IMG/VR virus record: IMGVR_UViG_3300032167_000055 | Length of the DNA: 64,000 bases | Origin: an uncultured virus (IMG/VR IMGVR_UViG_3300032167_000055) | Lineage: Duplodnaviria > Heunggongvirae > Uroviricota > Caudoviricetes | Direction: 5' to 3' (one strand) | Shown here: one piece after another, positions 1-64,000 of the stretch | Layout: the number at the start of each line of letters is the position of its first letter | Position numbering within the stretch: the first letter of the stretch is position 1 | Translations under genes and position numbers: made by a program | The notes under the pieces: generated by a model | Database searches by the model: none | What the model saw: the letters and a program-made list of their open reading frames with translations, nothing else | Told to the model about the DNA's origin: nothing

Positions 1-1932
1 TTTCTTTTCAGGATCTTCTTTCTTATCTTCATTTTTAGCCTCCTGTGCAGCTTCAGCATTCTGCTGTTTGTCAGCGTCGGATTGCTTAGAAGTATCTTCA
101 GTAAGTTCAGGAGATGCTCCTTCCTTTTTATTAGGATCTGTGGTTTGATTAGGTTTAGCAGGTTCTTCTGCCTCCAAAACAAGTCCATATTCTTTAGCAA
201 ACTTAGCATTGCGGAATTTAATCATCTCTCCTTCAATAAATAAACGAGAGAAAACTTCATCCATTTCAATACAAGCCTCAACTGCAAGAATATTGTAACT
301 TGATCCTGAAGGAACGTTATCCGTTACATCGATAACTTCATCCATGTTTTCAACCAAAACCAAAACCTCATCTTCCAGAGATTTTCCTCTCTGAATGATA
401 TTTTGAATAACAACACCGAGGAAGTTTCTGTAATCTTTCTCGAAATCATTGACAAGTTTAATCATTTCCATACGAACTAATTCGTTAGGGATTACATTAT
501 CCATGTTATTTTCAAGATACTTAATAGTTTCCTCGATCTCGTCATATACATCTTTAATCTCTTCACCCAATTCAATCATATTTTTTTCAGAAGCTCTCAT
601 TTCAGCAAGAATAGAAAACAATACATCTGTCTTTGATTTTCCTGCATTTAAAGCATCAAAATATCTAGAGATATTATTGATTTCTGAAATCATCATAGAG
701 AAGCGAGCTGTTAAAGATTCACCAATACCTGCAGCATTCATAATTGCTTCAGGAGATGCATATTGATCTTTTACTGCAACAACGATTCTTTCAAGACCGG
801 ATTCAATCTTATCAAGAGTATCGAAAAGGTCTCCATAAGGATAATTGTCGTCATTGTACTGATCCATAATGAAATCAATAGAGGTCTGTTTAGCAGATCT
901 ACTGTTTTCATATGTACTTTTAGCTTTATCATAAGTTCTTCTAGACCAATCAATTAAGGAACTCGCGTCACCATGAATGATATGGTTTACTGTAGTATCA
1001 ATATCAGCTGCTGCTAATGAATACTCAAAAACTGATTCATGATATACATTACTTCCCTCCGGATTGTACTTAAGAACTTTTCTGTATAACTCCATATAGG
1101 AATTTACGTTAAATGTGTAGGTATCAATCTTAGTAATAAGAGTAAATACCAAATAGGTGATGAGTTCATCCATAAGTCTGTTCTGATTAAACAGATAATA
1201 GTTTAACGTATTAACAACTTCACCACTAATCTGCCCTTTATCTTTAAGAGCTACAGCAGTATCCGTATATGATCTCATTAAACCGACTGAAGTATTAATT
1301 GCAACTTTAACAGCAGCAATCTCTTCCTGAAGTTCTCTCTTCTTTACAGGGAAAGAACGAAGGAATGGAATACATAAAGTCATAATAGCCTGAGAATCCA
1401 TAGGGACGATATTAGGTCTTTCCTGAGACTTAATATATCCTTTAATATCAGTTACAGGCTTTGTTGAAACGACAAGCTGTCTCTTGATCTTAGAAGTCAT
1501 ATCAGGAGTAAATGTTGTCATCAAATCTCTCATCGAAACTTTACTGTTTACGATATTATTAATTTCAGATGCCGCAGATTTTGCAATCTGAGTTAAATAC
1601 TCAGGTTTCAATCTTCCAATTTCATTCACATTCTTAAGAGGTGTAGAAAGAGGAATTTCATCCAACTCTTCAGTATGCTGAATCTTTGTAAAGAATTCAG
1701 CCATTTGGTCAGCGTCAACTGCAATATCAGATAATACTGCAAATGCATCATCAATCTTTTTGATATATTTATCACTTACGTTGTTGATTACCGGAACTAA
1801 TACTTTAGAAGCATCAGGATTACCCATAGCATTTTCAACAAGTAATTTTGCACATTGTACATCATAGTTAGTTACATTATCAGAAGATTCCATAATCAAA
1901 CCATGCTGTACTGAAAGAATAGATTCAAACAT
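1..1932 (-). CDS. Large putative virion/internal head protein, 3' end runs off the window
   Basis: ATG at 1932 (MFESILSVQHG...); the frame is open at both ends checked (...DKKEDPEKK at base 1); last gene of a co-directional late cluster; missing from the ORF track because there is no stop in the window. Confidence 0.7.
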   Translation of the reverse strand, partial: MFESILSVQHGLIMESSDNVTNYDVQCAKLLVENAMGNPDASKVLVPVINNVSDKYIKKIDDAFAVLSDIAVDADQMAEFFTKIQHTEELDEIPLSTPLKNVNEIGRLKPEYLTQIAKSAASEINNIVNSKVSMRDLMTTFTPDMTSKIKRQLVVSTKPVTDIKGYIKSQERPNIVPMDSQAIMTLCIPFLRSFPVKKRELQEEIAAVKVAINTSVGLMRSYTDTAVALKDKGQISGEVVNTLNYYLFNQNRLMDELITYLVFTLITKIDTYTFNVNSYMELYRKVLKYNPEGSNVYHESVFEYSLAAADIDTTVNHIIHGDASSLIDWSRRTYDKAKSTYENSRSAKQTSIDFIMDQYNDDNYPYGDLFDTLDKIESGLERIVVAVKDQYASPEAIMNAAGIGESLTARFSMMISEINNISRYFDALNAGKSKTDVLFSILAEMRASEKNMIELGEEIKDVYDEIEETIKYLENNMDNVIPNELVRMEMIKLVNDFEKDYRNFLGVVIQNIIQRGKSLEDEVLVLVENMDEVIDVTDNVPSGSSYNILAVEACIEMDEVFSRLFIEGEMIKFRNAKFAKEYGLVLEAEEPAKPNQTTDPNKKEGASPELTEDTSKQSDADKQQNAEAAQEAKNEDKKEDPEKK

Positions 1933-1968
1933 AATATTATTCTCCAATCTTTTAGATTTGCTTATGGT

Positions 1969-3072
1969 TTAAACACCACATTCGGATTCAACTTTTTTAG
2001 CTGTATTCTTAATGGTGTTTAATTCTTTTGAAATAGCGCCCATGACTTTTCGGATACCAGATAAAGCAGTATTAACAACTTCTCCCTCTTCGGAATCTTT
2101 TGCTCCTTTAGCTTTATTTAAAAGGTCATCCTTTAAATCTGAAAGCTTTTTGATAGCACCGGTACAGAACTCAATCTGTGCAGAGAAGAAAGATGAAATT
2201 TTTTTGAATATATCACTGAAAGAAACTGATTCCGTAACATAATCACCAGAAACTTCATCAAGGAAAGATTCATTTTTTGCTCTATCCCATTCGTGCTTTT
2301 CACGTGCTCTTGTATCCTGTTCATCTTCACGTCGTATACGTCGTTCACGATCTTCTGTAGCTTGATTTCTGTCAGTTGTTCTGTCATTTCTGTCTGAAAT
2401 ATAATCGTCCCATTTACGATTTTCACGTGCTCTTTTTGTATTTCTATCATTTATAGAATTATTTCTATCACGTAAATTGTCAACAGCTGCAACAGCGCCA
2501 CCTACAGCACTAACTACACCTACAATTGCTGCTATATTCTTAGCAACACTTGCAAATTTTTCAAGAGCACCTTCAATCTTTTCACCGAAAGTTTTTTTGT
2601 CAATAGTACCTTTCATAAGATCATTAGTGATCTTAGTAGCTTCATCTAAAAGCTTATTCATATCTTTAACATCATGAGCCTTAATATTACCACTCATAAC
2701 GCCCTTCAAAAAGTCCTCAGCTAACTTCGGATCATTTCTCATAGCGTTTGCAAATTTTTCATCCGTAGACTTCTTTCTAGCACCAGTCAATGCATCTTTA
2801 ATTGCATTTCCGGTATCTTTAAGTAAGTCAATAAATGAATTGAAGATATTGATGATTGTTTCTCCAATTCTTGTAAAAATATTCTTCTTTTCTGCTTCCA
2901 ATACCAAGATCTCGTTATCTACACTCTCACCGAAATATTCTTTTTCAGCAATGATGTTTTCTAACTTAATAAGATCATTCAAGGTATCTTTTGATTCGAG
3001 CAGAAGATAATAGGATTCACACATGAATTGATCATGTGGAGCATATTCATGGATATATGATGATTTAATCAT
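1969..3072 (-). CDS. Putative virion (internal head) protein
   Basis: 367-aa ORF with RBS and an upstream AACA-N6-TA motif; acidic N-terminus followed by an 'LEAEKKNIFTRIGETI' amphipathic helix as in neighbouring paralogues. Confidence 0.7.
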   Translation of the reverse strand: MIKSSYIHEYAPHDQFMCESYYLLLESKDTLNDLIKLENIIAEKEYFGESVDNEILVLEAEKKNIFTRIGETIINIFNSFIDLLKDTGNAIKDALTGARKKSTDEKFANAMRNDPKLAEDFLKGVMSGNIKAHDVKDMNKLLDEATKITNDLMKGTIDKKTFGEKIEGALEKFASVAKNIAAIVGVVSAVGGAVAAVDNLRDRNNSINDRNTKRARENRKWDDYISDRNDRTTDRNQATEDRERRIRREDEQDTRAREKHEWDRAKNESFLDEVSGDYVTESVSFSDIFKKISSFFSAQIEFCTGAIKKLSDLKDDLLNKAKGAKDSEEGEVVNTALSGIRKVMGAISKELNTIKNTAKKVESECGV

Positions 3073-3169
3073 GTCCTATCTCTACCTACCTTTCATATTT
3101 CCTATTATTCATGATTTCTTAGAAAAATGTTCCCTACTACTTTTTAAGTCTCGATAAAACCAACACTTC

Positions 3170-4132
3170 TTATACCTTAGGTTTGAAGAATTCCTTCGCA
3201 CTACTCATTGCTGACTGAACAGTCGAATCACTCTTAATTCCTTTTACTGTGTTGGCTACTTGTTTAACCCCTTTTCTAGTAGCAGAGTTTCTAACATACG
3301 CTTTAGCACCAGCTCTTACAAAATCTCTGTGTTCTACAGCAGCGGATACCTTATCAATCACTCCAGCTTCTCCACTCATAAGCTTCTCAAATGTTCCAGT
3401 AACTTCAGTAATACAAGTGATAATATCTTTTTCTTTTTTATGATAAAAAACAGATAAAATCTTTTGTGCAGTACTTTCTTTAGTTAACTTAGTTAATTTA
3501 TCTTGAAGCTTTTTGGCTTCTGCTTCACCGAGTTCATCTTCGATATTAGCAATAACACTACTGCATTTACTAAGACCTGCTTGAACCATTTGTGCCATTT
3601 CAGGAGATTTTCTCGCTAATGATAAACAAAGATCCACTGTAACAGCAGCAGTTGCTGAATTTGCTAAAGATGCTAAATTCGTAAACATTTCATTTGCTTT
3701 CATATTTAATCCTCTAGCATCTACAGTGTCATCGTTCATGTATTTAACGATGTTCTTTTCGATCTTGTCATATTCACGCATAATTCGTTGCCAGTCTTTA
3801 ACTGTAACTTTTTTATTTTTAACTTTAGGATTTGTTTTTACAAATTCTTGGAATTGTCTAAATTTCTCTTTCTGTTTCTTAGAAAGCAAACCATAACGAA
3901 CGTGGTTTGATAAAGAATCAATTCCCTTTTTAATAAGCGCTCTTGCCTCATTGATAATTTTCTTAATGAAATTTACAATCTTAGTTATAACACCTTCTTT
4001 TTTTCCATCGGTTGCTTCTAAGCAATAAATCGTATCAAGTCTAGTCCATAACTTTAATTGATCATAAATAACATCAAGATCATTTTGTGTGGATTCGAAG
4101 TATTCATTAACTAATACATTCATTTTACTCAC
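3170..4132 (-). CDS. Putative virion (internal head) protein
   Basis: 320-aa ORF; 'LEATDGKKEGVITKIVNFIKKII' motif shared with neighbours. Confidence 0.7.
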   Translation of the reverse strand: MSKMNVLVNEYFESTQNDLDVIYDQLKLWTRLDTIYCLEATDGKKEGVITKIVNFIKKIINEARALIKKGIDSLSNHVRYGLLSKKQKEKFRQFQEFVKTNPKVKNKKVTVKDWQRIMREYDKIEKNIVKYMNDDTVDARGLNMKANEMFTNLASLANSATAAVTVDLCLSLARKSPEMAQMVQAGLSKCSSVIANIEDELGEAEAKKLQDKLTKLTKESTAQKILSVFYHKKEKDIITCITEVTGTFEKLMSGEAGVIDKVSAAVEHRDFVRAGAKAYVRNSATRKGVKQVANTVKGIKSDSTVQSAMSSAKEFFKPKV

Positions 4133-4943
4133 CTCTGAATGATTTCTTTACTTCGTTATCAATTTCACGAATTACAGCATCAATCTCAATCATAATTTCT
4201 CGTTGAACTTTGATTTCATCTGTAGCCATTTCAGAAAGCATTCTAGCGTAAACTGTCATTACATCTGTGATATCAGTAACTTCAGTTTTTTCAGTTGCAG
4301 ATTCAAAAACGGTATTAGAAAAATCAATATTTTCAAGATCCTCAACTGTATCATTTGCCGATTTGTCCGTAGAATTAATAACTTCATACATCCCATCTAA
4401 AAATTCGGTTGAAAGAAACTTAATAGCTAAAATAGATGATATAGTGATTCCAGCTTTTTCAAAATCTGAAAGTTCATTTTTATATCTATCAAATGCAATC
4501 TTAAGCTCTTCCTTAGTAGTTCCTTTCTTTCGAATTAAACGTTTAAACGCTTCTTTTTCACGTTTAATAAATCGTGCTTTAGGAGTATAATCTTTAAACT
4601 TAACTTTTAATTCTTTAAGTTTGGAATCTTTATTTATTGCTGAAAGTAATCTTTCAAGTCGTCCTTCAGCAGCTTTTTCTTTTCTGAATTTCTGAAAGTT
4701 CATCTTTGTATCGTGAATAAATTCTTTCAATCTTTTTATGATTAAATCAATAGCAGCTTTAAGCTTTGTTAAGAAAGAGTCACTTGCTTCAGTAATAAAA
4801 ATAGAACTTGAGGTGTTTAAAGTGGACTCCACATACTCCTCAAGTTCTACTTTTAATTGAAGAGACGCTCTTTCCATATATGAATCAAACCAACTTAATG
4901 GTTTAACCATAAAATCCATAGAATTCTGAAAAATTGCGTCCAT
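4125..4943 (-). CDS. Putative virion (internal head) protein
   Basis: Likely start MDAIFQ at 4943 after AAAGGT; 'ITEASDSFLTKLKAAIDLII' motif. Confidence 0.65.
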   Translation of the reverse strand: MDAIFQNSMDFMVKPLSWFDSYMERASLQLKVELEEYVESTLNTSSSIFITEASDSFLTKLKAAIDLIIKRLKEFIHDTKMNFQKFRKEKAAEGRLERLLSAINKDSKLKELKVKFKDYTPKARFIKREKEAFKRLIRKKGTTKEELKIAFDRYKNELSDFEKAGITISSILAIKFLSTEFLDGMYEVINSTDKSANDTVEDLENIDFSNTVFESATEKTEVTDITDVMTVYARMLSEMATDEIKVQREIMIEIDAVIREIDNEVKKSFRGE

Positions 4944-4968
4944 ATTTTTTACCTTTCTTTCAAAGGGA

Positions 4969-5868
4969 TTATTCAGTAACAGGTTCACCAATTACAGATG
5001 AATCACCAGATTCAACCTGAGTCATTTCATCGTCAGTTGCATCGTGTGCCTGAATACGAGCAGGTTTTACCGGTTCATTAGAGTTTTTCTCATCAGTATC
5101 TGTAACATCATTTCCTGTAAGTTTAGATTTAATAGCTTTAACTGCCTTACCAATCCACTCACCAATCTTCTTAAAGATATTAAGAACACCGGTTGCACCA
5201 CCTTCATCATTAGGGGTATCATTTACACCCTGTACAGATTTCTGGAACTTAGGAAGCATATTTTTAAGTTTCTCAAGAATTCCGACAGCTTCACCCTTAG
5301 TGATTTCAGTTTCCTGAGTAGTAGCTTCACCCATATGTTTAATAAGTGCAGTTGCACCAGCAACACCACCACCTACAGCTACCGTAGCACCGATAATCTT
5401 AGCAACTTTACCAAACTTTCCTTCAGAAGGTTCCTGTGTATCTAATGCATTGGCGATTGCTTCACCCTTATCAGCAAGGAACTTAACATTCATAGGAAGT
5501 TTAATCTTTTCCTTACTAGCCTGAAGCTTCTTGTAGGCTTCCGTATCTTCCTTGGTAAACAACTTCTGAATGCTGTTCCATACAGATACAAAGAAAGAAA
5601 TAACTGCATTCTTAACCTTAGTGAATACACCTTCCTTATTTGCTTCTGCTTCTTTACCTGCTTCATTGAAGAGATATACAAGGTCACCCTGAGCACTTTC
5701 AGTAGTGCTTTCAGTCATAACCTTAAGCTCACTCTTAGCCATATTAATCTTAAGCTTAGCATCAATCATAGATTCCAGATATGCTGCTTCAGCCATAGCA
5801 ATATCAAATGCTTTTTCAGCGATCGTCATCTCACGATCAAATTCGTCCATAGCGAATACATTGAACAT
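4969..5868 (-). CDS. Putative virion (internal head) protein
   Basis: 299-aa ORF with AGGAGG RBS; 'FNEA...EGVFTKVKNAVISFF' motif. Confidence 0.7.
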   Translation of the reverse strand: MFNVFAMDEFDREMTIAEKAFDIAMAEAAYLESMIDAKLKINMAKSELKVMTESTTESAQGDLVYLFNEAGKEAEANKEGVFTKVKNAVISFFVSVWNSIQKLFTKEDTEAYKKLQASKEKIKLPMNVKFLADKGEAIANALDTQEPSEGKFGKVAKIIGATVAVGGGVAGATALIKHMGEATTQETEITKGEAVGILEKLKNMLPKFQKSVQGVNDTPNDEGGATGVLNIFKKIGEWIGKAVKAIKSKLTGNDVTDTDEKNSNEPVKPARIQAHDATDDEMTQVESGDSSVIGEPVTE

Positions 5869-5896
5869 GTTTCATGTCCTCCTTATTGAATTATTA

Positions 5897-6871
5897 TTAA
5901 TGAACATCCGGATCAACATAACGATCGGAATTGACATATACTTTATTTTTCTTTTTATTAAGTTTATTACGATTCTTTTTATCACGTTCTGCGATTTTAT
6001 CCTGAGATTTAACTCCTTTCTTGATATTGGTATCAAGTTGAGAGAGTTTAATGTCTTCAACCGCTGTATCTACAGTACGCTTTGCAGAATCGATTTTAGA
6101 CTTAATACGACCTTTTGTCGTAGTCAAAGTTTCTACATTTTTCTCCATACGAGCTTTTACGTAATTACCTACATATAAAGCTCTAATAGATTTATTGATA
6201 GAATTGATTCCACCACCTGTTATTTCACTCATACTGTTTAAAACAATTTGAGTTGCCTGTTTAATGGTTTCATCATTCATTCCACCTTCAGTACGAGCCG
6301 CCTTTTCACTAAGGCGATTAATTTCTGCAGAGCATGCTTCAAATGCTTCTTCGGCATCTGCTTTCCATTTACTCATACTCTTATCAGCAATTTTGGAAAT
6401 CCCAAATAAACTTCCGGCTGATATCGCTACAGTTCCTATAGCACCGAAAGCTCCCTTCTTTTCTTCACAAAATGCTTTTGCTTCATCTACAGAGACTTCT
6501 CCACGTAAGCATTTCTGTAAAAAATCCTTATATTTAGGAACTTCACCGTTAAGAATTTTAATAACTCCATCCGGATTTTTCTCACATTTAATCTTTTCAT
6601 TTGCTCTACTCTCATCAAGTTTAGCGCCGAAAAGAAAACTTTTCATTTTCTTACCTGCTTCAGTAAGCATTCTAGAGATGCTTTCAAAGATCCTTTTAAT
6701 AAAACCAAACAAACCACCAGATGCTTTTTGTTCACCTGCCTCTCTGATATAGGATGGAATTATTCCATCCTCAATCAGACGAGCATTAGCATAAGCAACT
6801 GCGTTTGTAAATTCGGTATAGATCTGATTGAATTCCATCTCCATGCTTTCAGCAAAAAGAATATTACTCAT
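5897..6871 (-). CDS. Putative virion (internal head) protein
   Basis: 324-aa ORF with RBS; 'IREA...GLFGFIKRIFESI' motif. Confidence 0.7.
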   Translation of the reverse strand: MSNILFAESMEMEFNQIYTEFTNAVAYANARLIEDGIIPSYIREAGEQKASGGLFGFIKRIFESISRMLTEAGKKMKSFLFGAKLDESRANEKIKCEKNPDGVIKILNGEVPKYKDFLQKCLRGEVSVDEAKAFCEEKKGAFGAIGTVAISAGSLFGISKIADKSMSKWKADAEEAFEACSAEINRLSEKAARTEGGMNDETIKQATQIVLNSMSEITGGGINSINKSIRALYVGNYVKARMEKNVETLTTTKGRIKSKIDSAKRTVDTAVEDIKLSQLDTNIKKGVKSQDKIAERDKKNRNKLNKKKNKVYVNSDRYVDPDVH

Positions 6872-6895
6872 ATCATCTCTTTCCTTTCTTACAAA

Positions 6896-7561
6896 TTAAA
6901 ATACTGCAAATACCGGTTTTTCAACAGCAGGTTTAACACCATTTAACTCATCAGCTATTCTTGCAACCTGATTAAAGATACCAGATACTGCATAATACAA
7001 CATCTTTACTCTACTCAGGTTAGCAAGTTTATCAAGAATTGTTACCTGGCGAATCTCCTGTTTAAACTCATTTACAATATCTCTTATAGAGAAAAGAGTA
7101 TTAAGACACTGAAGTGCAAGTTCAACACTTACAACCGCTTCAGCATTATTTTTATTTTCTCCAAAACAAAAGATGGACTTAATGAAATCATCATCCTTTA
7201 AAATAACATCATTGATCTTCTCAATGATTTCAGGATTAGAAAGTTCAGCCATCTTAAATTCATCGATATAAGTCTTCATACCTTTAAGGTATTCCTGATA
7301 CTGGTTGAAAGCAAATGCAAAATCCATTGCTTTAACACTAGCAGACTTATTACCATACATTTTCTTGATTCCAAATCCTGCGTTATCACCATAGAAAAAG
7401 GAAACGATGGATCTGTCGATAGTATCATAAAAATCTTTTATTGTGTTTTCACTACAATCAGGATTTTCACCATTTTCCAACATACCACAAACGTTCTTAA
7501 ATCCTATTTCCATATCACGGAGGATTTCGTCTTTGTTTATAACGATCCTGTCACCTTCCAT
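6896..7561 (-). CDS. Hypothetical protein in late gene cluster
   Basis: 221-aa ORF with AGGAGG RBS. Confidence 0.7.
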   Translation of the reverse strand: MEGDRIVINKDEILRDMEIGFKNVCGMLENGENPDCSENTIKDFYDTIDRSIVSFFYGDNAGFGIKKMYGNKSASVKAMDFAFAFNQYQEYLKGMKTYIDEFKMAELSNPEIIEKINDVILKDDDFIKSIFCFGENKNNAEAVVSVELALQCLNTLFSIRDIVNEFKQEIRQVTILDKLANLSRVKMLYYAVSGIFNQVARIADELNGVKPAVEKPVFAVF

Positions 7562-7576
7562 GTTCGGTATCCTCCT

Positions 7577-8581
7577 TTACAGTAAAATATCGTAGGGTGC
7601 TGAATCAACTTCTCTACGCGTGTCACCGAGAGTTAAAGATGCATTATCTTTCTTACGATCGATAGCAGAATCTCTATTCGCTCTAGCAACATCAACTTTG
7701 AGTTTATCACTCATCTTCGTAAATAAAATACGAAGTTTTTCCTGTTTAGCAAGGATTTTATCCTTCTTATTTCTGTCAAATGTATTATTAGCCTCAACAC
7801 AAGACTTATTAAGCTCGAGGAAATAAGCCTGTAAAGCTAACGCATCTGACAGCTTTGATTTCATGCGATATGCGTGATATACTAAAGATCTTGTTACCGG
7901 TACAATTGCTAAAAGTACAGTTACAGCAACAGCTGTAATGCCAACAGCAGTAGCACCGACAAAGTTATCTTTATCTTTCTTTAAAACAGAAGTCAAATAA
8001 TTACGGTAGTTTCCTACAGCATTGATTCTGTTAAATTTAGACAGTTGCTCAATAAAGAAAGCACCTGCGCGGTATCTTGTATTACGGATTTTAATCTGAT
8101 AATTTGTATCAGAAAATCCTTTAATGAATTCAACGAATTCAGAAAGAATACTAGATGTGGCTTCAACACAAGAATACACAAACATATTGTATTCAGTCAT
8201 CACATATTCGTTCTTTGTTTTAAAGCCCTCTTCGTACAAATCTCCAAGGACTTCGATATTATGGATTGCTGTAAGCACAGTTTCAACTGCGTCTGAACAA
8301 TCTTTGATATGTTCTGCTATAGAAAGATTCTTAGCAGTGTTTAACGTTTCTACCATACTCTGGTATCCAGAATATTTAGAAATTCTACCCTTTGAATCTG
8401 GGATATCATCAAAATTAATATGTCCTTTGGACACAACCTGGTTATACAGGTTTTCGATATATTTATTCGTAATAGGAGACGTTGCATCTTCTAAAACAAA
8501 TCTTACATCCTCAATCTTTACAGAGTTATCGGATTCTGCTAAAATCTCGGATGCTTCCTTATAGAAGTCATAATGAGCCAT
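7577..8581 (-). CDS. Putative virion structural protein
   Basis: 334-aa ORF with RBS and one hydrophobic segment; lies in a late operon. Confidence 0.65.
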   Translation of the reverse strand: MAHYDFYKEASEILAESDNSVKIEDVRFVLEDATSPITNKYIENLYNQVVSKGHINFDDIPDSKGRISKYSGYQSMVETLNTAKNLSIAEHIKDCSDAVETVLTAIHNIEVLGDLYEEGFKTKNEYVMTEYNMFVYSCVEATSSILSEFVEFIKGFSDTNYQIKIRNTRYRAGAFFIEQLSKFNRINAVGNYRNYLTSVLKKDKDNFVGATAVGITAVAVTVLLAIVPVTRSLVYHAYRMKSKLSDALALQAYFLELNKSCVEANNTFDRNKKDKILAKQEKLRILFTKMSDKLKVDVARANRDSAIDRKKDNASLTLGDTRREVDSAPYDILL

Positions 8582-8602
8582 AATAACTAAATCCTTTCTG
8601 TA

Positions 8603-9976
8603 TTACTGAGAGATCATTCTTCCAATTTCTTTTCCAAGTTTATTAGAAGATAAAGAAACTTCTCTTTCAAGAGTTTCCAAAGTGTAGGTTTCGAAGGAAT
8701 CATTTCCTTCATATAAGATATCAATAGTCTCACTACCTTCATCTACAATGATAAAAGCGAGTAAGAATAATTCTTTGATTACTTTCTTAGCAAAGTAAAT
8801 ATCTCGTACATCGAACCCATACTCATTCTTAAGATCATCAACCTCAAAAGAAGAAATTACGAAAGTTGCATTAGGAACCAACTTCGTAACTCCAGATAAT
8901 GAAACGTTGAATTTCTTTTCCTTAAGTCTCTTAAGAGTAGGGAACCAAGGGGAAGCACCTCTTGAACGGTATGATGTATCCATTTTGATATCATCTAAAT
9001 GAAGTACCAAGTCTTTGAAGAAAGAAATTTCACCTGTAGTCCAACGAATAAAGTTAAACGTAAAGTTACGATTCTTCAATACATTTCCGATGTTGCTAAC
9101 CATTTCTCTTGATTTAGCTACATGAAGAATTGCTTTGATACCGACGATAAAGTCAATATACTGAACAAATTCCTTTCTATCATTTACAGCCATTAAACGA
9201 ACAGAAAGTCCATAAGGCTGAAGTTCATTAACTCGTTTTGCATCACGATCTACCATTCTAGGAGTGTTTAAATCCTTAGAATATTTATGACCTTCATCAC
9301 GTGAAGTAGCTGCTGCAGATGCATTAGCATTGTCAATAACACTACGAAGAATATCTTCCTTCATAGTTTTATTACTTGCTTCACTTACAGGGAAAGGTCT
9401 TAAATCAAAATCAGAAAGGTGTTCCTTAAAGAGTCTTCTATTTTCATCCATAACATCGGAATTAATAGCAGCTTCTGAGAAAGCAACACCGAAAGTTCCG
9501 GTTTCATCGAGATATAATTTATATTCACCATTGTATACCTTATCTATTACACTTTCGTATAAATCTTCAGGTACAGAAAGATTAGGACACTCAGACTCCA
9601 TAAAACTACGAAGTGCATTAGTCTCCCTTTCAGATCTGAAAAGTGCATCTTCATCGATAGCAGATTCCAATCTTAAGTTTTGGTGTAATCGCTTCATATA
9701 ATCAAGCGGACTTCTATCGATAGTGATATCGATAAGCGGATTGGATGCGATTACGGTCTGTACAAAAGATGCGTACACGCGATCCATATTCTTCGTAACG
9801 GCAGAAGCCATATTTAGAGGAATAGAGTCCGCAATAATACATGGGAATTGACACGTAGTGCCTTTAGCTCTACGGGCGATGCTCTTGGTATTCATATTAC
9901 CTAAGTCTTCAATATCTTTGGTTAAATTCTTACCCTTTCTTGCAAGAGAAAGAATCTCGTCCATGAAAAGAGCCAT
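8603..9976 (-). CDS. Putative virion structural protein
   Basis: 457-aa ORF, AGGAGG RBS, upstream AACA-TTATTT-TA late-promoter-like motif. Confidence 0.65.
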   Translation of the reverse strand: MALFMDEILSLARKGKNLTKDIEDLGNMNTKSIARRAKGTTCQFPCIIADSIPLNMASAVTKNMDRVYASFVQTVIASNPLIDITIDRSPLDYMKRLHQNLRLESAIDEDALFRSERETNALRSFMESECPNLSVPEDLYESVIDKVYNGEYKLYLDETGTFGVAFSEAAINSDVMDENRRLFKEHLSDFDLRPFPVSEASNKTMKEDILRSVIDNANASAAATSRDEGHKYSKDLNTPRMVDRDAKRVNELQPYGLSVRLMAVNDRKEFVQYIDFIVGIKAILHVAKSREMVSNIGNVLKNRNFTFNFIRWTTGEISFFKDLVLHLDDIKMDTSYRSRGASPWFPTLKRLKEKKFNVSLSGVTKLVPNATFVISSFEVDDLKNEYGFDVRDIYFAKKVIKELFLLAFIIVDEGSETIDILYEGNDSFETYTLETLEREVSLSSNKLGKEIGRMISQ

Positions 9977-10048
9977 CGTTATTCCCTCCTTTCCTTTAAT
10001 GATAATTTAAAATAATGTTTTTCACTGTATTTTATATAAGCTTAAAAA

Positions 10049-10082
10049 TTCAAGGGAAAACCACTAAAGTTTTCCCTTGAAT
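10049..10082. terminator. Intrinsic terminator-like hairpin
   Basis: TTCAAGGGAAAAC...GTTTTCCCTTGAA inverted repeat with A/T-rich flanks. Confidence 0.6.
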
Positions 10083-10090
10083 AAAAAATA

Positions 10091-10100
10091 TAACTAACCT
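10091..10100 (-). repeat. Cassette 3'-end motif AGGTTAGTTA
   Basis: Same motif follows the stop codon of every second (adhesin-like) cassette gene: about 10091, 44272, 55902, 57144, 62603. Confidence 0.65.
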
Positions 10101-10106
10101 ACGTTT

Positions 10107-10694
10107 TTAAGCCGTATTTGTTAAAACAACTGATTGAACACCTATACCACCATTTACAAAATAATATTGATTTGAAGATCTATTATATAAATTTACTCTG
10201 GCTTTAATAGATGATAAATTTGACGTTGCCAATGTTAATTCTGGTTGGTAAATAGTACCGGCTTTAGAAGCATATGTGAATGTTACCAATGTTGTCCACG
10301 TCGATCCACCATTAGTACTATATTCAAGTGTTGCATCTCCATAGTTTGAATAAATACAAGCCCATAATTTAACTTTAGCATATGTGAAATTTTTAATATT
10401 ACTTGTAAAAGTCATAATGTCTTTTGTTGCTGAATATGATCCTCCAGAATTACGTGCTGTTTCACCGTTATTTGTATCATTTGATGCAATATAAGTTGTA
10501 TTATTTATAGAAACGGCAGTTCTACTAAAATAACAATTGTATGTTTGTTCAAATGACGCAGTAAATGCTGTTAAAGTTTGTGGTACCTCCCATATAGTAG
10601 TACCATTACATACAACTTTAGTTATATTAGTACCATTTACTTTAATACTACCTTCTGTAGTAGGTATAGTAGTTCCATTCATAACTATAGACAT
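10107..10694 (-). CDS. Putative tail-fibre tip adhesin (second gene of cassette 1)
   Basis: N-terminus MSIVMNGTTIPTTEGSIKVNGTNITKV shared with 55925, 57178 and 62625 ORFs; divergent beta-rich C-terminus; GGAGGT RBS. Confidence 0.75.
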   Translation of the reverse strand: MSIVMNGTTIPTTEGSIKVNGTNITKVVCNGTTIWEVPQTLTAFTASFEQTYNCYFSRTAVSINNTTYIASNDTNNGETARNSGGSYSATKDIMTFTSNIKNFTYAKVKLWACIYSNYGDATLEYSTNGGSTWTTLVTFTYASKAGTIYQPELTLATSNLSSIKARVNLYNRSSNQYYFVNGGIGVQSVVLTNTA

Positions 10695-10707
10695 ATTCTA
10701 CACCTCC

Positions 10708-11175
10708 CTAAGTGGTAATAGTTAATACTGTACCAGATAAAGATACTGTGGGAATAGTACCAGTTTTACTAGGAAGGGTTAGAGTAATATTAGACGTTGT
10801 ATTATTACCAGTTTGAATTTGTGTATATCCGGAAGATGTACCATACATACGAATTAAACCACGTCCATTACCAGCTGTACCCGATGCAGTTCCATTACCT
10901 AAATCTAAACGCCCGGTACCAACTCTACTAGTCGTTCCTGTCTCATAAGATGTTAAAAAAGCATAAGTATGTGTGTCTGAATTAATAGCTGAAAATGTTC
11001 TTGATATTACTCCAGACCAATATGAACCCGTACCACCCAAAATATATTCATCAGATATCGAAGGATATATGTCACCGGAAATAGTACCACCACTTAATGG
11101 TAAATAACTATGTGTATGACTACTATTAGCTTTACCGTTTACAGTAGTAGTTAGAGTTGTAATATTACTATTTAG
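10708..11175 (-). other. Silent tail-fibre C-terminal cassette 1 (no start codon)
   Basis: Frame opens at CTA AAT AGT AAT right after an in-frame TAG: LNSNITTLTT...SYLPLSGG...GNGTASGTAGN...SLSGTVLTITT; resembles the C-terminal part of 44937-46817. Confidence 0.85.
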
Positions 11176-11244
11176 CTAAATAAAGAATCTGTAAGTCCCT
11201 AGAAATATCGAGACTTACAGAAATTTTACTTAACTAAATTCCGT
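11165..11244 (-). repeat. 80-bp hairpin element, copy 1
   Basis: ACGGAATTTAGTTAAGTA-AAATTTCTGTAAGTCTCGATATTTCTAGGGACTTACAGATTCTTTATTTAG-CTAAATAGTAA; eight near-identical copies in the window. Confidence 0.95.
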
Positions 11245-11397
11245 CACCCTTACCATATTATCATCGAATTATAGACCTTTCGACAACTTTATGTAATACA
11301 ACTCATAACAAAAAAGATATACCCTTACGCTTTTACACGTAAGGGTAATCCAGCCAGTTAACCAAGGGTCTAATTTGGTTACTTTATTGTTATTCAT

Positions 11398-14300
11398 TTA
11401 CCATGGAAATGATCCTCCAGAATCACTGGAACCACCAAGACCATTCATATCATCGAAAAATCCCATATCATATCCACCATCATCTTCTTCAAACGTAGTG
11501 TATTTATTATCAGAATCAAGACCTTCTGGTATATAGTTAAGTGAACTATTAACCAATCTTGATGTTTCTGCTTGAGATCTTTCTATAGCGTTTCGTAATA
11601 TAGCCTCATAATCTAATGCTTTCATGGCTTCTCTTTCTTCCATGATTGCTTGAGCAACATCTGTAGGTAAAACTTTATTAAGCTCGGATTCGGTTTTCTC
11701 ATAGATGCCTTGATTACGAGGTTTTTCTTCTCTTTCACCAGGATAATAACCAAATATCTGTAAGTTATTACCATGATATAAAACATACATTGCGATTAAG
11801 TAAGACATTACAGAGTCATCGTGAACATATTTTTCGTTAATCTATACATCTCTGTATAGGTCAGACTATATCTTCATCTTATATTCTGTTACCAAATATA
11901 AGATGCCTCCAATTTCGGATTTCTCCTACTCTACTCGCTTCTTCACTATAGTATTTCTCTATAGTTATGCTTTCGATAGTCGTTGAACCTTACTTATTAT
12001 TTATAATAATAAGTCTTGGCTGCTGATTGTCTCTATTCATCAGATTGTCACACTTTACTGTACTGATGACCTAACGAGAGTTCCCAGCAATTAAAGAGGT
12101 TTAACCAGACCTCCACTATTCTATTCAAATTCTACAAATTTTTTGCCTTTTTCAAACTTTGATTTTAAATGTTTGACATTACTACGAATTTTTTCGTCAT
12201 ATTCCCATCCCATTTCATTTATAACCTCTCGTACTGAAAATCCTTGTTTAAAAAGATTTTCTATTTTAACGAGTTCATTATATGAAAAAATTGCAGAAGC
12301 TTTTTTAGTCTTTTTAAATTTATAGTTTTTACTAAGTTCTTTCCAAGTTTCTCTTTTACGAATACGTAATACAAAATCATACCCTAAATTATAATCATTA
12401 GATATTTTTTTAGGTGATATCCCTTTTGATAATAATTCACAAACCAATGTAGCCTCTTCTATTGTATGAGTTGTTAAATTACATTTTTCAGATGAAACAC
12501 TTGTTGGTTTCTTTAAACCAGTTCTAAAAGCATGGTAATTATTATACGAATATGTACACCAAACAAGATTAGAAATGTCATTATTTAATTTATCACCATC
12601 TTCATGATTTATAACTGGAAGATTTTCTGGATTAGGAATAAATCCTTTTCCAACTAATCTATGAATTAATTGTGTTTTGTATTCACCTGCTTTACCTAAC
12701 TGAAGATTTACGACTTTATATCCTGTATCTTTTGATATATATCCTTTAAGTTCTTTTTCTGTAAATATATTAAATATTCGACTATCCTCAGTTATTAAAT
12801 ATTTAGTTTGAATTTTATATATTTCATCATTATATTTAATATCAATAGTGATATTTTTCCCAATTATTCCATTTGATAAAGTTATAAGTTTTTTAAATTC
12901 AATTCCTTCTCTATTATCTTCTATTTCTTTTATTATTGGCAAAATAAATGCACCTCAATTCATTAATAATTAATGATATGTTGATGCATTATAAATGTAG
13001 AATTCATAGCGATTTTCGAGCCTGGACCAGCTGCAATCTTTCCTGATGATGTACGTACTAATCGAGATATATCTGTAATAACGTTCTCTGCAATAAAATC
13101 ATCTTTATTTTCAGAAATACGTCTAGCCAGAATAGCAAACATTGCTTCTCTAGAATGACCTTCTGTGTATACACCATAGAAAGATTTTTGTGCTGCTTGT
13201 TTTTTAAGCATTGACTCTATTGTCTCATATTCTTTTTTGTTTTCTTCAGTAAGATCTTTTGCTCTATCATAATATAATCTAGATGCAATTCTTGACTGAA
13301 GTAAATGGTCGATAATACCATCACCTACACTATTTCGTTCTACACAAACGATAGCTTTAGGTACATGGCGTGTTACTAATTCAATAATAATCTGTTCATA
13401 CAACGTTTCACCAACATAAGAACAAGCAAATTCAAATGCAGGTCTAGTTGTATATGGATTAATACCAGTAATAGCATTATTATCCTTATTTGTACCTGTT
13501 GAACAGTCAACACCGACAATGTAAGGAATAGAAGGATCTAATTCTTCATAAATCATAAACTGGTAGTAATCTTTTACAAATAAAACATCGATTGGTTTAT
13601 GCATATTCTCGACGATATACTCAATATCTTCCTGAGGATAAGGAGAAAGTGATGAACCATGTAATCTCTGAAGTAGGATTTCTCGACGAACAACAAGTGC
13701 ATCACCGATCATATTACTCATCTTAGATAACCATTCTTCATCCAAACCAATCTGATAATACTGGAACTCAATATAAATAATGCGGTTAGATTCACCAGCT
13801 TTAGCAAATTCTTTCATTTCATCTTTAGTCATATCGTATAAACGCTCTGACCACTTAACGGTCTTATCAAGAATTATTTGAGCTGAAATACCAGCATTAC
13901 TATCAAGATCTCCTGGGGTACCATATTTTGTTAAAAATATTAGACTATATCTTCAATATTAATTCTGTTACCAAATTAATATTGCCTCCTATTTCGGATT
14001 TCTCCTACTCTACTCGCTTCTTCACTATAGTATTTCTCTATAGTTATGCTTTCGATAGTCGTTGAACGTTATATAATCGTAAAGTTAAAATTTTCAAACA
14101 TATAATATTTTAGTGTAAATAATAAAAACAGTCCGGTTCATAAGGAGTTATTATTTACCCTAATCTTGTATAGTGTAATATAAAAGGGATTACACACTGT
14201 ATCAACACGAACCGGTATACAAGAATCGCAGGCCTAGGGGCGTAACGTCTAGGCTAACCACCATACGGCAGTATTGGTTGGGACGTGGTGATTATGAGGC

Positions 14301-15425
14301 TGCTCCAAACAAAACCTATGTAGAATCAAAAGCCAAGTGGAACTAGCCACTCCACAGCACTTAAACAGACGGGTGACAGTGCAAGCCCGAGCAGCCCTTG
14401 CATAGGAAAAAATAAGAGCAATCTTATTTTTTTATTTTTACGATTATATCTTCGCTGCGGATTGATTCTATTCTTTACCTTTTTACTATACCTTTGGAGT
14501 TACCCATTGCCACTAAGTATATTACTATCTTAGTTTAGTAGTAAAGACATAACGAATTCGTTCCCGCAATTAAAGAGGTTTTACTTACGCGTAAAATCCA
14601 CGTAAAGATTCTTCCGTATAATGATCCATTCATTTCTGCAGCACGTGCAGCTGTTTCATAAGTTGATACAGAGTTTTCCACAATTTCTTTTATAAAGTCA
14701 GTAAACTCTGGCTCATCATAATGAATAATAGCAGCAGATAAACCTCGAGCAAGTGAAATAGCTTTCGCTTTAGAAGCAGCACCTGCACGAACAGAAATTC
14801 TGTTCTTAGTTACAGGATGCCTCATTTCTGTAGCGTTTTTAATAGCTTTCACAGTTTTACCATTTTCATCATCAAAGAATGATTCAAATCGCAAATACTC
14901 AGGTAATAAATCTATCTGTGTCTTAATACGTGCTAAGTTTTCCTTTGCGTCGGGTTGTTGTTTATTAACAAAAATAAATGATGTATTTGTAGTACCAAAT
15001 GAATACCCCCAAGCCTGAATAGCAAGTGCAGATTGCGTTTTACCTTGCTGACGAGGTAAACAAAGCCATGAATCTATTCCGTGTAAGAATAAAAATGCTT
15101 GTGCTATATTTCCTCGATTTGCTTTATAAGGAATTCCCTTAGGATTACCAGGATCAGGTATTCTACATACTTCTCTTAGATAATACCATGGATTTCTTCT
15201 ACATTCAGTAACTACTCGTACAATCTCATCTTTTGTTAATGTACAAACACCATTTTCATCGCATTTATAAGGATCTATAGTTAAAACTACAGGATCATAT
15301 ACTTCAAGCATGAAATAGTAGTTCTTAACACCTAATTGCTTTAAGTCAGTAGCTAACTGAAGAAAAGACACATTAGATGTTCCTATATCATAAAGGCGTC
15401 CATTATATTTTTTCAATCGTCCCAT
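11398..15425 (-). CDS. terL: Terminase large subunit, three exons (15425-14600, 13921-13019, 11825-11398; 718 aa spliced)
   Basis: Walker A 'LPRQQGKT', Walker B 'IIHYDEPEF', spliced 'IFTCTPGD', nuclease 'IVGVDCSTG', 'VERNSVG' and spliced 'GPGFHDDSVMS'; exon lengths 826+903+428 keep the frame. Confidence 0.88.
11826..13018 (-). mobile_element. Group I intron 2 in terL, carrying an HNH ORF
   Basis: Core motifs AATTGCTGGGAAC, AATCAGCAGCCAAG, GTTCAACGACTATCG and GAAGATATAGTCT; 5' exon ends in U, intron ends in G; splicing restores GPGFHDD. Confidence 0.88.
12121..12942 (-). CDS. Intron-encoded HNH homing endonuclease
   Basis: 'IHRLVGKGFIPNPENLPVINHEDGDKLNNDISNLVWCTYSYNNYH' HNH motif. Confidence 0.9.
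   Translation of the reverse strand: MPIIKEIEDNREGIEFKKLITLSNGIIGKNITIDIKYNDEIYKIQTKYLITEDSRIFNIFTEKELKGYISKDTGYKVVNLQLGKAGEYKTQLIHRLVGKGFIPNPENLPVINHEDGDKLNNDISNLVWCTYSYNNYHAFRTGLKKPTSVSSEKCNLTTHTIEEATLVCELLSKGISPKKISNDYNLGYDFVLRIRKRETWKELSKNYKFKKTKKASAIFSYNELVKIENLFKQGFSVREVINEMGWEYDEKIRSNVKHLKSKFEKGKKFVEFE
13922..14599 (-). mobile_element. Group I intron 1 in terL (no endonuclease ORF)
   Basis: Core motifs AATTGCGGGAAC, AATCCGCAGCGAAG, GTTCAACGACTATCG and GAAGATATAGTCT; ACGT| and G|GTACC junctions give T-C-T-P-G; 3' half nearly identical to intron 2. Confidence 0.88.
14130..14436 (+). ncRNA. Candidate structured RNA antisense within terL intron 1
   Basis: Upstream promoter-like motif (about 14078-14116) also seen at about 15875 and 29266; GC-rich stems, two crossing-helix pseudoknot patterns, terminal hairpin plus U-run. 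Confidence 0.55.
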
Positions 15426-15531
15426 GTAATGGATTACCTCCTTTCATTAAAATAAAGTCCTTTCAACGAAAAATTAAACTTTTCATAGATATATTATTAT
15501 AGTGACAAATTAATATAGGGAGGTAACGCTC

Positions 15532-15873
15532 ATGGAAAAACTAAATAAAGAAAAATCCAAAGCTCCTTCAATAGATGAACGAAGGAAAAGAAGCTACAAG
15601 CTAAAAGTTTCATTATCTCATGCATATGTAAATTTATGTGATAAATTAAATCCGACAAATAGTAAGTTTTATATGCATTGTCAAGATATTATCGACCGGG
15701 ATGAAACTATTGAACTCGGTTGGAAAGACAAAGAGATGATAAATTACGGACTAAACGGTTCTGTGATTCGTTCTATATCGGAAGATGAAAATGAGATATT
15801 AGAAGATTTCAATGAAATATTCTCTGAGAGAATGGATGAATTACTTGGTATTAAACCATGTAGAAGAGGTTAA
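15532..15873 (+). CDS. Hypothetical protein
   Basis: 113-aa ORF, GGAGGT RBS, upstream TATATTAT motif. Confidence 0.65.
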   Translation: MEKLNKEKSKAPSIDERRKRSYKLKVSLSHAYVNLCDKLNPTNSKFYMHCQDIIDRDETIELGWKDKEMINYGLNGSVIRSISEDENEILEDFNEIFSERMDELLGIKPCRRG

Positions 15874-16085
15874 CCGTAAAGTCGGAATTTATAAACATAT
15901 AATATTTATGTGAAATAAAGGAAATGATGATAATAAAAATCGTCTATCCTTATAAAAACTTCATAGCGCTATAGCACATATTCATAGTGATCTATAGGCA
16001 GACACAACTAAATAGCGCTCACAATAAAGTGAGGCAATTAAATTAATTTTATGGTGGAGGCGAAAGCCAAGAGCCGGAGGTTTAT
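15872..16085 (+). promoter_or_regulatory. Conserved promoter plus 5' leader, copy A
   Basis: Blocks AACCGTAAAGTC, AAACATATAATATTT, CATAGCGCTATAGCA, TGATCTATAGGCA, AACTAAATA and ATGGTGGAGG...CCAAGAGCCGGAGGT are shared with 29263-29420. Confidence 0.7.
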
Positions 16086-16523
16086 ATGAAGAAAACTAAT
16101 ACAATCGCAACTATCAGCAAGAAAGCAAACGCAGGTTTCGATAAGATGACTAAGGCAGCTGGAATGAATTACTTCGAGAGAAGAAAGTTCAAGAAGACCT
16201 GTAAGAACTTCGGTTATGACGTGGGTGTCAACGTGGCAAGTACATTGGTACTTGATACTGTTGGACTTATTGCTCATGGTACCGGTGTAGCAGTAGGAAC
16301 TGCATACCTTGGTGTTAAGAAAGGTATTAGTAAGATCAGTAATGCAGTATCTGATAAGGCTGAAGATATTAAGGCTCAGCACGAAATTAAGAAAGCTGAA
16401 AAAGCTGCTAAGAAGCATATGGAAGCTGAAGTATCTCAGAAGATCGAAGAGATCGCTGAAGAAGTTGCAGAAGCTTTTGAAGAAGAAGCTGATGCAGATG
16501 AAGAGGTAGCAACTGAAGACTAA
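16086..16523 (+). CDS. Hypothetical protein with a hydrophobic segment and acidic tail
   Basis: 145-aa ORF with GGAGGT RBS. Confidence 0.75.
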   Translation: MKKTNTIATISKKANAGFDKMTKAAGMNYFERRKFKKTCKNFGYDVGVNVASTLVLDTVGLIAHGTGVAVGTAYLGVKKGISKISNAVSDKAEDIKAQHEIKKAEKAAKKHMEAEVSQKIEEIAEEVAEAFEEEADADEEVATED

Positions 16524-16524
16524 G

Positions 16525-16900
16525 GTCTCAGTTCTACATAAATGATTCTCTTGTTCATCTGAATGTATAAGCGTGTCAATATCCACCCTACTCCCTACGG
16601 GAATGGGTGGAGGGTGTAACCGAAATATCGAAAGATAGGCAAACCATAGAGTTTGTTAAAAGTCACCCCTAGGCTGTTGAAAAGGTAGTTGGAAGAGAAA
16701 GACTTTCAATGAGAACTGAGTAAAGTAGAGTACGAAAGTATTCGAACTGGCACGCGCCCTAACCATGGTAATAGTGGAAGGGAGAATCAAGCCAAACCCC
16801 TTTGGTAACAAAGGGAAAACAAAAGGAGAATCCGATGGGAGGTTTATAAAGATAGCCATAACAGGGCTACACCTTCCGTCGGATAATCTCGAAATTTTTT
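16525..16900 (+). ncRNA. Candidate large structured non-coding RNA
   Basis: GC-richer intergenic stretch; long-range stem CTCAGTTCT/AGAACTGAG, GNRA-capped hairpins (TATC-GAAA-GATA, GAGTAC-GAAA-GTATTC), and TCCGATGGGAGG/CCTTCCGTCGGA stem. Confidence 0.55.
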
Positions 16901-16917
16901 ATATGGGAGGTTACACT

Positions 16918-17184
16918 ATGAGTGAACTTATAATAATGGAAACGGAAATTATGCTTCTTGAACAGGAGCTTAATGGAATGAAACAAAAATTGGTTCAGTA
17001 CAAGAAAGAATTCATTGATTTATCTAATAGAACAGGTCTTGCCATAGTAATGGGAAAGCATGAAATTGTATCAGCAAGAAGAATGATGGAGAAATCCATT
17101 GGAACATTGGAGGCTGATATAAGAGATGCTGAAAAACGTCTTGAAGAACTTAAAAATGAAAAGAAACAGAAGGAAGTAGAATAA
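16918..17184 (+). CDS. Hypothetical coiled-coil protein
   Basis: ATG at 16918 after GGGAGG (MSELIIME...). Confidence 0.6.
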   Translation: MSELIIMETEIMLLEQELNGMKQKLVQYKKEFIDLSNRTGLAIVMGKHEIVSARRMMEKSIGTLEADIRDAEKRLEELKNEKKQKEVE

Positions 17185-17200
17185 CCTACTTCCTTCTTTT

Positions 17201-18424
17201 TTATCCTTCGTATCCAACTGGATAATTAACTTTAAACCCAATGTATTTATCTTCAATTTTTTTATTAATTGCTCTTGTTATACACTGCTCAAGTTTATTC
17301 TTGTATGCTACAAGATATTCCATAGAATGAGGAACTTCGTATTTTTTAGAGTATTTATCACTCTTTAGAATATCGATATAGTACTGAACTGTATCAATTT
17401 TACTTCTTGTATATGATAAGATCAATAACTTATCATCATTGGTTCTAATCTTATCAATCTCCACGGTAATGTAATCGATGTCATACTCATCAAGTCTTTT
17501 GAGTTTCTTTTTACTAAAGAAAAATTCAGTATAGTAATTATCGATAATATCGTTTACAGATTCACAAATATAATTCATGTAAACTTCATCATTCATAGAT
17601 GTATCTTCAGATCCTTCAGTATAAGTATGACGGATATCTTTTAAAACGCCACCGATAAATGCACTAGGTGTAACTGATATTAATTTATCAAAATTACGCT
17701 GATTGAGTTTTGCTTTTCTTTCTCTAAAGTTATCAATAACTTCAACTGAGAAATTGGTAACTGTTTTCATAGCTTTGTCAGGATCACTAGGATTAATGAA
17801 TTTATCAAGTGCTGAAGATAATTCCATTCCATATCCTAAATTTTTAGCATAGTTATCAGCTGCAATTTCCTCTTTGAGATCTGATTTAGCAAATTTCAGA
17901 CTACAAGAATCTACTATAGGTAAAGAAAGAATTTTCTTAAATCTATCTGTTTTTAAAACAGTCTTAATTCCTGTATTCATATTTGCAAATTCATACTTAA
18001 GTACTCTACTGATTCGTGAAGGTACAGAATTACTATGAATTGTATGAGCTACTTCATGAAGAAGTAAAGCAGTACATTCTCTTGAAGATAACGGAGCAAT
18101 CGTATCATCTAATATACGTCTGTCAATTTCTATGATCCAGGAGTTATTTTTAGCCCATAACTCATGTACTACACTACTAGAGCTTTCATTTATGATAGAT
18201 TCAATAATTTTATCAATAGTAGCCATTTCGGGAAATACTGACATTACAAAGCAAGCGTCAGTTCTTTTAGTTTCAAGTATTGTAATAGAAAACGTCTGAT
18301 TAAATACTTCAGATAAATTTCTTTCTATAGAATGAATGACGTTCGGTTTACGTCTATTTTTCTTAAGTTCAGCGAAGCATTCATCAATACGTTCAAATCT
18401 CATTTTTTGAGCTTCTAAATTCAT
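17201..18424 (-). CDS. Putative zinc metallopeptidase-like virion protein
   Basis: HEVAH (HExxH) plus 'EEIAADNYA' third-ligand motif; upstream AACA-ATTGTT-TA. Confidence 0.65.
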   Translation of the reverse strand: MNLEAQKMRFERIDECFAELKKNRRKPNVIHSIERNLSEVFNQTFSITILETKRTDACFVMSVFPEMATIDKIIESIINESSSSVVHELWAKNNSWIIEIDRRILDDTIAPLSSRECTALLLHEVAHTIHSNSVPSRISRVLKYEFANMNTGIKTVLKTDRFKKILSLPIVDSCSLKFAKSDLKEEIAADNYAKNLGYGMELSSALDKFINPSDPDKAMKTVTNFSVEVIDNFRERKAKLNQRNFDKLISVTPSAFIGGVLKDIRHTYTEGSEDTSMNDEVYMNYICESVNDIIDNYYTEFFFSKKKLKRLDEYDIDYITVEIDKIRTNDDKLLILSYTRSKIDTVQYYIDILKSDKYSKKYEVPHSMEYLVAYKNKLEQCITRAINKKIEDKYIGFKVNYPVGYEG

Positions 18425-18542
18425 ATTCTAGACCTCATTTCTTTAACGTATTAAACAATTGTTTCCATGATTTTTTCATGCTTAAAATGCTAAAAATAAA
18501 GATATATTATATTTTAGGTATTATACAAAGGAGATAATTTAT

Positions 18543-19007
18543 ATGACTCACGATAAAGAAATTGTTAATAAACTTAAAACAAACAAAGGAATTTTATTCT
18601 TATTATCAGTTTACATTGATGATATTGCATATATCACACAATCATATCATCAATATGTATTTGAAGATGAAAAACCAAATGGATTTATAAATTCAGAAAA
18701 TAACGAGTTTATCTATATTAAAAGACGAGAATTTAATAAGTTTTTATCATTTATGGTAAATGATAAACTTCAAGTAAAAAACTGGATTGATGATTTTATT
18801 TTAGTGAATAAAAAGATAGTTACTCAATCCCATAAATTTGGTAAATCTACATTGTTTCTAAAAATAGATAAACGCCTGATACCTAAACTCAAAAACATTA
18901 CATATGCATGTAAGGTTTTGAATATAGCAGAAGATGATATGACTAGATTTAATGAGTATATTACTTCCAATATTAATAAATACTTAGAATTATCACGTAA
19001 AAAATAA
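18543..19007 (+). CDS. Hypothetical protein
   Basis: 154-aa ORF with AGGAG RBS and upstream TATATTAT. Confidence 0.65.
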   Translation: MTHDKEIVNKLKTNKGILFLLSVYIDDIAYITQSYHQYVFEDEKPNGFINSENNEFIYIKRREFNKFLSFMVNDKLQVKNWIDDFILVNKKIVTQSHKFGKSTLFLKIDKRLIPKLKNITYACKVLNIAEDDMTRFNEYITSNINKYLELSRKK

Positions 19008-19366
19008 AGTTATAGTTCACAATCGTGTAAGAAAGGAGTGTTACTTATGAGTGGTAAGAAAAAGAAGAAAAAGAAAGTAACCGACAAGTACGAAGATTTC
19101 AATATTTCAGAAATGTTGGAAATACTCCTAAAGAAAAGGAGAGCCAAAAAAGACACTAAACAAATTTGGCATTAATAATCATTATGGAAAATATAATTTC
19201 AATAACAGATTATAGAAATAAGATTACTAGAGAAGTTGAAAACGAACTACCTGATATATTTAAAGAGGATATTTTCGAAAGTATCTTTGGTAATCATGAA
19301 CCTACTAAGGTTGCAATGGCATCAATATGCCGTTTCAATAAAAATAATAAAATGGAGGAAACAAAA

Positions 19367-19921
19367 ATGGCAAAAGAATCAATTAATGAAGTATTGTCAT
19401 CCATTGCTGCTAAGATCAATGCAGACGGTGAAAAGAAGCTTAACCAGTTTAACCGTTCTAATTTTGATCGTTTAATAAATGCAGCAGCGGCAGATCCTGA
19501 GTTTAGTTCTCAGGTTGCTATCATTAAGAAGGGTGAATTCCAGGGCTACAAAGATGTAGCATGTGGTAAGGAATTCCGTAAGTGGCTCAGAGGTGTTGTT
19601 GAAAGAGCAGGAATTGATCGTACTGAATCCGGTATCGTGGAATCTGCAGATTTTGCAGTAGGAAATCTCGACTGGATGTATGATTTCTTTGCAGAAGTTC
19701 TTTGGCTTTATCTTGAAGGAAACAAATTTAGTTTCCCTAAGAAAGAAGACTTCGACGCTACAATTGCACTCAAAGATGTTAAAGAGAAATCTAAGGTTGC
19801 AGAAATGAGAAAACCCGGCGGTCCTTCTTTAGGTAATTTTGAAACTACAAAGAAGGCTCACAAAGTTCTTACCGTTAAGAGCAGCTGCCCTAAATACCTT
19901 GTTGAAAGACGTAAGGTTTAA
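19367..19921 (+). CDS. Hypothetical protein
   Basis: Likely start MAKESINE at 19367 after GGAGG; the ORF track extends the frame to 19166. Confidence 0.65.
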   Translation: MAKESINEVLSSIAAKINADGEKKLNQFNRSNFDRLINAAAADPEFSSQVAIIKKGEFQGYKDVACGKEFRKWLRGVVERAGIDRTESGIVESADFAVGNLDWMYDFFAEVLWLYLEGNKFSFPKKEDFDATIALKDVKEKSKVAEMRKPGGPSLGNFETTKKAHKVLTVKSSCPKYLVERRKV

Positions 19922-19936
19922 GGAGGGTTAATCGAC

Positions 19937-20470
19937 ATGTCAAAAAATATTTTGAAAACTGCAATTATTTCAGCAACTGTATCTACAGTAGTTGTTGGTA
20001 TCGCTTCTTATCTATCGGTTAATAAGAAGAAAAAACCTCTCGATCTGTTTGTAAAGTATACAGTTGACGATCCTGATTTTATTATCGAAAAGAACGCAAA
20101 GGGCGATTGGATTGACCTTAGAGCTGCTAAGGAGATAGTTCTTAAAGCAGGTCAGCGTGTTGATATTCCGTTAGGAGTTGCAATGAAACTTCCTGATGGT
20201 TATGAAGCAAGACTGCTTCCCAGAAGCAGTACATGTCGAAAGATTAACATCTGGATGGAAAACTCTGAAGGTGTTATCGATCAAAGCTTCTGTGGAGATA
20301 ATGATGAATGGGGATTTAGAGCGTATGCTGTAGAAGATACGATTATCCCTTATGGTGCTAGAATCGCTCAGTTTAGAATCGTTGAGAACCAGCCGGATCT
20401 GAACATAGTCACAGTCAAAAAATTATCAGATGTCTCTCGTGGTGCTTTCGGTTCTACCGGACAGATGTAA
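19937..20470 (+). CDS. dut: Trimeric dUTPase with an N-terminal hydrophobic extension
   Basis: Motifs 'GDWIDLRA', 'LPRSS', 'GVIDQSFCG', 'RIAQF', 'RGAFGSTG'. Confidence 0.9.
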   Translation: MSKNILKTAIISATVSTVVVGIASYLSVNKKKKPLDLFVKYTVDDPDFIIEKNAKGDWIDLRAAKEIVLKAGQRVDIPLGVAMKLPDGYEARLLPRSSTCRKINIWMENSEGVIDQSFCGDNDEWGFRAYAVEDTIIPYGARIAQFRIVENQPDLNIVTVKKLSDVSRGAFGSTGQM

Positions 20471-20667
20471 GCATTTATTTCGAAACGAAGAGAAGATAAA
20501 GCCGTTTGGTTTTATCTTCTTTTTTTTGTATTTTTATGGAAAGGAAATTATGTGGATTTCTTATGATGTAGAAACTATTGATTAATTAATACACCACTCC
20601 GTAAATTGAGACTTTTAAACACTATAGTAAGTTGTTAAAAGTTTTAATAGAAACGGAGTGGTGTATT

Positions 20668-21321
20668 ATGATTAAAACTTATAAGAAAGGGAAGGTAACA
20701 CAACTTTCCAAAAATTTCAAAAGTACCGAATTTGATTGTAATGGTAAAAACTGCTGCACAGAAACTCCTATTGATGACGAACTCGTCAGAGTTTTACAGG
20801 AAGTAAGAAATCACTTTGGTGTTGCTGTTAATTTGAACTGTGGATATCGTTGCCCTGTTCATAATAGTAGAGTAAATGGTGCATCCCCCAACAGTCAGCA
20901 TATGAAGGGATATGCAGCTGATATTGTAGTTAAAGGCGTTCATCCTATGAGAGTAGGTCGTTTTATTGAAACCATCAGTGGGTTCAAAGGACGTATTGGT
21001 GTTTATTCTTGGGATGATAACGGATCTGGTTTCGTACATGTTGACACCAGAGGTACAAATAGTAGAGGAATCTACACTGAAAATAACGTGAATGCAACTG
21101 CTGTGAACCACTTTAATGTATCTATTAAGTATGGTTCCAAAGGTCGTCATGTTAAACTTGTTCAAAGAAAGCTTAAAGCTGTAGGATATTACACAAAGGC
21201 TATTGATATGTCTTGTGGATCCGGTATGAAAGAAGCTATCGGAAAATGGAATGCTGCTCATGGAAGACCTAATGATTATATTTGGGGTCCTTTATGTTGG
21301 AATGAAGCATTCCCTAAATAA
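20668..21321 (+). CDS. Peptidase M15A-family cell-wall hydrolase with a C-terminal peptidoglycan-binding domain
   Basis: 'NFKSTEFDC', 'GYRCPVHN..V.G...SQHMKGYAADI', 'FVHVDTR'; 'GSKGRHVKLVQRKL' PG-binding-like helix. Confidence 0.85.
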   Translation: MIKTYKKGKVTQLSKNFKSTEFDCNGKNCCTETPIDDELVRVLQEVRNHFGVAVNLNCGYRCPVHNSRVNGASPNSQHMKGYAADIVVKGVHPMRVGRFIETISGFKGRIGVYSWDDNGSGFVHVDTRGTNSRGIYTENNVNATAVNHFNVSIKYGSKGRHVKLVQRKLKAVGYYTKAIDMSCGSGMKEAIGKWNAAHGRPNDYIWGPLCWNEAFPK

Positions 21322-21348
21322 ATTCGTATACACATATGTTAGTATGGG

Positions 21349-21428
21349 ACGGAATTTAGTTAAGTAAAATTTCTGTAAGTCTCGATATTTCTCGAGACTT
21401 ACAGATTTCTTATTTAGCTAAATAGTAA
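21349..21428 (+). repeat. 80-bp hairpin element, copy 2 (opposite orientation)
   Basis: ACGGAATTTAGTTAAGTAAAATTTCTGTAAGTCTCGATATTTCTCGAGACTTACAGATTTCTTATTTAGCTAAATAGTAA. Confidence 0.95.
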
Positions 21429-21702
21429 CGCAGAAATAAATTATATTCAAACAGGTAGAATAATAAATAGTGTTGTTGCATCAAAAACTCGTACAACTTT
21501 TGATATAGAATTTGATACAGAATATAGAGTTGTACCTAAAGTATTTGCAACATTTATGTCAAATTCAGAAGATTATAATTATGGAAATCTTAATATTTGT
21601 ATAGGAAATATTTATAAAACTGGATTTGAACTTCATGTACACAATACAAATGATGGTGATTTAGAACCAGGTGTATTATGGATTGCAGTAGGTAAGATGT
21701 AA
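21418..21702 (+). other. Silent tail-fibre cassette 2 (H-type lectin/gp53-like domain)
   Basis: LNSNAEINYIQTG...FDTEYRVVPKVF...KTGF...VLWIAVGKM*; no start codon at its 5' end; not in the ORF track. Confidence 0.8.
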
Positions 21703-21778
21703 CATATAGTTTATATAAATAAAAGTGACTTCTAATTATATTTTTTACATTCCCTTAATCTGATTAAAGAGAAAGGAA

Positions 21779-23083
21779 ATGACAAATATGGCAACAAAGA
21801 AAACTGAACTTATTAGTGTTGAAGAAGCTTTGAGTAATATTGAAGGTCGTAAGACTATTGGAATCGTTGAAGCTTTAAAAAGCACAGATAAAAAAGATGA
21901 AGATTATTTTGACGGTAATGCGTCAGTTGTTACCTATAAAACAGGTATTCCTCAGCTTGATTATTATTTGGGATACCGTGTTAATGTATACGATAAAGAT
22001 GATCAGGTTATAGATTCATATCCTTCTATCGGTATTACTGGCGGTTCTATGGTTACGTTTATTGGAAAACCATCAACTGCAAAAACAACTACAGCTGCAC
22101 AGGTAGCTGCTAATATTGTAAGACCTTTTAAGAATGGTTTTATTGTTCACTTTGACCTTGAACAGGCAATGAATTATTCTCGTATTCAGAACTTAACAAA
22201 GTTCTCTATGAGTGATATTGCTGCAGGTAAGTATATACTTCGTCAAGAGCTTAATACTATTAATGATATTAAAGCTACATTGATGCGTATTTACAAGCAG
22301 AAAGTTGATCATCCTGACCTGTATAAATATAAAACAGGTAAATTAAATGAGTTTGGTGAAGAGATTGAAATCTTTGAACCTACTGTAATTATCATTGATT
22401 CCATTGCTACACTTAGCACAGGTTTCAATGAAAATGATAAAAAAGATATGGCTCGTTTGGAAGAAGTAGGTAGTCAAACAGAACGTATGAGAATTACCGG
22501 TGAAATCGGAAGATTCTTTAATGAAGTTCTTCCTTATCTTAGAAGAGCTAATATTATCTTGATTACTATCAATCAAATTAAAGACAAACCACAGCTTGGA
22601 TTTGTACATGAACCATCAGAGATTTTGTATCTTGCACAAAATGAAGCTCTTCCTGGAGGAAAAAGTCCTCAGTTTAATGCATCTATTCTACTTAAATTTG
22701 TAGCTGTAGGATCAGAGAAATATGAAATGGAAGATGATGGATTTGATGGTTTTGGTATTCGTGTAATGATTGTAAAATCTAGAGGAAACCAAGCAGGTCG
22801 ATTTGTCAGCCTTGTGTATGATAAGGTTAGAGGAATTGATCCTGTAAGATCTAGTATTGCATATGCAAAAGAACTTGGACTTACCGGCGGAAACAAAAAT
22901 AGCTTCTATTTCAATAATGAAAAAGATCGTAAGTTCTCATTGAAGAACGTTCATGAGGAGTTTAGAAAAGATAAGGAACTTTACAAGATTATGTTTGGAA
23001 ATATCGTTCCAGTTCTTGAAAGTAAATTGTCAATGCTTACTCAGGATGATCTTACTGTCATTGAAGAAGAAATGAATTATTAA
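21779..23083 (+). CDS. uvsX: RecA/UvsX-like recombinase
   Basis: Walker A 'GKPSTAKTT', 'HFDLEQA', Walker B 'IIIDSIA', 'INQI', 'PGGK'. Confidence 0.85.
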   Translation: MTNMATKKTELISVEEALSNIEGRKTIGIVEALKSTDKKDEDYFDGNASVVTYKTGIPQLDYYLGYRVNVYDKDDQVIDSYPSIGITGGSMVTFIGKPSTAKTTTAAQVAANIVRPFKNGFIVHFDLEQAMNYSRIQNLTKFSMSDIAAGKYILRQELNTINDIKATLMRIYKQKVDHPDLYKYKTGKLNEFGEEIEIFEPTVIIIDSIATLSTGFNENDKKDMARLEEVGSQTERMRITGEIGRFFNEVLPYLRRANIILITINQIKDKPQLGFVHEPSEILYLAQNEALPGGKSPQFNASILLKFVAVGSEKYEMEDDGFDGFGIRVMIVKSRGNQAGRFVSLVYDKVRGIDPVRSSIAYAKELGLTGGNKNSFYFNNEKDRKFSLKNVHEEFRKDKELYKIMFGNIVPVLESKLSMLTQDDLTVIEEEMNY

Positions 23084-23203
23084 AAAGTAAAAGTCTATAA
23101 ATACAAAGATATATTATTTTATAGATAAAGAAAAAAATAAATGAGGTAGAGTGAGAAATCATTCTACCTCACATTCTTTGTCAAAAATACAAGAAGGAGG
23201 AAA

Positions 23204-24811
23204 ATGCGTATGGATGACACATATGCAAACATTGGATACGTATCCAAAACCCAAAAAAGAGCCATAGTAAGAGGTCTTGATTTTCCAAACATAGAGGGGG
23301 ATGATTTTAAAGAAAGACCCGGTCTTATCATTAGTGATGTTTCGGAGTGTGCTGGTTTATTTAATGGTATTAACATTATTGCTGTGCCGCTTACCAGTTT
23401 ACCTTATTCGGATTTTGATATACCGGTTCTTACGGAGTTATCATCAGGTAAGAGAAAGATAAGTTACATTTCAACTAGTAACCAATTTCAGTTTCTCTTT
23501 AATGAAAAACTGATTTGGTCTATAACAGGATGCTCTGTATGTCCTGACAGAGTTTTCAATCTTGTTTTGAAGGTAAAGAAACTATTGTTAAAGGCTAGAA
23601 AGAAAGATTATGAAAAAGCCAAAATATTGGTAAAGGATTATCGTTTGCAGTTTATGAAAGCAAACAATATCACCATGATTCGATATTCTGTTGATATTGA
23701 CACAGATTATGTATTAAATCTTGACGGTTCTGAAGAGTATTTGAAAGTGAAAGGTGTTACAAGGGTAACGGTTTTTGAGAGTAAGGATGTAACTTCTATA
23801 GTTCCAGAAATATCAGGAACTAATCGAGACGACGTTGATTCTACATCGGATTATATTAACGAATCTGAAGAAAATGATGATGTTCCTGAACAGATTATTA
23901 TTGATGCAGTATCTGAAAGTATCGAAGAATCTGCTCCAACTAAAATTATTGAGAAAATTAATCTTGATGATGATTTCTTAGCTAAAGCATTTATATTCAC
24001 AGGATATGGTGCAAATTACGTATCAGTAAATGATTTCATAATGATGTATAAATATTATTGTGATATATCTAGTAGTGAAGATGCAGAAGTTGAGGTTAGT
24101 TCGGAGAAAGATATTGAAGCTGCACTAAGAAGAATGTATCCGTCTGTAGGAAAGAGAAAAAGCAGAATGTATACGTTATTCAATACAGTCTTTAAAATAC
24201 CTCTCCACGGTTACTCTGGTATGAAATGGAATTTTGAATTCCTTAGAGAAATTGATTATGAACAGGTTAAAGTTCGTGATGAATATTCTCAATATCTCGG
24301 TAATTATGATTCAATAGAAAATGTATATACCGGACCAGTATCACCAAAGAATATTGATATTCATGAAAGTTCAAGTGTTCGGTACAATAGTACAACAGGT
24401 CAAATTTATGAAAATGATGACGAACCTGAATCAGTATATGAGGACGCTAATGGTACAATAGGAAATGCATTTGCAGAAGCGTTTAAGAAAATGAGTATCA
24501 CGACTGAACCCAAAGAAGAACCGAAAGTCGAAACAAAGATTGAAAAATCTAAGGTTGAAGAAACTGTTACACCTGCTACGAAAGAAAAGGTTGAAAAGAA
24601 ATCTAAATATGTAAAAGTTTCAAAAGCTACAGATGATGAATTACTTAACTTTATTAAGCTTATTAATAACAGCGGTACTTGCGTTGAGGTCGCAATTAAG
24701 CTTGATTGTACATCATCTACAGTAGTACATCGTTTTAATCAAACTATGAAAGAACTAGAAAGACGAGGACTTTCAAAACATATTATTGAATGGCCTTTTA
24801 AGAAAGGTTAA
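23204..24811 (+). CDS. Protein with a PemK/MazF-like N-terminal domain and possible C-terminal HTH
   Basis: 'KERPGLIIS...IIAVPLTS' resembles the PemK motif; the C-terminal 'VEVAIKLDCTSSTVVHR' is HTH-like. Confidence 0.5.
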   Translation: MRMDDTYANIGYVSKTQKRAIVRGLDFPNIEGDDFKERPGLIISDVSECAGLFNGINIIAVPLTSLPYSDFDIPVLTELSSGKRKISYISTSNQFQFLFNEKLIWSITGCSVCPDRVFNLVLKVKKLLLKARKKDYEKAKILVKDYRLQFMKANNITMIRYSVDIDTDYVLNLDGSEEYLKVKGVTRVTVFESKDVTSIVPEISGTNRDDVDSTSDYINESEENDDVPEQIIIDAVSESIEESAPTKIIEKINLDDDFLAKAFIFTGYGANYVSVNDFIMMYKYYCDISSSEDAEVEVSSEKDIEAALRRMYPSVGKRKSRMYTLFNTVFKIPLHGYSGMKWNFEFLREIDYEQVKVRDEYSQYLGNYDSIENVYTGPVSPKNIDIHESSSVRYNSTTGQIYENDDEPESVYEDANGTIGNAFAEAFKKMSITTEPKEEPKVETKIEKSKVEETVTPATKEKVEKKSKYVKVSKATDDELLNFIKLINNSGTCVEVAIKLDCTSSTVVHRFNQTMKELERRGLSKHIIEWPFKKG

Positions 24812-24949
24812 TACTGGGAGAAGAGTTTCGTGATATTTACGAAACTCTTCTTTTTTATGTCTTTACTCACATTCTATTAATTTTTTCCTATTTTTAAAAT
24901 ATGATAATACATTATATTTTTAGGAAAAGAAAGGAGTGGCTCACAGGAG

Positions 24950-27900
24950 ATGGCTAAAGAAAAATATAACTTACGAGAAGCTTTACTTAAAAGCGATGAA
25001 TTATTTAGAGGTGATCGATCTATCGAAGGTAAGGGTATGCTTACGATGCCTCAGTACAACAACAGTATGCGAAGTGTTATGTTCGCATCTCATTTAAACC
25101 AATATAAAAATCAGTTATACCCTGATTTCCCACAGTTCTTTACAGGTGGCGAAAATGTTGTAGGAAAGTATTCTGATGGTTATAAGAAATTAAATGAGTC
25201 CGTTGTTTATCGTAAAATTGTAAAATTTGAAGGACTTGTTGAACACCCTACAGTGTTTAAGATCTTTTTATATAATAAAACTAAAAAGATGTTTGAAGTA
25301 ATTGAACGTAAACCAGATGAAGATTTGGTAGAAGTATTTGGTTACAGATACAACACTGATGTTATTGACTCTTTTGAAGAGGGTCAAGAAATTGATGAAG
25401 GTACTATTGCATACAGATCTACTTCATATGATGAACACATGAATTATTCATATGGAAAAGACGTTCTTACTATGTATTCTTTAGAACCTTTCACATCTGA
25501 AGATGCAGCAATTGTTTCTGATGAACTTGCTAAGAAAATGGTAGCACCTGAAACAGAATATAATATTGCTACACTCAATGAAAACGATTATCCACTTAAC
25601 CTTTATGGGGATGAAACGGAATATAAAGTATTCCCTAATATTGGAGAGTTTTCTTCTGGTATTTTAATGGCAACCAGAAGAAAATTTAATAATCAGGTTT
25701 TGTTTGATTTCAAAGCAGATATGCTTGATCATGCTACTGATACCGATACTAAGTATTATTTGAACGGTAAAGTTGTTGATATTGATATTTATTGTAACAA
25801 CGAAGAATTACCTGACAATTCATTCTATCATCAGATATATACATATTGGTGTTATCAGAATGCATATTACAGACAAATCAAACAGACATGTGAAGAGATA
25901 TTCGCAACAGGTGAAAAATATTCTAATGATGTGGATTATGCGTATAAAAGAGCATGTGAAATGCTTGACTTAGAGAAGAAGTGGAAAGAAAAAGATTCTG
26001 CTTTCTCTAATGTACAGATTCATATTTTGGTTGAAAGAGAAGTAGGATTAACTGTCGGACAAAAAGTTTCAGGTCGTTATGGAAACAAATCTGTTATAGC
26101 TTCTATTAGACCAAAAGAAGAAATGCCGTATTACTATGACGCTGATGGAAATAAAGTATATGTTGAAATGATCTTTAATATGCTTGCGATTATTAACAGA
26201 ACAACAGCCGGACCAATCATGGAACTGGCAACTAACTTTATTGGTAAGAGGGTTAGTGAGACAATGCGTCATATGAAAACGATGAAGGAAAAAGATAAGT
26301 TACTTTTCGATGTTATTAATATATTTAACCCGGATGAGTATATTTATCTTAAGAATATTTACAAAGGACTTGATACTGAAGGTAAGAAAACATTCCTTAA
26401 GTATTGTGAGGAAAAGAAGATTCACTTTAATCAACCTTCAATGTCAGAAAGTAGTCCAATATTCTATCGTATTATGGAACTTAAGAATAAATATGAGAAT
26501 ATCTTAAAACCGGATAAGATGTATATTCAGAAATTCGGAAGAGAAATTCCTTGTATTCAGGATTCTTATATTGCGAATATGTACACAATTATGCTTAAAC
26601 AAACAGCAAAGAAAGGTTTCTCCGTACGAGGAATTGGTGCTGTTAGTAGTAAGGGTGTACCTGAAAGAAGCTATAAATCCAAATCTCATAAAGATTTATA
26701 CTCTTCAACTGCAATTCGTTTTGGTGAATTTGAGACGCTTAAAATTAGGCGCAGTGCGTAGTAATATGTACTGAAAACCTCTTTAATTGCTGGGAACTCT
26801 CGTGAGAGACAATCAGCAGCGAAACTTATGATGATATATTATTCTCTTGATATATAAATAAAGGAGATTGATATATGTATAACGATATTGATGAAATATG
26901 GAAACCTATTATAATTAATGACGAAGAAACAAAATACCTAGTGTCTAATCTAGGACGAATTTATAGTACTAAAAATAATATGATTTTAAAACCACTTCCA
27001 ACAAACAACGGATACCTTCGAGTATGTATTTACTTGAAAAATGGAAAATCTGTATATAAATCTATTCATAGGTTGGTTGCAATTGCGTTTATTCCAAATG
27101 ATGATCAATTGCCAGTTGTTAATCATAAAGACGGAGATAAACATAATAACTATGTCGATAACTTAGAATGGCTTACATATTCAGAAAATAATATTCATGC
27201 ATTCGAAACAGGATTGAACACATATAGATATGGCGATAATTCACACTTCGCTAAATATTCTAAAGATCAAGTGATTGAATCGTGTGAACTTATGGAAAGT
27301 GGTATGTTTACAATAAAAGAAATTGAATTGATGACTGGTATAGATGGTGCTATGTTATATATGATTAAAAATCGATTATCATGGATTAATATATCAATAT
27401 TTTATGATGTTGAAAATTGTAAACAAACGAAATCAGAATATTCTGAAGAACAAATAGAAAATGTCTTTAAACTACTATCAGAAAACAAATTATCTGTATA
27501 TGAAATCATGGATATTACTAATGTGAAGACGTCTACTATCTATAATATTCTCATTCATAGATACGATAAATTTAAATATCTATATGAGTTTTATGATGTT
27601 GATAAATACACATCGAGTGATAAGAAATTACCAGATATTGATATTGATGTACAGAATGAAGTATTTGGTTATATTAGAAATAATAAATCTACGAAAGATA
27701 TTATCAATATAATTCATTCTAAATACAATATAAATTCTGATCGAATTCGTCATTTTATTAATCGTTATAAACATAAGAACGTTCAACGACTATCGAAAGG
27801 GTAACTTAAGAGAAAGACTTAAGTGAGTAACTGAGTAGAGTAGGAAGTAATTCCGAAATGGGAGGCAACCAATAATTGGTAATAGATTATTGGTTGAAGA

Positions 27901-28494
27901 TATAGTCTGATCTTTATAGTGATATAAAGTTAACACACATGTAATTTCACCGTTGCGATGATGCCGGAAGAAGTAGCACTTATTCATGCTTTATATAGAA
28001 CTTCTGTTAAAGCAAGAAGAGATTTAGGTAAAGCTTTACTTGATAATGAACCTGTAATTACAGTAAGTAAATCATATGATTCACGTGTTGCAGAGTTCTT
28101 TGAAATTATCCTAAAATCATTAGGATTTTCAATTGAGTTCTTAGATGGTGATGATGATCTTAAAGAACTTAATACTACAGATATGGAGTGGTTCGAACTT
28201 ACTAATGGAAAGAGTTTATTCTGTAGTGAATATGATAAATTCATTATTGACAGACGTCAGGAAATTGCAGATGAACTTCTTGAAGAATTTGGTGCTTTAA
28301 ACATTGACGAACTTAATGAAATGATCGATGAAGAAATTGAAGCACGTCAATATTTCATTGGTAGTTATGATGGAACCAAAGATTTCTATTTGAACTGTGT
28401 AGAGGGAACTAATATTAGAAGAGAAGTAAAATCTAACGAAGAGATTACTGCTAATATTGGTGAACTTATGGATGTAGAAGTTCCGTTAGAATAA
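24950..28494 (+). CDS. Phage RNA polymerase beta-like subunit (probably non-virion), two exons (24950-26739, 27942-28494; 780 aa)
   Basis: 'SEDAAIVS', 'GQKVSGRYGNKSVI', 'IINRT', 'MLKQ', spliced 'IRFGEFETLNF'. Confidence 0.85.
26740..27941 (+). mobile_element. Group I intron in the RNAP beta gene, carrying an HNH ORF
   Basis: P1 CGCU-U/AGGCG with U-G at the splice site; core AATTGCTGGGAAC, AATCAGCAGCG, GTTCAACGACTATCG, GAAGATATAGTCT; terminal G at 27941. Confidence 0.88.
26875..27804 (+). CDS. Intron-encoded NUMOD4/HNH homing endonuclease
   Basis: 'EIWKPI...YLVSNLGRI' (NUMOD4), 'IHRLVAIAFIPN...VNHKDGDKHNNYVDNLEW'. Confidence 0.9.
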   Translation: MYNDIDEIWKPIIINDEETKYLVSNLGRIYSTKNNMILKPLPTNNGYLRVCIYLKNGKSVYKSIHRLVAIAFIPNDDQLPVVNHKDGDKHNNYVDNLEWLTYSENNIHAFETGLNTYRYGDNSHFAKYSKDQVIESCELMESGMFTIKEIELMTGIDGAMLYMIKNRLSWINISIFYDVENCKQTKSEYSEEQIENVFKLLSENKLSVYEIMDITNVKTSTIYNILIHRYDKFKYLYEFYDVDKYTSSDKKLPDIDIDVQNEVFGYIRNNKSTKDIINIIHSKYNINSDRIRHFINRYKHKNVQRLSKG

Positions 28495-28566
28495 ATTTAA
28501 TCAGGTATGAGAGAAATCTCATACCTGACTTTTTTATTATTTTTTGATAATATAATTCTTTATGTA

Positions 28567-29166
28567 TTAAATGAAAAACTCATTTACATATAATGGGATA
28601 CTGACTGAAATTGTTTGACGAGGATATAGATATACTGCTCCGCCAGTTGTAATGGTTAAATTAGCTGTATATATTTTTCCGTCAGATGTAGTTGAAATAC
28701 ATATTTCTTTTTTAAATTCACGTGAAGGTAAATAATTACTATTAGTAATGGTTGTAAGATGATAGGATGTTTTTGCTATTAAATCAGCACTTGGGGTAGA
28801 ATTAAAAAATATATTTTTTATTTTACCGCTTTTTGATACAGTAACTTGAATATATGACGATGTAAAACTATCTACAACAGGATCAAATGATTCTTGAAAT
28901 GCTAGTGTTTTTAGTATATATCCATTTTCATGAATAGTCGATCTATTCCATAAATATACTTTTCCGGTATTTGCTATATCTGCAAATAAAATAGATCCTA
29001 CATCACCTGATGTTCGAGAAATACCGACATACATAGAATTACTATCACCTAAATAACAAAATCCTGATTTCACTGAACTAAATTGTGTATGCATTGTATA
29101 TGCTAAATCATTAACATTTCCATTAGATCCAAACGTCCATGTAGGAGGGTAATTCTTACTATTTAG
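28567..29166 (-). other. Silent tail-fibre cassette 3
   Basis: Frame opens LNSKNYPPTWTFG... directly at the element core and continues into track ORF 28567-29094. Confidence 0.8.
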
Positions 29167-29235
29167 CTAAATAAAGAATCTGTAAGTCCCGAGAAATATC
29201 GAGACTTACAGAAATTTTACTTAACTAAATTCCGT
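29156..29235 (-). repeat. 80-bp hairpin element, copy 3
   Basis: Near-identical to the other copies. Confidence 0.95.
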
Positions 29236-29262
29236 AACAGCACTTCAAACTACTTTTCTATG

Positions 29263-29420
29263 AACCGTAAAGTCAGCATTTTCAAACATATAATATTTTT
29301 GTGAATAAAAAATAAATTACATAGCGCTATAGCATGAAACGTAATGATCTATAGGCAAATATAACTAAATATAAAATTAAATATGGTGGAGGATAAAATA
29401 TCCAAGAGCCGGAGGTACTT
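29263..29420 (+). promoter_or_regulatory. Conserved promoter plus 5' leader, copy B
   Basis: Shares ordered sequence blocks with 15872-16085. Confidence 0.7.
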
Positions 29421-29804
29421 ATGAGTAAAGAGATTAAGAAGTTTAGTAGTATTGAAGAATTGAATGGTTTCATTTCTGATGGTAAGATTATTTATAGTCT
29501 TGCAAATAGTGGTAATATCTGGTTTGTAGAGTGTGAAACTAATTCTATAAATACCCGTACTACTGTTAGTGTACCTGATGAATTTGAAGAACTTATTGAA
29601 AAGGCTATTCGACTTGGTTATATCGAAGTAAGTGAGTTTGCAGGTAGCAAACAGTTTAGAGTAAACTACTGTAAAAATTGTTGTTCATTGGCTCTTGGTC
29701 ATTCTGATGTTATAAAGAAACAAATGATAGAATTTTGTTACAAATATGAGACAGGAATGACGACAAGACGTGAGCTTGAGGAATATGTAGAGCTTAAAAA
29801 ATAA
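29421..29804 (+). CDS. Hypothetical protein
   Basis: 127-aa ORF with GGAGGT RBS. Confidence 0.7.
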   Translation: MSKEIKKFSSIEELNGFISDGKIIYSLANSGNIWFVECETNSINTRTTVSVPDEFEELIEKAIRLGYIEVSEFAGSKQFRVNYCKNCCSLALGHSDVIKKQMIEFCYKYETGMTTRRELEEYVELKK

Positions 29805-29844
29805 AAGAAAACGACAGTTGGAATTTACCAACTGTCGTTCTTTT

Positions 29845-32800
29845 TTATAACTCTTTCTTAAGAGTAGACTTAAGCATATTACCTTTAGTAACCAAATCAG
29901 TCTTAATTCCCATACCAATAAAGTAGGCATCTACTGTATTAAGGGTTGTTTTATTATTGACATCATATGTCAAATCATTCAATTTAACGTAACCTTGTTT
30001 AGAGATATCTGATAGCATTTCACGTTTAGCAACCATATCATCAGCTCTAGGTCCATTAAGTTCACGTAAACACTCCGTCATACCAAGAGAAACCAACATG
30101 ATATTTTCAAGATCGGATTCTCGACCATTCTTATCAGCACCAGTAACCTGACCAGTTAAAGGTGAACGAATATCACTAGAAGTTGAAATACCATTCTTTT
30201 TTGCTACTGTTTGCTGGGTTCGTTTGATATGAATATATCCAACTGGAACAGGAGTTCTTGTTCTTACAGTTTTTCCTTTATCCATCGTGATATGAGGTAA
30301 ATACACATATTCGAATAATGGGACATTAATAACTTTTGCAGCTCTTTCAATGTCGTCCATAGAAATAGTCCTCTCATAATCAACGATATCTAAAATTAAA
30401 TAAGCATCTTCGTCCATGAAAAATCCTTTAAACCAGCGTCTAAATGCAGACGGACTCATTGGATCAAACATATCTTTATACTTATTGGTATTTGTCTTTG
30501 TTTTGTCGAATGCTGTAAAGAAGCGATAAATAATATTTGTCATTTCTTCTTTACACGTTTCATCATCAGGTTTACTTGTAAAAATTTCTTGGAGTTTTCT
30601 CTTAAGTTCTACCAAGCATTTATTACCAAGAGATGTAAGTAAGATCGAAGGTGTCATACGTTTAAGTACAGAGTTTGCTGCAATAAAAGTACTCACTTCT
30701 TCATCTTTTCTAAAGTCAGAATATGGTTCATATCCAGGAGGAATAACTTCGCCGATTGTAGCCTTCAACCCAGTAAAATACGCAACTTTTGAGCCTATCT
30801 CAAGATATTCTTCATGTTTAATATAAAACTCAATCAATACACCATCTTCAATTTTTTGACCTTTCAACACACCATATTTATTAGGTGCAACTTTACCAGT
30901 CGTTTCATTGAAAAGTAAACCACATTTAACGATTGAATCGTTATCATCATACTTAGTAAGAAGTTTCTTCTTTTCATTAATCTTATGGTAATACTTACCA
31001 AAAATTTTCTGAAGAGAGGGACTAAGATCACTAAGATCAACTGTAGAATACATCTTAATATCTTCAATTACTCCTGCAATCTTAGACTGGATGTTATTTC
31101 TACTATTTTCAATTACTCCTTCTTTTAAAGCACCACTTAATGTGGAAAGAAGTTTATTAAGTTCATCATCTTCATATGAAGTATCAAACTGAACTAAGGA
31201 AGATCCTACATCTACCTTATCACCTACTTTAGCAATATAATCGACAGTTGCATTTTTACCAATAACAACCTGTTTATTAAATACCATTTCAGTAGCCATC
31301 TCATGAGATAACTTATCAGTAATTACTGTAGAATCTTGGTATGTGTTATATGTGGACATAATAGCAATTTTAGCCATAGTTCCCATATTAAATCTACTAC
31401 CTGTATACATATTAGACTTAAAGAAGTCTTTATGCCATGCAAGTAAGTCATTCTTTTTAAATTTATCTCCAAGTTTGAGATTCGTAATAAGTGTATTAGC
31501 AATGTAAAAACCACCGCCACCATTTTTCTCAATCTGAGATTTTGTATTAATAGCTTGGCAAGTACCATCTTTATATCTACAAATGATAATACCAAGATCT
31601 TCATTTACTTCAACAACTTCACCATCCTGTTTTGCATTGATAACGAAGTCTGTTGATAAATCAAATCTAATAGCTTCTTCCGCACCGTTTGAAATGAGTA
31701 CAGGAGATGAATGTTTTACAGGTATAACGTGCTTGCTCTGCTTTATTCCATGACCAGTTCTTGTGGGGTCATCACGTGTAGGTCCTAACGGACATAAAAT
31801 CTCGGCAGGAGAGAAAAGGTTAACATCCTTAAGTTCTTTTTCATTATCAGTAACTTTCACGTATCCTCTAGCTGATACGATATTTGGTTCAAGTGTAAGA
31901 GTTTTCTGAACACCAACCGAACCATCAGGTGACGTTGAAAGACCAATTATACCTACCATTGATTTATCATATACACGTTTATCCTGAGTATAAGTTCTAT
32001 CTTCATTAATACCTCTCCAACCTTTATACATGGTTGTATGAGTTCTTTCCATTTCAAGTAATGGATTAAGTGTAGAATATTCTTCTACTGTAGGAAGAGC
32101 TAATAATTTCTTAATAACATCATCCCTAGCAATAGTAAGTTTCTTTCTTCCATTAGAATTCTTATAAATTACATACTGCTTAGCAATAGAATCATAAAGA
32201 ATTGCAGGAATAATTTCAGTTCTTCTTATACGACATAAATGCTGATTATAATCAGGTGTATACTGAGAATCAGCAAGAAGTGAATTTGCATAAATACAAA
32301 GTGGAACGAACTGAGTAGGCAGATTTAAATCTGCAAGTATTTCTTTTGTAATAGGATCAATAGTAAACTCATACGTATTCATCAAAGCATTAGAGATATT
32401 TCTCTTACCATATACTTTAACGAAATAATTCATATAAGGTTCTTTTGTCTCCATTTCAGCAATTTCATATTCTTTAGTTTCAATTAATCTGAAACCATTC
32501 ATTACAAGAGACTGTGCAACGTTTTCAGTATACACAAGAACACAATCCTTAAACTGAATAAAAGATTCACCAACTTTCAAAGTCTTAGGAACTTTTTCTT
32601 CCAGTCTATAATCAAGATTAAGCGCTTTTAAAACACTTCCCATTCCTTCCCAGAATCCCATAAGTAATCCAAGAGACACTTTTTGAGACATGGTTGTTGC
32701 TGCTGAATACATAAGACGTTTAGGGGTTTTAATACTTTCATATTTATCTCTAAACTCTTCCGGAAGGTTATCTAAAATAACCTCTGCTATAGAACGATTA

Positions 32801-34683
32801 TCAATCGTTCTTTGCGTTTCATTATCAATAAGTATAGGTTTCTTGTTTTCAAAACCAATACAAATCTCATTTTCACCCACCTGAATACCTTGTTTATTAA
32901 TAACATCGGCAATTTCTTGCTGACTAAACATTATTTCACAAGTATCAGATTTGAACCTTATGAACTGCTTACTAAGTTCATCGTATTCAACTGTGGTGAT
33001 ATAATCACCGTTCAACTTAAAGGCATAACCAACTTCAAAGAATTCTTCAAGATCAGTTTCAGAAGATATTAATTTCTTAAGTCTTTCAAGTGATGTAATT
33101 GACTTAGACCCAAAACGTTCAATGAACATCTTGTTGTAATTAGTTACAATCTGTACCTTATCTGGACCAGATTTAACAACAGGATATAAGAAGTTCTGAT
33201 TAAGTATTAACTTCTTAGCTCCACCAATATACATGAACTTATCATCAATAAACTTAGGAATATCAACTGTAATAGTATGTCTACGTCTGTTAACATCTTC
33301 AAGAACCACAGTATGAGTATCCTTGTAATTAAGTTCATCAGATGTGTCTTTGATATCATATTTAATGATAGTCATAGGAATAGACTTTTCATTAAGAGAA
33401 GCAAATGCATTAACCAAATCTTTTGGCATAACCTTCTCATTATAAGTTCTATCAAAGTTTGCAAACTTAATAGTCTTAACGTTATTATTTGTAGTTCTCA
33501 TAACCTTAGATACATCTGATGATGGTATAGGCATATGAGTACTTTGAACAGATCTGAGCTTGTCAATCGTCATATCACCTACAATGATCTTTCCTTGTTC
33601 TTCTCTAATCTGTTTATCTCTTGCTGAACTTGCTGACGAAACAGGTTTATTATCTGCAATAGCTTTATTATAAAGATCTTCTAAAAGTTTTCTATCACTT
33701 TCAATCTCTTTTTCAGCTAATTTCTTAGCAGACTCTTCGTCTGTAGTTTTTGAAGCAGCATTGTCTGCTTTGTCTTCTAACTTCTTTTCAATATCTGTAG
33801 GTTTCTTTTCTGTAGGTTTCACCATAACAGAAGCTACATCTTTATCCGTAACTGTACTCTCTACATCTCCTACAAAATTAAATTCATTAGATAGACTAAC
33901 TCGTACATTTTCAGCAGTTTCTTCTTTCTTAATGAGTTCATCATCAAGAGCTTCTTCAATCTTTTTTGCTCTATTAGGGATAAGCTTTGCAAGAAGCATT
34001 CTAAGTTTCATGGCAGTCTTACCCTTTTCAGCATGTGCCGGATTAATCTTGATAGAACTATTTTTATAGAAAATATAAATATCATGATCGAACTTAGAGC
34101 AGATTGTATGATCTTTATATAACGTAAAATAGATCATAAAAATCGGGTTGTTCAATTTTTCTTTAAGCTTACCCGAAAACGCATCTGCATATTTTTCTGC
34201 ATTGATTATGATATATTTATTTTCATATCCAGCAGTATTTGGATCATTGATAATTTGATCCATATAACTCCAAAACAAATTAACTCTTGTAAACGGATCA
34301 AAATTATCAGTTATTTCATGATATATCTGTAAATACTTTGACAACTCAAAGTATGTATTACGATCAAATCCTGAAAGTGTAATCGTAGGTACAGGTGTAA
34401 GACCTGTATCTGTTTTAACTTTTTCGTATATATTTTTCTTTTCCTTATCTCTGATATAGAACTTACGGTTCTTTAATCTACCAGAGTAGGTTGTATTGTA
34501 GAAATAATGGGAATAATTACCTATAGGAGTATAGTTCGACCCATTATTTATTTCAGAAATTGATTCTGGAATAGACTCAGTATAAAGATATACTAAGTTC
34601 CCTCGTCCAATTTTTTCACCCTTAGGAAGATAAACTCTTCTTGTAAATAGGGTTAATTCAGGGACATCAATAGGGTAAATCAT
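29845..34683 (-). CDS. Virion RNA polymerase beta-like subunit (1612 aa)
   Basis: 'STSPDGSVG', 'DDPTRT...KQSKH', 'YNTYQDS', 'GSKVAYFTGLKATI', 'SVLKRMTPS', 'RSPLTGQVTGADK'; upstream AACA-TTTTCG-TA late motif. Confidence 0.85.
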   Translation of the reverse strand: MIYPIDVPELTLFTRRVYLPKGEKIGRGNLVYLYTESIPESISEINNGSNYTPIGNYSHYFYNTTYSGRLKNRKFYIRDKEKKNIYEKVKTDTGLTPVPTITLSGFDRNTYFELSKYLQIYHEITDNFDPFTRVNLFWSYMDQIINDPNTAGYENKYIIINAEKYADAFSGKLKEKLNNPIFMIYFTLYKDHTICSKFDHDIYIFYKNSSIKINPAHAEKGKTAMKLRMLLAKLIPNRAKKIEEALDDELIKKEETAENVRVSLSNEFNFVGDVESTVTDKDVASVMVKPTEKKPTDIEKKLEDKADNAASKTTDEESAKKLAEKEIESDRKLLEDLYNKAIADNKPVSSASSARDKQIREEQGKIIVGDMTIDKLRSVQSTHMPIPSSDVSKVMRTTNNNVKTIKFANFDRTYNEKVMPKDLVNAFASLNEKSIPMTIIKYDIKDTSDELNYKDTHTVVLEDVNRRRHTITVDIPKFIDDKFMYIGGAKKLILNQNFLYPVVKSGPDKVQIVTNYNKMFIERFGSKSITSLERLKKLISSETDLEEFFEVGYAFKLNGDYITTVEYDELSKQFIRFKSDTCEIMFSQQEIADVINKQGIQVGENEICIGFENKKPILIDNETQRTIDNRSIAEVILDNLPEEFRDKYESIKTPKRLMYSAATTMSQKVSLGLLMGFWEGMGSVLKALNLDYRLEEKVPKTLKVGESFIQFKDCVLVYTENVAQSLVMNGFRLIETKEYEIAEMETKEPYMNYFVKVYGKRNISNALMNTYEFTIDPITKEILADLNLPTQFVPLCIYANSLLADSQYTPDYNQHLCRIRRTEIIPAILYDSIAKQYVIYKNSNGRKKLTIARDDVIKKLLALPTVEEYSTLNPLLEMERTHTTMYKGWRGINEDRTYTQDKRVYDKSMVGIIGLSTSPDGSVGVQKTLTLEPNIVSARGYVKVTDNEKELKDVNLFSPAEILCPLGPTRDDPTRTGHGIKQSKHVIPVKHSSPVLISNGAEEAIRFDLSTDFVINAKQDGEVVEVNEDLGIIICRYKDGTCQAINTKSQIEKNGGGGFYIANTLITNLKLGDKFKKNDLLAWHKDFFKSNMYTGSRFNMGTMAKIAIMSTYNTYQDSTVITDKLSHEMATEMVFNKQVVIGKNATVDYIAKVGDKVDVGSSLVQFDTSYEDDELNKLLSTLSGALKEGVIENSRNNIQSKIAGVIEDIKMYSTVDLSDLSPSLQKIFGKYYHKINEKKKLLTKYDDNDSIVKCGLLFNETTGKVAPNKYGVLKGQKIEDGVLIEFYIKHEEYLEIGSKVAYFTGLKATIGEVIPPGYEPYSDFRKDEEVSTFIAANSVLKRMTPSILLTSLGNKCLVELKRKLQEIFTSKPDDETCKEEMTNIIYRFFTAFDKTKTNTNKYKDMFDPMSPSAFRRWFKGFFMDEDAYLILDIVDYERTISMDDIERAAKVINVPLFEYVYLPHITMDKGKTVRTRTPVPVGYIHIKRTQQTVAKKNGISTSSDIRSPLTGQVTGADKNGRESDLENIMLVSLGMTECLRELNGPRADDMVAKREMLSDISKQGYVKLNDLTYDVNNKTTLNTVDAYFIGMGIKTDLVTKGNMLKSTLKKEL

Positions 34684-34805
34684 TATCTGTCACCTACTTT
34701 CTTTGTCATTACGAAAATGTTTTCTGGGTAAAAAATACCAGAAAACTAAGAAAAATCAAACGTATATTATTGTATAGAATAACATGATAAAGTGAGGATA
34801 AAAAG

Positions 34806-35006
34806 ATGGGTAAAGTTTTAAATGAATCTGAAATACGGAATAGAATTGAAGAATTAGAAACTAAATTAAAAGAAAATGAAGAGTTATATAAAACTGCTAC
34901 GTATCCTTACGACAAACGTATTCTGATGAACTCATATAATATTGAGTCTCAATTAGATGCGTTGTACTATGTCTTAGGAGAAAAATATACATATAAACAT
35001 ATGTAA
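34806..35006 (+). CDS. Small hypothetical protein
   Basis: 66-aa ORF with GAGG RBS and upstream TATATTAT. Confidence 0.6.
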   Translation: MGKVLNESEIRNRIEELETKLKENEELYKTATYPYDKRILMNSYNIESQLDALYYVLGEKYTYKHM

Positions 35007-35027
35007 AACTAAATAAAATAAGGAGGT

Positions 35028-35228
35028 ATGGAAATGGTTACATATGATGAATTTGTGGAGAGTGGACTTAGAAAAGTAAAATATGATCAACTCGGAGGTA
35101 ATGTACACGATATGTCTACTGATGAATCAGAGATGTACAAAGCAATGTTAATTGCTGAAACTCACGAGTGCAAGGACAATGAACATATTGGTATCATTTC
35201 CATTCTCTCATGTAATGGGCTAATGTAA
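35028..35228 (+). CDS. Small hypothetical protein
   Basis: 66-aa ORF near an AGGAGG RBS, followed by a terminator-like hairpin. Confidence 0.55.
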   Translation: MEMVTYDEFVESGLRKVKYDQLGGNVHDMSTDESEMYKAMLIAETHECKDNEHIGIISILSCNGLM

Positions 35229-35363
35229 AAAGATAAGGAGGGGTGATATTATGTCACCCCTCGTACTTAGTTCTTTTTTTAATTTATTTAAAAACCACAT
35301 TATTATAAATACATATGTTTTGAAATGCATTTTAAAATATAAAATAAAGAAAGGGTTATAACC

Positions 35364-36011
35364 ATGGCAAATTTTGATGAATTGCTTGAGTCTGTTGTAG
35401 ACTATAACGAAACAAGATTTGATGAACTGTTCACAGAAGGTGCTAATCTCGAAATTAGATATAAATATAAAGCTTTAAGAAAAGAATATAAAGCACTGAA
35501 TAAAAAAATTAAAGAATCTAAGAAATCCGGTGAAACTGACAAGATTGAGAAAACCATAGATGAATATCTTGAACTTATGAAGAAAACAAGAAAAGAAATT
35601 GACGACACTCCAGAAACTGTTGGCAGTGTTATTGCTGGCTTTTTTATTGCTGAAGTCATGGATTTCTGTGAAATCTTTTTAGCAACAGTTGTTTCATTAC
35701 CTCTTGCAGGTATTGGTGGAACAATTGATTCTATCAAGATCCTTATTCAGGAAATAGCTGGAATTGTACGTCAATATAAAAAAGTTAATAAAGGAGAATT
35801 CTCTATTGAAATGCTTAACATTCGTAGAGCTAAATTAAATTCAGTAATGGATTCAATGGAGTCTTATCTCAAGAAAGTAAAGAAAGGTCTTAATGATACT
35901 GATAATGTAAAAGAATCTGTTGAAGACATTAAACTCAACATTTATGAGTCTTGTCATGCAGGTGAAATTACCGAGGCAGAAAGAGATATTCTTCTTGGTA
36001 TCGTCGAATAA
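35364..36011 (+). CDS. Putative head protein with an IYES-GEIT motif
   Basis: C-terminus 'IKLNIYESCHAGEITEAERDILL'. Confidence 0.7.
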   Translation: MANFDELLESVVDYNETRFDELFTEGANLEIRYKYKALRKEYKALNKKIKESKKSGETDKIEKTIDEYLELMKKTRKEIDDTPETVGSVIAGFFIAEVMDFCEIFLATVVSLPLAGIGGTIDSIKILIQEIAGIVRQYKKVNKGEFSIEMLNIRRAKLNSVMDSMESYLKKVKKGLNDTDNVKESVEDIKLNIYESCHAGEITEAERDILLGIVE

Positions 36012-36102
36012 TATTCTTAATATAGAGTGGTGTTTACAAACACCACTCTATATTTTTATCCATATATTATTTTAGTAATATTAGGATATGGAGGGACTAT
36101 AA

Positions 36103-36783
36103 ATGAATTATCCACAAAACTTATATGAAGAATTATACAACAAGACTTTCTTTAGAACTCCTCAAATAGGTCCAGCTAATTATATGGATAAAAAAGAGAA
36201 TGTAGATGAATGGGAAGAAAAAGTAGATTCTACTATTGCGGATTTCTTTAGGAGAGATAATAACTACGAAAAGCAATGTATGTTAGCGATTCTTAAAAGA
36301 TTCAAGTTTAATGAAACATATGATAATATTGCAAGATTTTTAGATATATCAGTTTATCTTGTTAAGAAAAGAGTAGACCAAGGATTAGAACTTTTATATG
36401 ACTATATGTATTTAAAATCGGATCAATTTAATCCAGATATTAAAAAGATATCTGATATGACTGAGGATGAATTTAAATCATATTACACGGAAAATTTAGC
36501 TTGTAGAAATCTTACAACTAGATTATCAAATGCTCTTGCTAGATCTGGCATAGCTAGTATTCAGTCTCTTGCATACAATTTAGGTTTTAAATTAAACTGG
36601 AAAAATAGGGGAGGTTATTTATTTCCTTCACCTGATGAAATTAAGAATTACCAAAAATTCAATATTAGAAATTTTGGTAGAAAAGGTTATGAAGAGTTAT
36701 GGGAAAAATGTAGATTAATGGAAGTTAATAGACGCTTAGGTTTACCATACGGAATGACAAAGTTAGTGAAGGAAGATGCATAA
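36103..36783 (+). CDS. Protein with sigma-70 region 4-like HTH and RNAP alpha-CTD-like domain
   Basis: 'TYDNIARFLDISVYLVK' HTH; 'LTTRLSNALARSGI...IRNFGRKGYEEL' resembles alpha-CTD. Confidence 0.6.
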   Translation: MNYPQNLYEELYNKTFFRTPQIGPANYMDKKENVDEWEEKVDSTIADFFRRDNNYEKQCMLAILKRFKFNETYDNIARFLDISVYLVKKRVDQGLELLYDYMYLKSDQFNPDIKKISDMTEDEFKSYYTENLACRNLTTRLSNALARSGIASIQSLAYNLGFKLNWKNRGGYLFPSPDEIKNYQKFNIRNFGRKGYEELWEKCRLMEVNRRLGLPYGMTKLVKEDA

Positions 36784-36801
36784 AAGCATCTTCCTTCTTT
36801 T

Positions 36802-37119
36802 TTATTCAGCTGTAATACTAATTTTGATTTTCTTTCCATCAGATACGATGTTGTAGGTATATAGACTTGAAGAATCGATCTTTCTTTCAAGATCCGATAT
36901 GACCTCTTTGGTCTTAACCCCTTTGTCCATAGTCATACTAACGTATAAAGAAGTATCTGAGGAGAAGTCATATTTTAAAGTAAGAATCGAATCAGAAATC
37001 TCTTCAACTAGTCTATAGAAGAGTTTGAATTTCGTATATTTTTTGCATACTAAATCATAGAGAAGATCAATGTCATCTCCAACCATGTTAGATGCAAAAG
37101 TAGACATTCTTCTTTCCAT
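36802..37119 (-). CDS. Hypothetical protein
   Basis: 105-aa ORF with GAGG RBS. Confidence 0.6.
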   Translation of the reverse strand: MERRMSTFASNMVGDDIDLLYDLVCKKYTKFKLFYRLVEEISDSILTLKYDFSSDTSLYVSMTMDKGVKTKEVISDLERKIDSSSLYTYNIVSDGKKIKISITAE

Positions 37120-37152
37120 TATTTTTCTACCTCAACATCATTTATTTTTTTC

Positions 37153-37410
37153 TTACTTAGTAAGAATTGCATTTTGAATATTCATTGAACGTTGATTGTT
37201 TTCAAGTTCTTTTTGGTGTTTTTGTTCTTCTTCCAGGCGTTTTAACTTGGCATCTCGTAAACCAAGTAACGTTTTATAAGGCAATTTATTAAGGATATCA
37301 TCTAATGTAAGAGATCCCTTAAAAAATTCTAGAAAATTTTCTAGAGACGCGGTAAACTCTTTTTGTCGATTCGCGTACTGCCCAGTTCCTGGAACTGACG
37401 AAAAACCTCT
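37153..37410 (-). CDS. Start-less ORF in the -1 frame, probable frameshift extension of 37341-39059
   Basis: The -1 frame opens at AGA GGT TTT TCG, exactly at G-GTT-TTT, and runs 85 codons (...LEFFKGSLTLDDILNKLPYK...ILTK*). Confidence 0.55.
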   Translation of the reverse strand, partial: RGFSSVPGTGQYANRQKEFTASLENFLEFFKGSLTLDDILNKLPYKTLLGLRDAKLKRLEEEQKHQKELENNQRSMNIQNAILTK

Positions 37411-39059
37411 TCATCAATGTCAACAGCGACAACCTCCGTTACATTACCACAACTAGGACAAACTACATTCTGTACACCGAATGAGTATGCGTAATCTTCG
37501 TCGGTCTGATTCATAATAGCAGAGATGATCTCATAATCAGTAAGAGGTACGTTATAAAGAACTTCAACGATATTTTCGATATTATCTTCACGGATGGTGT
37601 ATTCCTGGTTTTCATCCTTGAAGTAGATTGCACTTACGTAATTAGTTACATAAGTAATAATTTCACGAACCTTATTGGTATCATCCGGATGCTTCTCATT
37701 CATAATAGCTTCAATATCATTAATAAACGGAAGTACTGAATGAATCATATCATAACATGATCTGTTACCAATTTCAAGTCCTACACCGGTTCCAGGGAGT
37801 TCAATGATCTGCTTTGTAATAATAGAAGAATCATTGTGATATTTAACAGCTTCTTCACCATCAAGGCTACCTGCAGTTTCCATGATCTCAATAAAACGAG
37901 GACTGAGTCTCTTAGTAATAAGAAGATTACGAGGATTGAATCCTACAGAGAAATTCTTCTTACAAGAATCAACTCCACAAAGCAAACCAAGTTCAAGAGA
38001 TTCAGGATTTGTAGCAATGTAAAGACCATATGTTCCAAGAGACACATCCTTGAATGCAAAATTACGAAGGAAATCATCAAAACTTGTAAACATACCAATT
38101 GATGAATTGATAATTGCATTATAAATTACAGAAAGTTTCTTTGTTAAAGTTTCAACCTCTGTAATATCTGCTGATAATGCCAAATCCATATATTCACCGA
38201 AAGTAAGACCACGTAAAGTCACTCTGAATCTGGATGCTACAAATGTCATCAGTGCAGATACTCCGATAGACTTACGAACCTGACTCGTGAAATCTTTTAA
38301 AAAGTTTTCATCCGGCTTAACAACTTTACCGGTATTAATATTAATTGTATTAACTGTGATGAGTTCAATTTGCTTAGCAACACTCATCTTTTCTCTTTCT
38401 TCAGGAGTAAACTCAACTACAGTTCTATCTCCTTCTTTAGTAGCTTCTTTCTCGATCAGTACAGATACCTTTGAAGTATCTTCTGCATTTGTAAGAGCAG
38501 CTACAGGGGTTTCAGGCTTGTTTTCACCAGCATTTTCTTTAACTGCAGAAGCAGGTACAAATAAACCTGAATTGTCAATATTACGCTGTTCACCAGCAAT
38601 AATTGTATCTGCAGAAATATCTGATCCAATAACGTCACTGGACTGAACTACATTATCTCCGTCTTCAACTGCAGCTTCCTGATTTGCAGCTCTAAGATCA
38701 TCGATATCAAGTTTATCCAATCTGTCAACGAGTTCAGCCATTTCAAGGTCAGTTTCTGGACGCTTAGTAATTCCTACAAGTCTTGCTTTTTCAGCAAGTT
38801 CATCCATGTCATTCATAGTCTTCTGAACACTGTCGATTCTTTCATCAGTCATAGAACCACCACGTTTAGGACCATCATCATTATTATTTACGATAGGAAC
38901 ACCTTTTCCCTGACGCTCCTGCATCATCTGTAAAGGTGTTTTATTAACAGCTGCACTAGGTGTAGCTATTGGTTCTTCTGAATTTGCATTTCCTTTAGCA
39001 GTCTGGAAAAGGGCAGCTACATCCAGATTACTATTCTGAGTTATTTTTGTTTCACTCAT
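37341..39059 (-). CDS. Putative baseplate hub/tail assembly chaperone-like protein
   Basis: 572 aa with two Cys pairs ('CGVDSC', 'CPSCG'); follows a gp25-like gene. Confidence 0.55.
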   Translation of the reverse strand: MSETKITQNSNLDVAALFQTAKGNANSEEPIATPSAAVNKTPLQMMQERQGKGVPIVNNNDDGPKRGGSMTDERIDSVQKTMNDMDELAEKARLVGITKRPETDLEMAELVDRLDKLDIDDLRAANQEAAVEDGDNVVQSSDVIGSDISADTIIAGEQRNIDNSGLFVPASAVKENAGENKPETPVAALTNAEDTSKVSVLIEKEATKEGDRTVVEFTPEEREKMSVAKQIELITVNTININTGKVVKPDENFLKDFTSQVRKSIGVSALMTFVASRFRVTLRGLTFGEYMDLALSADITEVETLTKKLSVIYNAIINSSIGMFTSFDDFLRNFAFKDVSLGTYGLYIATNPESLELGLLCGVDSCKKNFSVGFNPRNLLITKRLSPRFIEIMETAGSLDGEEAVKYHNDSSIITKQIIELPGTGVGLEIGNRSCYDMIHSVLPFINDIEAIMNEKHPDDTNKVREIITYVTNYVSAIYFKDENQEYTIREDNIENIVEVLYNVPLTDYEIISAIMNQTDEDYAYSFGVQNVVCPSCGNVTEVVAVDIDEEVFRQFQELGSTRIDKKSLPRL

Positions 39060-39090
39060 AATTTTAGTTTCCTTTCTTTTTTGTTATGTA

Positions 39091-39510
39091 TTACACATCC
39101 GTACTCCAATTAAAATTATATTCTACTTGGTTATTGGATGCAGTAATTCCAATGATAAGACTCCTACTTACATTTTTTATCATAGTAGGAATTTTAAATA
39201 AAATAGTAGGAGCATCATTACCATACTGATCTTTGAGAATTGTCTTTATGACATCAAAATCTCCGTTGTTAACTACACCAGAAAAAGATGAACAATTCTG
39301 AACTAATTCAGTTTTAAGATCATCTTCTTTTATTTCATCAAACATAGTTAAAACGTATCTAGCGACATCCATTCCAAGATTAGGTAATGTAGGATATGCT
39401 CCTTTTTTACCAAATAACACTGTTAAAATATTTTTTGCCAGTGTTTCTGTTTCTGAATACATTTTAGGATTACCGAAATTATCGGTTCCAAATCCAGGAT
39501 CTATAGCCAT
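39091..39510 (-). CDS. Baseplate wedge gp25/GPW-like protein
   Basis: 'LAKNILTVLFGKKGAYPTLPNLGMDV' matches the gp25-type pattern. Confidence 0.6.
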   Translation of the reverse strand: MAIDPGFGTDNFGNPKMYSETETLAKNILTVLFGKKGAYPTLPNLGMDVARYVLTMFDEIKEDDLKTELVQNCSSFSGVVNNGDFDVIKTILKDQYGNDAPTILFKIPTMIKNVSRSLIIGITASNNQVEYNFNWSTDV

Positions 39511-39613
39511 GATATATTACCAATCCTTTCTTATTCAAGTGTATTTTAGATAATAAATTATTGAAAATTATGAAGAGAATACATATTGTATTCTCTTCAT
39601 AATATATTGTAAT

Positions 39614-39982
39614 TTATTTTATACGTACTAATGTAACGCGCCAATTAAATGCACGTGCCTCACTTACAGAATCATTATGAAATAAATAAATTGTAAATAT
39701 GCCGTTAGTTATATTTACTATAGATACATGCTGAATTGTATTTCTTCCTGTCTGATATGCATACATAAATGTATTATTGGTATTGATGCCATTAGAATTT
39801 ATTTGTACGTTTGTATTTTGTCCAACCCATGCTTCAACTGTGATAATTGCGCAGTAAATACCATTAGGTATGTCATTTACATTTGTACTTGTACTTCCAG
39901 TTCCACCACCTTCACTTCCAACACATGTCATTTGTCCATATGATGTAAATATATCTCCAATAACAGATGCGTTACTATTTAG
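39614..39982 (-). other. Silent tail-fibre cassette 4
   Basis: LNSNASVIGDIFTSYGQMTCVG...IPNGIY...VTLVRIK*; frame opens at the element core. Confidence 0.8.
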
Positions 39983-40051
39983 CTAAATAAAGAATCTGTA
40001 AGTCCCGAGAAATATCGAGACTTACAGAAATTTTACTTAACTAAATTCCGT
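39972..40051 (-). repeat. 80-bp hairpin element, copy 4
   Basis: Near-identical to the other copies. Confidence 0.95.
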
Positions 40052-40098
40052 CCAACCCCCTACCTAATATCTTCAACTACAGTAGCGCATCAAATCCT

Positions 40099-41241
40099 TT
40101 ACTCAACCATATCAAGAAGAATATCTCTTTCTTCTTTGGTAATGTCACCTGTATGACAAGACTCATAAATTTCAAGTTTTAATGAATTAACTGACATTGA
40201 AGATTCAATAACAGGTGATACATTTTTACTTGTATTCATCTTGTTTTTTGCATCCAGAAGTTTTTGCTTTGCTTCATTAATTTTATCAATATCACTTTTT
40301 GTTTCGGATTTTACTTCTTTTAAACGTGATATTTCATCTTTTATAGATGGAATATTATTATTAGTATCCGTGGTAGAGGAATTATTTTTCTTATTAAATT
40401 TAGATTTGATTTTATCAATCACACCTTCCTGAACTAAAGCCAATAATTCAGTTTTTTCTTCGTCAGTAATATCTCCTGAACGATGAGATTCAAAAATAGA
40501 TAACTTTATTTCATCTGCAGACTCTAGTAATTTTTCATTACTATTGATAAAATCATCTATTGATGATATACACTTATCTATTTCTTCAATAGATTTGTCT
40601 ACACAAGAAATTAATCTTTCTGTAGCTTCAGGAGTAGCTGTTGCATACTTTCTTGCAAGACTTTTCAATTCCTTGTGATATGTCTTAAGATTTGAAAATT
40701 CCGCTTTTAAAGTTTTCTTACCATCCTTAATACGAGAAATGCATTCCATAGCATCATCACTTGTTTTCTTCCATTCAGCAGCCTTCTTAGGATCAAAATC
40801 AGGATTAGCCTCAGTTCTATATCTATTAACTATGGTTTCATCATATTTATAGAAACCATCATAAACCTGTTTAGTTTTAGCACCAAATAAATCCGCAAGT
40901 CTATCCGCGTCAGTAGATAATTTTGCATATTTCCATATATCAGAATTGAGATTTTTCTTAAGGGATTTGATAGTATCTTTAGATTTTTTAATTTTCTCAT
41001 CAATGTCTTTAAGTTCAGAATGTGACTTTATGACATCTTTAGCTTTTTTGTCGCGAATAAAAGCTGCAATTCCAGCAGATACTGCACCTATAGCAGTAAT
41101 AACACCACCAACTACAAAAGCTTTTTTATTATCAAGAACAACGTCTTCAATTGATTTTTCTTCTGCTAAAAATAATGAATCATCTTCTGTAATATAACCA
41201 GCTGATTCTAAAGCCAAGTATTTCAATTCTTGAAATTCCAT
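40099..41241 (-). CDS. Putative head protein with two IYES-GDIT motifs
   Basis: 'IKLSIFESHRSGDITDEEKTELL' and 'LKLEIYESCHTGDITKEERDILL'. Confidence 0.7.
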   Translation of the reverse strand: MEFQELKYLALESAGYITEDDSLFLAEEKSIEDVVLDNKKAFVVGGVITAIGAVSAGIAAFIRDKKAKDVIKSHSELKDIDEKIKKSKDTIKSLKKNLNSDIWKYAKLSTDADRLADLFGAKTKQVYDGFYKYDETIVNRYRTEANPDFDPKKAAEWKKTSDDAMECISRIKDGKKTLKAEFSNLKTYHKELKSLARKYATATPEATERLISCVDKSIEEIDKCISSIDDFINSNEKLLESADEIKLSIFESHRSGDITDEEKTELLALVQEGVIDKIKSKFNKKNNSSTTDTNNNIPSIKDEISRLKEVKSETKSDIDKINEAKQKLLDAKNKMNTSKNVSPVIESSMSVNSLKLEIYESCHTGDITKEERDILLDMVE

Positions 41242-41411
41242 GTTGTTATTTCCTTTCTTTAATATTTAGAATATTAAAACATATGTACTTATAGTATTGT
41301 GATTGATATAGATTTAGTTTATTTTAAGAATTTCACTATAAAAAAAATAGATATAATAATAAAGTATAGACGACAATATTTTAATGAATTTATGAAAGGC
41401 TGGTAACAACT

Positions 41412-42209
41412 ATGGCAACGAAAATGAGAAATAGAAGAAAAATTCATTGCCAGTTTTGTGATACTTATTTTTTAGACCCTGATGCATATACAATTCATTT
41501 AGAAACCGAACACGAAGATTTTCTTCCTGTTGATTTCTCAGGGTGGAGATATTATTACTATCAAAAGACTGGAAAACTTAAAGGTAGTTGTGTTATGTGT
41601 AAAGAAGAAACCGATTGGAATGAAACTACACATAAATACAATAGATTTTGTAATGATCCTCGTTGTAAGGAGAAATATAAAGAAATATTTAAAGAAAGAA
41701 TGATTGGCAAGTATGGGAAAGTTACTTTACTCAACGATCCTGAACACCAAAAGAAAATGCTTGCAAATAGAAAGATTTCCGGTATATATCCGTGGAGTGA
41801 TGATCCAAGAATTAAAATTCCTTATACGGGGAGTTATGAAAAAGCGTTTTTGGAATTTCTTGATTTGGATCTTCATTTTAATCCTAGGGATATTATTTCT
41901 CCGTCTCCTCATACGTATTATTATGAGTATAACGGAGAAAAGCATTTTTATATCCCAGATTTTTTTATTCCTTCATTAAATCTTGAAGTTGAAATTAAAG
42001 ATGGTGGTAGTAACCCTAACACCCATCATAAGATTCAGGATGTCGATAAGGTTAAAGAAAAACTTAAAGATGCTGTTATGAAATCAAATAAAAATACGTT
42101 TAATTACGTTAAGATTGAAGATAAGAATCATGTAAAGTTTCTTAACTATTTATTAGTTGCAAAACAGAAATTTTTAAATGATGAAGTTGAAAAAATCTTC
42201 ATGCCTTAG
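41412..42209 (+). CDS. Zinc-finger plus PD-(D/E)XK (TnsA/head-completion-like) nuclease
   Basis: C2H2 'CQFC...HLETEH', 'CVMC...CNDPRC', 'GSYEKAFL', 'HFYIPDF...EVEIK'. Confidence 0.7.
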   Translation: MATKMRNRRKIHCQFCDTYFLDPDAYTIHLETEHEDFLPVDFSGWRYYYYQKTGKLKGSCVMCKEETDWNETTHKYNRFCNDPRCKEKYKEIFKERMIGKYGKVTLLNDPEHQKKMLANRKISGIYPWSDDPRIKIPYTGSYEKAFLEFLDLDLHFNPRDIISPSPHTYYYEYNGEKHFYIPDFFIPSLNLEVEIKDGGSNPNTHHKIQDVDKVKEKLKDAVMKSNKNTFNYVKIEDKNHVKFLNYLLVAKQKFLNDEVEKIFMP

Positions 42210-42223
42210 AAAGGAAAACTATT

Positions 42224-43543
42224 ATGAATTTAATAAGACAAGATTATGGAGATAGATTAAAATCTTTCTCTAATGGTTCTATTGATAAAAATGATGCTTT
42301 GTTTTTGGGAAAAGTATTTTCAATACTCCCTTTCCAAGTTCAAAGAATAATTATTGAGAATAAAGACCATTTTGGATTAGATGGTAAAGTACCACTTATG
42401 AGAGATGATAATGGTCTTATTGTTGCAAATACAAAGCATATTGATGATATCAGATTAAAATGGATTAATAATCCTTTATTAAAGCCACTTCCTAGTTATA
42501 AGGAAGCTACTAATGAAGGTAAATTCATTTGGAATTTCGATACCTATCTTTCAACATTGACAATAGGTTCTATTGATAATGTGAGAGAACTGTATTACAA
42601 AATATGCTACTTCGTAAAGAAATATATCATGTTTATGTGGAATTATCATTCAAAAAAAGATTATGAAACGATATCAAGATTTTTATTAGAATCCATTTTG
42701 GAACCTTGTGTAAGAACATGTATGTTATTATATAAATACATGGGAAGTAAAGAAGAGTATACTTTAACAGAGTCATTCTTTAATTACTTCTTTAAGTTGT
42801 TAGAATACACGAGATTCTGTAAACCTATGGATTCGAATGATTTCGCATATGTGTTATCGTCACTTTACGAACTTTACAATTTTGATGTTGATCTGATTCG
42901 TGGATCTAATGACGCTGCTGATCCATTTGTTCTGTTATTTATTCATGGAAGAAATGGTGACAACAAAAATGAAAATTTAGAAATAAAAGCAAAAGATGTT
43001 ACATTAGCATTACATCTTTACAAAACAGGATTTGTAAAGAAAGTATCTGAAAATGCTATATGTACACCTTTCTTTGAAAATACTTCTGATATTGAAATTT
43101 TTACTCCCGAATTTTCGGGTAAATCTGAGTCTGATATTACAGTTTTCGGTGATTCCGGTATTTTCAGATCACTTACAGGGAATATGGAAAAATTAAAATC
43201 TGATTTACTTAGATTTAATTCAGACTCGGTTAAATCATATATTGATAAAGGGGATAATGTTAAAGTTAATTTCGTTATAGACGATCAGTTCAAGATGTAT
43301 ATTCAGGCTGAACTTGATTGTAAAATTCTGATTGCAAATATCAAGAATAATAACGAAAATAATATGTTAACTATCCTGAACTATGAAAATGATAATTTTG
43401 TTTTATTTACAGTATCTGATGATTTAGATACTTTATATGGATTATCGATTAATGAAGATTTATCTACTAAAGAGCGTAAGCTTATTACTATTGATAGAGA
43501 TGAAGATCTCACATTTCAATTTGTAGATAACTTAGATGAATAA
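42224..43543 (+). CDS. Hypothetical protein
   Basis: 439-aa ORF with AAAGGA RBS. Confidence 0.7.
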   Translation: MNLIRQDYGDRLKSFSNGSIDKNDALFLGKVFSILPFQVQRIIIENKDHFGLDGKVPLMRDDNGLIVANTKHIDDIRLKWINNPLLKPLPSYKEATNEGKFIWNFDTYLSTLTIGSIDNVRELYYKICYFVKKYIMFMWNYHSKKDYETISRFLLESILEPCVRTCMLLYKYMGSKEEYTLTESFFNYFFKLLEYTRFCKPMDSNDFAYVLSSLYELYNFDVDLIRGSNDAADPFVLLFIHGRNGDNKNENLEIKAKDVTLALHLYKTGFVKKVSENAICTPFFENTSDIEIFTPEFSGKSESDITVFGDSGIFRSLTGNMEKLKSDLLRFNSDSVKSYIDKGDNVKVNFVIDDQFKMYIQAELDCKILIANIKNNNENNMLTILNYENDNFVLFTVSDDLDTLYGLSINEDLSTKERKLITIDRDEDLTFQFVDNLDE

Positions 43544-43581
43544 AAAAAGAAGGAAGACTATTTGTATAGTCTTCCTTCATA

Positions 43582-44169
43582 TTATTTTACAGTACCTCCA
43601 AATAAATGTATGAACATTGCTAATTGATCAGCATGAATATTTTGCATATTAGCAACTGGTCTTATTGTGTCTCCAGCAATAGCGTCTTTAAAGAACACAC
43701 CAGTATATTCAGACCCTTCTAATGGATTATATATGTACATATTATTGTACAAATATTGATATATCGTAAAGAATCCAAATTTATACAATATACCTTTTAT
43801 ATCCATATTTAACATAGATGGATCAAACATCTGTTTTTCAAATAATCTAAAGACACTATCTTCACTTTCAAGTATAACAGCCTTTTCTTCATCCCATGTA
43901 CACACAATACTTACATTCATTTTCTTAGTTGGAAATTCTGGATCTTTTGTAACAAATTCTGTTTCTGTTAGTTGTTGTGATGGATGCGTTCTAGTTACGT
44001 CTTTGAACTGATCTTTCGTAAGTTCTCTTTCATAACATATAAATTTATCCATATTACGGTATTCTTTAAATCTTTCAGCAAATTCTTTACTATTCGTATA
44101 TGCATAAAGAACTGGTTCTAATCGTCTATTAACATCTTTATCTCTAAAATAAAACATGTATATTTTCAT
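43582..44169 (-). CDS. Hypothetical protein
   Basis: 195-aa ORF with GAGG RBS and upstream TATATTAT. Confidence 0.7.
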   Translation of the reverse strand: MKIYMFYFRDKDVNRRLEPVLYAYTNSKEFAERFKEYRNMDKFICYERELTKDQFKDVTRTHPSQQLTETEFVTKDPEFPTKKMNVSIVCTWDEEKAVILESEDSVFRLFEKQMFDPSMLNMDIKGILYKFGFFTIYQYLYNNMYIYNPLEGSEYTGVFFKDAIAGDTIRPVANMQNIHADQLAMFIHLFGGTVK

Positions 44170-44282
44170 TTTTATCCCTCTTTCATTATATTAAGAATTA
44201 TCTAATATAATAATATATGGATAAAAATATAATACAAGAGAAGACTTTATTGTCTTCTCTTGTATAAAAATATAACTAACCA

Positions 44283-44640
44283 TTATGCTGTGTTAGTCAA
44301 TTCAATTTTTTTATATTCCAATACAACCATTAAAACCCCAATATACACTATTACTACTTCTATTTAATAGATATAGAGTTCCTTTAAATGTACTTGTATC
44401 ATCACTGGCTAATGTAGAAGTGTCTATGGTAAATGTTTTTGTTAATATACCACCACTTTGACCATCACTATACGCTTTATCGATTAATGAAACAGTACTT
44501 CCTCCGGGTAATGTATAAGTGATTTTAAAATCACCGTAATTTGCATAATAACCATATGCTAGAGTAACTTTAGCATATTTATAATTTTTACATGGAGCTT
44601 TAAATGTAATAAGATTTCCTGATGTATTTATAGTACTTTT
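44283..44640 (-). pseudogene. 5'-truncated, frameshifted adhesin remnant related to 10107-10694
   Basis: ...YKYAKVTLAYGYYANYGD...LYLLNRSSNSVYWGFNGCIGI* then, after a 1-nt shift, KKIELTNTA*; compare YAKVKLW...NYGD...LYNRSSN...GIGVQSVVLTNTA; followed by GGTTAGTTAT. Confidence 0.75.
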
Positions 44641-44810
44641 AGTTTTTCTTTTTTACCGATATTTGGAGTAAACCCAAGTTCTTCCAATACTTTATACGCC
44701 GTATCAAAAACTTTTTTACATTCTGACTTTGAAGACTCTACAAATATTTCATCACCGAGAGAACTAAGAAAGTTTTTCTCAGAATTTGTAAAAATACTCA
44801 TGAGTTTCAT
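44628..44810 (-). pseudogene. Short, probably truncated gene abutting the adhesin remnant
   Basis: MKLMSIFTNS... with AAAGGA RBS; ends abruptly where the adhesin-like sequence begins in another frame. Confidence 0.45.
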
Positions 44811-44936
44811 TTCCTTTCTTTCAACATTAATATTTTGTTTTCTCGATATTTTCGGAGTAAAAATATGGTATACTATATAGTATACCATATTTTTTATTCT
44901 GTAATTAACTTTTCAGTCATGGATCATCTAGATAGA

Positions 44937-46817
44937 TTATGAGACAATGTCAATATAAGTATATTCAATCCACCATTTTGTTGTAGTTGAATACTCAGTA
45001 CCATTCAAATAGGCATATGCTAAAGATATATTAAAACTTTGATCTATATCCCAATATACAGCTCCACCATTAGAATCAGAAACCCCCATATTTTGAAAAT
45101 ATCCTGCTCTTATTCTTGAAACGTCAGATTTCCTTGGTATTTCCGTTGATACTACAATAGTAGTACTTCCATTTATCTGGGCAAATACTTGCATAGAAAG
45201 TATAACTCCACCAACACCAATCAACCCAGCTATTTCATTTGTACTAACTTTTCCAGTCTTAGTACTACCAACAACATGTTTTATCGTGTTGTCACTCACT
45301 AATACTCCAGCTTCTCCAGGTAATTTTAAAGTATAATTATCTCTTCTATTAACTGTTGGTATAATATCAGCATAACCGCCCCACTTATTATAAAGACGCA
45401 ATCTACCAGTAGAATTTCCAGCTGTTCCTGACGAAGTAGCATTACCAACCATTAGATATGCTATTCCTTCTGCAGATGTTGTACCTACATTAGAAACTGC
45501 AAAACTTCCGCAATTAGATGATGTATTTGTACCATCATATATATACATGGTTTTAACAAATGAATTTGTCCATACTCTTGTTGTCGAACCTAATGAATAT
45601 GATACATTAGCACTAGGTGTTACATTTCTACTTGTTAATGTACCAGTTAATGTTCCACCTGATAAAGGTAAATAACTACTCATATTACTATTTAGTGTAT
45701 CAATCTGATTTTGCAACAAATAGCCCTGGTTTGCTGTAAGCGCCTTATTGGTTACTCCGTTAGCACTTGCAGAAGCACAACTATCTATCAACCAACCAGA
45801 AAGTGTACCAACTTTTGCAGCAGTTCCGGTATAGTTTGTACCGTTAATGTAGTTAGAAGTTGAACTTCCTAAATAACATGTACCGGTAAGTAAAGAGCTG
45901 GAAGTAAGTCTTCCTGCAGTTGTATCAAGGTAAACACCAGTATCAAATACCTGAGTACCAGTATTTGTTGTTGCAGAAGTAGTACCTGTAATATAAGCTT
46001 TAGCTGTAGTATTCAAGGTATTTGTAACTTTTGTATCAGAGTTAGCATCACTTGTCAATGTAAGAGTAACGTTTTTAATTGCTGTTACACGACCATATGC
46101 ATCTACTGTTACATAAGGCACAGTGAATGATCCTGAATCTGCTACAGTTGCATCTGCAGAAGATCCATATGAACCTGCTGTTGCGCCAGATGTAGCAAGT
46201 CTTTCAGCTGCTAATGTACCACTTTTAACATTACTTGCATTTAAGTTTGTTAATGCAGAACCATTACCAGAGAATGATGTTGCAACTAACTGACCTGATG
46301 TTGTACTTACATAAACACCAGTATCAAAATATTCAGCAGAAGGCATTCCTGCTGCATTATTAGGAGTACCAAGTAAGTAGAACTTAGTGGTATTCTTATT
46401 TTCAACATATGCAGGATTTACACCTGCAACTACGAGGTAATTAGTACCATCGTAAACGAACTCAACAGAAGCGCCAGCACGAATAACGTTAGCCTTTAAA
46501 GCTGCACCTTCGTAATGAATTGCCTTTGCACCTGTACTATTTACGTTCAATGTAGCACTTGCTACAGTAATAGCATTTGTAAATTTAACGGTAACATGAG
46601 CACCTGCCTTAAGAACAAAACCTGTTGCAGAAGCTACTTTTGCAGCTGTTGCAGCGGCTGTAGAACAAGTACCGTAGAACATTACCTTTCCTTCAATTGT
46701 AACGCCGGATGTCGAACTTGTGTGGACATCGGCGAGTGTATTCTTTGGATATAATATATCCTGATTACCGCTTGAATCAATGCGGGTCATCTCAATATGT
46801 TTTCTTGTAGTCGCCAT
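44937..46817 (-). CDS. Complete tail fibre / receptor-binding protein (putative expression locus)
   Basis: 626 aa, Thr/Ser/Gly-rich; 'ILYPKNT', 'YGTCSTAAATAAKV', 'ALTANQGYLLQNQIDTLNSN'; AGGAGG RBS and late promoter motif. Confidence 0.88.
   Translation of the reverse strand: MATTRKHIEMTRIDSSGNQDILYPKNTLADVHTSSTSGVTIEGKVMFYGTCSTAAATAAKVASATGFVLKAGAHVTVKFTNAITVASATLNVNSTGAKAIHYEGAALKANVIRAGASVEFVYDGTNYLVVAGVNPAYVENKNTTKFYLLGTPNNAAGMPSAEYFDTGVYVSTTSGQLVATSFSGNGSALTNLNASNVKSGTLAAERLATSGATAGSYGSSADATVADSGSFTVPYVTVDAYGRVTAIKNVTLTLTSDANSDTKVTNTLNTTAKAYITGTTSATTNTGTQVFDTGVYLDTTAGRLTSSSLLTGTCYLGSSTSNYINGTNYTGTAAKVGTLSGWLIDSCASASANGVTNKALTANQGYLLQNQIDTLNSNMSSYLPLSGGTLTGTLTSRNVTPSANVSYSLGSTTRVWTNSFVKTMYIYDGTNTSSNCGSFAVSNVGTTSAEGIAYLMVGNATSSGTAGNSTGRLRLYNKWGGYADIIPTVNRRDNYTLKLPGEAGVLVSDNTIKHVVGSTKTGKVSTNEIAGLIGVGGVILSMQVFAQINGSTTIVVSTEIPRKSDVSRIRAGYFQNMGVSDSNGGAVYWDIDQSFNISLAYAYLNGTEYSTTTKWWIEYTYIDIVS
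45685..45695 (-). repeat. 11-bp core CTAAATAGTAA inside the complete fibre gene
   Basis: Identical to the last 11 bp of the 80-bp element, same reading frame (L375-N-S-N). Confidence 0.85.
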
Positions 46818-46894
46818 ATCTCGAGCGCCTCCTTTTCTATTATTCTTTCATGAAAAAATAATTGAGACCCATAGATTTCTCTATGGTAATTACT

Positions 46895-46906
46895 TAGTAG
46901 AATGTT
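46895..46906 (-). promoter_or_regulatory. Late promoter-like motif AACA-N6-TA
   Basis: AACA-TTCTAC-TA; the same spacing occurs upstream of many structural genes (starts at 3072, 9976, 18424, 20668, 34683, 48197, 51304, 58181, 60895); matches the AR9 late consensus. Confidence 0.7.
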
Positions 46907-47009
46907 TTTATATTAGAAAGCTGTGTAGATGTGTAAAAAAATCTCTGAAATCCTTATATTTTCGATGATATATTATTATCATGAATATTCTAAGGAAGGA
47001 GGTTTTAAC

Positions 47010-47180
47010 ATGAGTTATATTGATAACTTGAGAAAGTTATACAACGAAATGAAACTAGCAAACGGTTTTGATACCGATGCTAGTTTCATGACAGCTTGGC
47101 AGTCTGATCCAAACAGATATGCCAACATTTTCTCAGTTAGAATGGCTTTGATTCAGGCATTGTCTGATCAGTTGTTCTAA
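47010..47180 (+). CDS. 56-aa hypothetical protein divergent from the fibre gene
   Basis: ATG after AGGAGG; upstream TATATTAT; downstream terminator hairpin. Confidence 0.65.
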   Translation: MSYIDNLRKLYNEMKLANGFDTDASFMTAWQSDPNRYANIFSVRMALIQALSDQLF

Positions 47181-47328
47181 CTAGAAAACAAGAGGTCAAA
47201 ATGCTCATACAAGCCAATCTTGGAATATTCAAGTAAGGGTAGCTGTAACTACCCTTACTTTTTTTGTTATTTTATCGATTAAATATAATTTTTTTTAAGT
47301 TACTTAACTTTTTGGGTTTTGTTTAGAA

Positions 47329-47346
47329 TACTTAACTAAATTCCGT
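47329..47346 (-). repeat. Isolated 18-bp left arm of the 80-bp element
   Basis: ACGGAATTTAGTTAAGTA exact match, same orientation as the fibre gene, separated from the 11-bp core by 1633 bp. Confidence 0.85.
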
Positions 47347-47372
47347 GACCACATGACTTCAATAGTCTGATA

Positions 47373-47798
47373 CTACACAACCAAAGATTTAATTCTTTCA
47401 ATTGCTTCATCAGGTGTGTGACCATCCCATTCCGGAGCATTTTCAAGTTCCTTTACATCAAATAAATCAAAATAAGGATCTACATCATAATGATATGTTG
47501 CTTGCCCATTAGGTGTTTCAATTCCTACAATGAACATACCATCATACATCTTACCATCATGATGCATTAATGATTTCCATGCTTTATCTTTAAACATATT
47601 ACAGATAACAGAAAATAATATTGCTCTATGGTGATATAATTCATTAAAAGTATGGTATCCATCACTCATATCACCAATTCCTGTATCTGGTATTCTTTTA
47701 AATTCTGCTAATACAGAACATCCTTCTTGTTCTTTTCTCATAACTTTAAATCCTTTAGCACCAGGATTAAAGTTTTTAATTATAATTGTATTGTCCAT
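47373..47798 (-). CDS. Conserved phage protein with a WDGH motif
   Basis: 'SDGYHTFNELYHHR...GQATYHY...APEWDGHT'. Confidence 0.7.
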   Translation of the reverse strand: MDNTIIIKNFNPGAKGFKVMRKEQEGCSVLAEFKRIPDTGIGDMSDGYHTFNELYHHRAILFSVICNMFKDKAWKSLMHHDGKMYDGMFIVGIETPNGQATYHYDVDPYFDLFDVKELENAPEWDGHTPDEAIERIKSLVV

Positions 47799-47799
47799 A

Positions 47800-48093
47800 T
47801 TATTTTTCCTGCATCTTTCGTCTAAACATTTCCTGCAATCTCTCTTGAGGATGAGTCTCGTAATATTTAATTTCTTCAAGGGTTTGCTCAACATATTTAA
47901 GAGCATTTGCATATTTTGGAGAAGAACTTACCTCTTCTCTATATTTATTAATTTCTTCTCTTGTGATTATTTCTTTATCGACTAAAATTCTAAGCAATGC
48001 CTGCACATCAATTCCTGTCTTTAAAATAATCTGTTTGCTTTCAAGATCGCTTTTAGCAGCATCTAAATCTGAAAATTGGTTTGAATTTAACAT
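47800..48093 (-). CDS. Hypothetical protein
   Basis: 97-aa ORF with AGGAG RBS. Confidence 0.65.
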   Translation of the reverse strand: MLNSNQFSDLDAAKSDLESKQIILKTGIDVQALLRILVDKEIITREEINKYREEVSSSPKYANALKYVEQTLEEIKYYETHPQERLQEMFRRKMQEK

Positions 48094-48196
48094 AATTACA
48101 CTCCTTTCTTATAAATAAGTTGTTTCTATAGTTTATTTTGAGGTATTTTAAGGCTCGAAACAAATTATTAATAAACTTTATAGAAAGGAAATAACT

Positions 48197-49717
48197 ATGG
48201 CTAATTATGAAGCATTATTAAATATAGTTACTAACTATAAGAACTCTGATGTAGTAGAAGAATCTGTTCGTGGTAAAATTGGTTCTAAAGTAAGAGAACT
48301 TAAAGATAGATTAAGTATTGAAAAAGACTGGATACCTACAACAAAAGCTACAAAAACTTATGAAGAAAAAGATTTGGATGAAGATAAATTTCATGAAATT
48401 TCAAAAGCATTGCATGATATGAGAGCTTCATCCACGTTTACTGAATATAAAATTTATTATAATAAACTGTGTAAACTTACAGGTATACCTAAAAATGATG
48501 TAGTTATCGTTCAATATAAATTGAATAAAGATAAAGAGCATAATTCTGTAGAAATTCTTTATGGCGTTGCTCCTAAAAAGATTACTATTCCTAATGGTAG
48601 TATTTTATATCATACATCAACCAATGATTCTATTAAATCTTTAAATCCTCAATTTAAAGGTAAATCTGCTAAAAGTTATATGTATTCAGATCAAAGAGTG
48701 TATTTTACTTTGAGAAAAGAAATGCCAAAATTTGCAGCAGATATTAAACAAAATGAGAAAACCACTACTTATGTATGTACTGAAAATATAAAGACTGCAT
48801 ATTTAGATCCTTTAGTTCCAACATATACAATGGGTGCTGTTTATGTTGTTACATCATCTCCTATTAAAGTAGAGAAAATTCAGGACATATTGAAAAAATC
48901 TGATGATTTAGTACAAGAATATGTTGATTATGATTTAGGACCAGAATTTGATAATCTTGAAGATTTTATGGAATATTACGGTCTTAAATTTGTTGAAGAT
49001 GATGAAGTATATCAGGAAGGAATTAAAGAAAAAATAGGAGAAATTACAAGATCTATTTCAGGAACTAAATTTTTAAAGGATACTTGGAAAAAAGCAAGTG
49101 AAAATCTTAAAGATGAAATTTCTGAAAAGGATATTTCTAATAAGGACAAGAAAGAAATAAGATCTAATTATGACATTGCTAAAAATAGTAATAATTATAC
49201 TATTTACAAGAAAGCATTTAATTGGATTTGTAAGTTTTTTGGTATTGGAAAAAATTCTATTATCAAAAAAATTACTGTTGACGGTGATAAAGCTATATGC
49301 GATTACACTGAAGCTGAACCAAGAAAAATAACAATTCCTAATGAAACAATGCTTCTTCATGTTTCACCTAAAAAAGGAATAAAAGAATTGATTCCATCTT
49401 TTAAAGGAAAACGTGAAGGCAGTAAATTATACCCTACAAAAAGAGTATATTTTACTCTTAGTAAAGATTACAGAGGTGAGGATGTTCCAGAATCTGATCT
49501 GTCACGATATACTCCAAAAGAAAATATAAGAACTGCATTTATTGATCCTACATGTAAATCATTCAATGCTGGATCTATTTATGTAGATACAAGCCTTCCT
49601 ATTCCAGTAGAAGAAATTAAATCAACAACTACAACTGAATCTGCTTTAAAAGAATCATTTATTAATAATGAATTATCATTAGATGAATTCACATTATTAT
49701 CAGATTCAATAAAATAA
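48197..49717 (+). CDS. Putative virion protein with two tandem ADP-ribosyltransferase-like repeats
   Basis: Internal duplication 'KITIPN..L(Y/L)H.S...IK.L.P.FKG.....RVYFTL...Y...ENI.TA..DP'; late promoter motif. Confidence 0.55.
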   Translation: MANYEALLNIVTNYKNSDVVEESVRGKIGSKVRELKDRLSIEKDWIPTTKATKTYEEKDLDEDKFHEISKALHDMRASSTFTEYKIYYNKLCKLTGIPKNDVVIVQYKLNKDKEHNSVEILYGVAPKKITIPNGSILYHTSTNDSIKSLNPQFKGKSAKSYMYSDQRVYFTLRKEMPKFAADIKQNEKTTTYVCTENIKTAYLDPLVPTYTMGAVYVVTSSPIKVEKIQDILKKSDDLVQEYVDYDLGPEFDNLEDFMEYYGLKFVEDDEVYQEGIKEKIGEITRSISGTKFLKDTWKKASENLKDEISEKDISNKDKKEIRSNYDIAKNSNNYTIYKKAFNWICKFFGIGKNSIIKKITVDGDKAICDYTEAEPRKITIPNETMLLHVSPKKGIKELIPSFKGKREGSKLYPTKRVYFTLSKDYRGEDVPESDLSRYTPKENIRTAFIDPTCKSFNAGSIYVDTSLPIPVEEIKSTTTTESALKESFINNELSLDEFTLLSDSIK

Positions 49718-49759
49718 AATAATTATCACCTTACTCCGATTTGGAGTAAGGTGATATAT

Positions 49760-51304
49760 TTAATTCATAGCATATTCCTTAGCTAAGCTGTCAATATCTG
49801 CAAGTTTAAAACTTTCAAGATATAACGCTTTAGAAAGACTAAGTAAAGTATACTCTGTTACTGCAGCATCAAATGCTGCTTCCTTAACAGCAACTTTTTC
49901 ATATGTCTTAATCATCTGCTTCATAGCACTAACTACAGAATCTACAAATGTAATCGCAACCATGTAGTATGCCAAATCTGCAAGATAATACTGAACACCA
50001 AGATCATAAACAGTCTTGACATCCTTAGGATTTTCACATTTGTTAGCTTTAGCACTGATGTATGCAGATGCTTTGTTAACGTATGATTTAACATCAGGCT
50101 TTTCAAAATAACTGTCAAGAGCATCTACTGCTTTCATCATTTCATCTATAGCATCTTTTGCAGGATAACTCTTCTTAGATGTAGGAACGCTAAACGCTAC
50201 ATACTTCTTCTCATTCATGAGATTCTTCATGTTATCTTTATAGGATACAGATGCATCTTTAACATCAGAAAGAATGGGACCATTGACAGTAATGTTATCA
50301 ACATGAGGATCTGCTAAAATTTCTTTAGCAGTCTTTGCTAATTTCTTAAAGTCAACCGGACTAATCTTGCTGCGGTAATCAGAGTAGACAGTTTTGTACC
50401 ATTCTTCGATATTTGCAAGGAAATTTGAATGATTCTTTGCAATAGTTTCTTTTGCATCAGCCTCTGATTTAGCCTTGAATGCGTTTTTAAGTTTATCAAT
50501 TACACCTTCAGTAACATATCCGGCTTCATAAGTAACATCTGTGATGACAGATTCTGTCATATTCATAGAATTAAACTTATTAACCATAACAGCTTCAAAT
50601 AATGAAGGTGTATAGATAGAAGTAGTCTTACCGATTCCTCTTTCTCTTAAAGCTTCTTCAAGAGCAGCTTCTGTAGTGATAGATTCATCGTTAGTAAGTT
50701 CTTCTTCAAGAGCTAAACGCTCTTCTTTTTCTTTTTTCGCAAGTTCTACTTCAGAGATTGCAGTTTCTCTTACGTTATCTTTGATAACTTCTGCAAGATC
50801 ATCAAGATTATTATCACGAATGACTGCAACGAGTTTGTCATCAATCTCAGGAGTTATTTCAAACTTGTAATCATCTTCGGTAATTGTATCAGGATTGAGA
50901 GATTTGTCTGTGTATTGCTCTCTTACGATACGCTCTACAGATTCAAATACGTTCTTAATCACTGATGTGTTCTTAGGGTTACGTCTGATTGCTTCTTTTA
51001 CATAGAACTCTAAGTCTTTTCCACCGGTTCTTCTGGAAACATAGTCTGCTACTACTTTATCCAAATCGGGAGTAGAAGCTACTCGTCCGTTAACCTCGGG
51101 AACTGCATCTTTGCAGATTTTAGCTAATATAGAATTCATACAAGCATTGACACCCTGTTGTTTAGTCTCGTTCAAACGACGGAGTTTCACAACCGGATCA
51201 TCATTGATCTTGTTGATAGATTCGTCTAAAGAACGCTGCTTATTAACTTCGTCAATGAAATTGATTACGGAGTTATTCATTAAAGGATCCATAGTCTTTA
51301 TCAT
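49760..51304 (-). CDS. Putative virion protein
   Basis: 514-aa ORF; upstream AACA-TTATAC-TA. Confidence 0.7.
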   Translation of the reverse strand: MIKTMDPLMNNSVINFIDEVNKQRSLDESINKINDDPVVKLRRLNETKQQGVNACMNSILAKICKDAVPEVNGRVASTPDLDKVVADYVSRRTGGKDLEFYVKEAIRRNPKNTSVIKNVFESVERIVREQYTDKSLNPDTITEDDYKFEITPEIDDKLVAVIRDNNLDDLAEVIKDNVRETAISEVELAKKEKEERLALEEELTNDESITTEAALEEALRERGIGKTTSIYTPSLFEAVMVNKFNSMNMTESVITDVTYEAGYVTEGVIDKLKNAFKAKSEADAKETIAKNHSNFLANIEEWYKTVYSDYRSKISPVDFKKLAKTAKEILADPHVDNITVNGPILSDVKDASVSYKDNMKNLMNEKKYVAFSVPTSKKSYPAKDAIDEMMKAVDALDSYFEKPDVKSYVNKASAYISAKANKCENPKDVKTVYDLGVQYYLADLAYYMVAITFVDSVVSAMKQMIKTYEKVAVKEAAFDAAVTEYTLLSLSKALYLESFKLADIDSLAKEYAMN

Positions 51305-51399
51305 CCTTTCGTTTTAATAGTTTAGTATAATGTTTTTATTTGTAGTATTTATGTGGAAAAATAAATGAGAATGAAGATATCTTCATTCTCATTTATTTA

Positions 51400-51687
51400 T
51401 TATACTGAATTTAACTCAAATAAATATATTACACAACTGCACTGTTGAGATGATCCGTATAAATTATATAATGTAACTGTTACTGAAGTTGCCGATGTAT
51501 TAGATATAGTAACTGAACATAAAAAAGTTGAAGAAATAAATGCATGTGGACTTTTTGTATAATTATATGAAGACAAATCTAGGGTGATTATTTCATAAGC
51601 GTTTACCGCAATAGGATTTGTACTTTTAACTGAAAATGATCTAAAATTTCTAAAAACAATTCCCGATTTATCCACCTTACTATTTAG
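51400..51687 (-). other. Silent tail-fibre cassette 5
   Basis: LNSKVDKSGIVF...YTKSPHAFIS...SVTVTLYN...; frame opens at the element core. Confidence 0.8.
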
Positions 51688-51756
51688 CTAAATAAAGAAT
51701 CTGTAAGTCCCGAGAAATATCGAGACTTACAGAAATTTTACTTAACTAAATTCCGT
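51677..51756 (-). repeat. 80-bp hairpin element, copy 5
   Basis: Near-identical to the other copies. Confidence 0.95.
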
Positions 51757-51779
51757 CCCCACACTCCAAAAAATCATAC

Positions 51780-51914
51780 AAAAAGAACGGAGCTGGTGAG
51801 AGTAGGTAGCCAAATCCTACTCTCACCAGAACAAAAGTTATTACATGCAAGTTTACCTCTAAATAATGAGTAATCTGCTCTATTATTGGAATTTTCATAT
51901 GGATATTATCCATT
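51780..51914 (-). ncRNA. Candidate late small RNA A
   Basis: AACA-AATCTT-TA promoter motif, 5' hairpin ATGGATA-A-TATCCAT, strong 3' hairpin CTGGTGAGAGTAGG/CCTACTCTCACCAG. Confidence 0.4.
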
Positions 51915-51972
51915 AAAGATTTGTTATACTAATAAAAAAATAAAGGGATCCAAAAGATCCCTTTATTTCGTC

Positions 51973-53346
51973 TTACTTATAATCATCCATATTAGCTTTA
52001 TCTGTATTCCAGAATAAAGTTAAGATATTAATAAACTTATCCTGAGACAAAACAGCACCAGCAGCATGTTTGTGACCACCACCATTTAAATCTAAAGTAG
52101 CAATCTTACCACAATCAGGAGCATCATCAATAAGATTACTACTCCTGAAAGATGCAGTACGAGAATTTGTAAATAACATAATAACTAATTTGATTTTTGG
52201 ATAATCTTTTAAGAGAGTATTTCCTACAAAAGACGCATCCGTGACATCCTGAAGAATTACGGCTACGTTATCTTCATATTTAAGCTCTTCATTACATTCA
52301 AGATTCAACGCATATTTAATTCGTTCGTATGGAAATACTCTTATACCTTTAGTCACTCCTCTGTATTCTGTCTTTCTCTGATCAAACAAGAAAGACAATT
52401 TCAAAAGTTCTGATTTCGGAAGAGTTGGAAGATATTCATATTCACCAACTAAAGGTATATCATCTAATGAATCATAAACCATATTTAAGAATCTGAAGAA
52501 ATCTCCTTTATAGCTTTTCCATAAAACAGTTAAAGCATCCATGTAATCATGGTCAATAACACAATCTCTATCTTTCTTTGAAAACTCAAAGGTATCATAC
52601 ATAGATGTATGATATACAAGTTTGATCAAGTTTATCATGAAATTTAAATCATGAAAATCAAATAATCCCATATCAAGAAGAAATCTAAAGTATACATATG
52701 CGGCAGACCTTTCTGCAACAGAAAGACCACCATCGAGTTTATATTGTACAATCAATTCTTCAATTTCTCGTTTTATATCTTTTGCACCACATAATTTATT
52801 AAATGTAATATCTAATTCCGGAACTTTACACTTTCCATGTGTTTTGAAATAGTTATCGCAGATACATACTCTTTCAGGAAGATAAAATTCATCTTCATTG
52901 AAATTATATGTAAATTTACCAAATTCAGGGTTTGATGCGTGATGATCAAATTCCCAAAATCCAATATGTGAATCAGGATAGCAATCAGTGATAACTTTCT
53001 TCACATAATCAATAAATACAGTAGGTACATGTAAATCAGTTACAATAATAAGGTATTCAAGGTTTTCACCTTCTATTGTGTCTGATGTATAATGTGAACT
53101 GCATGCATATTCAGTATAGTCTGTAATATTTTTATGCGTAATCTTTTCTTGTATAATAGATTCCATCTGCTCTGTATTAGCAGGCATTCCAATTATAAAT
53201 GGTTTAGCAAAATAAGCATCACCACAATTTACACCACCAAGACATATAGAATTGGTTAAGATTCCACACACAATACCATCGATGTCTGCACTATGTGTGA
53301 AGTTAATAGGGATAATAATTTTAGTGTTTTCTACAGTAGTTTCCAT
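51973..53346 (-). CDS. DHH/DHHA1-family phosphoesterase
   Basis: 'THSADIDG', 'VTDL', 'FDHH', 'SFRS', 'GGGHKHAAG'. Confidence 0.85.
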   Translation of the reverse strand: METTVENTKIIIPINFTHSADIDGIVCGILTNSICLGGVNCGDAYFAKPFIIGMPANTEQMESIIQEKITHKNITDYTEYACSSHYTSDTIEGENLEYLIIVTDLHVPTVFIDYVKKVITDCYPDSHIGFWEFDHHASNPEFGKFTYNFNEDEFYLPERVCICDNYFKTHGKCKVPELDITFNKLCGAKDIKREIEELIVQYKLDGGLSVAERSAAYVYFRFLLDMGLFDFHDLNFMINLIKLVYHTSMYDTFEFSKKDRDCVIDHDYMDALTVLWKSYKGDFFRFLNMVYDSLDDIPLVGEYEYLPTLPKSELLKLSFLFDQRKTEYRGVTKGIRVFPYERIKYALNLECNEELKYEDNVAVILQDVTDASFVGNTLLKDYPKIKLVIMLFTNSRTASFRSSNLIDDAPDCGKIATLDLNGGGHKHAAGAVLSQDKFINILTLFWNTDKANMDDYK

Positions 53347-53357
53347 TTTGTCCTCCT

Positions 53358-53699
53358 TTAAAATGTAAATCTGTAACCACCTTTTACAGCAGCTCCATTT
53401 CCTTTTTCTAAAACCTGTATTTCAGTAAGGTATTTAATAGATTTTTTTATTTTCTTTACTTTGATTCCTAATTCTTCACTCATTAGATCTATATGGATCT
53501 TTGTAAAATTATTAGGATCAGGTCCTGGATTTGTCGTATTAATACGACGGGTTTTGTTATAACCACTTAATACTGTAAGCAAATAGCAAATTACTTTAAG
53601 ATCTACAAAACTCAGATCATATAATGTAATAAGTTCTCTAAATGCTTCTTTTGGGACGTGAAAATTTTGTCTAAATTGTGCTACATCCACTGTACTCAT
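53358..53699 (-). CDS. Putative winged-helix DNA-binding protein
   Basis: 'MSEELGIKVKKIKKSIKYLTEIQVL' HTH-like segment. Confidence 0.55.
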   Translation of the reverse strand: MSTVDVAQFRQNFHVPKEAFRELITLYDLSFVDLKVICYLLTVLSGYNKTRRINTTNPGPDPNNFTKIHIDLMSEELGIKVKKIKKSIKYLTEIQVLEKGNGAAVKGGYRFTF

Positions 53700-53786
53700 T
53701 TTAAATCTCCTTTACTATAAAAATTTATAGTTGAGAAGGTTTTTACTATATCCTTCTCAACTATTTCAAATAAATAATATACTTCT

Positions 53787-54971
53787 TTAAATTGCAAGTG
53801 TGACAGATTCACTTGCTCTTGTAACCATTGTGTATAATACCTTCCTCTTAAAATCTTCAGCACCATAAAGTTCGGCAAGAGCAGTTACATTAGGCCACTG
53901 AGATCCTTGAGATGAATATACAGTGATAGCATATGCAAATTCAAATATATTCATTCCAAAGCTCATGGCTGCTTGTGATTCACTCTTTTCAAGTCTCATC
54001 AAGTGCTTATAATCAATAGGAAGATTTCTAAATGTTTTAGGTGTAAAATCTGGTCTAAAATCGCATTCAATACTTCTACCATTATAAGTTTCTTTATTGA
54101 CATAATCTAGGAAACCTGTGGTTCCGTTTGTAAGAAATAAATTATCTCCAACAGATTTAGACCAATCGTTTCGTCTACATATTACTTTTTCTCCAACATA
54201 TGGAAGATCAAGTCTTGTAAATCCACAAAATTCCTCACGGAATAAGTTGTTTATATGTTGCTTAAGGTTATTTGTTACAGTTAATACAATATCTGCATTT
54301 TTAAGCTGATATGGATCTAAATCTTTCTTTCGTATAATTGCACTAGAACCATATACACCGGGTCTTAAATCATAACCATCAAGAATTCTATGAGCAATAT
54401 ATACAATTGGATTGTCTTCAGCCTGTCTCATGAGTTTTCGTAACGTTACATTAGGATCAACCAAAAATACAGATTTTCCAAATACTGGAGGTAACTGATT
54501 TGTATCACCTAATGCGAAAATAGGTAATCCAAAATTAGTTATGTCAGTTTTCATCTCTTGATTAATCATCGTAGCTTCATCAATACAAATAGCTTTATAA
54601 CGTTTTTTAAGATGATCTTTCGGTCTGAAAACGCCTTTTAATTTAGGTTTTCCATTAGGAAGTATAATAGCTCTTCCATCTTCATCTCTATCTATTTCTT
54701 TTATATATTCGTAAAATGCTGAATGACATGTAATAGCAGGTAAACTATTTCGGGCTAACTGTGTAGCAGCTTTACCTGTATATGCAACAAATAACACATC
54801 ATGAAAAGGATCAAGACCTAATTCTTGTAATATGTATTTTATAGAAGTCGTCTTTCCTGTACCAGCAGCGCCAGATATTTCAAATATCTGATCTGAACTG
54901 GCAGAATGCCACCATCTACTTGCTTCAATACCAGCAAATATCTGGTCTGAATTTAATTCAATTCTTCCCAT
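53787..54971 (-). CDS. Dda/RecD-like SF1B DNA helicase
   Basis: 'GAAGTGKTT', 'AYTGKAA', 'IDEATM', 'GDTNQLPPV', 'AYAITVYSSQGSQW', 'YTMVTRA'. Confidence 0.9.
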   Translation of the reverse strand: MGRIELNSDQIFAGIEASRWWHSASSDQIFEISGAAGTGKTTSIKYILQELGLDPFHDVLFVAYTGKAATQLARNSLPAITCHSAFYEYIKEIDRDEDGRAIILPNGKPKLKGVFRPKDHLKKRYKAICIDEATMINQEMKTDITNFGLPIFALGDTNQLPPVFGKSVFLVDPNVTLRKLMRQAEDNPIVYIAHRILDGYDLRPGVYGSSAIIRKKDLDPYQLKNADIVLTVTNNLKQHINNLFREEFCGFTRLDLPYVGEKVICRRNDWSKSVGDNLFLTNGTTGFLDYVNKETYNGRSIECDFRPDFTPKTFRNLPIDYKHLMRLEKSESQAAMSFGMNIFEFAYAITVYSSQGSQWPNVTALAELYGAEDFKRKVLYTMVTRASESVTLAI

Positions 54972-55014
54972 AAAATAATCTCCTTTTAAGATTTTATGGG
55001 ACTGTCACTATAAT

Positions 55015-55129
55015 GAAAAATGAAAGTGAGATAGGATACAAAAATGTATCCTATCTCGAAAGGTACTTTGTGTTCGATTTTGATTCTTTAAAAAGACCAA
55101 ATTAGTATTTTTATATGGAATTATCCATT
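55015..55129 (-). ncRNA. Candidate late small RNA B, or attenuating leader of the helicase gene
   Basis: AACA-GATTTG-TA promoter motif, 5' AATGGATAATTCCATAT like candidate A, 3' hairpin GAGATAGGATACA/TGTATCCTATCTC plus U-rich tail. Confidence 0.4.
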
Positions 55130-55153
55130 ACAAATCTGTTTATCATTTATTAA

Positions 55154-55756
55154 TTATTTATACATAATGAAATATGATCTCATATTTGTATTTGTTAATC
55201 CTAACCAATAAGGAGATTTTATGATTACTGATGTTGAAGTTTTTTCATATACATCTGAAGCACTAACAAATTTTCTATTAGTACCATTACTTGTATGCCA
55301 GTTTGACACTGAATAAGTTCCATCTGACATTAAGAAACAAGCTGTTCCTACGGCACCACTCTTAGCTTCAACAATATATCCTAGTAATTGATTAAAATCA
55401 GATGGTGAAATATATGATGTTACATCAGTAGTCCAAGGTTTATATATAACAAACTTAGCTTCAATTTCCGCTTGTATCCATTTACCATCATGTAAACTTT
55501 TAAAAGGGGTTACTGTATCAGCACCGCTTGGTATGTATCCCCAATTTCCTTCCGGATCTTGTCCAAATGAAATATTAGTTAAACTATTATGAGTATGACT
55601 CTCAAATGAGAACCCACCTAAGTCATACCATCCATCTATTGTACATTTTAACTTTGAACCAGTCCAACCAATATTAACCGTATTAGAGCTTTGATCTACA
55701 CCGCCTCCTTGTCTAACAGGAACAAATCCTAGTGAATTTTGCTTGTTACTATTTAG
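55154..55756 (-). other. Silent tail-fibre cassette 6
   Basis: 200 sense codons with no start at the 5' end: LNSNKQNSLGFVPVRQGGG...VNIGWTGSKL...GYIPSGADTVTPFK...; phage fibre-type motifs; not in the ORF track. Confidence 0.85.
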
Positions 55757-55825
55757 CTAAATAAAGAATCTGTAAGTCTCGAGAAATATCGAGACTTACA
55801 GAAAACTTACTTAACTAAATTCCGT
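55746..55825 (-). repeat. 80-bp hairpin element, copy 6
   Basis: Near-identical; GTAAGTTTTC variant. Confidence 0.95.
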
Positions 55826-55924
55826 CCCCCCTGTCACCACTCTTCACAAAGTCAATATATCATATCTATAAATCAATCGCAAGAGATATGATTTTACTAT
55901 ATAACTAACCTATACATTCATATG

Positions 55925-56539
55925 TTAAGGTTTTATAACAACACTCGTTAATGTTAATTTACCATAACCAGTACCATCAAAATATCCTTCAGTGTCATAT
56001 CGGATTCTCAGTTTATATGTGCCTGATAATGATGGTAATGTAAATGTTTTATTAACAGCTGTAGATTGAAGTACTCCTCTACCATCAGCACTGCCACTTA
56101 TACTTGCAAGACTCATAACAGTAGTTGTTGCTCCTGTTGATGTATTGTATAATTCTACTGCCATCTTATTAACACCATAATGGTTACCATTCCAATATAC
56201 AGTACCAGTTATAGTTAATCTTTGTCCTGATGGAGTAAAGGTATTTGTTGAAAGTAAGTACGCATATCCATAACCATTATATCCACCACCAGCATCAATT
56301 TGAATAGTGATACTATTACCAGATAAAACTATAGGATTAGAAGGACGGTCATAATCAATCCAACCATCAGTATAACCACTTGATTGAAGAGTGTATGACG
56401 TAATATTAATGTCAGTAATCTTTTCCCATACTGTAGTAGTTGTAGAACCTTTTACAACATTTACTTTTGTTACATTAGTATTACCAACTTTAATCGTTCC
56501 TGATGAAGGTATAGTGGTTCCATTTACAATAATAGACAT
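55925..56539 (-). CDS. Putative tail-fibre tip adhesin (second gene of cassette 7)
   Basis: MSIIVNGTTIP... shared N-terminus; GGAGGT RBS. Confidence 0.75.
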   Translation of the reverse strand: MSIIVNGTTIPSSGTIKVGNTNVTKVNVVKGSTTTTVWEKITDINITSYTLQSSGYTDGWIDYDRPSNPIVLSGNSITIQIDAGGGYNGYGYAYLLSTNTFTPSGQRLTITGTVYWNGNHYGVNKMAVELYNTSTGATTTVMSLASISGSADGRGVLQSTAVNKTFTLPSLSGTYKLRIRYDTEGYFDGTGYGKLTLTSVVIKP

Positions 56540-56550
56540 ATTATACCTCC

Positions 56551-57072
56551 CTAAATTGTAATAGTAAGTGTTGTACCGGATAATGACGCTCTACAAAGTG
56601 TAAAATCTGTAGTATCTACTCTACATACAATACTGGATCCATTCCATCCTAAATACATTATATTTGAATAAGATGGATGCCTTCTGACCAAGTTTCCATT
56701 AGATTCTACTCCAGTCATTGTTGCATAATTTAGAGATGACAGATATGTTATATCTACAAGTTGTCTCCATGTAAATATTTCATGACCAGCTGAAATAACT
56801 CTATAATGAATACCATTATCATTAACCATTGGAAATGCTACTTCAGTATAGTATCCATCTCCATTTGCATGATTCATTCGTATTTTATGAAACCATGTAT
56901 TTGCAACAGGTGTTGAATTCTTCTTTGGACCTGACGTTGTTCCATCTCCGGTCGTATTCATATATTCTAATCCAGATTTACCATATACTGGAGCATTAGA
57001 ACCTGAATGTAATAGATATGCTAATCCTACAGCAGTTTCTCCAGAAATAACTTTATTTACGTTACTATTTAG
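56551..57072 (-). other. Silent tail-fibre cassette 7
   Basis: LNSNVNKVISG...SLSGTTLTITI*; frame opens at the element core. Confidence 0.85.
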
Positions 57073-57141
57073 CTAAATAAAGAATCTGTAAGTCTCGAGA
57101 AATATCGAGACTTACAGAAAACTTACTTAACTAAATTCCGT
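57062..57141 (-). repeat. 80-bp hairpin element, copy 7
   Basis: Near-identical; abuts the AGGTTAGTTATA end motif of cassette 8. Confidence 0.95.
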
Positions 57142-57177
57142 TATAACTAACCTAGAAATATAAAATATCTTTGATTT

Positions 57178-57663
57178 TTATGTGAAAGTACATGTCAAAG
57201 ATGTCGTTATAGTATGCGTAGATCCTATATCTCCACCAGATACTCCTATAGTAACGGAAGATTTTCCAGAAATATTTATTTCTAAAGTTTTTGTATATGT
57301 AGAACCTTGAGATGTTCCATCCCATTGTGTTCGTTTGTATAAAGAATAAACAGTTCCATCAACAACAACATTAGCATCTACTCCGTTACCATCCCAGCTA
57401 TTCCATGAAGCAGTTTTTACAGAAGCACTTATAGTTAATTTAGTATGACCACTAAGTGATACTGTATCTAACGTAGAACTATAAGTTCTGTATTCTTGAT
57501 CATCACTTGAATTATCCGTATATGAATATGTTTTAGTTATTGGTGTTGCTGATGATTTCCATACACTAGTTCCATTACATTTAACTTCTGTTATTTGCAC
57601 ACCATTAACTACAATTTTACCCTTTGATGTAGGTATAGTGGTTCCATTTACAATAATAGACAT
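57178..57663 (-). CDS. Putative tail-fibre tip adhesin (second gene of cassette 8)
   Basis: MSIIVNGTTIP... shared N-terminus; GGAGGT RBS. Confidence 0.75.
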   Translation of the reverse strand: MSIIVNGTTIPTSKGKIVVNGVQITEVKCNGTSVWKSSATPITKTYSYTDNSSDDQEYRTYSSTLDTVSLSGHTKLTISASVKTASWNSWDGNGVDANVVVDGTVYSLYKRTQWDGTSQGSTYTKTLEINISGKSSVTIGVSGGDIGSTHTITTSLTCTFT

Positions 57664-57674
57664 ATTATACCTCC

Positions 57675-58010
57675 CTAAATTGTAATAGTAAGAGTAGTTC
57701 CAGATAATGTCATATGACCTATATTCCTCATGTTTTTATATCCAAAATTACCATCACTTTTCTTATATCTGAATAGTAAATCATAACCATTATTTGCATC
57801 AGTATAAATATATGGTCCTAAACCACTAGCTGAGCCTAAATGGATACTTGCAAAAAATGGAGAAGAACCTGTGGCAGGGCGTGATTGTGAATCCCATATA
57901 GCGTTATTGGATGAATTATATAATACAAGATTTCCATCACTTTGTAATATAAATGTATATCCGTTTTGTGCAGATTTAAAACAAGCACCACTAGGTCCAT
58001 TACTATTTAG
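57675..58010 (-). other. Silent tail-fibre cassette 8 with a bulb-type lectin motif
   Basis: LNSNGPSG...YTFILQSDGNLVLYNSSNNAIWDS...TLSGTTLTITI*; QxDxNxVxY motif; not in the ORF track. Confidence 0.85.
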
Positions 58011-58079
58011 CTAAATAAAGAATCTGTAAGTCCCGAGAAATATCGAGACTTACAGAAAACTTACTTAACTAAATTCCGT
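58000..58079 (-). repeat. 80-bp hairpin element, copy 8
   Basis: Near-identical to the other copies. Confidence 0.95.
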
Positions 58080-58180
58080 GACGACCACCCTACTCTCCAA
58101 AAATATAGAAAAATCTTATACCTATCTAGATTTTCTTAATTTTTCAACATTTTTGTAATGTATAGAAAGGAAGTGAAAAA

Positions 58181-58900
58181 ATGAACTTATCTTCTCTTAT
58201 TACAAGAATAAAATTAGAACTCGGTATATATGCTATAGCATTACCTATTGAAGATATAGATGGAACTATTAGTAAAGTAATTAAAGATATAACTTTAAGA
58301 ACTTATTCCCAGTATTTTCCACAATATGATATTATAAGAAAACCTAGTGCTGAAATAGAAAAGGCTTCTAGAAATCTTGAATATACTGATTTGATTTTAG
58401 AGGTTCCTACAGGTCAAGAAATAGTTTTTGTTGCTGATGTATATTATGATGCATCTGATGTCAGTGGCATTGGTTATTATGGTGCAGGTATGCCTATATA
58501 CACACCAAATATGTTAGCAGATGTTTTAACTACTAATGTAGGAGCTGATTTAACAAATATGATGTTTCCTAAATTAACATGGAGATTTGATACTCCTAAT
58601 AGGCTTAGAGTATGGCATTTATATGGAGGAAGCATATTTATTAAATATGCTAAACTTCATGATCAATCACTTGCATCTATTCCTGTATCTCAAGAAGAAA
58701 CTTTCTTTAAAATTGCATTAATTGATGTAAAGAAAGTATTATATAGTGTACTTAAACACTACAACGAACTTGAAACTGCTCACGGACGTATCAGTTTAAA
58801 AATTGATGACTGGGCTGAAGCAGATAGTAAACGTGAAGAATTGCTAAGAGAGTGGGATGATAATTTCCACTTAGAGCAAAAGACCATTTATTGGGCATAA
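58181..58900 (+). CDS. Putative virion structural (possibly neck) protein
   Basis: 239-aa ORF, upstream AACA-TTTTTG-TA; 'LITRIKLELG' N-terminus reminiscent of neck proteins. Confidence 0.55.
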   Translation: MNLSSLITRIKLELGIYAIALPIEDIDGTISKVIKDITLRTYSQYFPQYDIIRKPSAEIEKASRNLEYTDLILEVPTGQEIVFVADVYYDASDVSGIGYYGAGMPIYTPNMLADVLTTNVGADLTNMMFPKLTWRFDTPNRLRVWHLYGGSIFIKYAKLHDQSLASIPVSQEETFFKIALIDVKKVLYSVLKHYNELETAHGRISLKIDDWAEADSKREELLREWDDNFHLEQKTIYWA

Positions 58901-58937
58901 AAATATCCCTTGGAGAAATTACTCTCCAAGGGATTAT

Positions 58938-59384
58938 TTAAAGCAAATATTCATATCCGCGTCTTGTTATATCAGAATAATTTAATTCTAACATACCATA
59001 AAAAGTTAATTCTGTTTCTTCATTTGTTTTTGGGTCTTTATACATTATATGAAATAATAACTTCTTTTCTTGTAAATATAAACGTAACCATAAAAAGAAA
59101 AATCGTTCATTTACAGGAAGAATATCAATATGTAATTCCTTTTTAAATTCAGGATTATTAAGTTCATATACTATAAGACCTAAAATAGGAAGATCGAATA
59201 TTTCAAGACCAAATATAGGTCTAATAAAAGTCTGATCTCCAATAGTTTCATTTTTATAATAACCTGTAAAATTCTTATTATCTAATATTTCAAGAACGTG
59301 TTCTTCTACAAACGGAACTATTCGTTTATTAAGTATGCATGAAAAAATCGTTTTAAATCTATCTATATCCATTTTTCCTATCAC
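58938..59384 (-). CDS. Hypothetical protein
   Basis: 148-aa ORF. Confidence 0.55.
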   Translation of the reverse strand: MIGKMDIDRFKTIFSCILNKRIVPFVEEHVLEILDNKNFTGYYKNETIGDQTFIRPIFGLEIFDLPILGLIVYELNNPEFKKELHIDILPVNERFFFLWLRLYLQEKKLLFHIMYKDPKTNEETELTFYGMLELNYSDITRRGYEYLL

Positions 59385-59453
59385 AATAAAACCTTCTTTC
59401 TAATAATAGTTTTAACTTATAGTTAAAATAAATATAGAAAGAGAGTTTATATT

Positions 59454-59918
59454 ATGATACCTATTTTACCTATAATACTAGGAAATAAAACGAATGAAGT
59501 TACTACTGATACTATTAATCGTAGAAGGTGTGAAGAAATAAAAAATAAAGAAATTAAAAAAAACAAAACACCAACTAATGGTGTAACTTTACATAAAACT
59601 CCAGGACCTGAAATAGATTTTGAGGATCCTTTTTTAAAAACTTCCATGGAATTATTGAAAGATATGGAAGAAGAATTAAATGAAGATTACGATCCAAATA
59701 TTGAACTTGAAGAACGTATTCTTGATATGGAGACATTTTTAGTTGACACTTATGCAAATCAAATGTCATTGGTTCAACTTCTTATTAATAAAGGTATGAT
59801 ATCATCTGGTGAGTACTTAGAATATAAAAAACTCATAAAGAAACAAGAAGATATTAATGCATTATATTCCGATATTCAAACTCGGAGAAAAATTTTAAAT
59901 GAAAGGAAAGAAATATAA
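59454..59918 (+). CDS. Hypothetical protein
   Basis: 154-aa ORF; C-terminus weakly resembles 47800-48093. Confidence 0.6.
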   Translation: MIPILPIILGNKTNEVTTDTINRRRCEEIKNKEIKKNKTPTNGVTLHKTPGPEIDFEDPFLKTSMELLKDMEEELNEDYDPNIELEERILDMETFLVDTYANQMSLVQLLINKGMISSGEYLEYKKLIKKQEDINALYSDIQTRRKILNERKEI

Positions 59919-59919
59919 T

Positions 59920-60378
59920 ATGTTAAATTATGATTCAACTGTAGATGCATTGGAGCATAAGAAAATTGTTGAGAAAACAATGAAAGTTATAATTGAAGAT
60001 CTTGTTTATAGAGCAAGTATTCATGATAACTCTAAGTTAGAATCTCCTGAAAGGGAAGGATACGATAGTTTGATTCCTGAACTTAGAAAAGCAAAATACG
60101 GATCAGAAAAGTATAATCAGATTCGTAAAGATATGATGGATAGATGTTTATCTCATCACTATGAGGTAAACAGGCATCATCCAGAACATTTTGAAAATGG
60201 TATTGAAGAATTTACTTTAGTCGATTTAGTCGAATATTTCGTTGATACCTATTCAGCGTCAACTAAATCAGATACACCTTATTCAGAAGGTGTTAAAATC
60301 AATGCTAAAAAACATAATCTTCCTGATGTATTGGTCAAAATATTTGAAAATACAGTAACGGAGTATTTTCCGAAATAA
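59920..60378 (+). CDS. DUF5662-like (HD-like) protein
   Basis: 'HDNSKL', 'HHYEVNRHHPEHF', 'LVEYFVD'. Confidence 0.7.
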   Translation: MLNYDSTVDALEHKKIVEKTMKVIIEDLVYRASIHDNSKLESPEREGYDSLIPELRKAKYGSEKYNQIRKDMMDRCLSHHYEVNRHHPEHFENGIEEFTLVDLVEYFVDTYSASTKSDTPYSEGVKINAKKHNLPDVLVKIFENTVTEYFPK

Positions 60379-60496
60379 CAAATATTTAAATCAGAATTTG
60401 TGGTCTGATATGAATATTCCATCTGATTGGTTTTGTTTGACATTTTGACCTCTTAAAATATGACCTTGTAGAGAAATCTACAAGGTCATATATGTT

Positions 60497-60895
60497 TTAT
60501 GCATCAAGTTTTGCAAAAAGTTCTGCTCTTTCTTCAGCAGTAATTTCACCATTCTTTTCGCTCTCATAAATCATAAGAGCGATTTCATCTCTAGTGAAAC
60601 CCTCATCAATAGCAGATTCAACTACAGACTCTTCTGCAGTAGGATTTTCTACAACAGGTTCCTCAGATGCACCCTCAACTACAGACTCTTCTGCAGTAGG
60701 TTCAGTAGTAGCATCCACGGATTCTTTTATATTGATAAGAGTCTGAGTGATATCAGCAAGCATCTTAACATCTTCCTCCTTCTGCATATCAGCAGACTCA
60801 CAGAAGTTAAGCATACTTTCAGAAAGATCTTTATCAATAAGATTTTCATCAACTGCTTCAAAAACAGCTAATTTAACTCTTTTAACATTATCCAT
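60497..60895 (-). CDS. Small acidic putative head/scaffold-like protein with an IYES-GEIT motif
   Basis: 'IALMIYESEKNGEITAEERAELF'; internal PTAEESVVE repeat; late promoter motif. Confidence 0.7.
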   Translation of the reverse strand: MDNVKRVKLAVFEAVDENLIDKDLSESMLNFCESADMQKEEDVKMLADITQTLINIKESVDATTEPTAEESVVEGASEEPVVENPTAEESVVESAIDEGFTRDEIALMIYESEKNGEITAEERAELFAKLDA

Positions 60896-61123
60896 GATTG
60901 ATTACTTCCTTTCTATAAGTTTATTAATACCTTGTTTTGGTATAAAAAAGAAAAAAAAATAAATTGCACCAAAGGTGCTGTACGAATAAACACCATACAA
61001 CTATGTACAAGCACCTTGTACACGAAAATAATATACTTTTATAAATCGTTACTTTTACAAAGTAAATACTAATTTTTTCATTGATATATTATTTTAATAG
61101 ATAAAAGAAAGGAGTGATCGTTA

Positions 61124-61969
61124 ATGAATTACTGGTCAAAAAAGACACTAAACAAACAACATGCAATTGAACACCTTACAGAAGTATGTAAGTATTTCGC
61201 AAAAGAAATCTCAAAAAGTATTGAAAATACCGAAGAATATACAGAAGATGATTGTAGAATGTTTCTTATTCGTAACTTAGAGAGTGAAGACTCTATGGGT
61301 TATTGTATTTCTGTAGATTTTGAAAGAAAAGGTATCATCGAAGCAGTTCTCGATAATAAAAGTAAATCGAAAATTGCAATACTCAATTTTGCATCTTATA
61401 AAAATCCTGGTGGGATGTATCTCAATGGTTCTTCTGCTCAAGAAGAGTGTATTTGTCATTCCAGTACATTATTTCCAGTATTAGAATCGTTCAATGATAC
61501 GTTCTATCATTTCAACAGAGAAAATAAAAACAAAGCACTCTATACGAATAGAATGCTGTATAGTCCTGATATAGTGATTATGGAAGGAAACAAAAAACGA
61601 TTAGTAGATGTTATCACTATTGCAGCACCTAATAGAGGAGCTGCACTTAAAAACGGAGTATCCGAAGATGAAATTGAAACTACTATGAGAGAACGAATAA
61701 TTTGTACACTCGAGGTTGCTAAATCTCATGGTGTTAAAACATTATTCCTTGGAGCATTCGGTTGTGGAGTCTTCAAAAACAATCCTGAAGTAGTTGCAAG
61801 AATATTTTGTGATGAACTTAAAAAGTATCCAGAGATGAAATTCGTATTTCCTATTCCTGATGAAGAGAATTACAATGCATTTTCATCAATATTAACAGAA
61901 ACATTTGTTAGAGGATTGCTTGGAGATAATCCATCAGGGAAAGATCCAATATCAATAACTGAATTTTAA
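61124..61969 (+). CDS. TIGR02452-family macrodomain (PARG-like ADP-ribose hydrolase)
   Basis: 'LNFASYKNPGGMYLNGSSAQEECIC', 'LYSPD', 'LGAFGCGVFKN'. Confidence 0.85.
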   Translation: MNYWSKKTLNKQHAIEHLTEVCKYFAKEISKSIENTEEYTEDDCRMFLIRNLESEDSMGYCISVDFERKGIIEAVLDNKSKSKIAILNFASYKNPGGMYLNGSSAQEECICHSSTLFPVLESFNDTFYHFNRENKNKALYTNRMLYSPDIVIMEGNKKRLVDVITIAAPNRGAALKNGVSEDEIETTMRERIICTLEVAKSHGVKTLFLGAFGCGVFKNNPEVVARIFCDELKKYPEMKFVFPIPDEENYNAFSSILTETFVRGLLGDNPSGKDPISITEF

Positions 61970-62074
61970 GATAAGAGGGTGGTGGTTATTCATCACCCTC
62001 TTATTTTTTTTTCTATAAAGACGTTTTCGTAAATTATCACATTATTATAAGAAAAATGAAAGGGATGGTTTAAA

Positions 62075-62566
62075 ATGAATAGTGTGTTATTAAATGATGA
62101 AAGAACCGATCTCTGTTTATCTTTACCTCCGTTATTAAAACGGCTCGCAATTATGTCATATAAGTTATCTTCTAAATTCTTTGATTCTCTCAAAGTTAGA
62201 TGCTTATCCCATGGTATTGAATATCCAGGGGATGACTTTTTGTCTGATGTAGCAGTACTGATGTACTTGTTACCTGGTAAAGTTATGACAGAAGAGGAAC
62301 TTTCTATACGTTATACCGCTTTAAACTATTCTATACATATTAATGAATTTTTACGTATCATGAAAGTAATGAATGAATTCATTCTTCTTGATAAGAGTAA
62401 TGCATTAAAGATGTATACTGTAATAGAAAAAGCGAAACATGAAGACCCTATTCTGTTTATCCTCTGTACATTAGACTATGCTTCGAAGCTTAAAGTATAT
62501 CTTAACCACAGATACGACGACGTCGGTTGTGTGTTGTCTGATTGTATGGATCATTTTCTTGAATAG
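62075..62566 (+). CDS. Hypothetical protein
   Basis: 163-aa ORF. Confidence 0.6.
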   Translation: MNSVLLNDERTDLCLSLPPLLKRLAIMSYKLSSKFFDSLKVRCLSHGIEYPGDDFLSDVAVLMYLLPGKVMTEEELSIRYTALNYSIHINEFLRIMKVMNEFILLDKSNALKMYTVIEKAKHEDPILFILCTLDYASKLKVYLNHRYDDVGCVLSDCMDHFLE

Positions 62567-62624
62567 GAAAAGACCAGTGAGTGTTTTTACTCACTGGTCT
62601 TTTAACTAACCTATTTTCATAAAT

Positions 62625-63527
62625 TTAGACTAATGTAATTTTAGCCCAACCATTTCCATCTCGAACACCATTTTCCATAGAACCTGATGTGACTCCTCCT
62701 ATATATCCAGAACCACCACCAGCTCCAGACCATCCTCCACCAGGACCACCACCATATAATCCGCCTCCGCCACCAGCAGAATTATGGATATCACTATTAG
62801 CTTTTCCGAAAAATCCTCTATATAGGTCAGGGGTTTCACCTATATCATTATAACCACCGGCAGTTTGTGTACCGCCAGTTCCATATGAAAAGTAATCATC
62901 TGAAACATAATCTCCTATAACGGTTCCATTTCCACCAGTAGTTCCACCACCAGTACCACCAACACCATAATGCGTATCATCGTGATATGAAGCGCCTCCT
63001 CCACCACCAGCTACAATAAATAATCCGTTTGTAGATCCATGATCAGCTAACGTTGAGTTGAATGTACCTATATGAGTACATCCTCCTCCACTTCCATTAT
63101 AATATAATACTGTAGGTGCATTAGCACCACCATTATATCCACCAGGGTAAGTTATTGGCTGAGTGTTTATTTCACTACCTCTTTGACTACAATCTGTTCC
63201 TTGTCCACCCACACAGACATATATAGTTTGACCTGCTGTAAGATTTGCATATCCTTTAGCATATCCTCCAAAACCACCTGCAATATGGTTAGTTACATGA
63301 CCGCCTCGTGCACCCTTAACTTCAAGAAGGTATGTACCTGTAACAGGTACAGTAAACGCTTGTACTCCTCCTGTATAATTAAATTCTTTAGATGAAAAAC
63401 TAGAAACTTGCCATACAGTTGTTGTTACTCCATCTTTCACCACATTAACTTTAGTTATTTTAGTAGATCCAACTTTTAAACTACCTTCTGTAGTTGGTAT
63501 AGTAGTATTTCCAACTTTAATAGCCAT
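62625..63527 (-). CDS. Glycine-rich adhesin-like protein (second gene of cassette 9)
   Basis: MAIKVGNTTIPTTEGSLKVG shared N-terminus; 'FNYTGGVQ.FTVP.TG.Y.LEV.GA.GG', 'IVAGGGGG', 'GGGSGYIG' glycine-rich domain. Confidence 0.8.
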   Translation of the reverse strand: MAIKVGNTTIPTTEGSLKVGSTKITKVNVVKDGVTTTVWQVSSFSSKEFNYTGGVQAFTVPVTGTYLLEVKGARGGHVTNHIAGGFGGYAKGYANLTAGQTIYVCVGGQGTDCSQRGSEINTQPITYPGGYNGGANAPTVLYYNGSGGGCTHIGTFNSTLADHGSTNGLFIVAGGGGGASYHDDTHYGVGGTGGGTTGGNGTVIGDYVSDDYFSYGTGGTQTAGGYNDIGETPDLYRGFFGKANSDIHNSAGGGGGLYGGGPGGGWSGAGGGSGYIGGVTSGSMENGVRDGNGWAKITLV

Positions 63528-63540
63528 ATCACAATACCTC

Positions 63541-64000
63541 CTATAAAGTAATAGTTAATGTTGTACCACTTAAAGAAAAATGCGAAGATCTCATTATTTT
63601 TGATATAGTTCCACTATTATTAATATATTTAAGATTTCCATCATTATCTAAATATAATATGCCTGCAACAACTCCAGAATTATGAAAACCATAACTAGCT
63701 CTATTTGAAGTTGTACTAGCATTACTAGCCTCTGCTGAAAAATGGGCTGCAGTATAGTTATTATTAGCTGGGGCAAATGCCATAGATACTTTTTGTGCTC
63801 CAGTGAATGAATTCGATGTTTTTACTGCTTTTGCATTAAGTTGTGTTTGTATATCGCTGGTAACATTTGATAAATATCCAAGTTTATCAATAGTAGTTTT
63901 ATTATTTATTTTATAATTGCTATCAATTGTCATTGTTTTATTAAATGGGTGAATCTGAATCATTGCAGATTCACCTACTACTGTCGTACCATCTTCAGAT
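63541..64000 (-). other. Probable tail-fibre cassette 9 (5' end outside the window)
   Basis: Frame open to the window edge; ends SLSGTTLTITL* like cassettes 1, 7 and 8. Confidence 0.7.

Follow-up and report, generated by a model that had tools for sequence, protein, structure and literature searches.

One complete fibre gene and, scattered around it, many fibre ends without a start codon raise the question of how a virus comes to express one of these ends, and whether it can exchange it for another. The DNA concerned is a stretch of 64,000 nucleotides (hereafter the window) from an uncultured gut virus, IMG/VR record IMGVR_UViG_3300032167_000055. It is part of the same genome as a record of 278,849 bp (279 kb), from which it departs by four differences in all, every one of them in the hairpin of the element at 29156..29235(-). 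The source is a jumbo phage encoding a PhuZ-type tubulin (PF00091, E = 3.9e-12) and beta-type pieces of a split multisubunit RNA polymerase (Pfam and PHROG searches), marker genes that, as judged from sequence, would place it among the phiKZ-like, nucleus-forming jumbo phages. A close relative was not found among GenBank phages, and a tRNA scan of the window returned none. The locus is, in our judgement, probably the single expression site of a tail-fibre switching system that extends over the genome, and the system seems to be a novel means by which a virus alters which hosts it can grasp.

An earlier note on this DNA had described silent sites built from an 18-bp left arm, a 51-bp hairpin and an 11-bp core, and eight full 80-bp elements of exactly this build are present in the window (Table 1); the whole genome has 16 silent sites that are intact and two that are degenerate, lying between 19 and 172 kb. 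The arm, ACGGAATTTAGTTAAGTA, occurs nine times in the window, where none is expected (100 shuffles), and 19 times in the whole genome. It is invariant in 19 of 19 copies, as is the core in its 17 copies, with a centre that varies between them. It holds stop codons in all three frames, and its reverse complement agrees at 11 of 18 bases with the right end of a silent element, a match equalled by 110 of 20,000 shuffles. The predicted fold of the element has an energy of -39.1 kcal/mol (z = -8.5), and a terminator scan rates the inner hairpin as an intrinsic terminator; Rfam has no match at the element, and covariation in the hairpin could not be scored because the paired columns are invariant in 35 copies. 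We picture each silent site, of about 80 bp, as a terminator hairpin set between two inverted, related halves, namely the arm and a stretch ending in the core, where the core would mark the opening, in frame, of a C-terminal fibre part without its own start codon. At all eight sites in the window an open, start-less cassette of 94–200 aa lies in the frame of the core, with a TAG stop immediately 5' of the core, and the 16 silent cassettes of the genome likewise read open in that frame. Peptidase_S74 domains were found in three of 17 cassettes and an H-type lectin in one, and motifs such as HTHSYLPLSGGT are presumably fibre-like. In genome coordinates 14 of the 19 arms are oriented alike and five are opposite, as are 13 of the 17 core-bearing sites alike. 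When viral sequences were scanned for a degenerate form of the hairpin, elements turned up only in seven of the eight contigs already known. Two stray matches were also seen: at genome 102735(-) a core-like 11-mer stands without an arm, probably by chance, and a lone arm match on an unrelated contig (locus L011) was taken as chance and set aside.

Table 1. Features of the expression locus and the silent elements of the window (positions in the 64,000-nucleotide stretch)
Feature	Position	Strand	Basis or remark
18-bp arm, left boundary of the module	47329..47346	-	exact match; sole genome copy of 19 without a hairpin behind
Expression module, 1633 bp: conserved left end, small divergent gene, leader, fibre codons 1-374	45696..47328	-	
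Repeat of the 3' half of the arm, AGTTAAGTA, 19 nt into the module	47301..47309	-	read from sequence
Small divergent gene, 56 aa from ATG after AGGAAGGAGG	47011..47180	+	ORF list, sequence
Leader/promoter region of the fibre gene	46818..46935	-	blocks AAAAACATTCT and TTTTCATGAAA flank a stem-loop, kept in G012
Fibre ORF, 626 aa	44937..46817	-	ORF list
Constant fibre N-terminus, codons 1-374	45696..46817	-	translation P0001
11-bp core CTAAATAGTAA, right boundary of the module and cassette joint	45685..45695	-	codons 375-378 (LNSN)
Expressed cassette MSSYLPLSGG...	44937..45684	-	ORF list; terminator 44859-44894 (scan)
Silent element	11165..11244	-	cassette 10708-11175 (155 aa)
Silent element, opposite orientation	21349..21428	+	cassette 21418-21702 (94 aa, H-type lectin, PF09458 E = 8e-07)
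Silent element (site 29218)	29156..29235	-	cassette 28567-29166; partner site in natural variants
Silent element	39972..40051	-	cassette 39614-39982 (122 aa)
Silent element	51677..51756	-	cassette 51400-51687 (95 aa)
Silent element	55746..55825	-	cassette 55154-55756 (200 aa)
Silent element	57062..57141	-	cassette 56551-57072 (173 aa)
Silent element	58000..58079	-	cassette 57675-58010 (111 aa)

The expression locus had been described as one such element split in two, and this description proved exact to the base: the lone arm and the core enclose 1633 bp, within which lie both the small divergent gene and, because the core supplies codons 375-378, fibre codons 1-374. The module is unique in the genome, having no 20-mers in common with the remainder. 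Within it, the small divergent gene (longest ORF 46929..47180(+), with a terminator predicted by the scan at 47231-47260) belongs to no Pfam, PHROG or NCBIfam family, and is missing from the module of a related 275.5-kb phage, G012, whose fibre N-terminus is 66% identical; it is therefore dispensable for the design. The second copy of AGTTAAGTA in the module is also kept in G012, as aligned. No match to the constant N-terminus was found in Pfam, PHROG or PDB; one weak GenBank match of this part carries the annotation 'tail protein'. As the 51-bp hairpin spacer is replaced here by a 1633-bp module carrying the leader and codons 1-374, only the cassette at the expression site would be made. Relatives with an N-terminus 65–95% identical have unrelated C-termini past the same junction, one of them (P0002) with a C-terminus 67.5% identical to the cassette at 10708-11175, and a constant N-terminal part joined at a short conserved site to alternative C-terminal ends is thus what the fibre genes present. 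One further lineage, at 74% (P0005), was not found in the viral collection.

Natural variants of the locus reveal that its parts change. The earlier note had predicted that, where the module had left, a full 80-bp element would stand before MSSYLPLSGG, and this is the arrangement of contig L034 (IMGVR_UViG_3300018878_000137, 86.6 kb). Here the 51-bp hairpin stands precisely in place of the 1633-bp module, between flanks of 2518 bp and 2449 bp that are 100% identical; the next site is reached at the expected spacing, the remainder is collinear with the reference, and the module is missing from the whole 86.6 kb. The hairpin at this locus is a one-off C variant that the genome record carries only at site 29218, among 18 hairpin-bearing elements, and that contigs L013 and L029 likewise carry at site 29218. 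At that site the window has the common hairpin and the genome record the one-off variant, a difference irreconcilable with strict reciprocity of the swaps, which was accordingly discarded. In a second arrangement, contig 3300018494_000288, the core links codon 374 to the cassette of element 29156..29235. The same fusion of the N-terminus to the site-29218 cassette is among the joints listed for the Logan contigs, which lose rare variants, in three of four public runs, where exactly 11 letters fit both sides of the joint (29155->45685). The upstream flank of 3300018494_000288, the sole long contig with the new fusion, is that of the expression locus itself, so that, at face value, 16,529 bp have been deleted; the contig looks like the product of either such a deletion or an assembly path through a mixed population. 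A junction of another site's upstream flank with arm and module is absent from all 34 IMG/VR arm loci, contigs of the runs that come from the site-29218 flank enter the hairpin and not the module, and neither the 3' junction of the module nor a 37-mer from its interior had a match (0 each) among metagenome contigs, a collection from which near-identical records may be missing.

As these junctions lie at repeats, they might be suspected of being assembler chimeras formed at the 80-bp elements, which exceed the k-mer length and at which contigs break; 3300018494_000288 in particular lends itself to this reading. Some contig ends fall exactly on the boundaries, a point that we count in favour of exchange: contig G007 begins at the first base of the core, and of two X4 contigs one stops with the core's last base and the other 12 nt beyond the arm (arm + 12 = k-1), ends that we take to be branches of the assembly graph. 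Contigs of all four runs also break at 46249, and one X3 contig stops at 47327. Against an artefact, the fusion junction has 11 bp in common, which is too short for a mis-join at k = 31, and the fusion is present in an IMG/VR contig as well as in the Logan contigs of three runs. The 80-bp element of L034 is below read length, with unique flanks and a distinctive base in its hairpin, and fusion proteins with other C-termini come from independent collections. An artefactual origin is therefore very improbable.

How the module and the hairpin came to replace one another is best approached by treating them as interchangeable units, as we propose. Exchange of arm with arm together with core with core would place the module before another cassette and leave that site's hairpin behind; equivalently, the DNA between two sites would be excised at one pair of boundaries and re-inserted at the other. 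Both crossovers would take place within one genome, and over evolution the same sites may have shuffled the gene blocks lying between them. The 16.5 kb between the cores of the expression locus and site 29218 encodes a subunit of a phage RNA polymerase (1612 aa; phrog_14872, E = 2e-165), and plain deletion of this stretch would hence be harmful. In its full form, which we put forward as possible rather than probable, the reading is that a mobile expression module, bounded by inverted site halves, trades places with hairpins at any of 16–35 docking sites under the action of a Xer-type recombinase, so that host range is re-dealt with the essential genes undisturbed and the genome is organised as shufflable blocks. 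The earlier note's interpretation, of which this is a development, is partly supported. Its suggestion that the module may move to any site is upheld as regards the replacement of the module by a hairpin at one locus, with a single partner site seen in the species; 'any' is not borne out. The module was seen joined to the cassette of site 29218, but not behind another site's upstream flank. Switching without rearrangement of the genome holds for L034 and fails between species, where the elements mark the breakpoints of shuffled blocks.

A simpler, integron-like scheme would use the core only: the module would stay fixed, its core acting like attI and the elements like attC, and DNA between direct cores would be excised as a circle and lost or re-inserted. 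The order of 3300018494_000288 (flank, arm, module, core, cassette of 29156, then collinear sequence) is exactly that of a core-by-core deletion; the elements form imperfect hairpins whose ends are conserved and whose centres vary, and the cassettes, which have neither promoter nor start, often stand in tandem in G012. Crossovers at the core cannot, however, part the arm from the DNA that follows it, and in L034 the flank and arm of the locus are followed by the hairpin; moreover, the 16.5 kb excised would take with it the RNA polymerase subunit. A fusion protein from elsewhere (P0007, encoded on a public contig of 7,197 bp) has a C-terminus that matches a silent cassette of G012 at 109 of 110 aa, and since this cassette lies directly upstream of the G012 module, the fusion is unattainable by deletion. 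We consider the core-only scheme unlikely. Two further candidates were rejected. Joining at the RNA level, by trans-splicing or polymerase jumping, is at odds with a joined form present in assembled contigs and in runs labelled DNA (a label that is itself a guess), and leaves the arm, which lies ahead of the promoter, without a role. If the module were excised by 'peel-and-paste', a bare arm-core joint would remain, whereas the emptied site bears the full hairpin.

For exchange at both boundaries, the Xer-type tyrosine recombinase that the phage itself encodes (genome 64172-65197) is the most likely catalyst, a predicted role. It is the sole recombinase family detected by Pfam among the 265 of 268 ORFs submitted (PF00589, E = 5.5e-37; PF13495, E = 5.3e-11), exceeds the cutoff of NF040815 (231 against 220 bits), and has an N-terminal SAM-like domain and the R-K-H-R-H-Y catalytic motifs in alignment to 4A8E and 1A0P, features that would assign it to the Xer family. 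Its best NCBIfam model bears the name 'tyrosine recombinase/integron integrase', a point in favour of the core-only scheme, but the integron-integrase models themselves score far under cutoff (TIGR02249, 82.7 against 265 bits; NF011946, 50.6 against 435). The link between recombinase and sites is their co-occurrence in two genomes, G012 encoding a recombinase 73% identical; a contig with a recombinase 38% identical (G006) has no repeat system, with no 16-mer occurring three or more times, and an 11-6-11 dif-like site, sought by eye, gave nothing convincing. A dedicated enzyme might also be superfluous. The phage encodes a UvsX-like recombinase (phrog_97, E = 1.6e-35), and general recombination between dispersed repeats could have produced the split element and its variants as rare, selected products of short homology, with block shuffling as a by-product. 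Mosaic structure is evident in the hairpins, where the four-gamete test fails for 4 of 15 and 61 of 136 column pairs, so ordinary homologous recombination acts on the elements too, and the elements stand at synteny breakpoints, as repeats are expected to do. The exchanges, on the other hand, use 18 and 11 bp of identity when 80 bp are common to the silent elements, and yet the variants at the module boundaries recur across samples. General recombination also sits poorly with the invariance of arm and core about a variable centre, with a second species that keeps the site lengths in other letters, and with the conservation of a Xer-type recombinase in an otherwise lytic-type jumbo phage. That no dedicated enzyme takes part is, on this evidence, improbable.

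The second species extends the pattern. In G012, 35 silent elements accompany a single arm with module, and the arm, hairpin and core sequences there differ from those of the present phage at matching site lengths of 18 and 10–11 bp. Elements stand at synteny breakpoints at 18 of 19 sites in the present phage and 34 of 36 in G012, and many of the synteny blocks are inverted between the two. Such inversions would suit a shufflon of the Min, Gin or Rci kind, in which large inversions between opposite cores bring up new cassettes, directly oriented ones becoming reachable after earlier inversions, and in which the module stays tied to its flank; opposite orientation at five of 19 sites here and at 22 of 36 in G012 would provide the substrates. 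In the variants actually observed, though, the two sites concerned are in direct orientation and their flanks are collinear, no strand-changing joint is among the joints listed for the four runs, and eight of eight related contigs are collinear with the reference except at the pair formed by the expression locus and site 29218, which makes an inversion switch decidedly unlikely. Distant fibre relatives (L045–L050) have only generic fibre repeats in common and no element system, and one of five of their contigs gave a weak recombinase match.

Host range is the main limit on phage infection and on the use of phages, and the programmed switches known so far offer two to a few fibre ends on a single compact segment that inverts. 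The present phage, a jumbo phage of lytic type, has 16 ready-made ends, its relative 35, and at least two arrangements exist in natural populations. Should the module dock at any site, no larger programmed receptor-binding repertoire would be known in a virus, cassette exchange would have an equivalent in nature, and the scrambled gene order of these phages would be explained. Engineered recombinase-mediated cassette exchange, a laboratory method, swaps a segment flanked by two sites for another and leaves the flanks unchanged; we know of no natural switch that works by cassette exchange. The established tail-fibre switches are invertible segments and shufflons, such as Gin/G of Mu, Cin/C of P1, Min of p15B and the R64 shufflon with Rci. 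With these the present system has in common a constant N-terminus to which rearrangement of the DNA at a short site attaches alternative, presumably receptor-binding C-termini, of which one is expressed and the silent ones have no starts. Shufflons, including the Rin shufflon of Bifidobacterium prophages (PMC6109161), are compact clusters that act by inversion between inverted sites, and that is not the arrangement found here. In the Vpma switch of Mycoplasma agalactiae (PMC2268961) a Xer-type tyrosine recombinase, Xer1, likewise recombines short sites in 5' regions and thereby brings one expression site to one of several silent genes. That switch differs in being a clustered bacterial locus, and not viral, that works by inversions, and it is not known to have a hairpin spacer or an N-terminal fusion at a coding core. 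Integrons, with folded attC hairpins, promoterless cassettes and a Pc plus attI platform (PMC2727003, PMC5027507), resemble the system in their sites, which are imperfect hairpins conserved at the ends and variable at the centre, in expression only beside one platform and in a Xer-related tyrosine recombinase. The present recombinase does not reach the IntI-specific models, its cassettes are in-frame protein ends, the 'cassette' between two sites can amount to 16 kb of essential genes, and L034 needs an exchange on the arm side, which the R'-end-only recombination of attC does not give. The dif modules of Acinetobacter plasmids (PMC6449649, PMC13141974) are similarly discrete stretches of DNA between inverted Xer-type sites, shuffled among varied contexts; they rely on host XerC/D and 28-bp pdif sites, carry accessory genes and are not known to serve as an expression switch. 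Against this background, what sets the present system apart from the shufflons is that 16–35 cassettes are spread over about 150–190 kb among essential genes, mostly in direct orientation, that a terminator hairpin lies between the halves of each site, and that the module of promoter and N-terminus would itself change places.

An 18-mer arm (ACGGAATTTAGTTAAGTA) occurs nine times in the window, where none would be expected, and 19 times in the genome, a virus record of 278,849 bases that is rated complete and of which the window represents positions 119027-183026 on the reverse strand. Eight of the window copies lead through a 51-bp hairpin into an 11-bp core (CTAAATAGTAA), and all eight of these silent cores open a frame of 94-200 aa downstream with a TAG stop immediately 5' of the core; genome-wide, 16 intact silent sites precede cassettes of 94-457 aa. 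The ninth arm (47329-47346, minus strand) is followed by unrelated sequence instead of the hairpin, with the next core on the same strand 1633 bp away at 45685-45695. As this core constitutes codons 375-378 (LNSN) of the fibre gene, codons 1-374 sit between arm and core, within a module that also holds a leader and a small divergent gene. The positions of arm, core, 1633-bp interval and codons 1-374 given in the earlier note were all correct on recheck.

Natural variants within the species reveal both states of this locus. Eight arm-bearing IMG/VR contigs contain 34 arm loci (one locus, L011, was set aside as an unrelated chance match), and all but two of their sites have flanks and hairpin identical to the reference. 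On the 86.6-kb contig IMGVR_UViG_3300018878_000137, the upstream flank of the expression locus (2518 bp, 100% identical) leads into arm, 51-bp hairpin and core, beyond which the MSSYLPLSGG... side is again 100% identical over 2449 bp. The module has been removed to the base, is found nowhere else on this contig, and the next site stands at the spacing that our own arithmetic predicts for a loss of 1582 bp; the full 80-bp element that the earlier note had anticipated before MSSYLPLSGG is therefore present. The hairpin at the emptied locus bears a distinctive C which, amongst the elements of the genome record, occurs only at the silent site of window position 29218, and two other contigs also have the C variant at that site.

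A new fusion is found on contig 3300018494_000288, where the expression locus's own flank, arm and module run to codon 374 and then through the core into the cassette of site 29218 (LNSKNYPPTWTF...), past which the contig is collinear with the reference. With its own upstream flank kept and the foreign cassette joined, this contig lacks 16,529 bp, exactly core to core. The same joint (29155->45685, with 11 letters that fit either side) is present in Logan contigs of three of four public runs (X1, X3 and X4; none among the X2 contigs listed), the run records describing animal gut or faeces metagenomes. These contigs stop 30 letters (k-1) past the joint, which we read as old and new fusions coexisting in one sample. 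Both halves of a reciprocal exchange are thus seen separately, as a hairpin 'barcode' of site 29218 at the expression locus and a module end before the site-29218 cassette, and both implicate one and the same pairing, where 16 partners would be possible. The suggestion that an expression module replaces hairpins is borne out to this extent; the third junction that an exchange calls for, from the flank of site 29218 through the arm into the module, is absent from all 34 IMG/VR arm loci. Among the run pieces listed, contigs leaving that flank enter the hairpin, not the module, an absence that weighs little since minor forms may be pruned from Logan contigs. Taken literally, 3300018494_000288 is a deletion of the kind that a rival explanation, integron-like excision at the core only, would produce, whilst the hairpin standing between arm and core in the emptied locus involves the arm as well. 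Such a deletion would take out a 1612-aa RNA polymerase subunit (phrog_14872, E = 2e-165), and for this reason the contig is more likely to be a path through a mixed population or a dead-end by-product than a viable genome.

Assembly artefact is a further rival, and contig ends crowd the very boundaries at issue: a 107.7-kb contig starts at the first base of the expression-locus core, and in X4 one contig stops at the last base of the core and another 12 nt beyond the arm. If module and hairpin alternate, however, the assembly graph must branch at the arm and core boundaries, and these ends probably reflect that alternation; the recurrence of one joint across runs likewise speaks for a real junction. 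Over 64 kb, window and genome record differ at just four bases, every one of them within the site-29218 hairpin, and X2 and X3 contigs end one base beyond the arm of this site, which fits coexistence of both hairpin variants in one sample. Separately, every one of the four runs has contigs that end at window position 46249, inside the constant N-terminus, and no repeated copy of module sequence is found in the genome.

The same design is conserved in a second species. Relatives of the fibre with N-termini 65-95% identical have unrelated ends beyond ...LLQNQIxxLN(S/C)(N/K), and single lineages combine near-identical N-termini with differing ends (P0007/P0008/P0009; P0004/P0005; P0002/P0003). 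P0008 is encoded in G012, a complete phage of 275,512 bp with 36 copies of its own 18-bp arm (GAACCAATTTTGTTAAGT). Of these, 35 lead through a variable hairpin of ~56 nt and a 10-bp core (AAACTGCAAC) into an open, start-less cassette of 89-275 aa, and exactly one leads into a module, here 374 codons behind a leader of ~160 bp, without the small gene. Conservation between the two species extends to the left end of the module (GTTAAGTA..TAAACAAAA..GTTAAGTAA) and to two blocks of the leader. The C-terminus of P0007 is the silent cassette immediately upstream of the G012 module (109/110 aa); because that cassette lies upstream in the same orientation, the fusion is impossible by deletion and requires exchange or duplication. 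The end of P0002 is 67.5% identical to the silent window cassette at 11165.

Folding predicts that the complete element forms a single extended hairpin with imperfect pairing (-39.1 kcal/mol, z = -8.5), in which the 3' part of the arm pairs with the stretch leading into the core. An inner 14-bp stem and T-rich tail score as an intrinsic terminator oriented toward the cassette, and the hairpin would, on this model, act as one; by sequence reading, the arm also holds a stop codon in every frame. Reverse-complemented, the arm agrees with the right end of the element in 11 of 18 positions (reached by 110 of 20,000 shuffles), and in 14 of 18 in G012 (reached by none of 20,000). This likeness, together with the lack of any cassette-length frame outward from the arm, argues that the element comprises two inverted, related site halves flanking a terminator, of which core plus cassette would be the live half and the arm the blind one. 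Element ends are invariant and centres mosaic, all four combinations occurring in 4 of 15 informative column pairs in this genome and 61 of 136 in G012, a pattern that points to gene conversion or recombination within elements. Two decayed elements are kept in related contigs. Directly 5' of every arm in both phages lies a variable 12-nt tract, G-rich and almost without C (here G 46% against 16% for the genome, C 6%; in G012 G 50% against 14%, C 1%), whose composition is kept between the phages and whose sequence is not.

Over longer timescales, the elements coincide with breaks in gene order. Comparison with G012 through 160 reciprocal best hits yielded 38 breakpoints and 121 kept adjacencies, and the breakpoints hold 18 of the 19 sites in this genome and 34 of the 36 in G012. 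Elements occupy 15/38 breakpoints vs 1/121 adjacencies here (p = 5e-10) and 19/38 vs 2/121 in G012 (p = 3e-12), and for gaps of at least 500 bp only, 14/23 vs 1/29 and 19/25 vs 2/21 respectively (p about 5e-6). Gene-element adjacency is frequently retained on one side only. This enrichment implies that blocks lying between elements were reordered and inverted through recombination at the elements, so that the proposed switch without genome rearrangement holds at the population level, in the emptied locus, but not over evolutionary time. Inverted blocks would also be left by an inversion-only shufflon, a rival which has to be set against that emptied locus with its collinear flanks.

Of 17 cassettes, three carry Peptidase_S74, a chaperone domain characteristic of the ends of fibres and spikes, and one carries an H-type lectin. 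Family and structure searches returned no family and no solved structural relative for the constant N-terminal part, whose sole GenBank match is weak and annotated 'tail protein'. The name 'fibre' is therefore likely, mostly on cassette evidence. Downstream of several cassettes, on the same strand, lie ORFs of 160-200 aa without known family, which could be cassette-specific assembly factors co-expressed only upon module docking. A second fibre-like gene of 1467 aa stands outside the cassette system.

Features of the window and genome (window coordinates unless stated)
Feature	Position	Strand	Basis or remark
Fibre ORF	44937..46817	-	ORF list, 626 aa
Small divergent ORF	46929..47180	+	ORF list; points opposite way to fibre ORF
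ORFs behind cassettes	10110-10694, 55928-56539, 57181-57663, 43585-44169	-	ORF list, no family
Examples of 12-nt G-rich tract	40052-40063, 55826-55837, 51757-51768		Adjoin arms
Window/genome-record differences	29189, 29195, 29215, 29216		Hairpin of site 29218
Decayed element	genome 41501	-	Arm and hairpin present, core lost; outside window
Decayed element	genome 96095	+	1-bp core insertion (CTAAATTAGTA), frame closes after 2 codons; outside window
Second fibre-like gene	genome 242284-246684 (L061, surrounding stretch: 3284-7684)	+	Phage_fiber_2 repeats; outside window
Tyrosine recombinase, 341 aa	genome 64172-65197		Pfam; outside window
Group I intron	11842-12119	-	RF00028, 82.2 bits
HNH endonuclease ORF	12124-12942		Adjoins group I intron
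Terminase large-subunit matches, two ORFs	12966-13832, 14538-15425		Near group I intron
RNA polymerase beta-type region	24950-28491	+	ORFs 24950-26758 and 27958-28491; NUMOD4/HNH endonuclease ORF 26875-27801 between them

The gene set, with tubulin, split multisubunit RNA polymerases, a UvsX-type recombinase, terminase and virion proteins, is that of a phiKZ-like jumbo phage. In the group I intron and HNH region the terminase gene seems to be interrupted, and two ORFs matching one RNA polymerase beta-type gene of G012 look like the halves of a gene split by a homing-endonuclease insertion. A Pfam scan of 265 of 268 submitted ORFs (at least 80 aa in the genome and 70 aa in the window, the other three being very long) found a single recombinase family, that of a tyrosine recombinase. 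The protein scores 231 bits against the NCBIfam XerA-type model, above its cutoff of 220, falls below the cutoffs of the integron-integrase models, aligns to XerA and XerD structures with active-site motifs present, and has a 73% identical counterpart in G012. We know of no other obvious use for such an enzyme in a lytic-type jumbo phage, and this candidate may well work on arm and core. Homologous recombination without a dedicated enzyme is the competing account, to which the mosaic hairpins lend themselves, as the conserved Xer-type gene does to an enzymatic one.

Alongside the anatomy, emptied locus, new fusion, conserved design and breakpoint association observed here, we favour, with some reservation, a model in which a pair of inverted site halves encloses either the module or the hairpin spacer, each able to take the other's place, with the Xer-type enzyme as likely catalyst. 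A switch would take two crossovers, one between arms and one between cores, in either order and both probably within one genome; the intermediate would be a deletion and a circle between direct sites, or an inversion between opposed ones. The earlier interpretation is thereby partly supported.

The system shares its purpose and logic with shufflons, with the fibre switches Gin, Cin and Min and with the Xer1/Vpma switch. The form of the sites recalls integron attC, and the bounded modules bring to mind the dif modules of Acinetobacter, which lie between Xer-type sites. A full-text literature search for a comparable phage system returned nothing alike; where PMC12386605 speaks of 'cassettes', retroelements are meant. 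The feature is real, and is programmed fibre switching in a form differing from those known: none of these systems has docking sites dispersed among essential genes together with a mobile unit of promoter and N-terminus.
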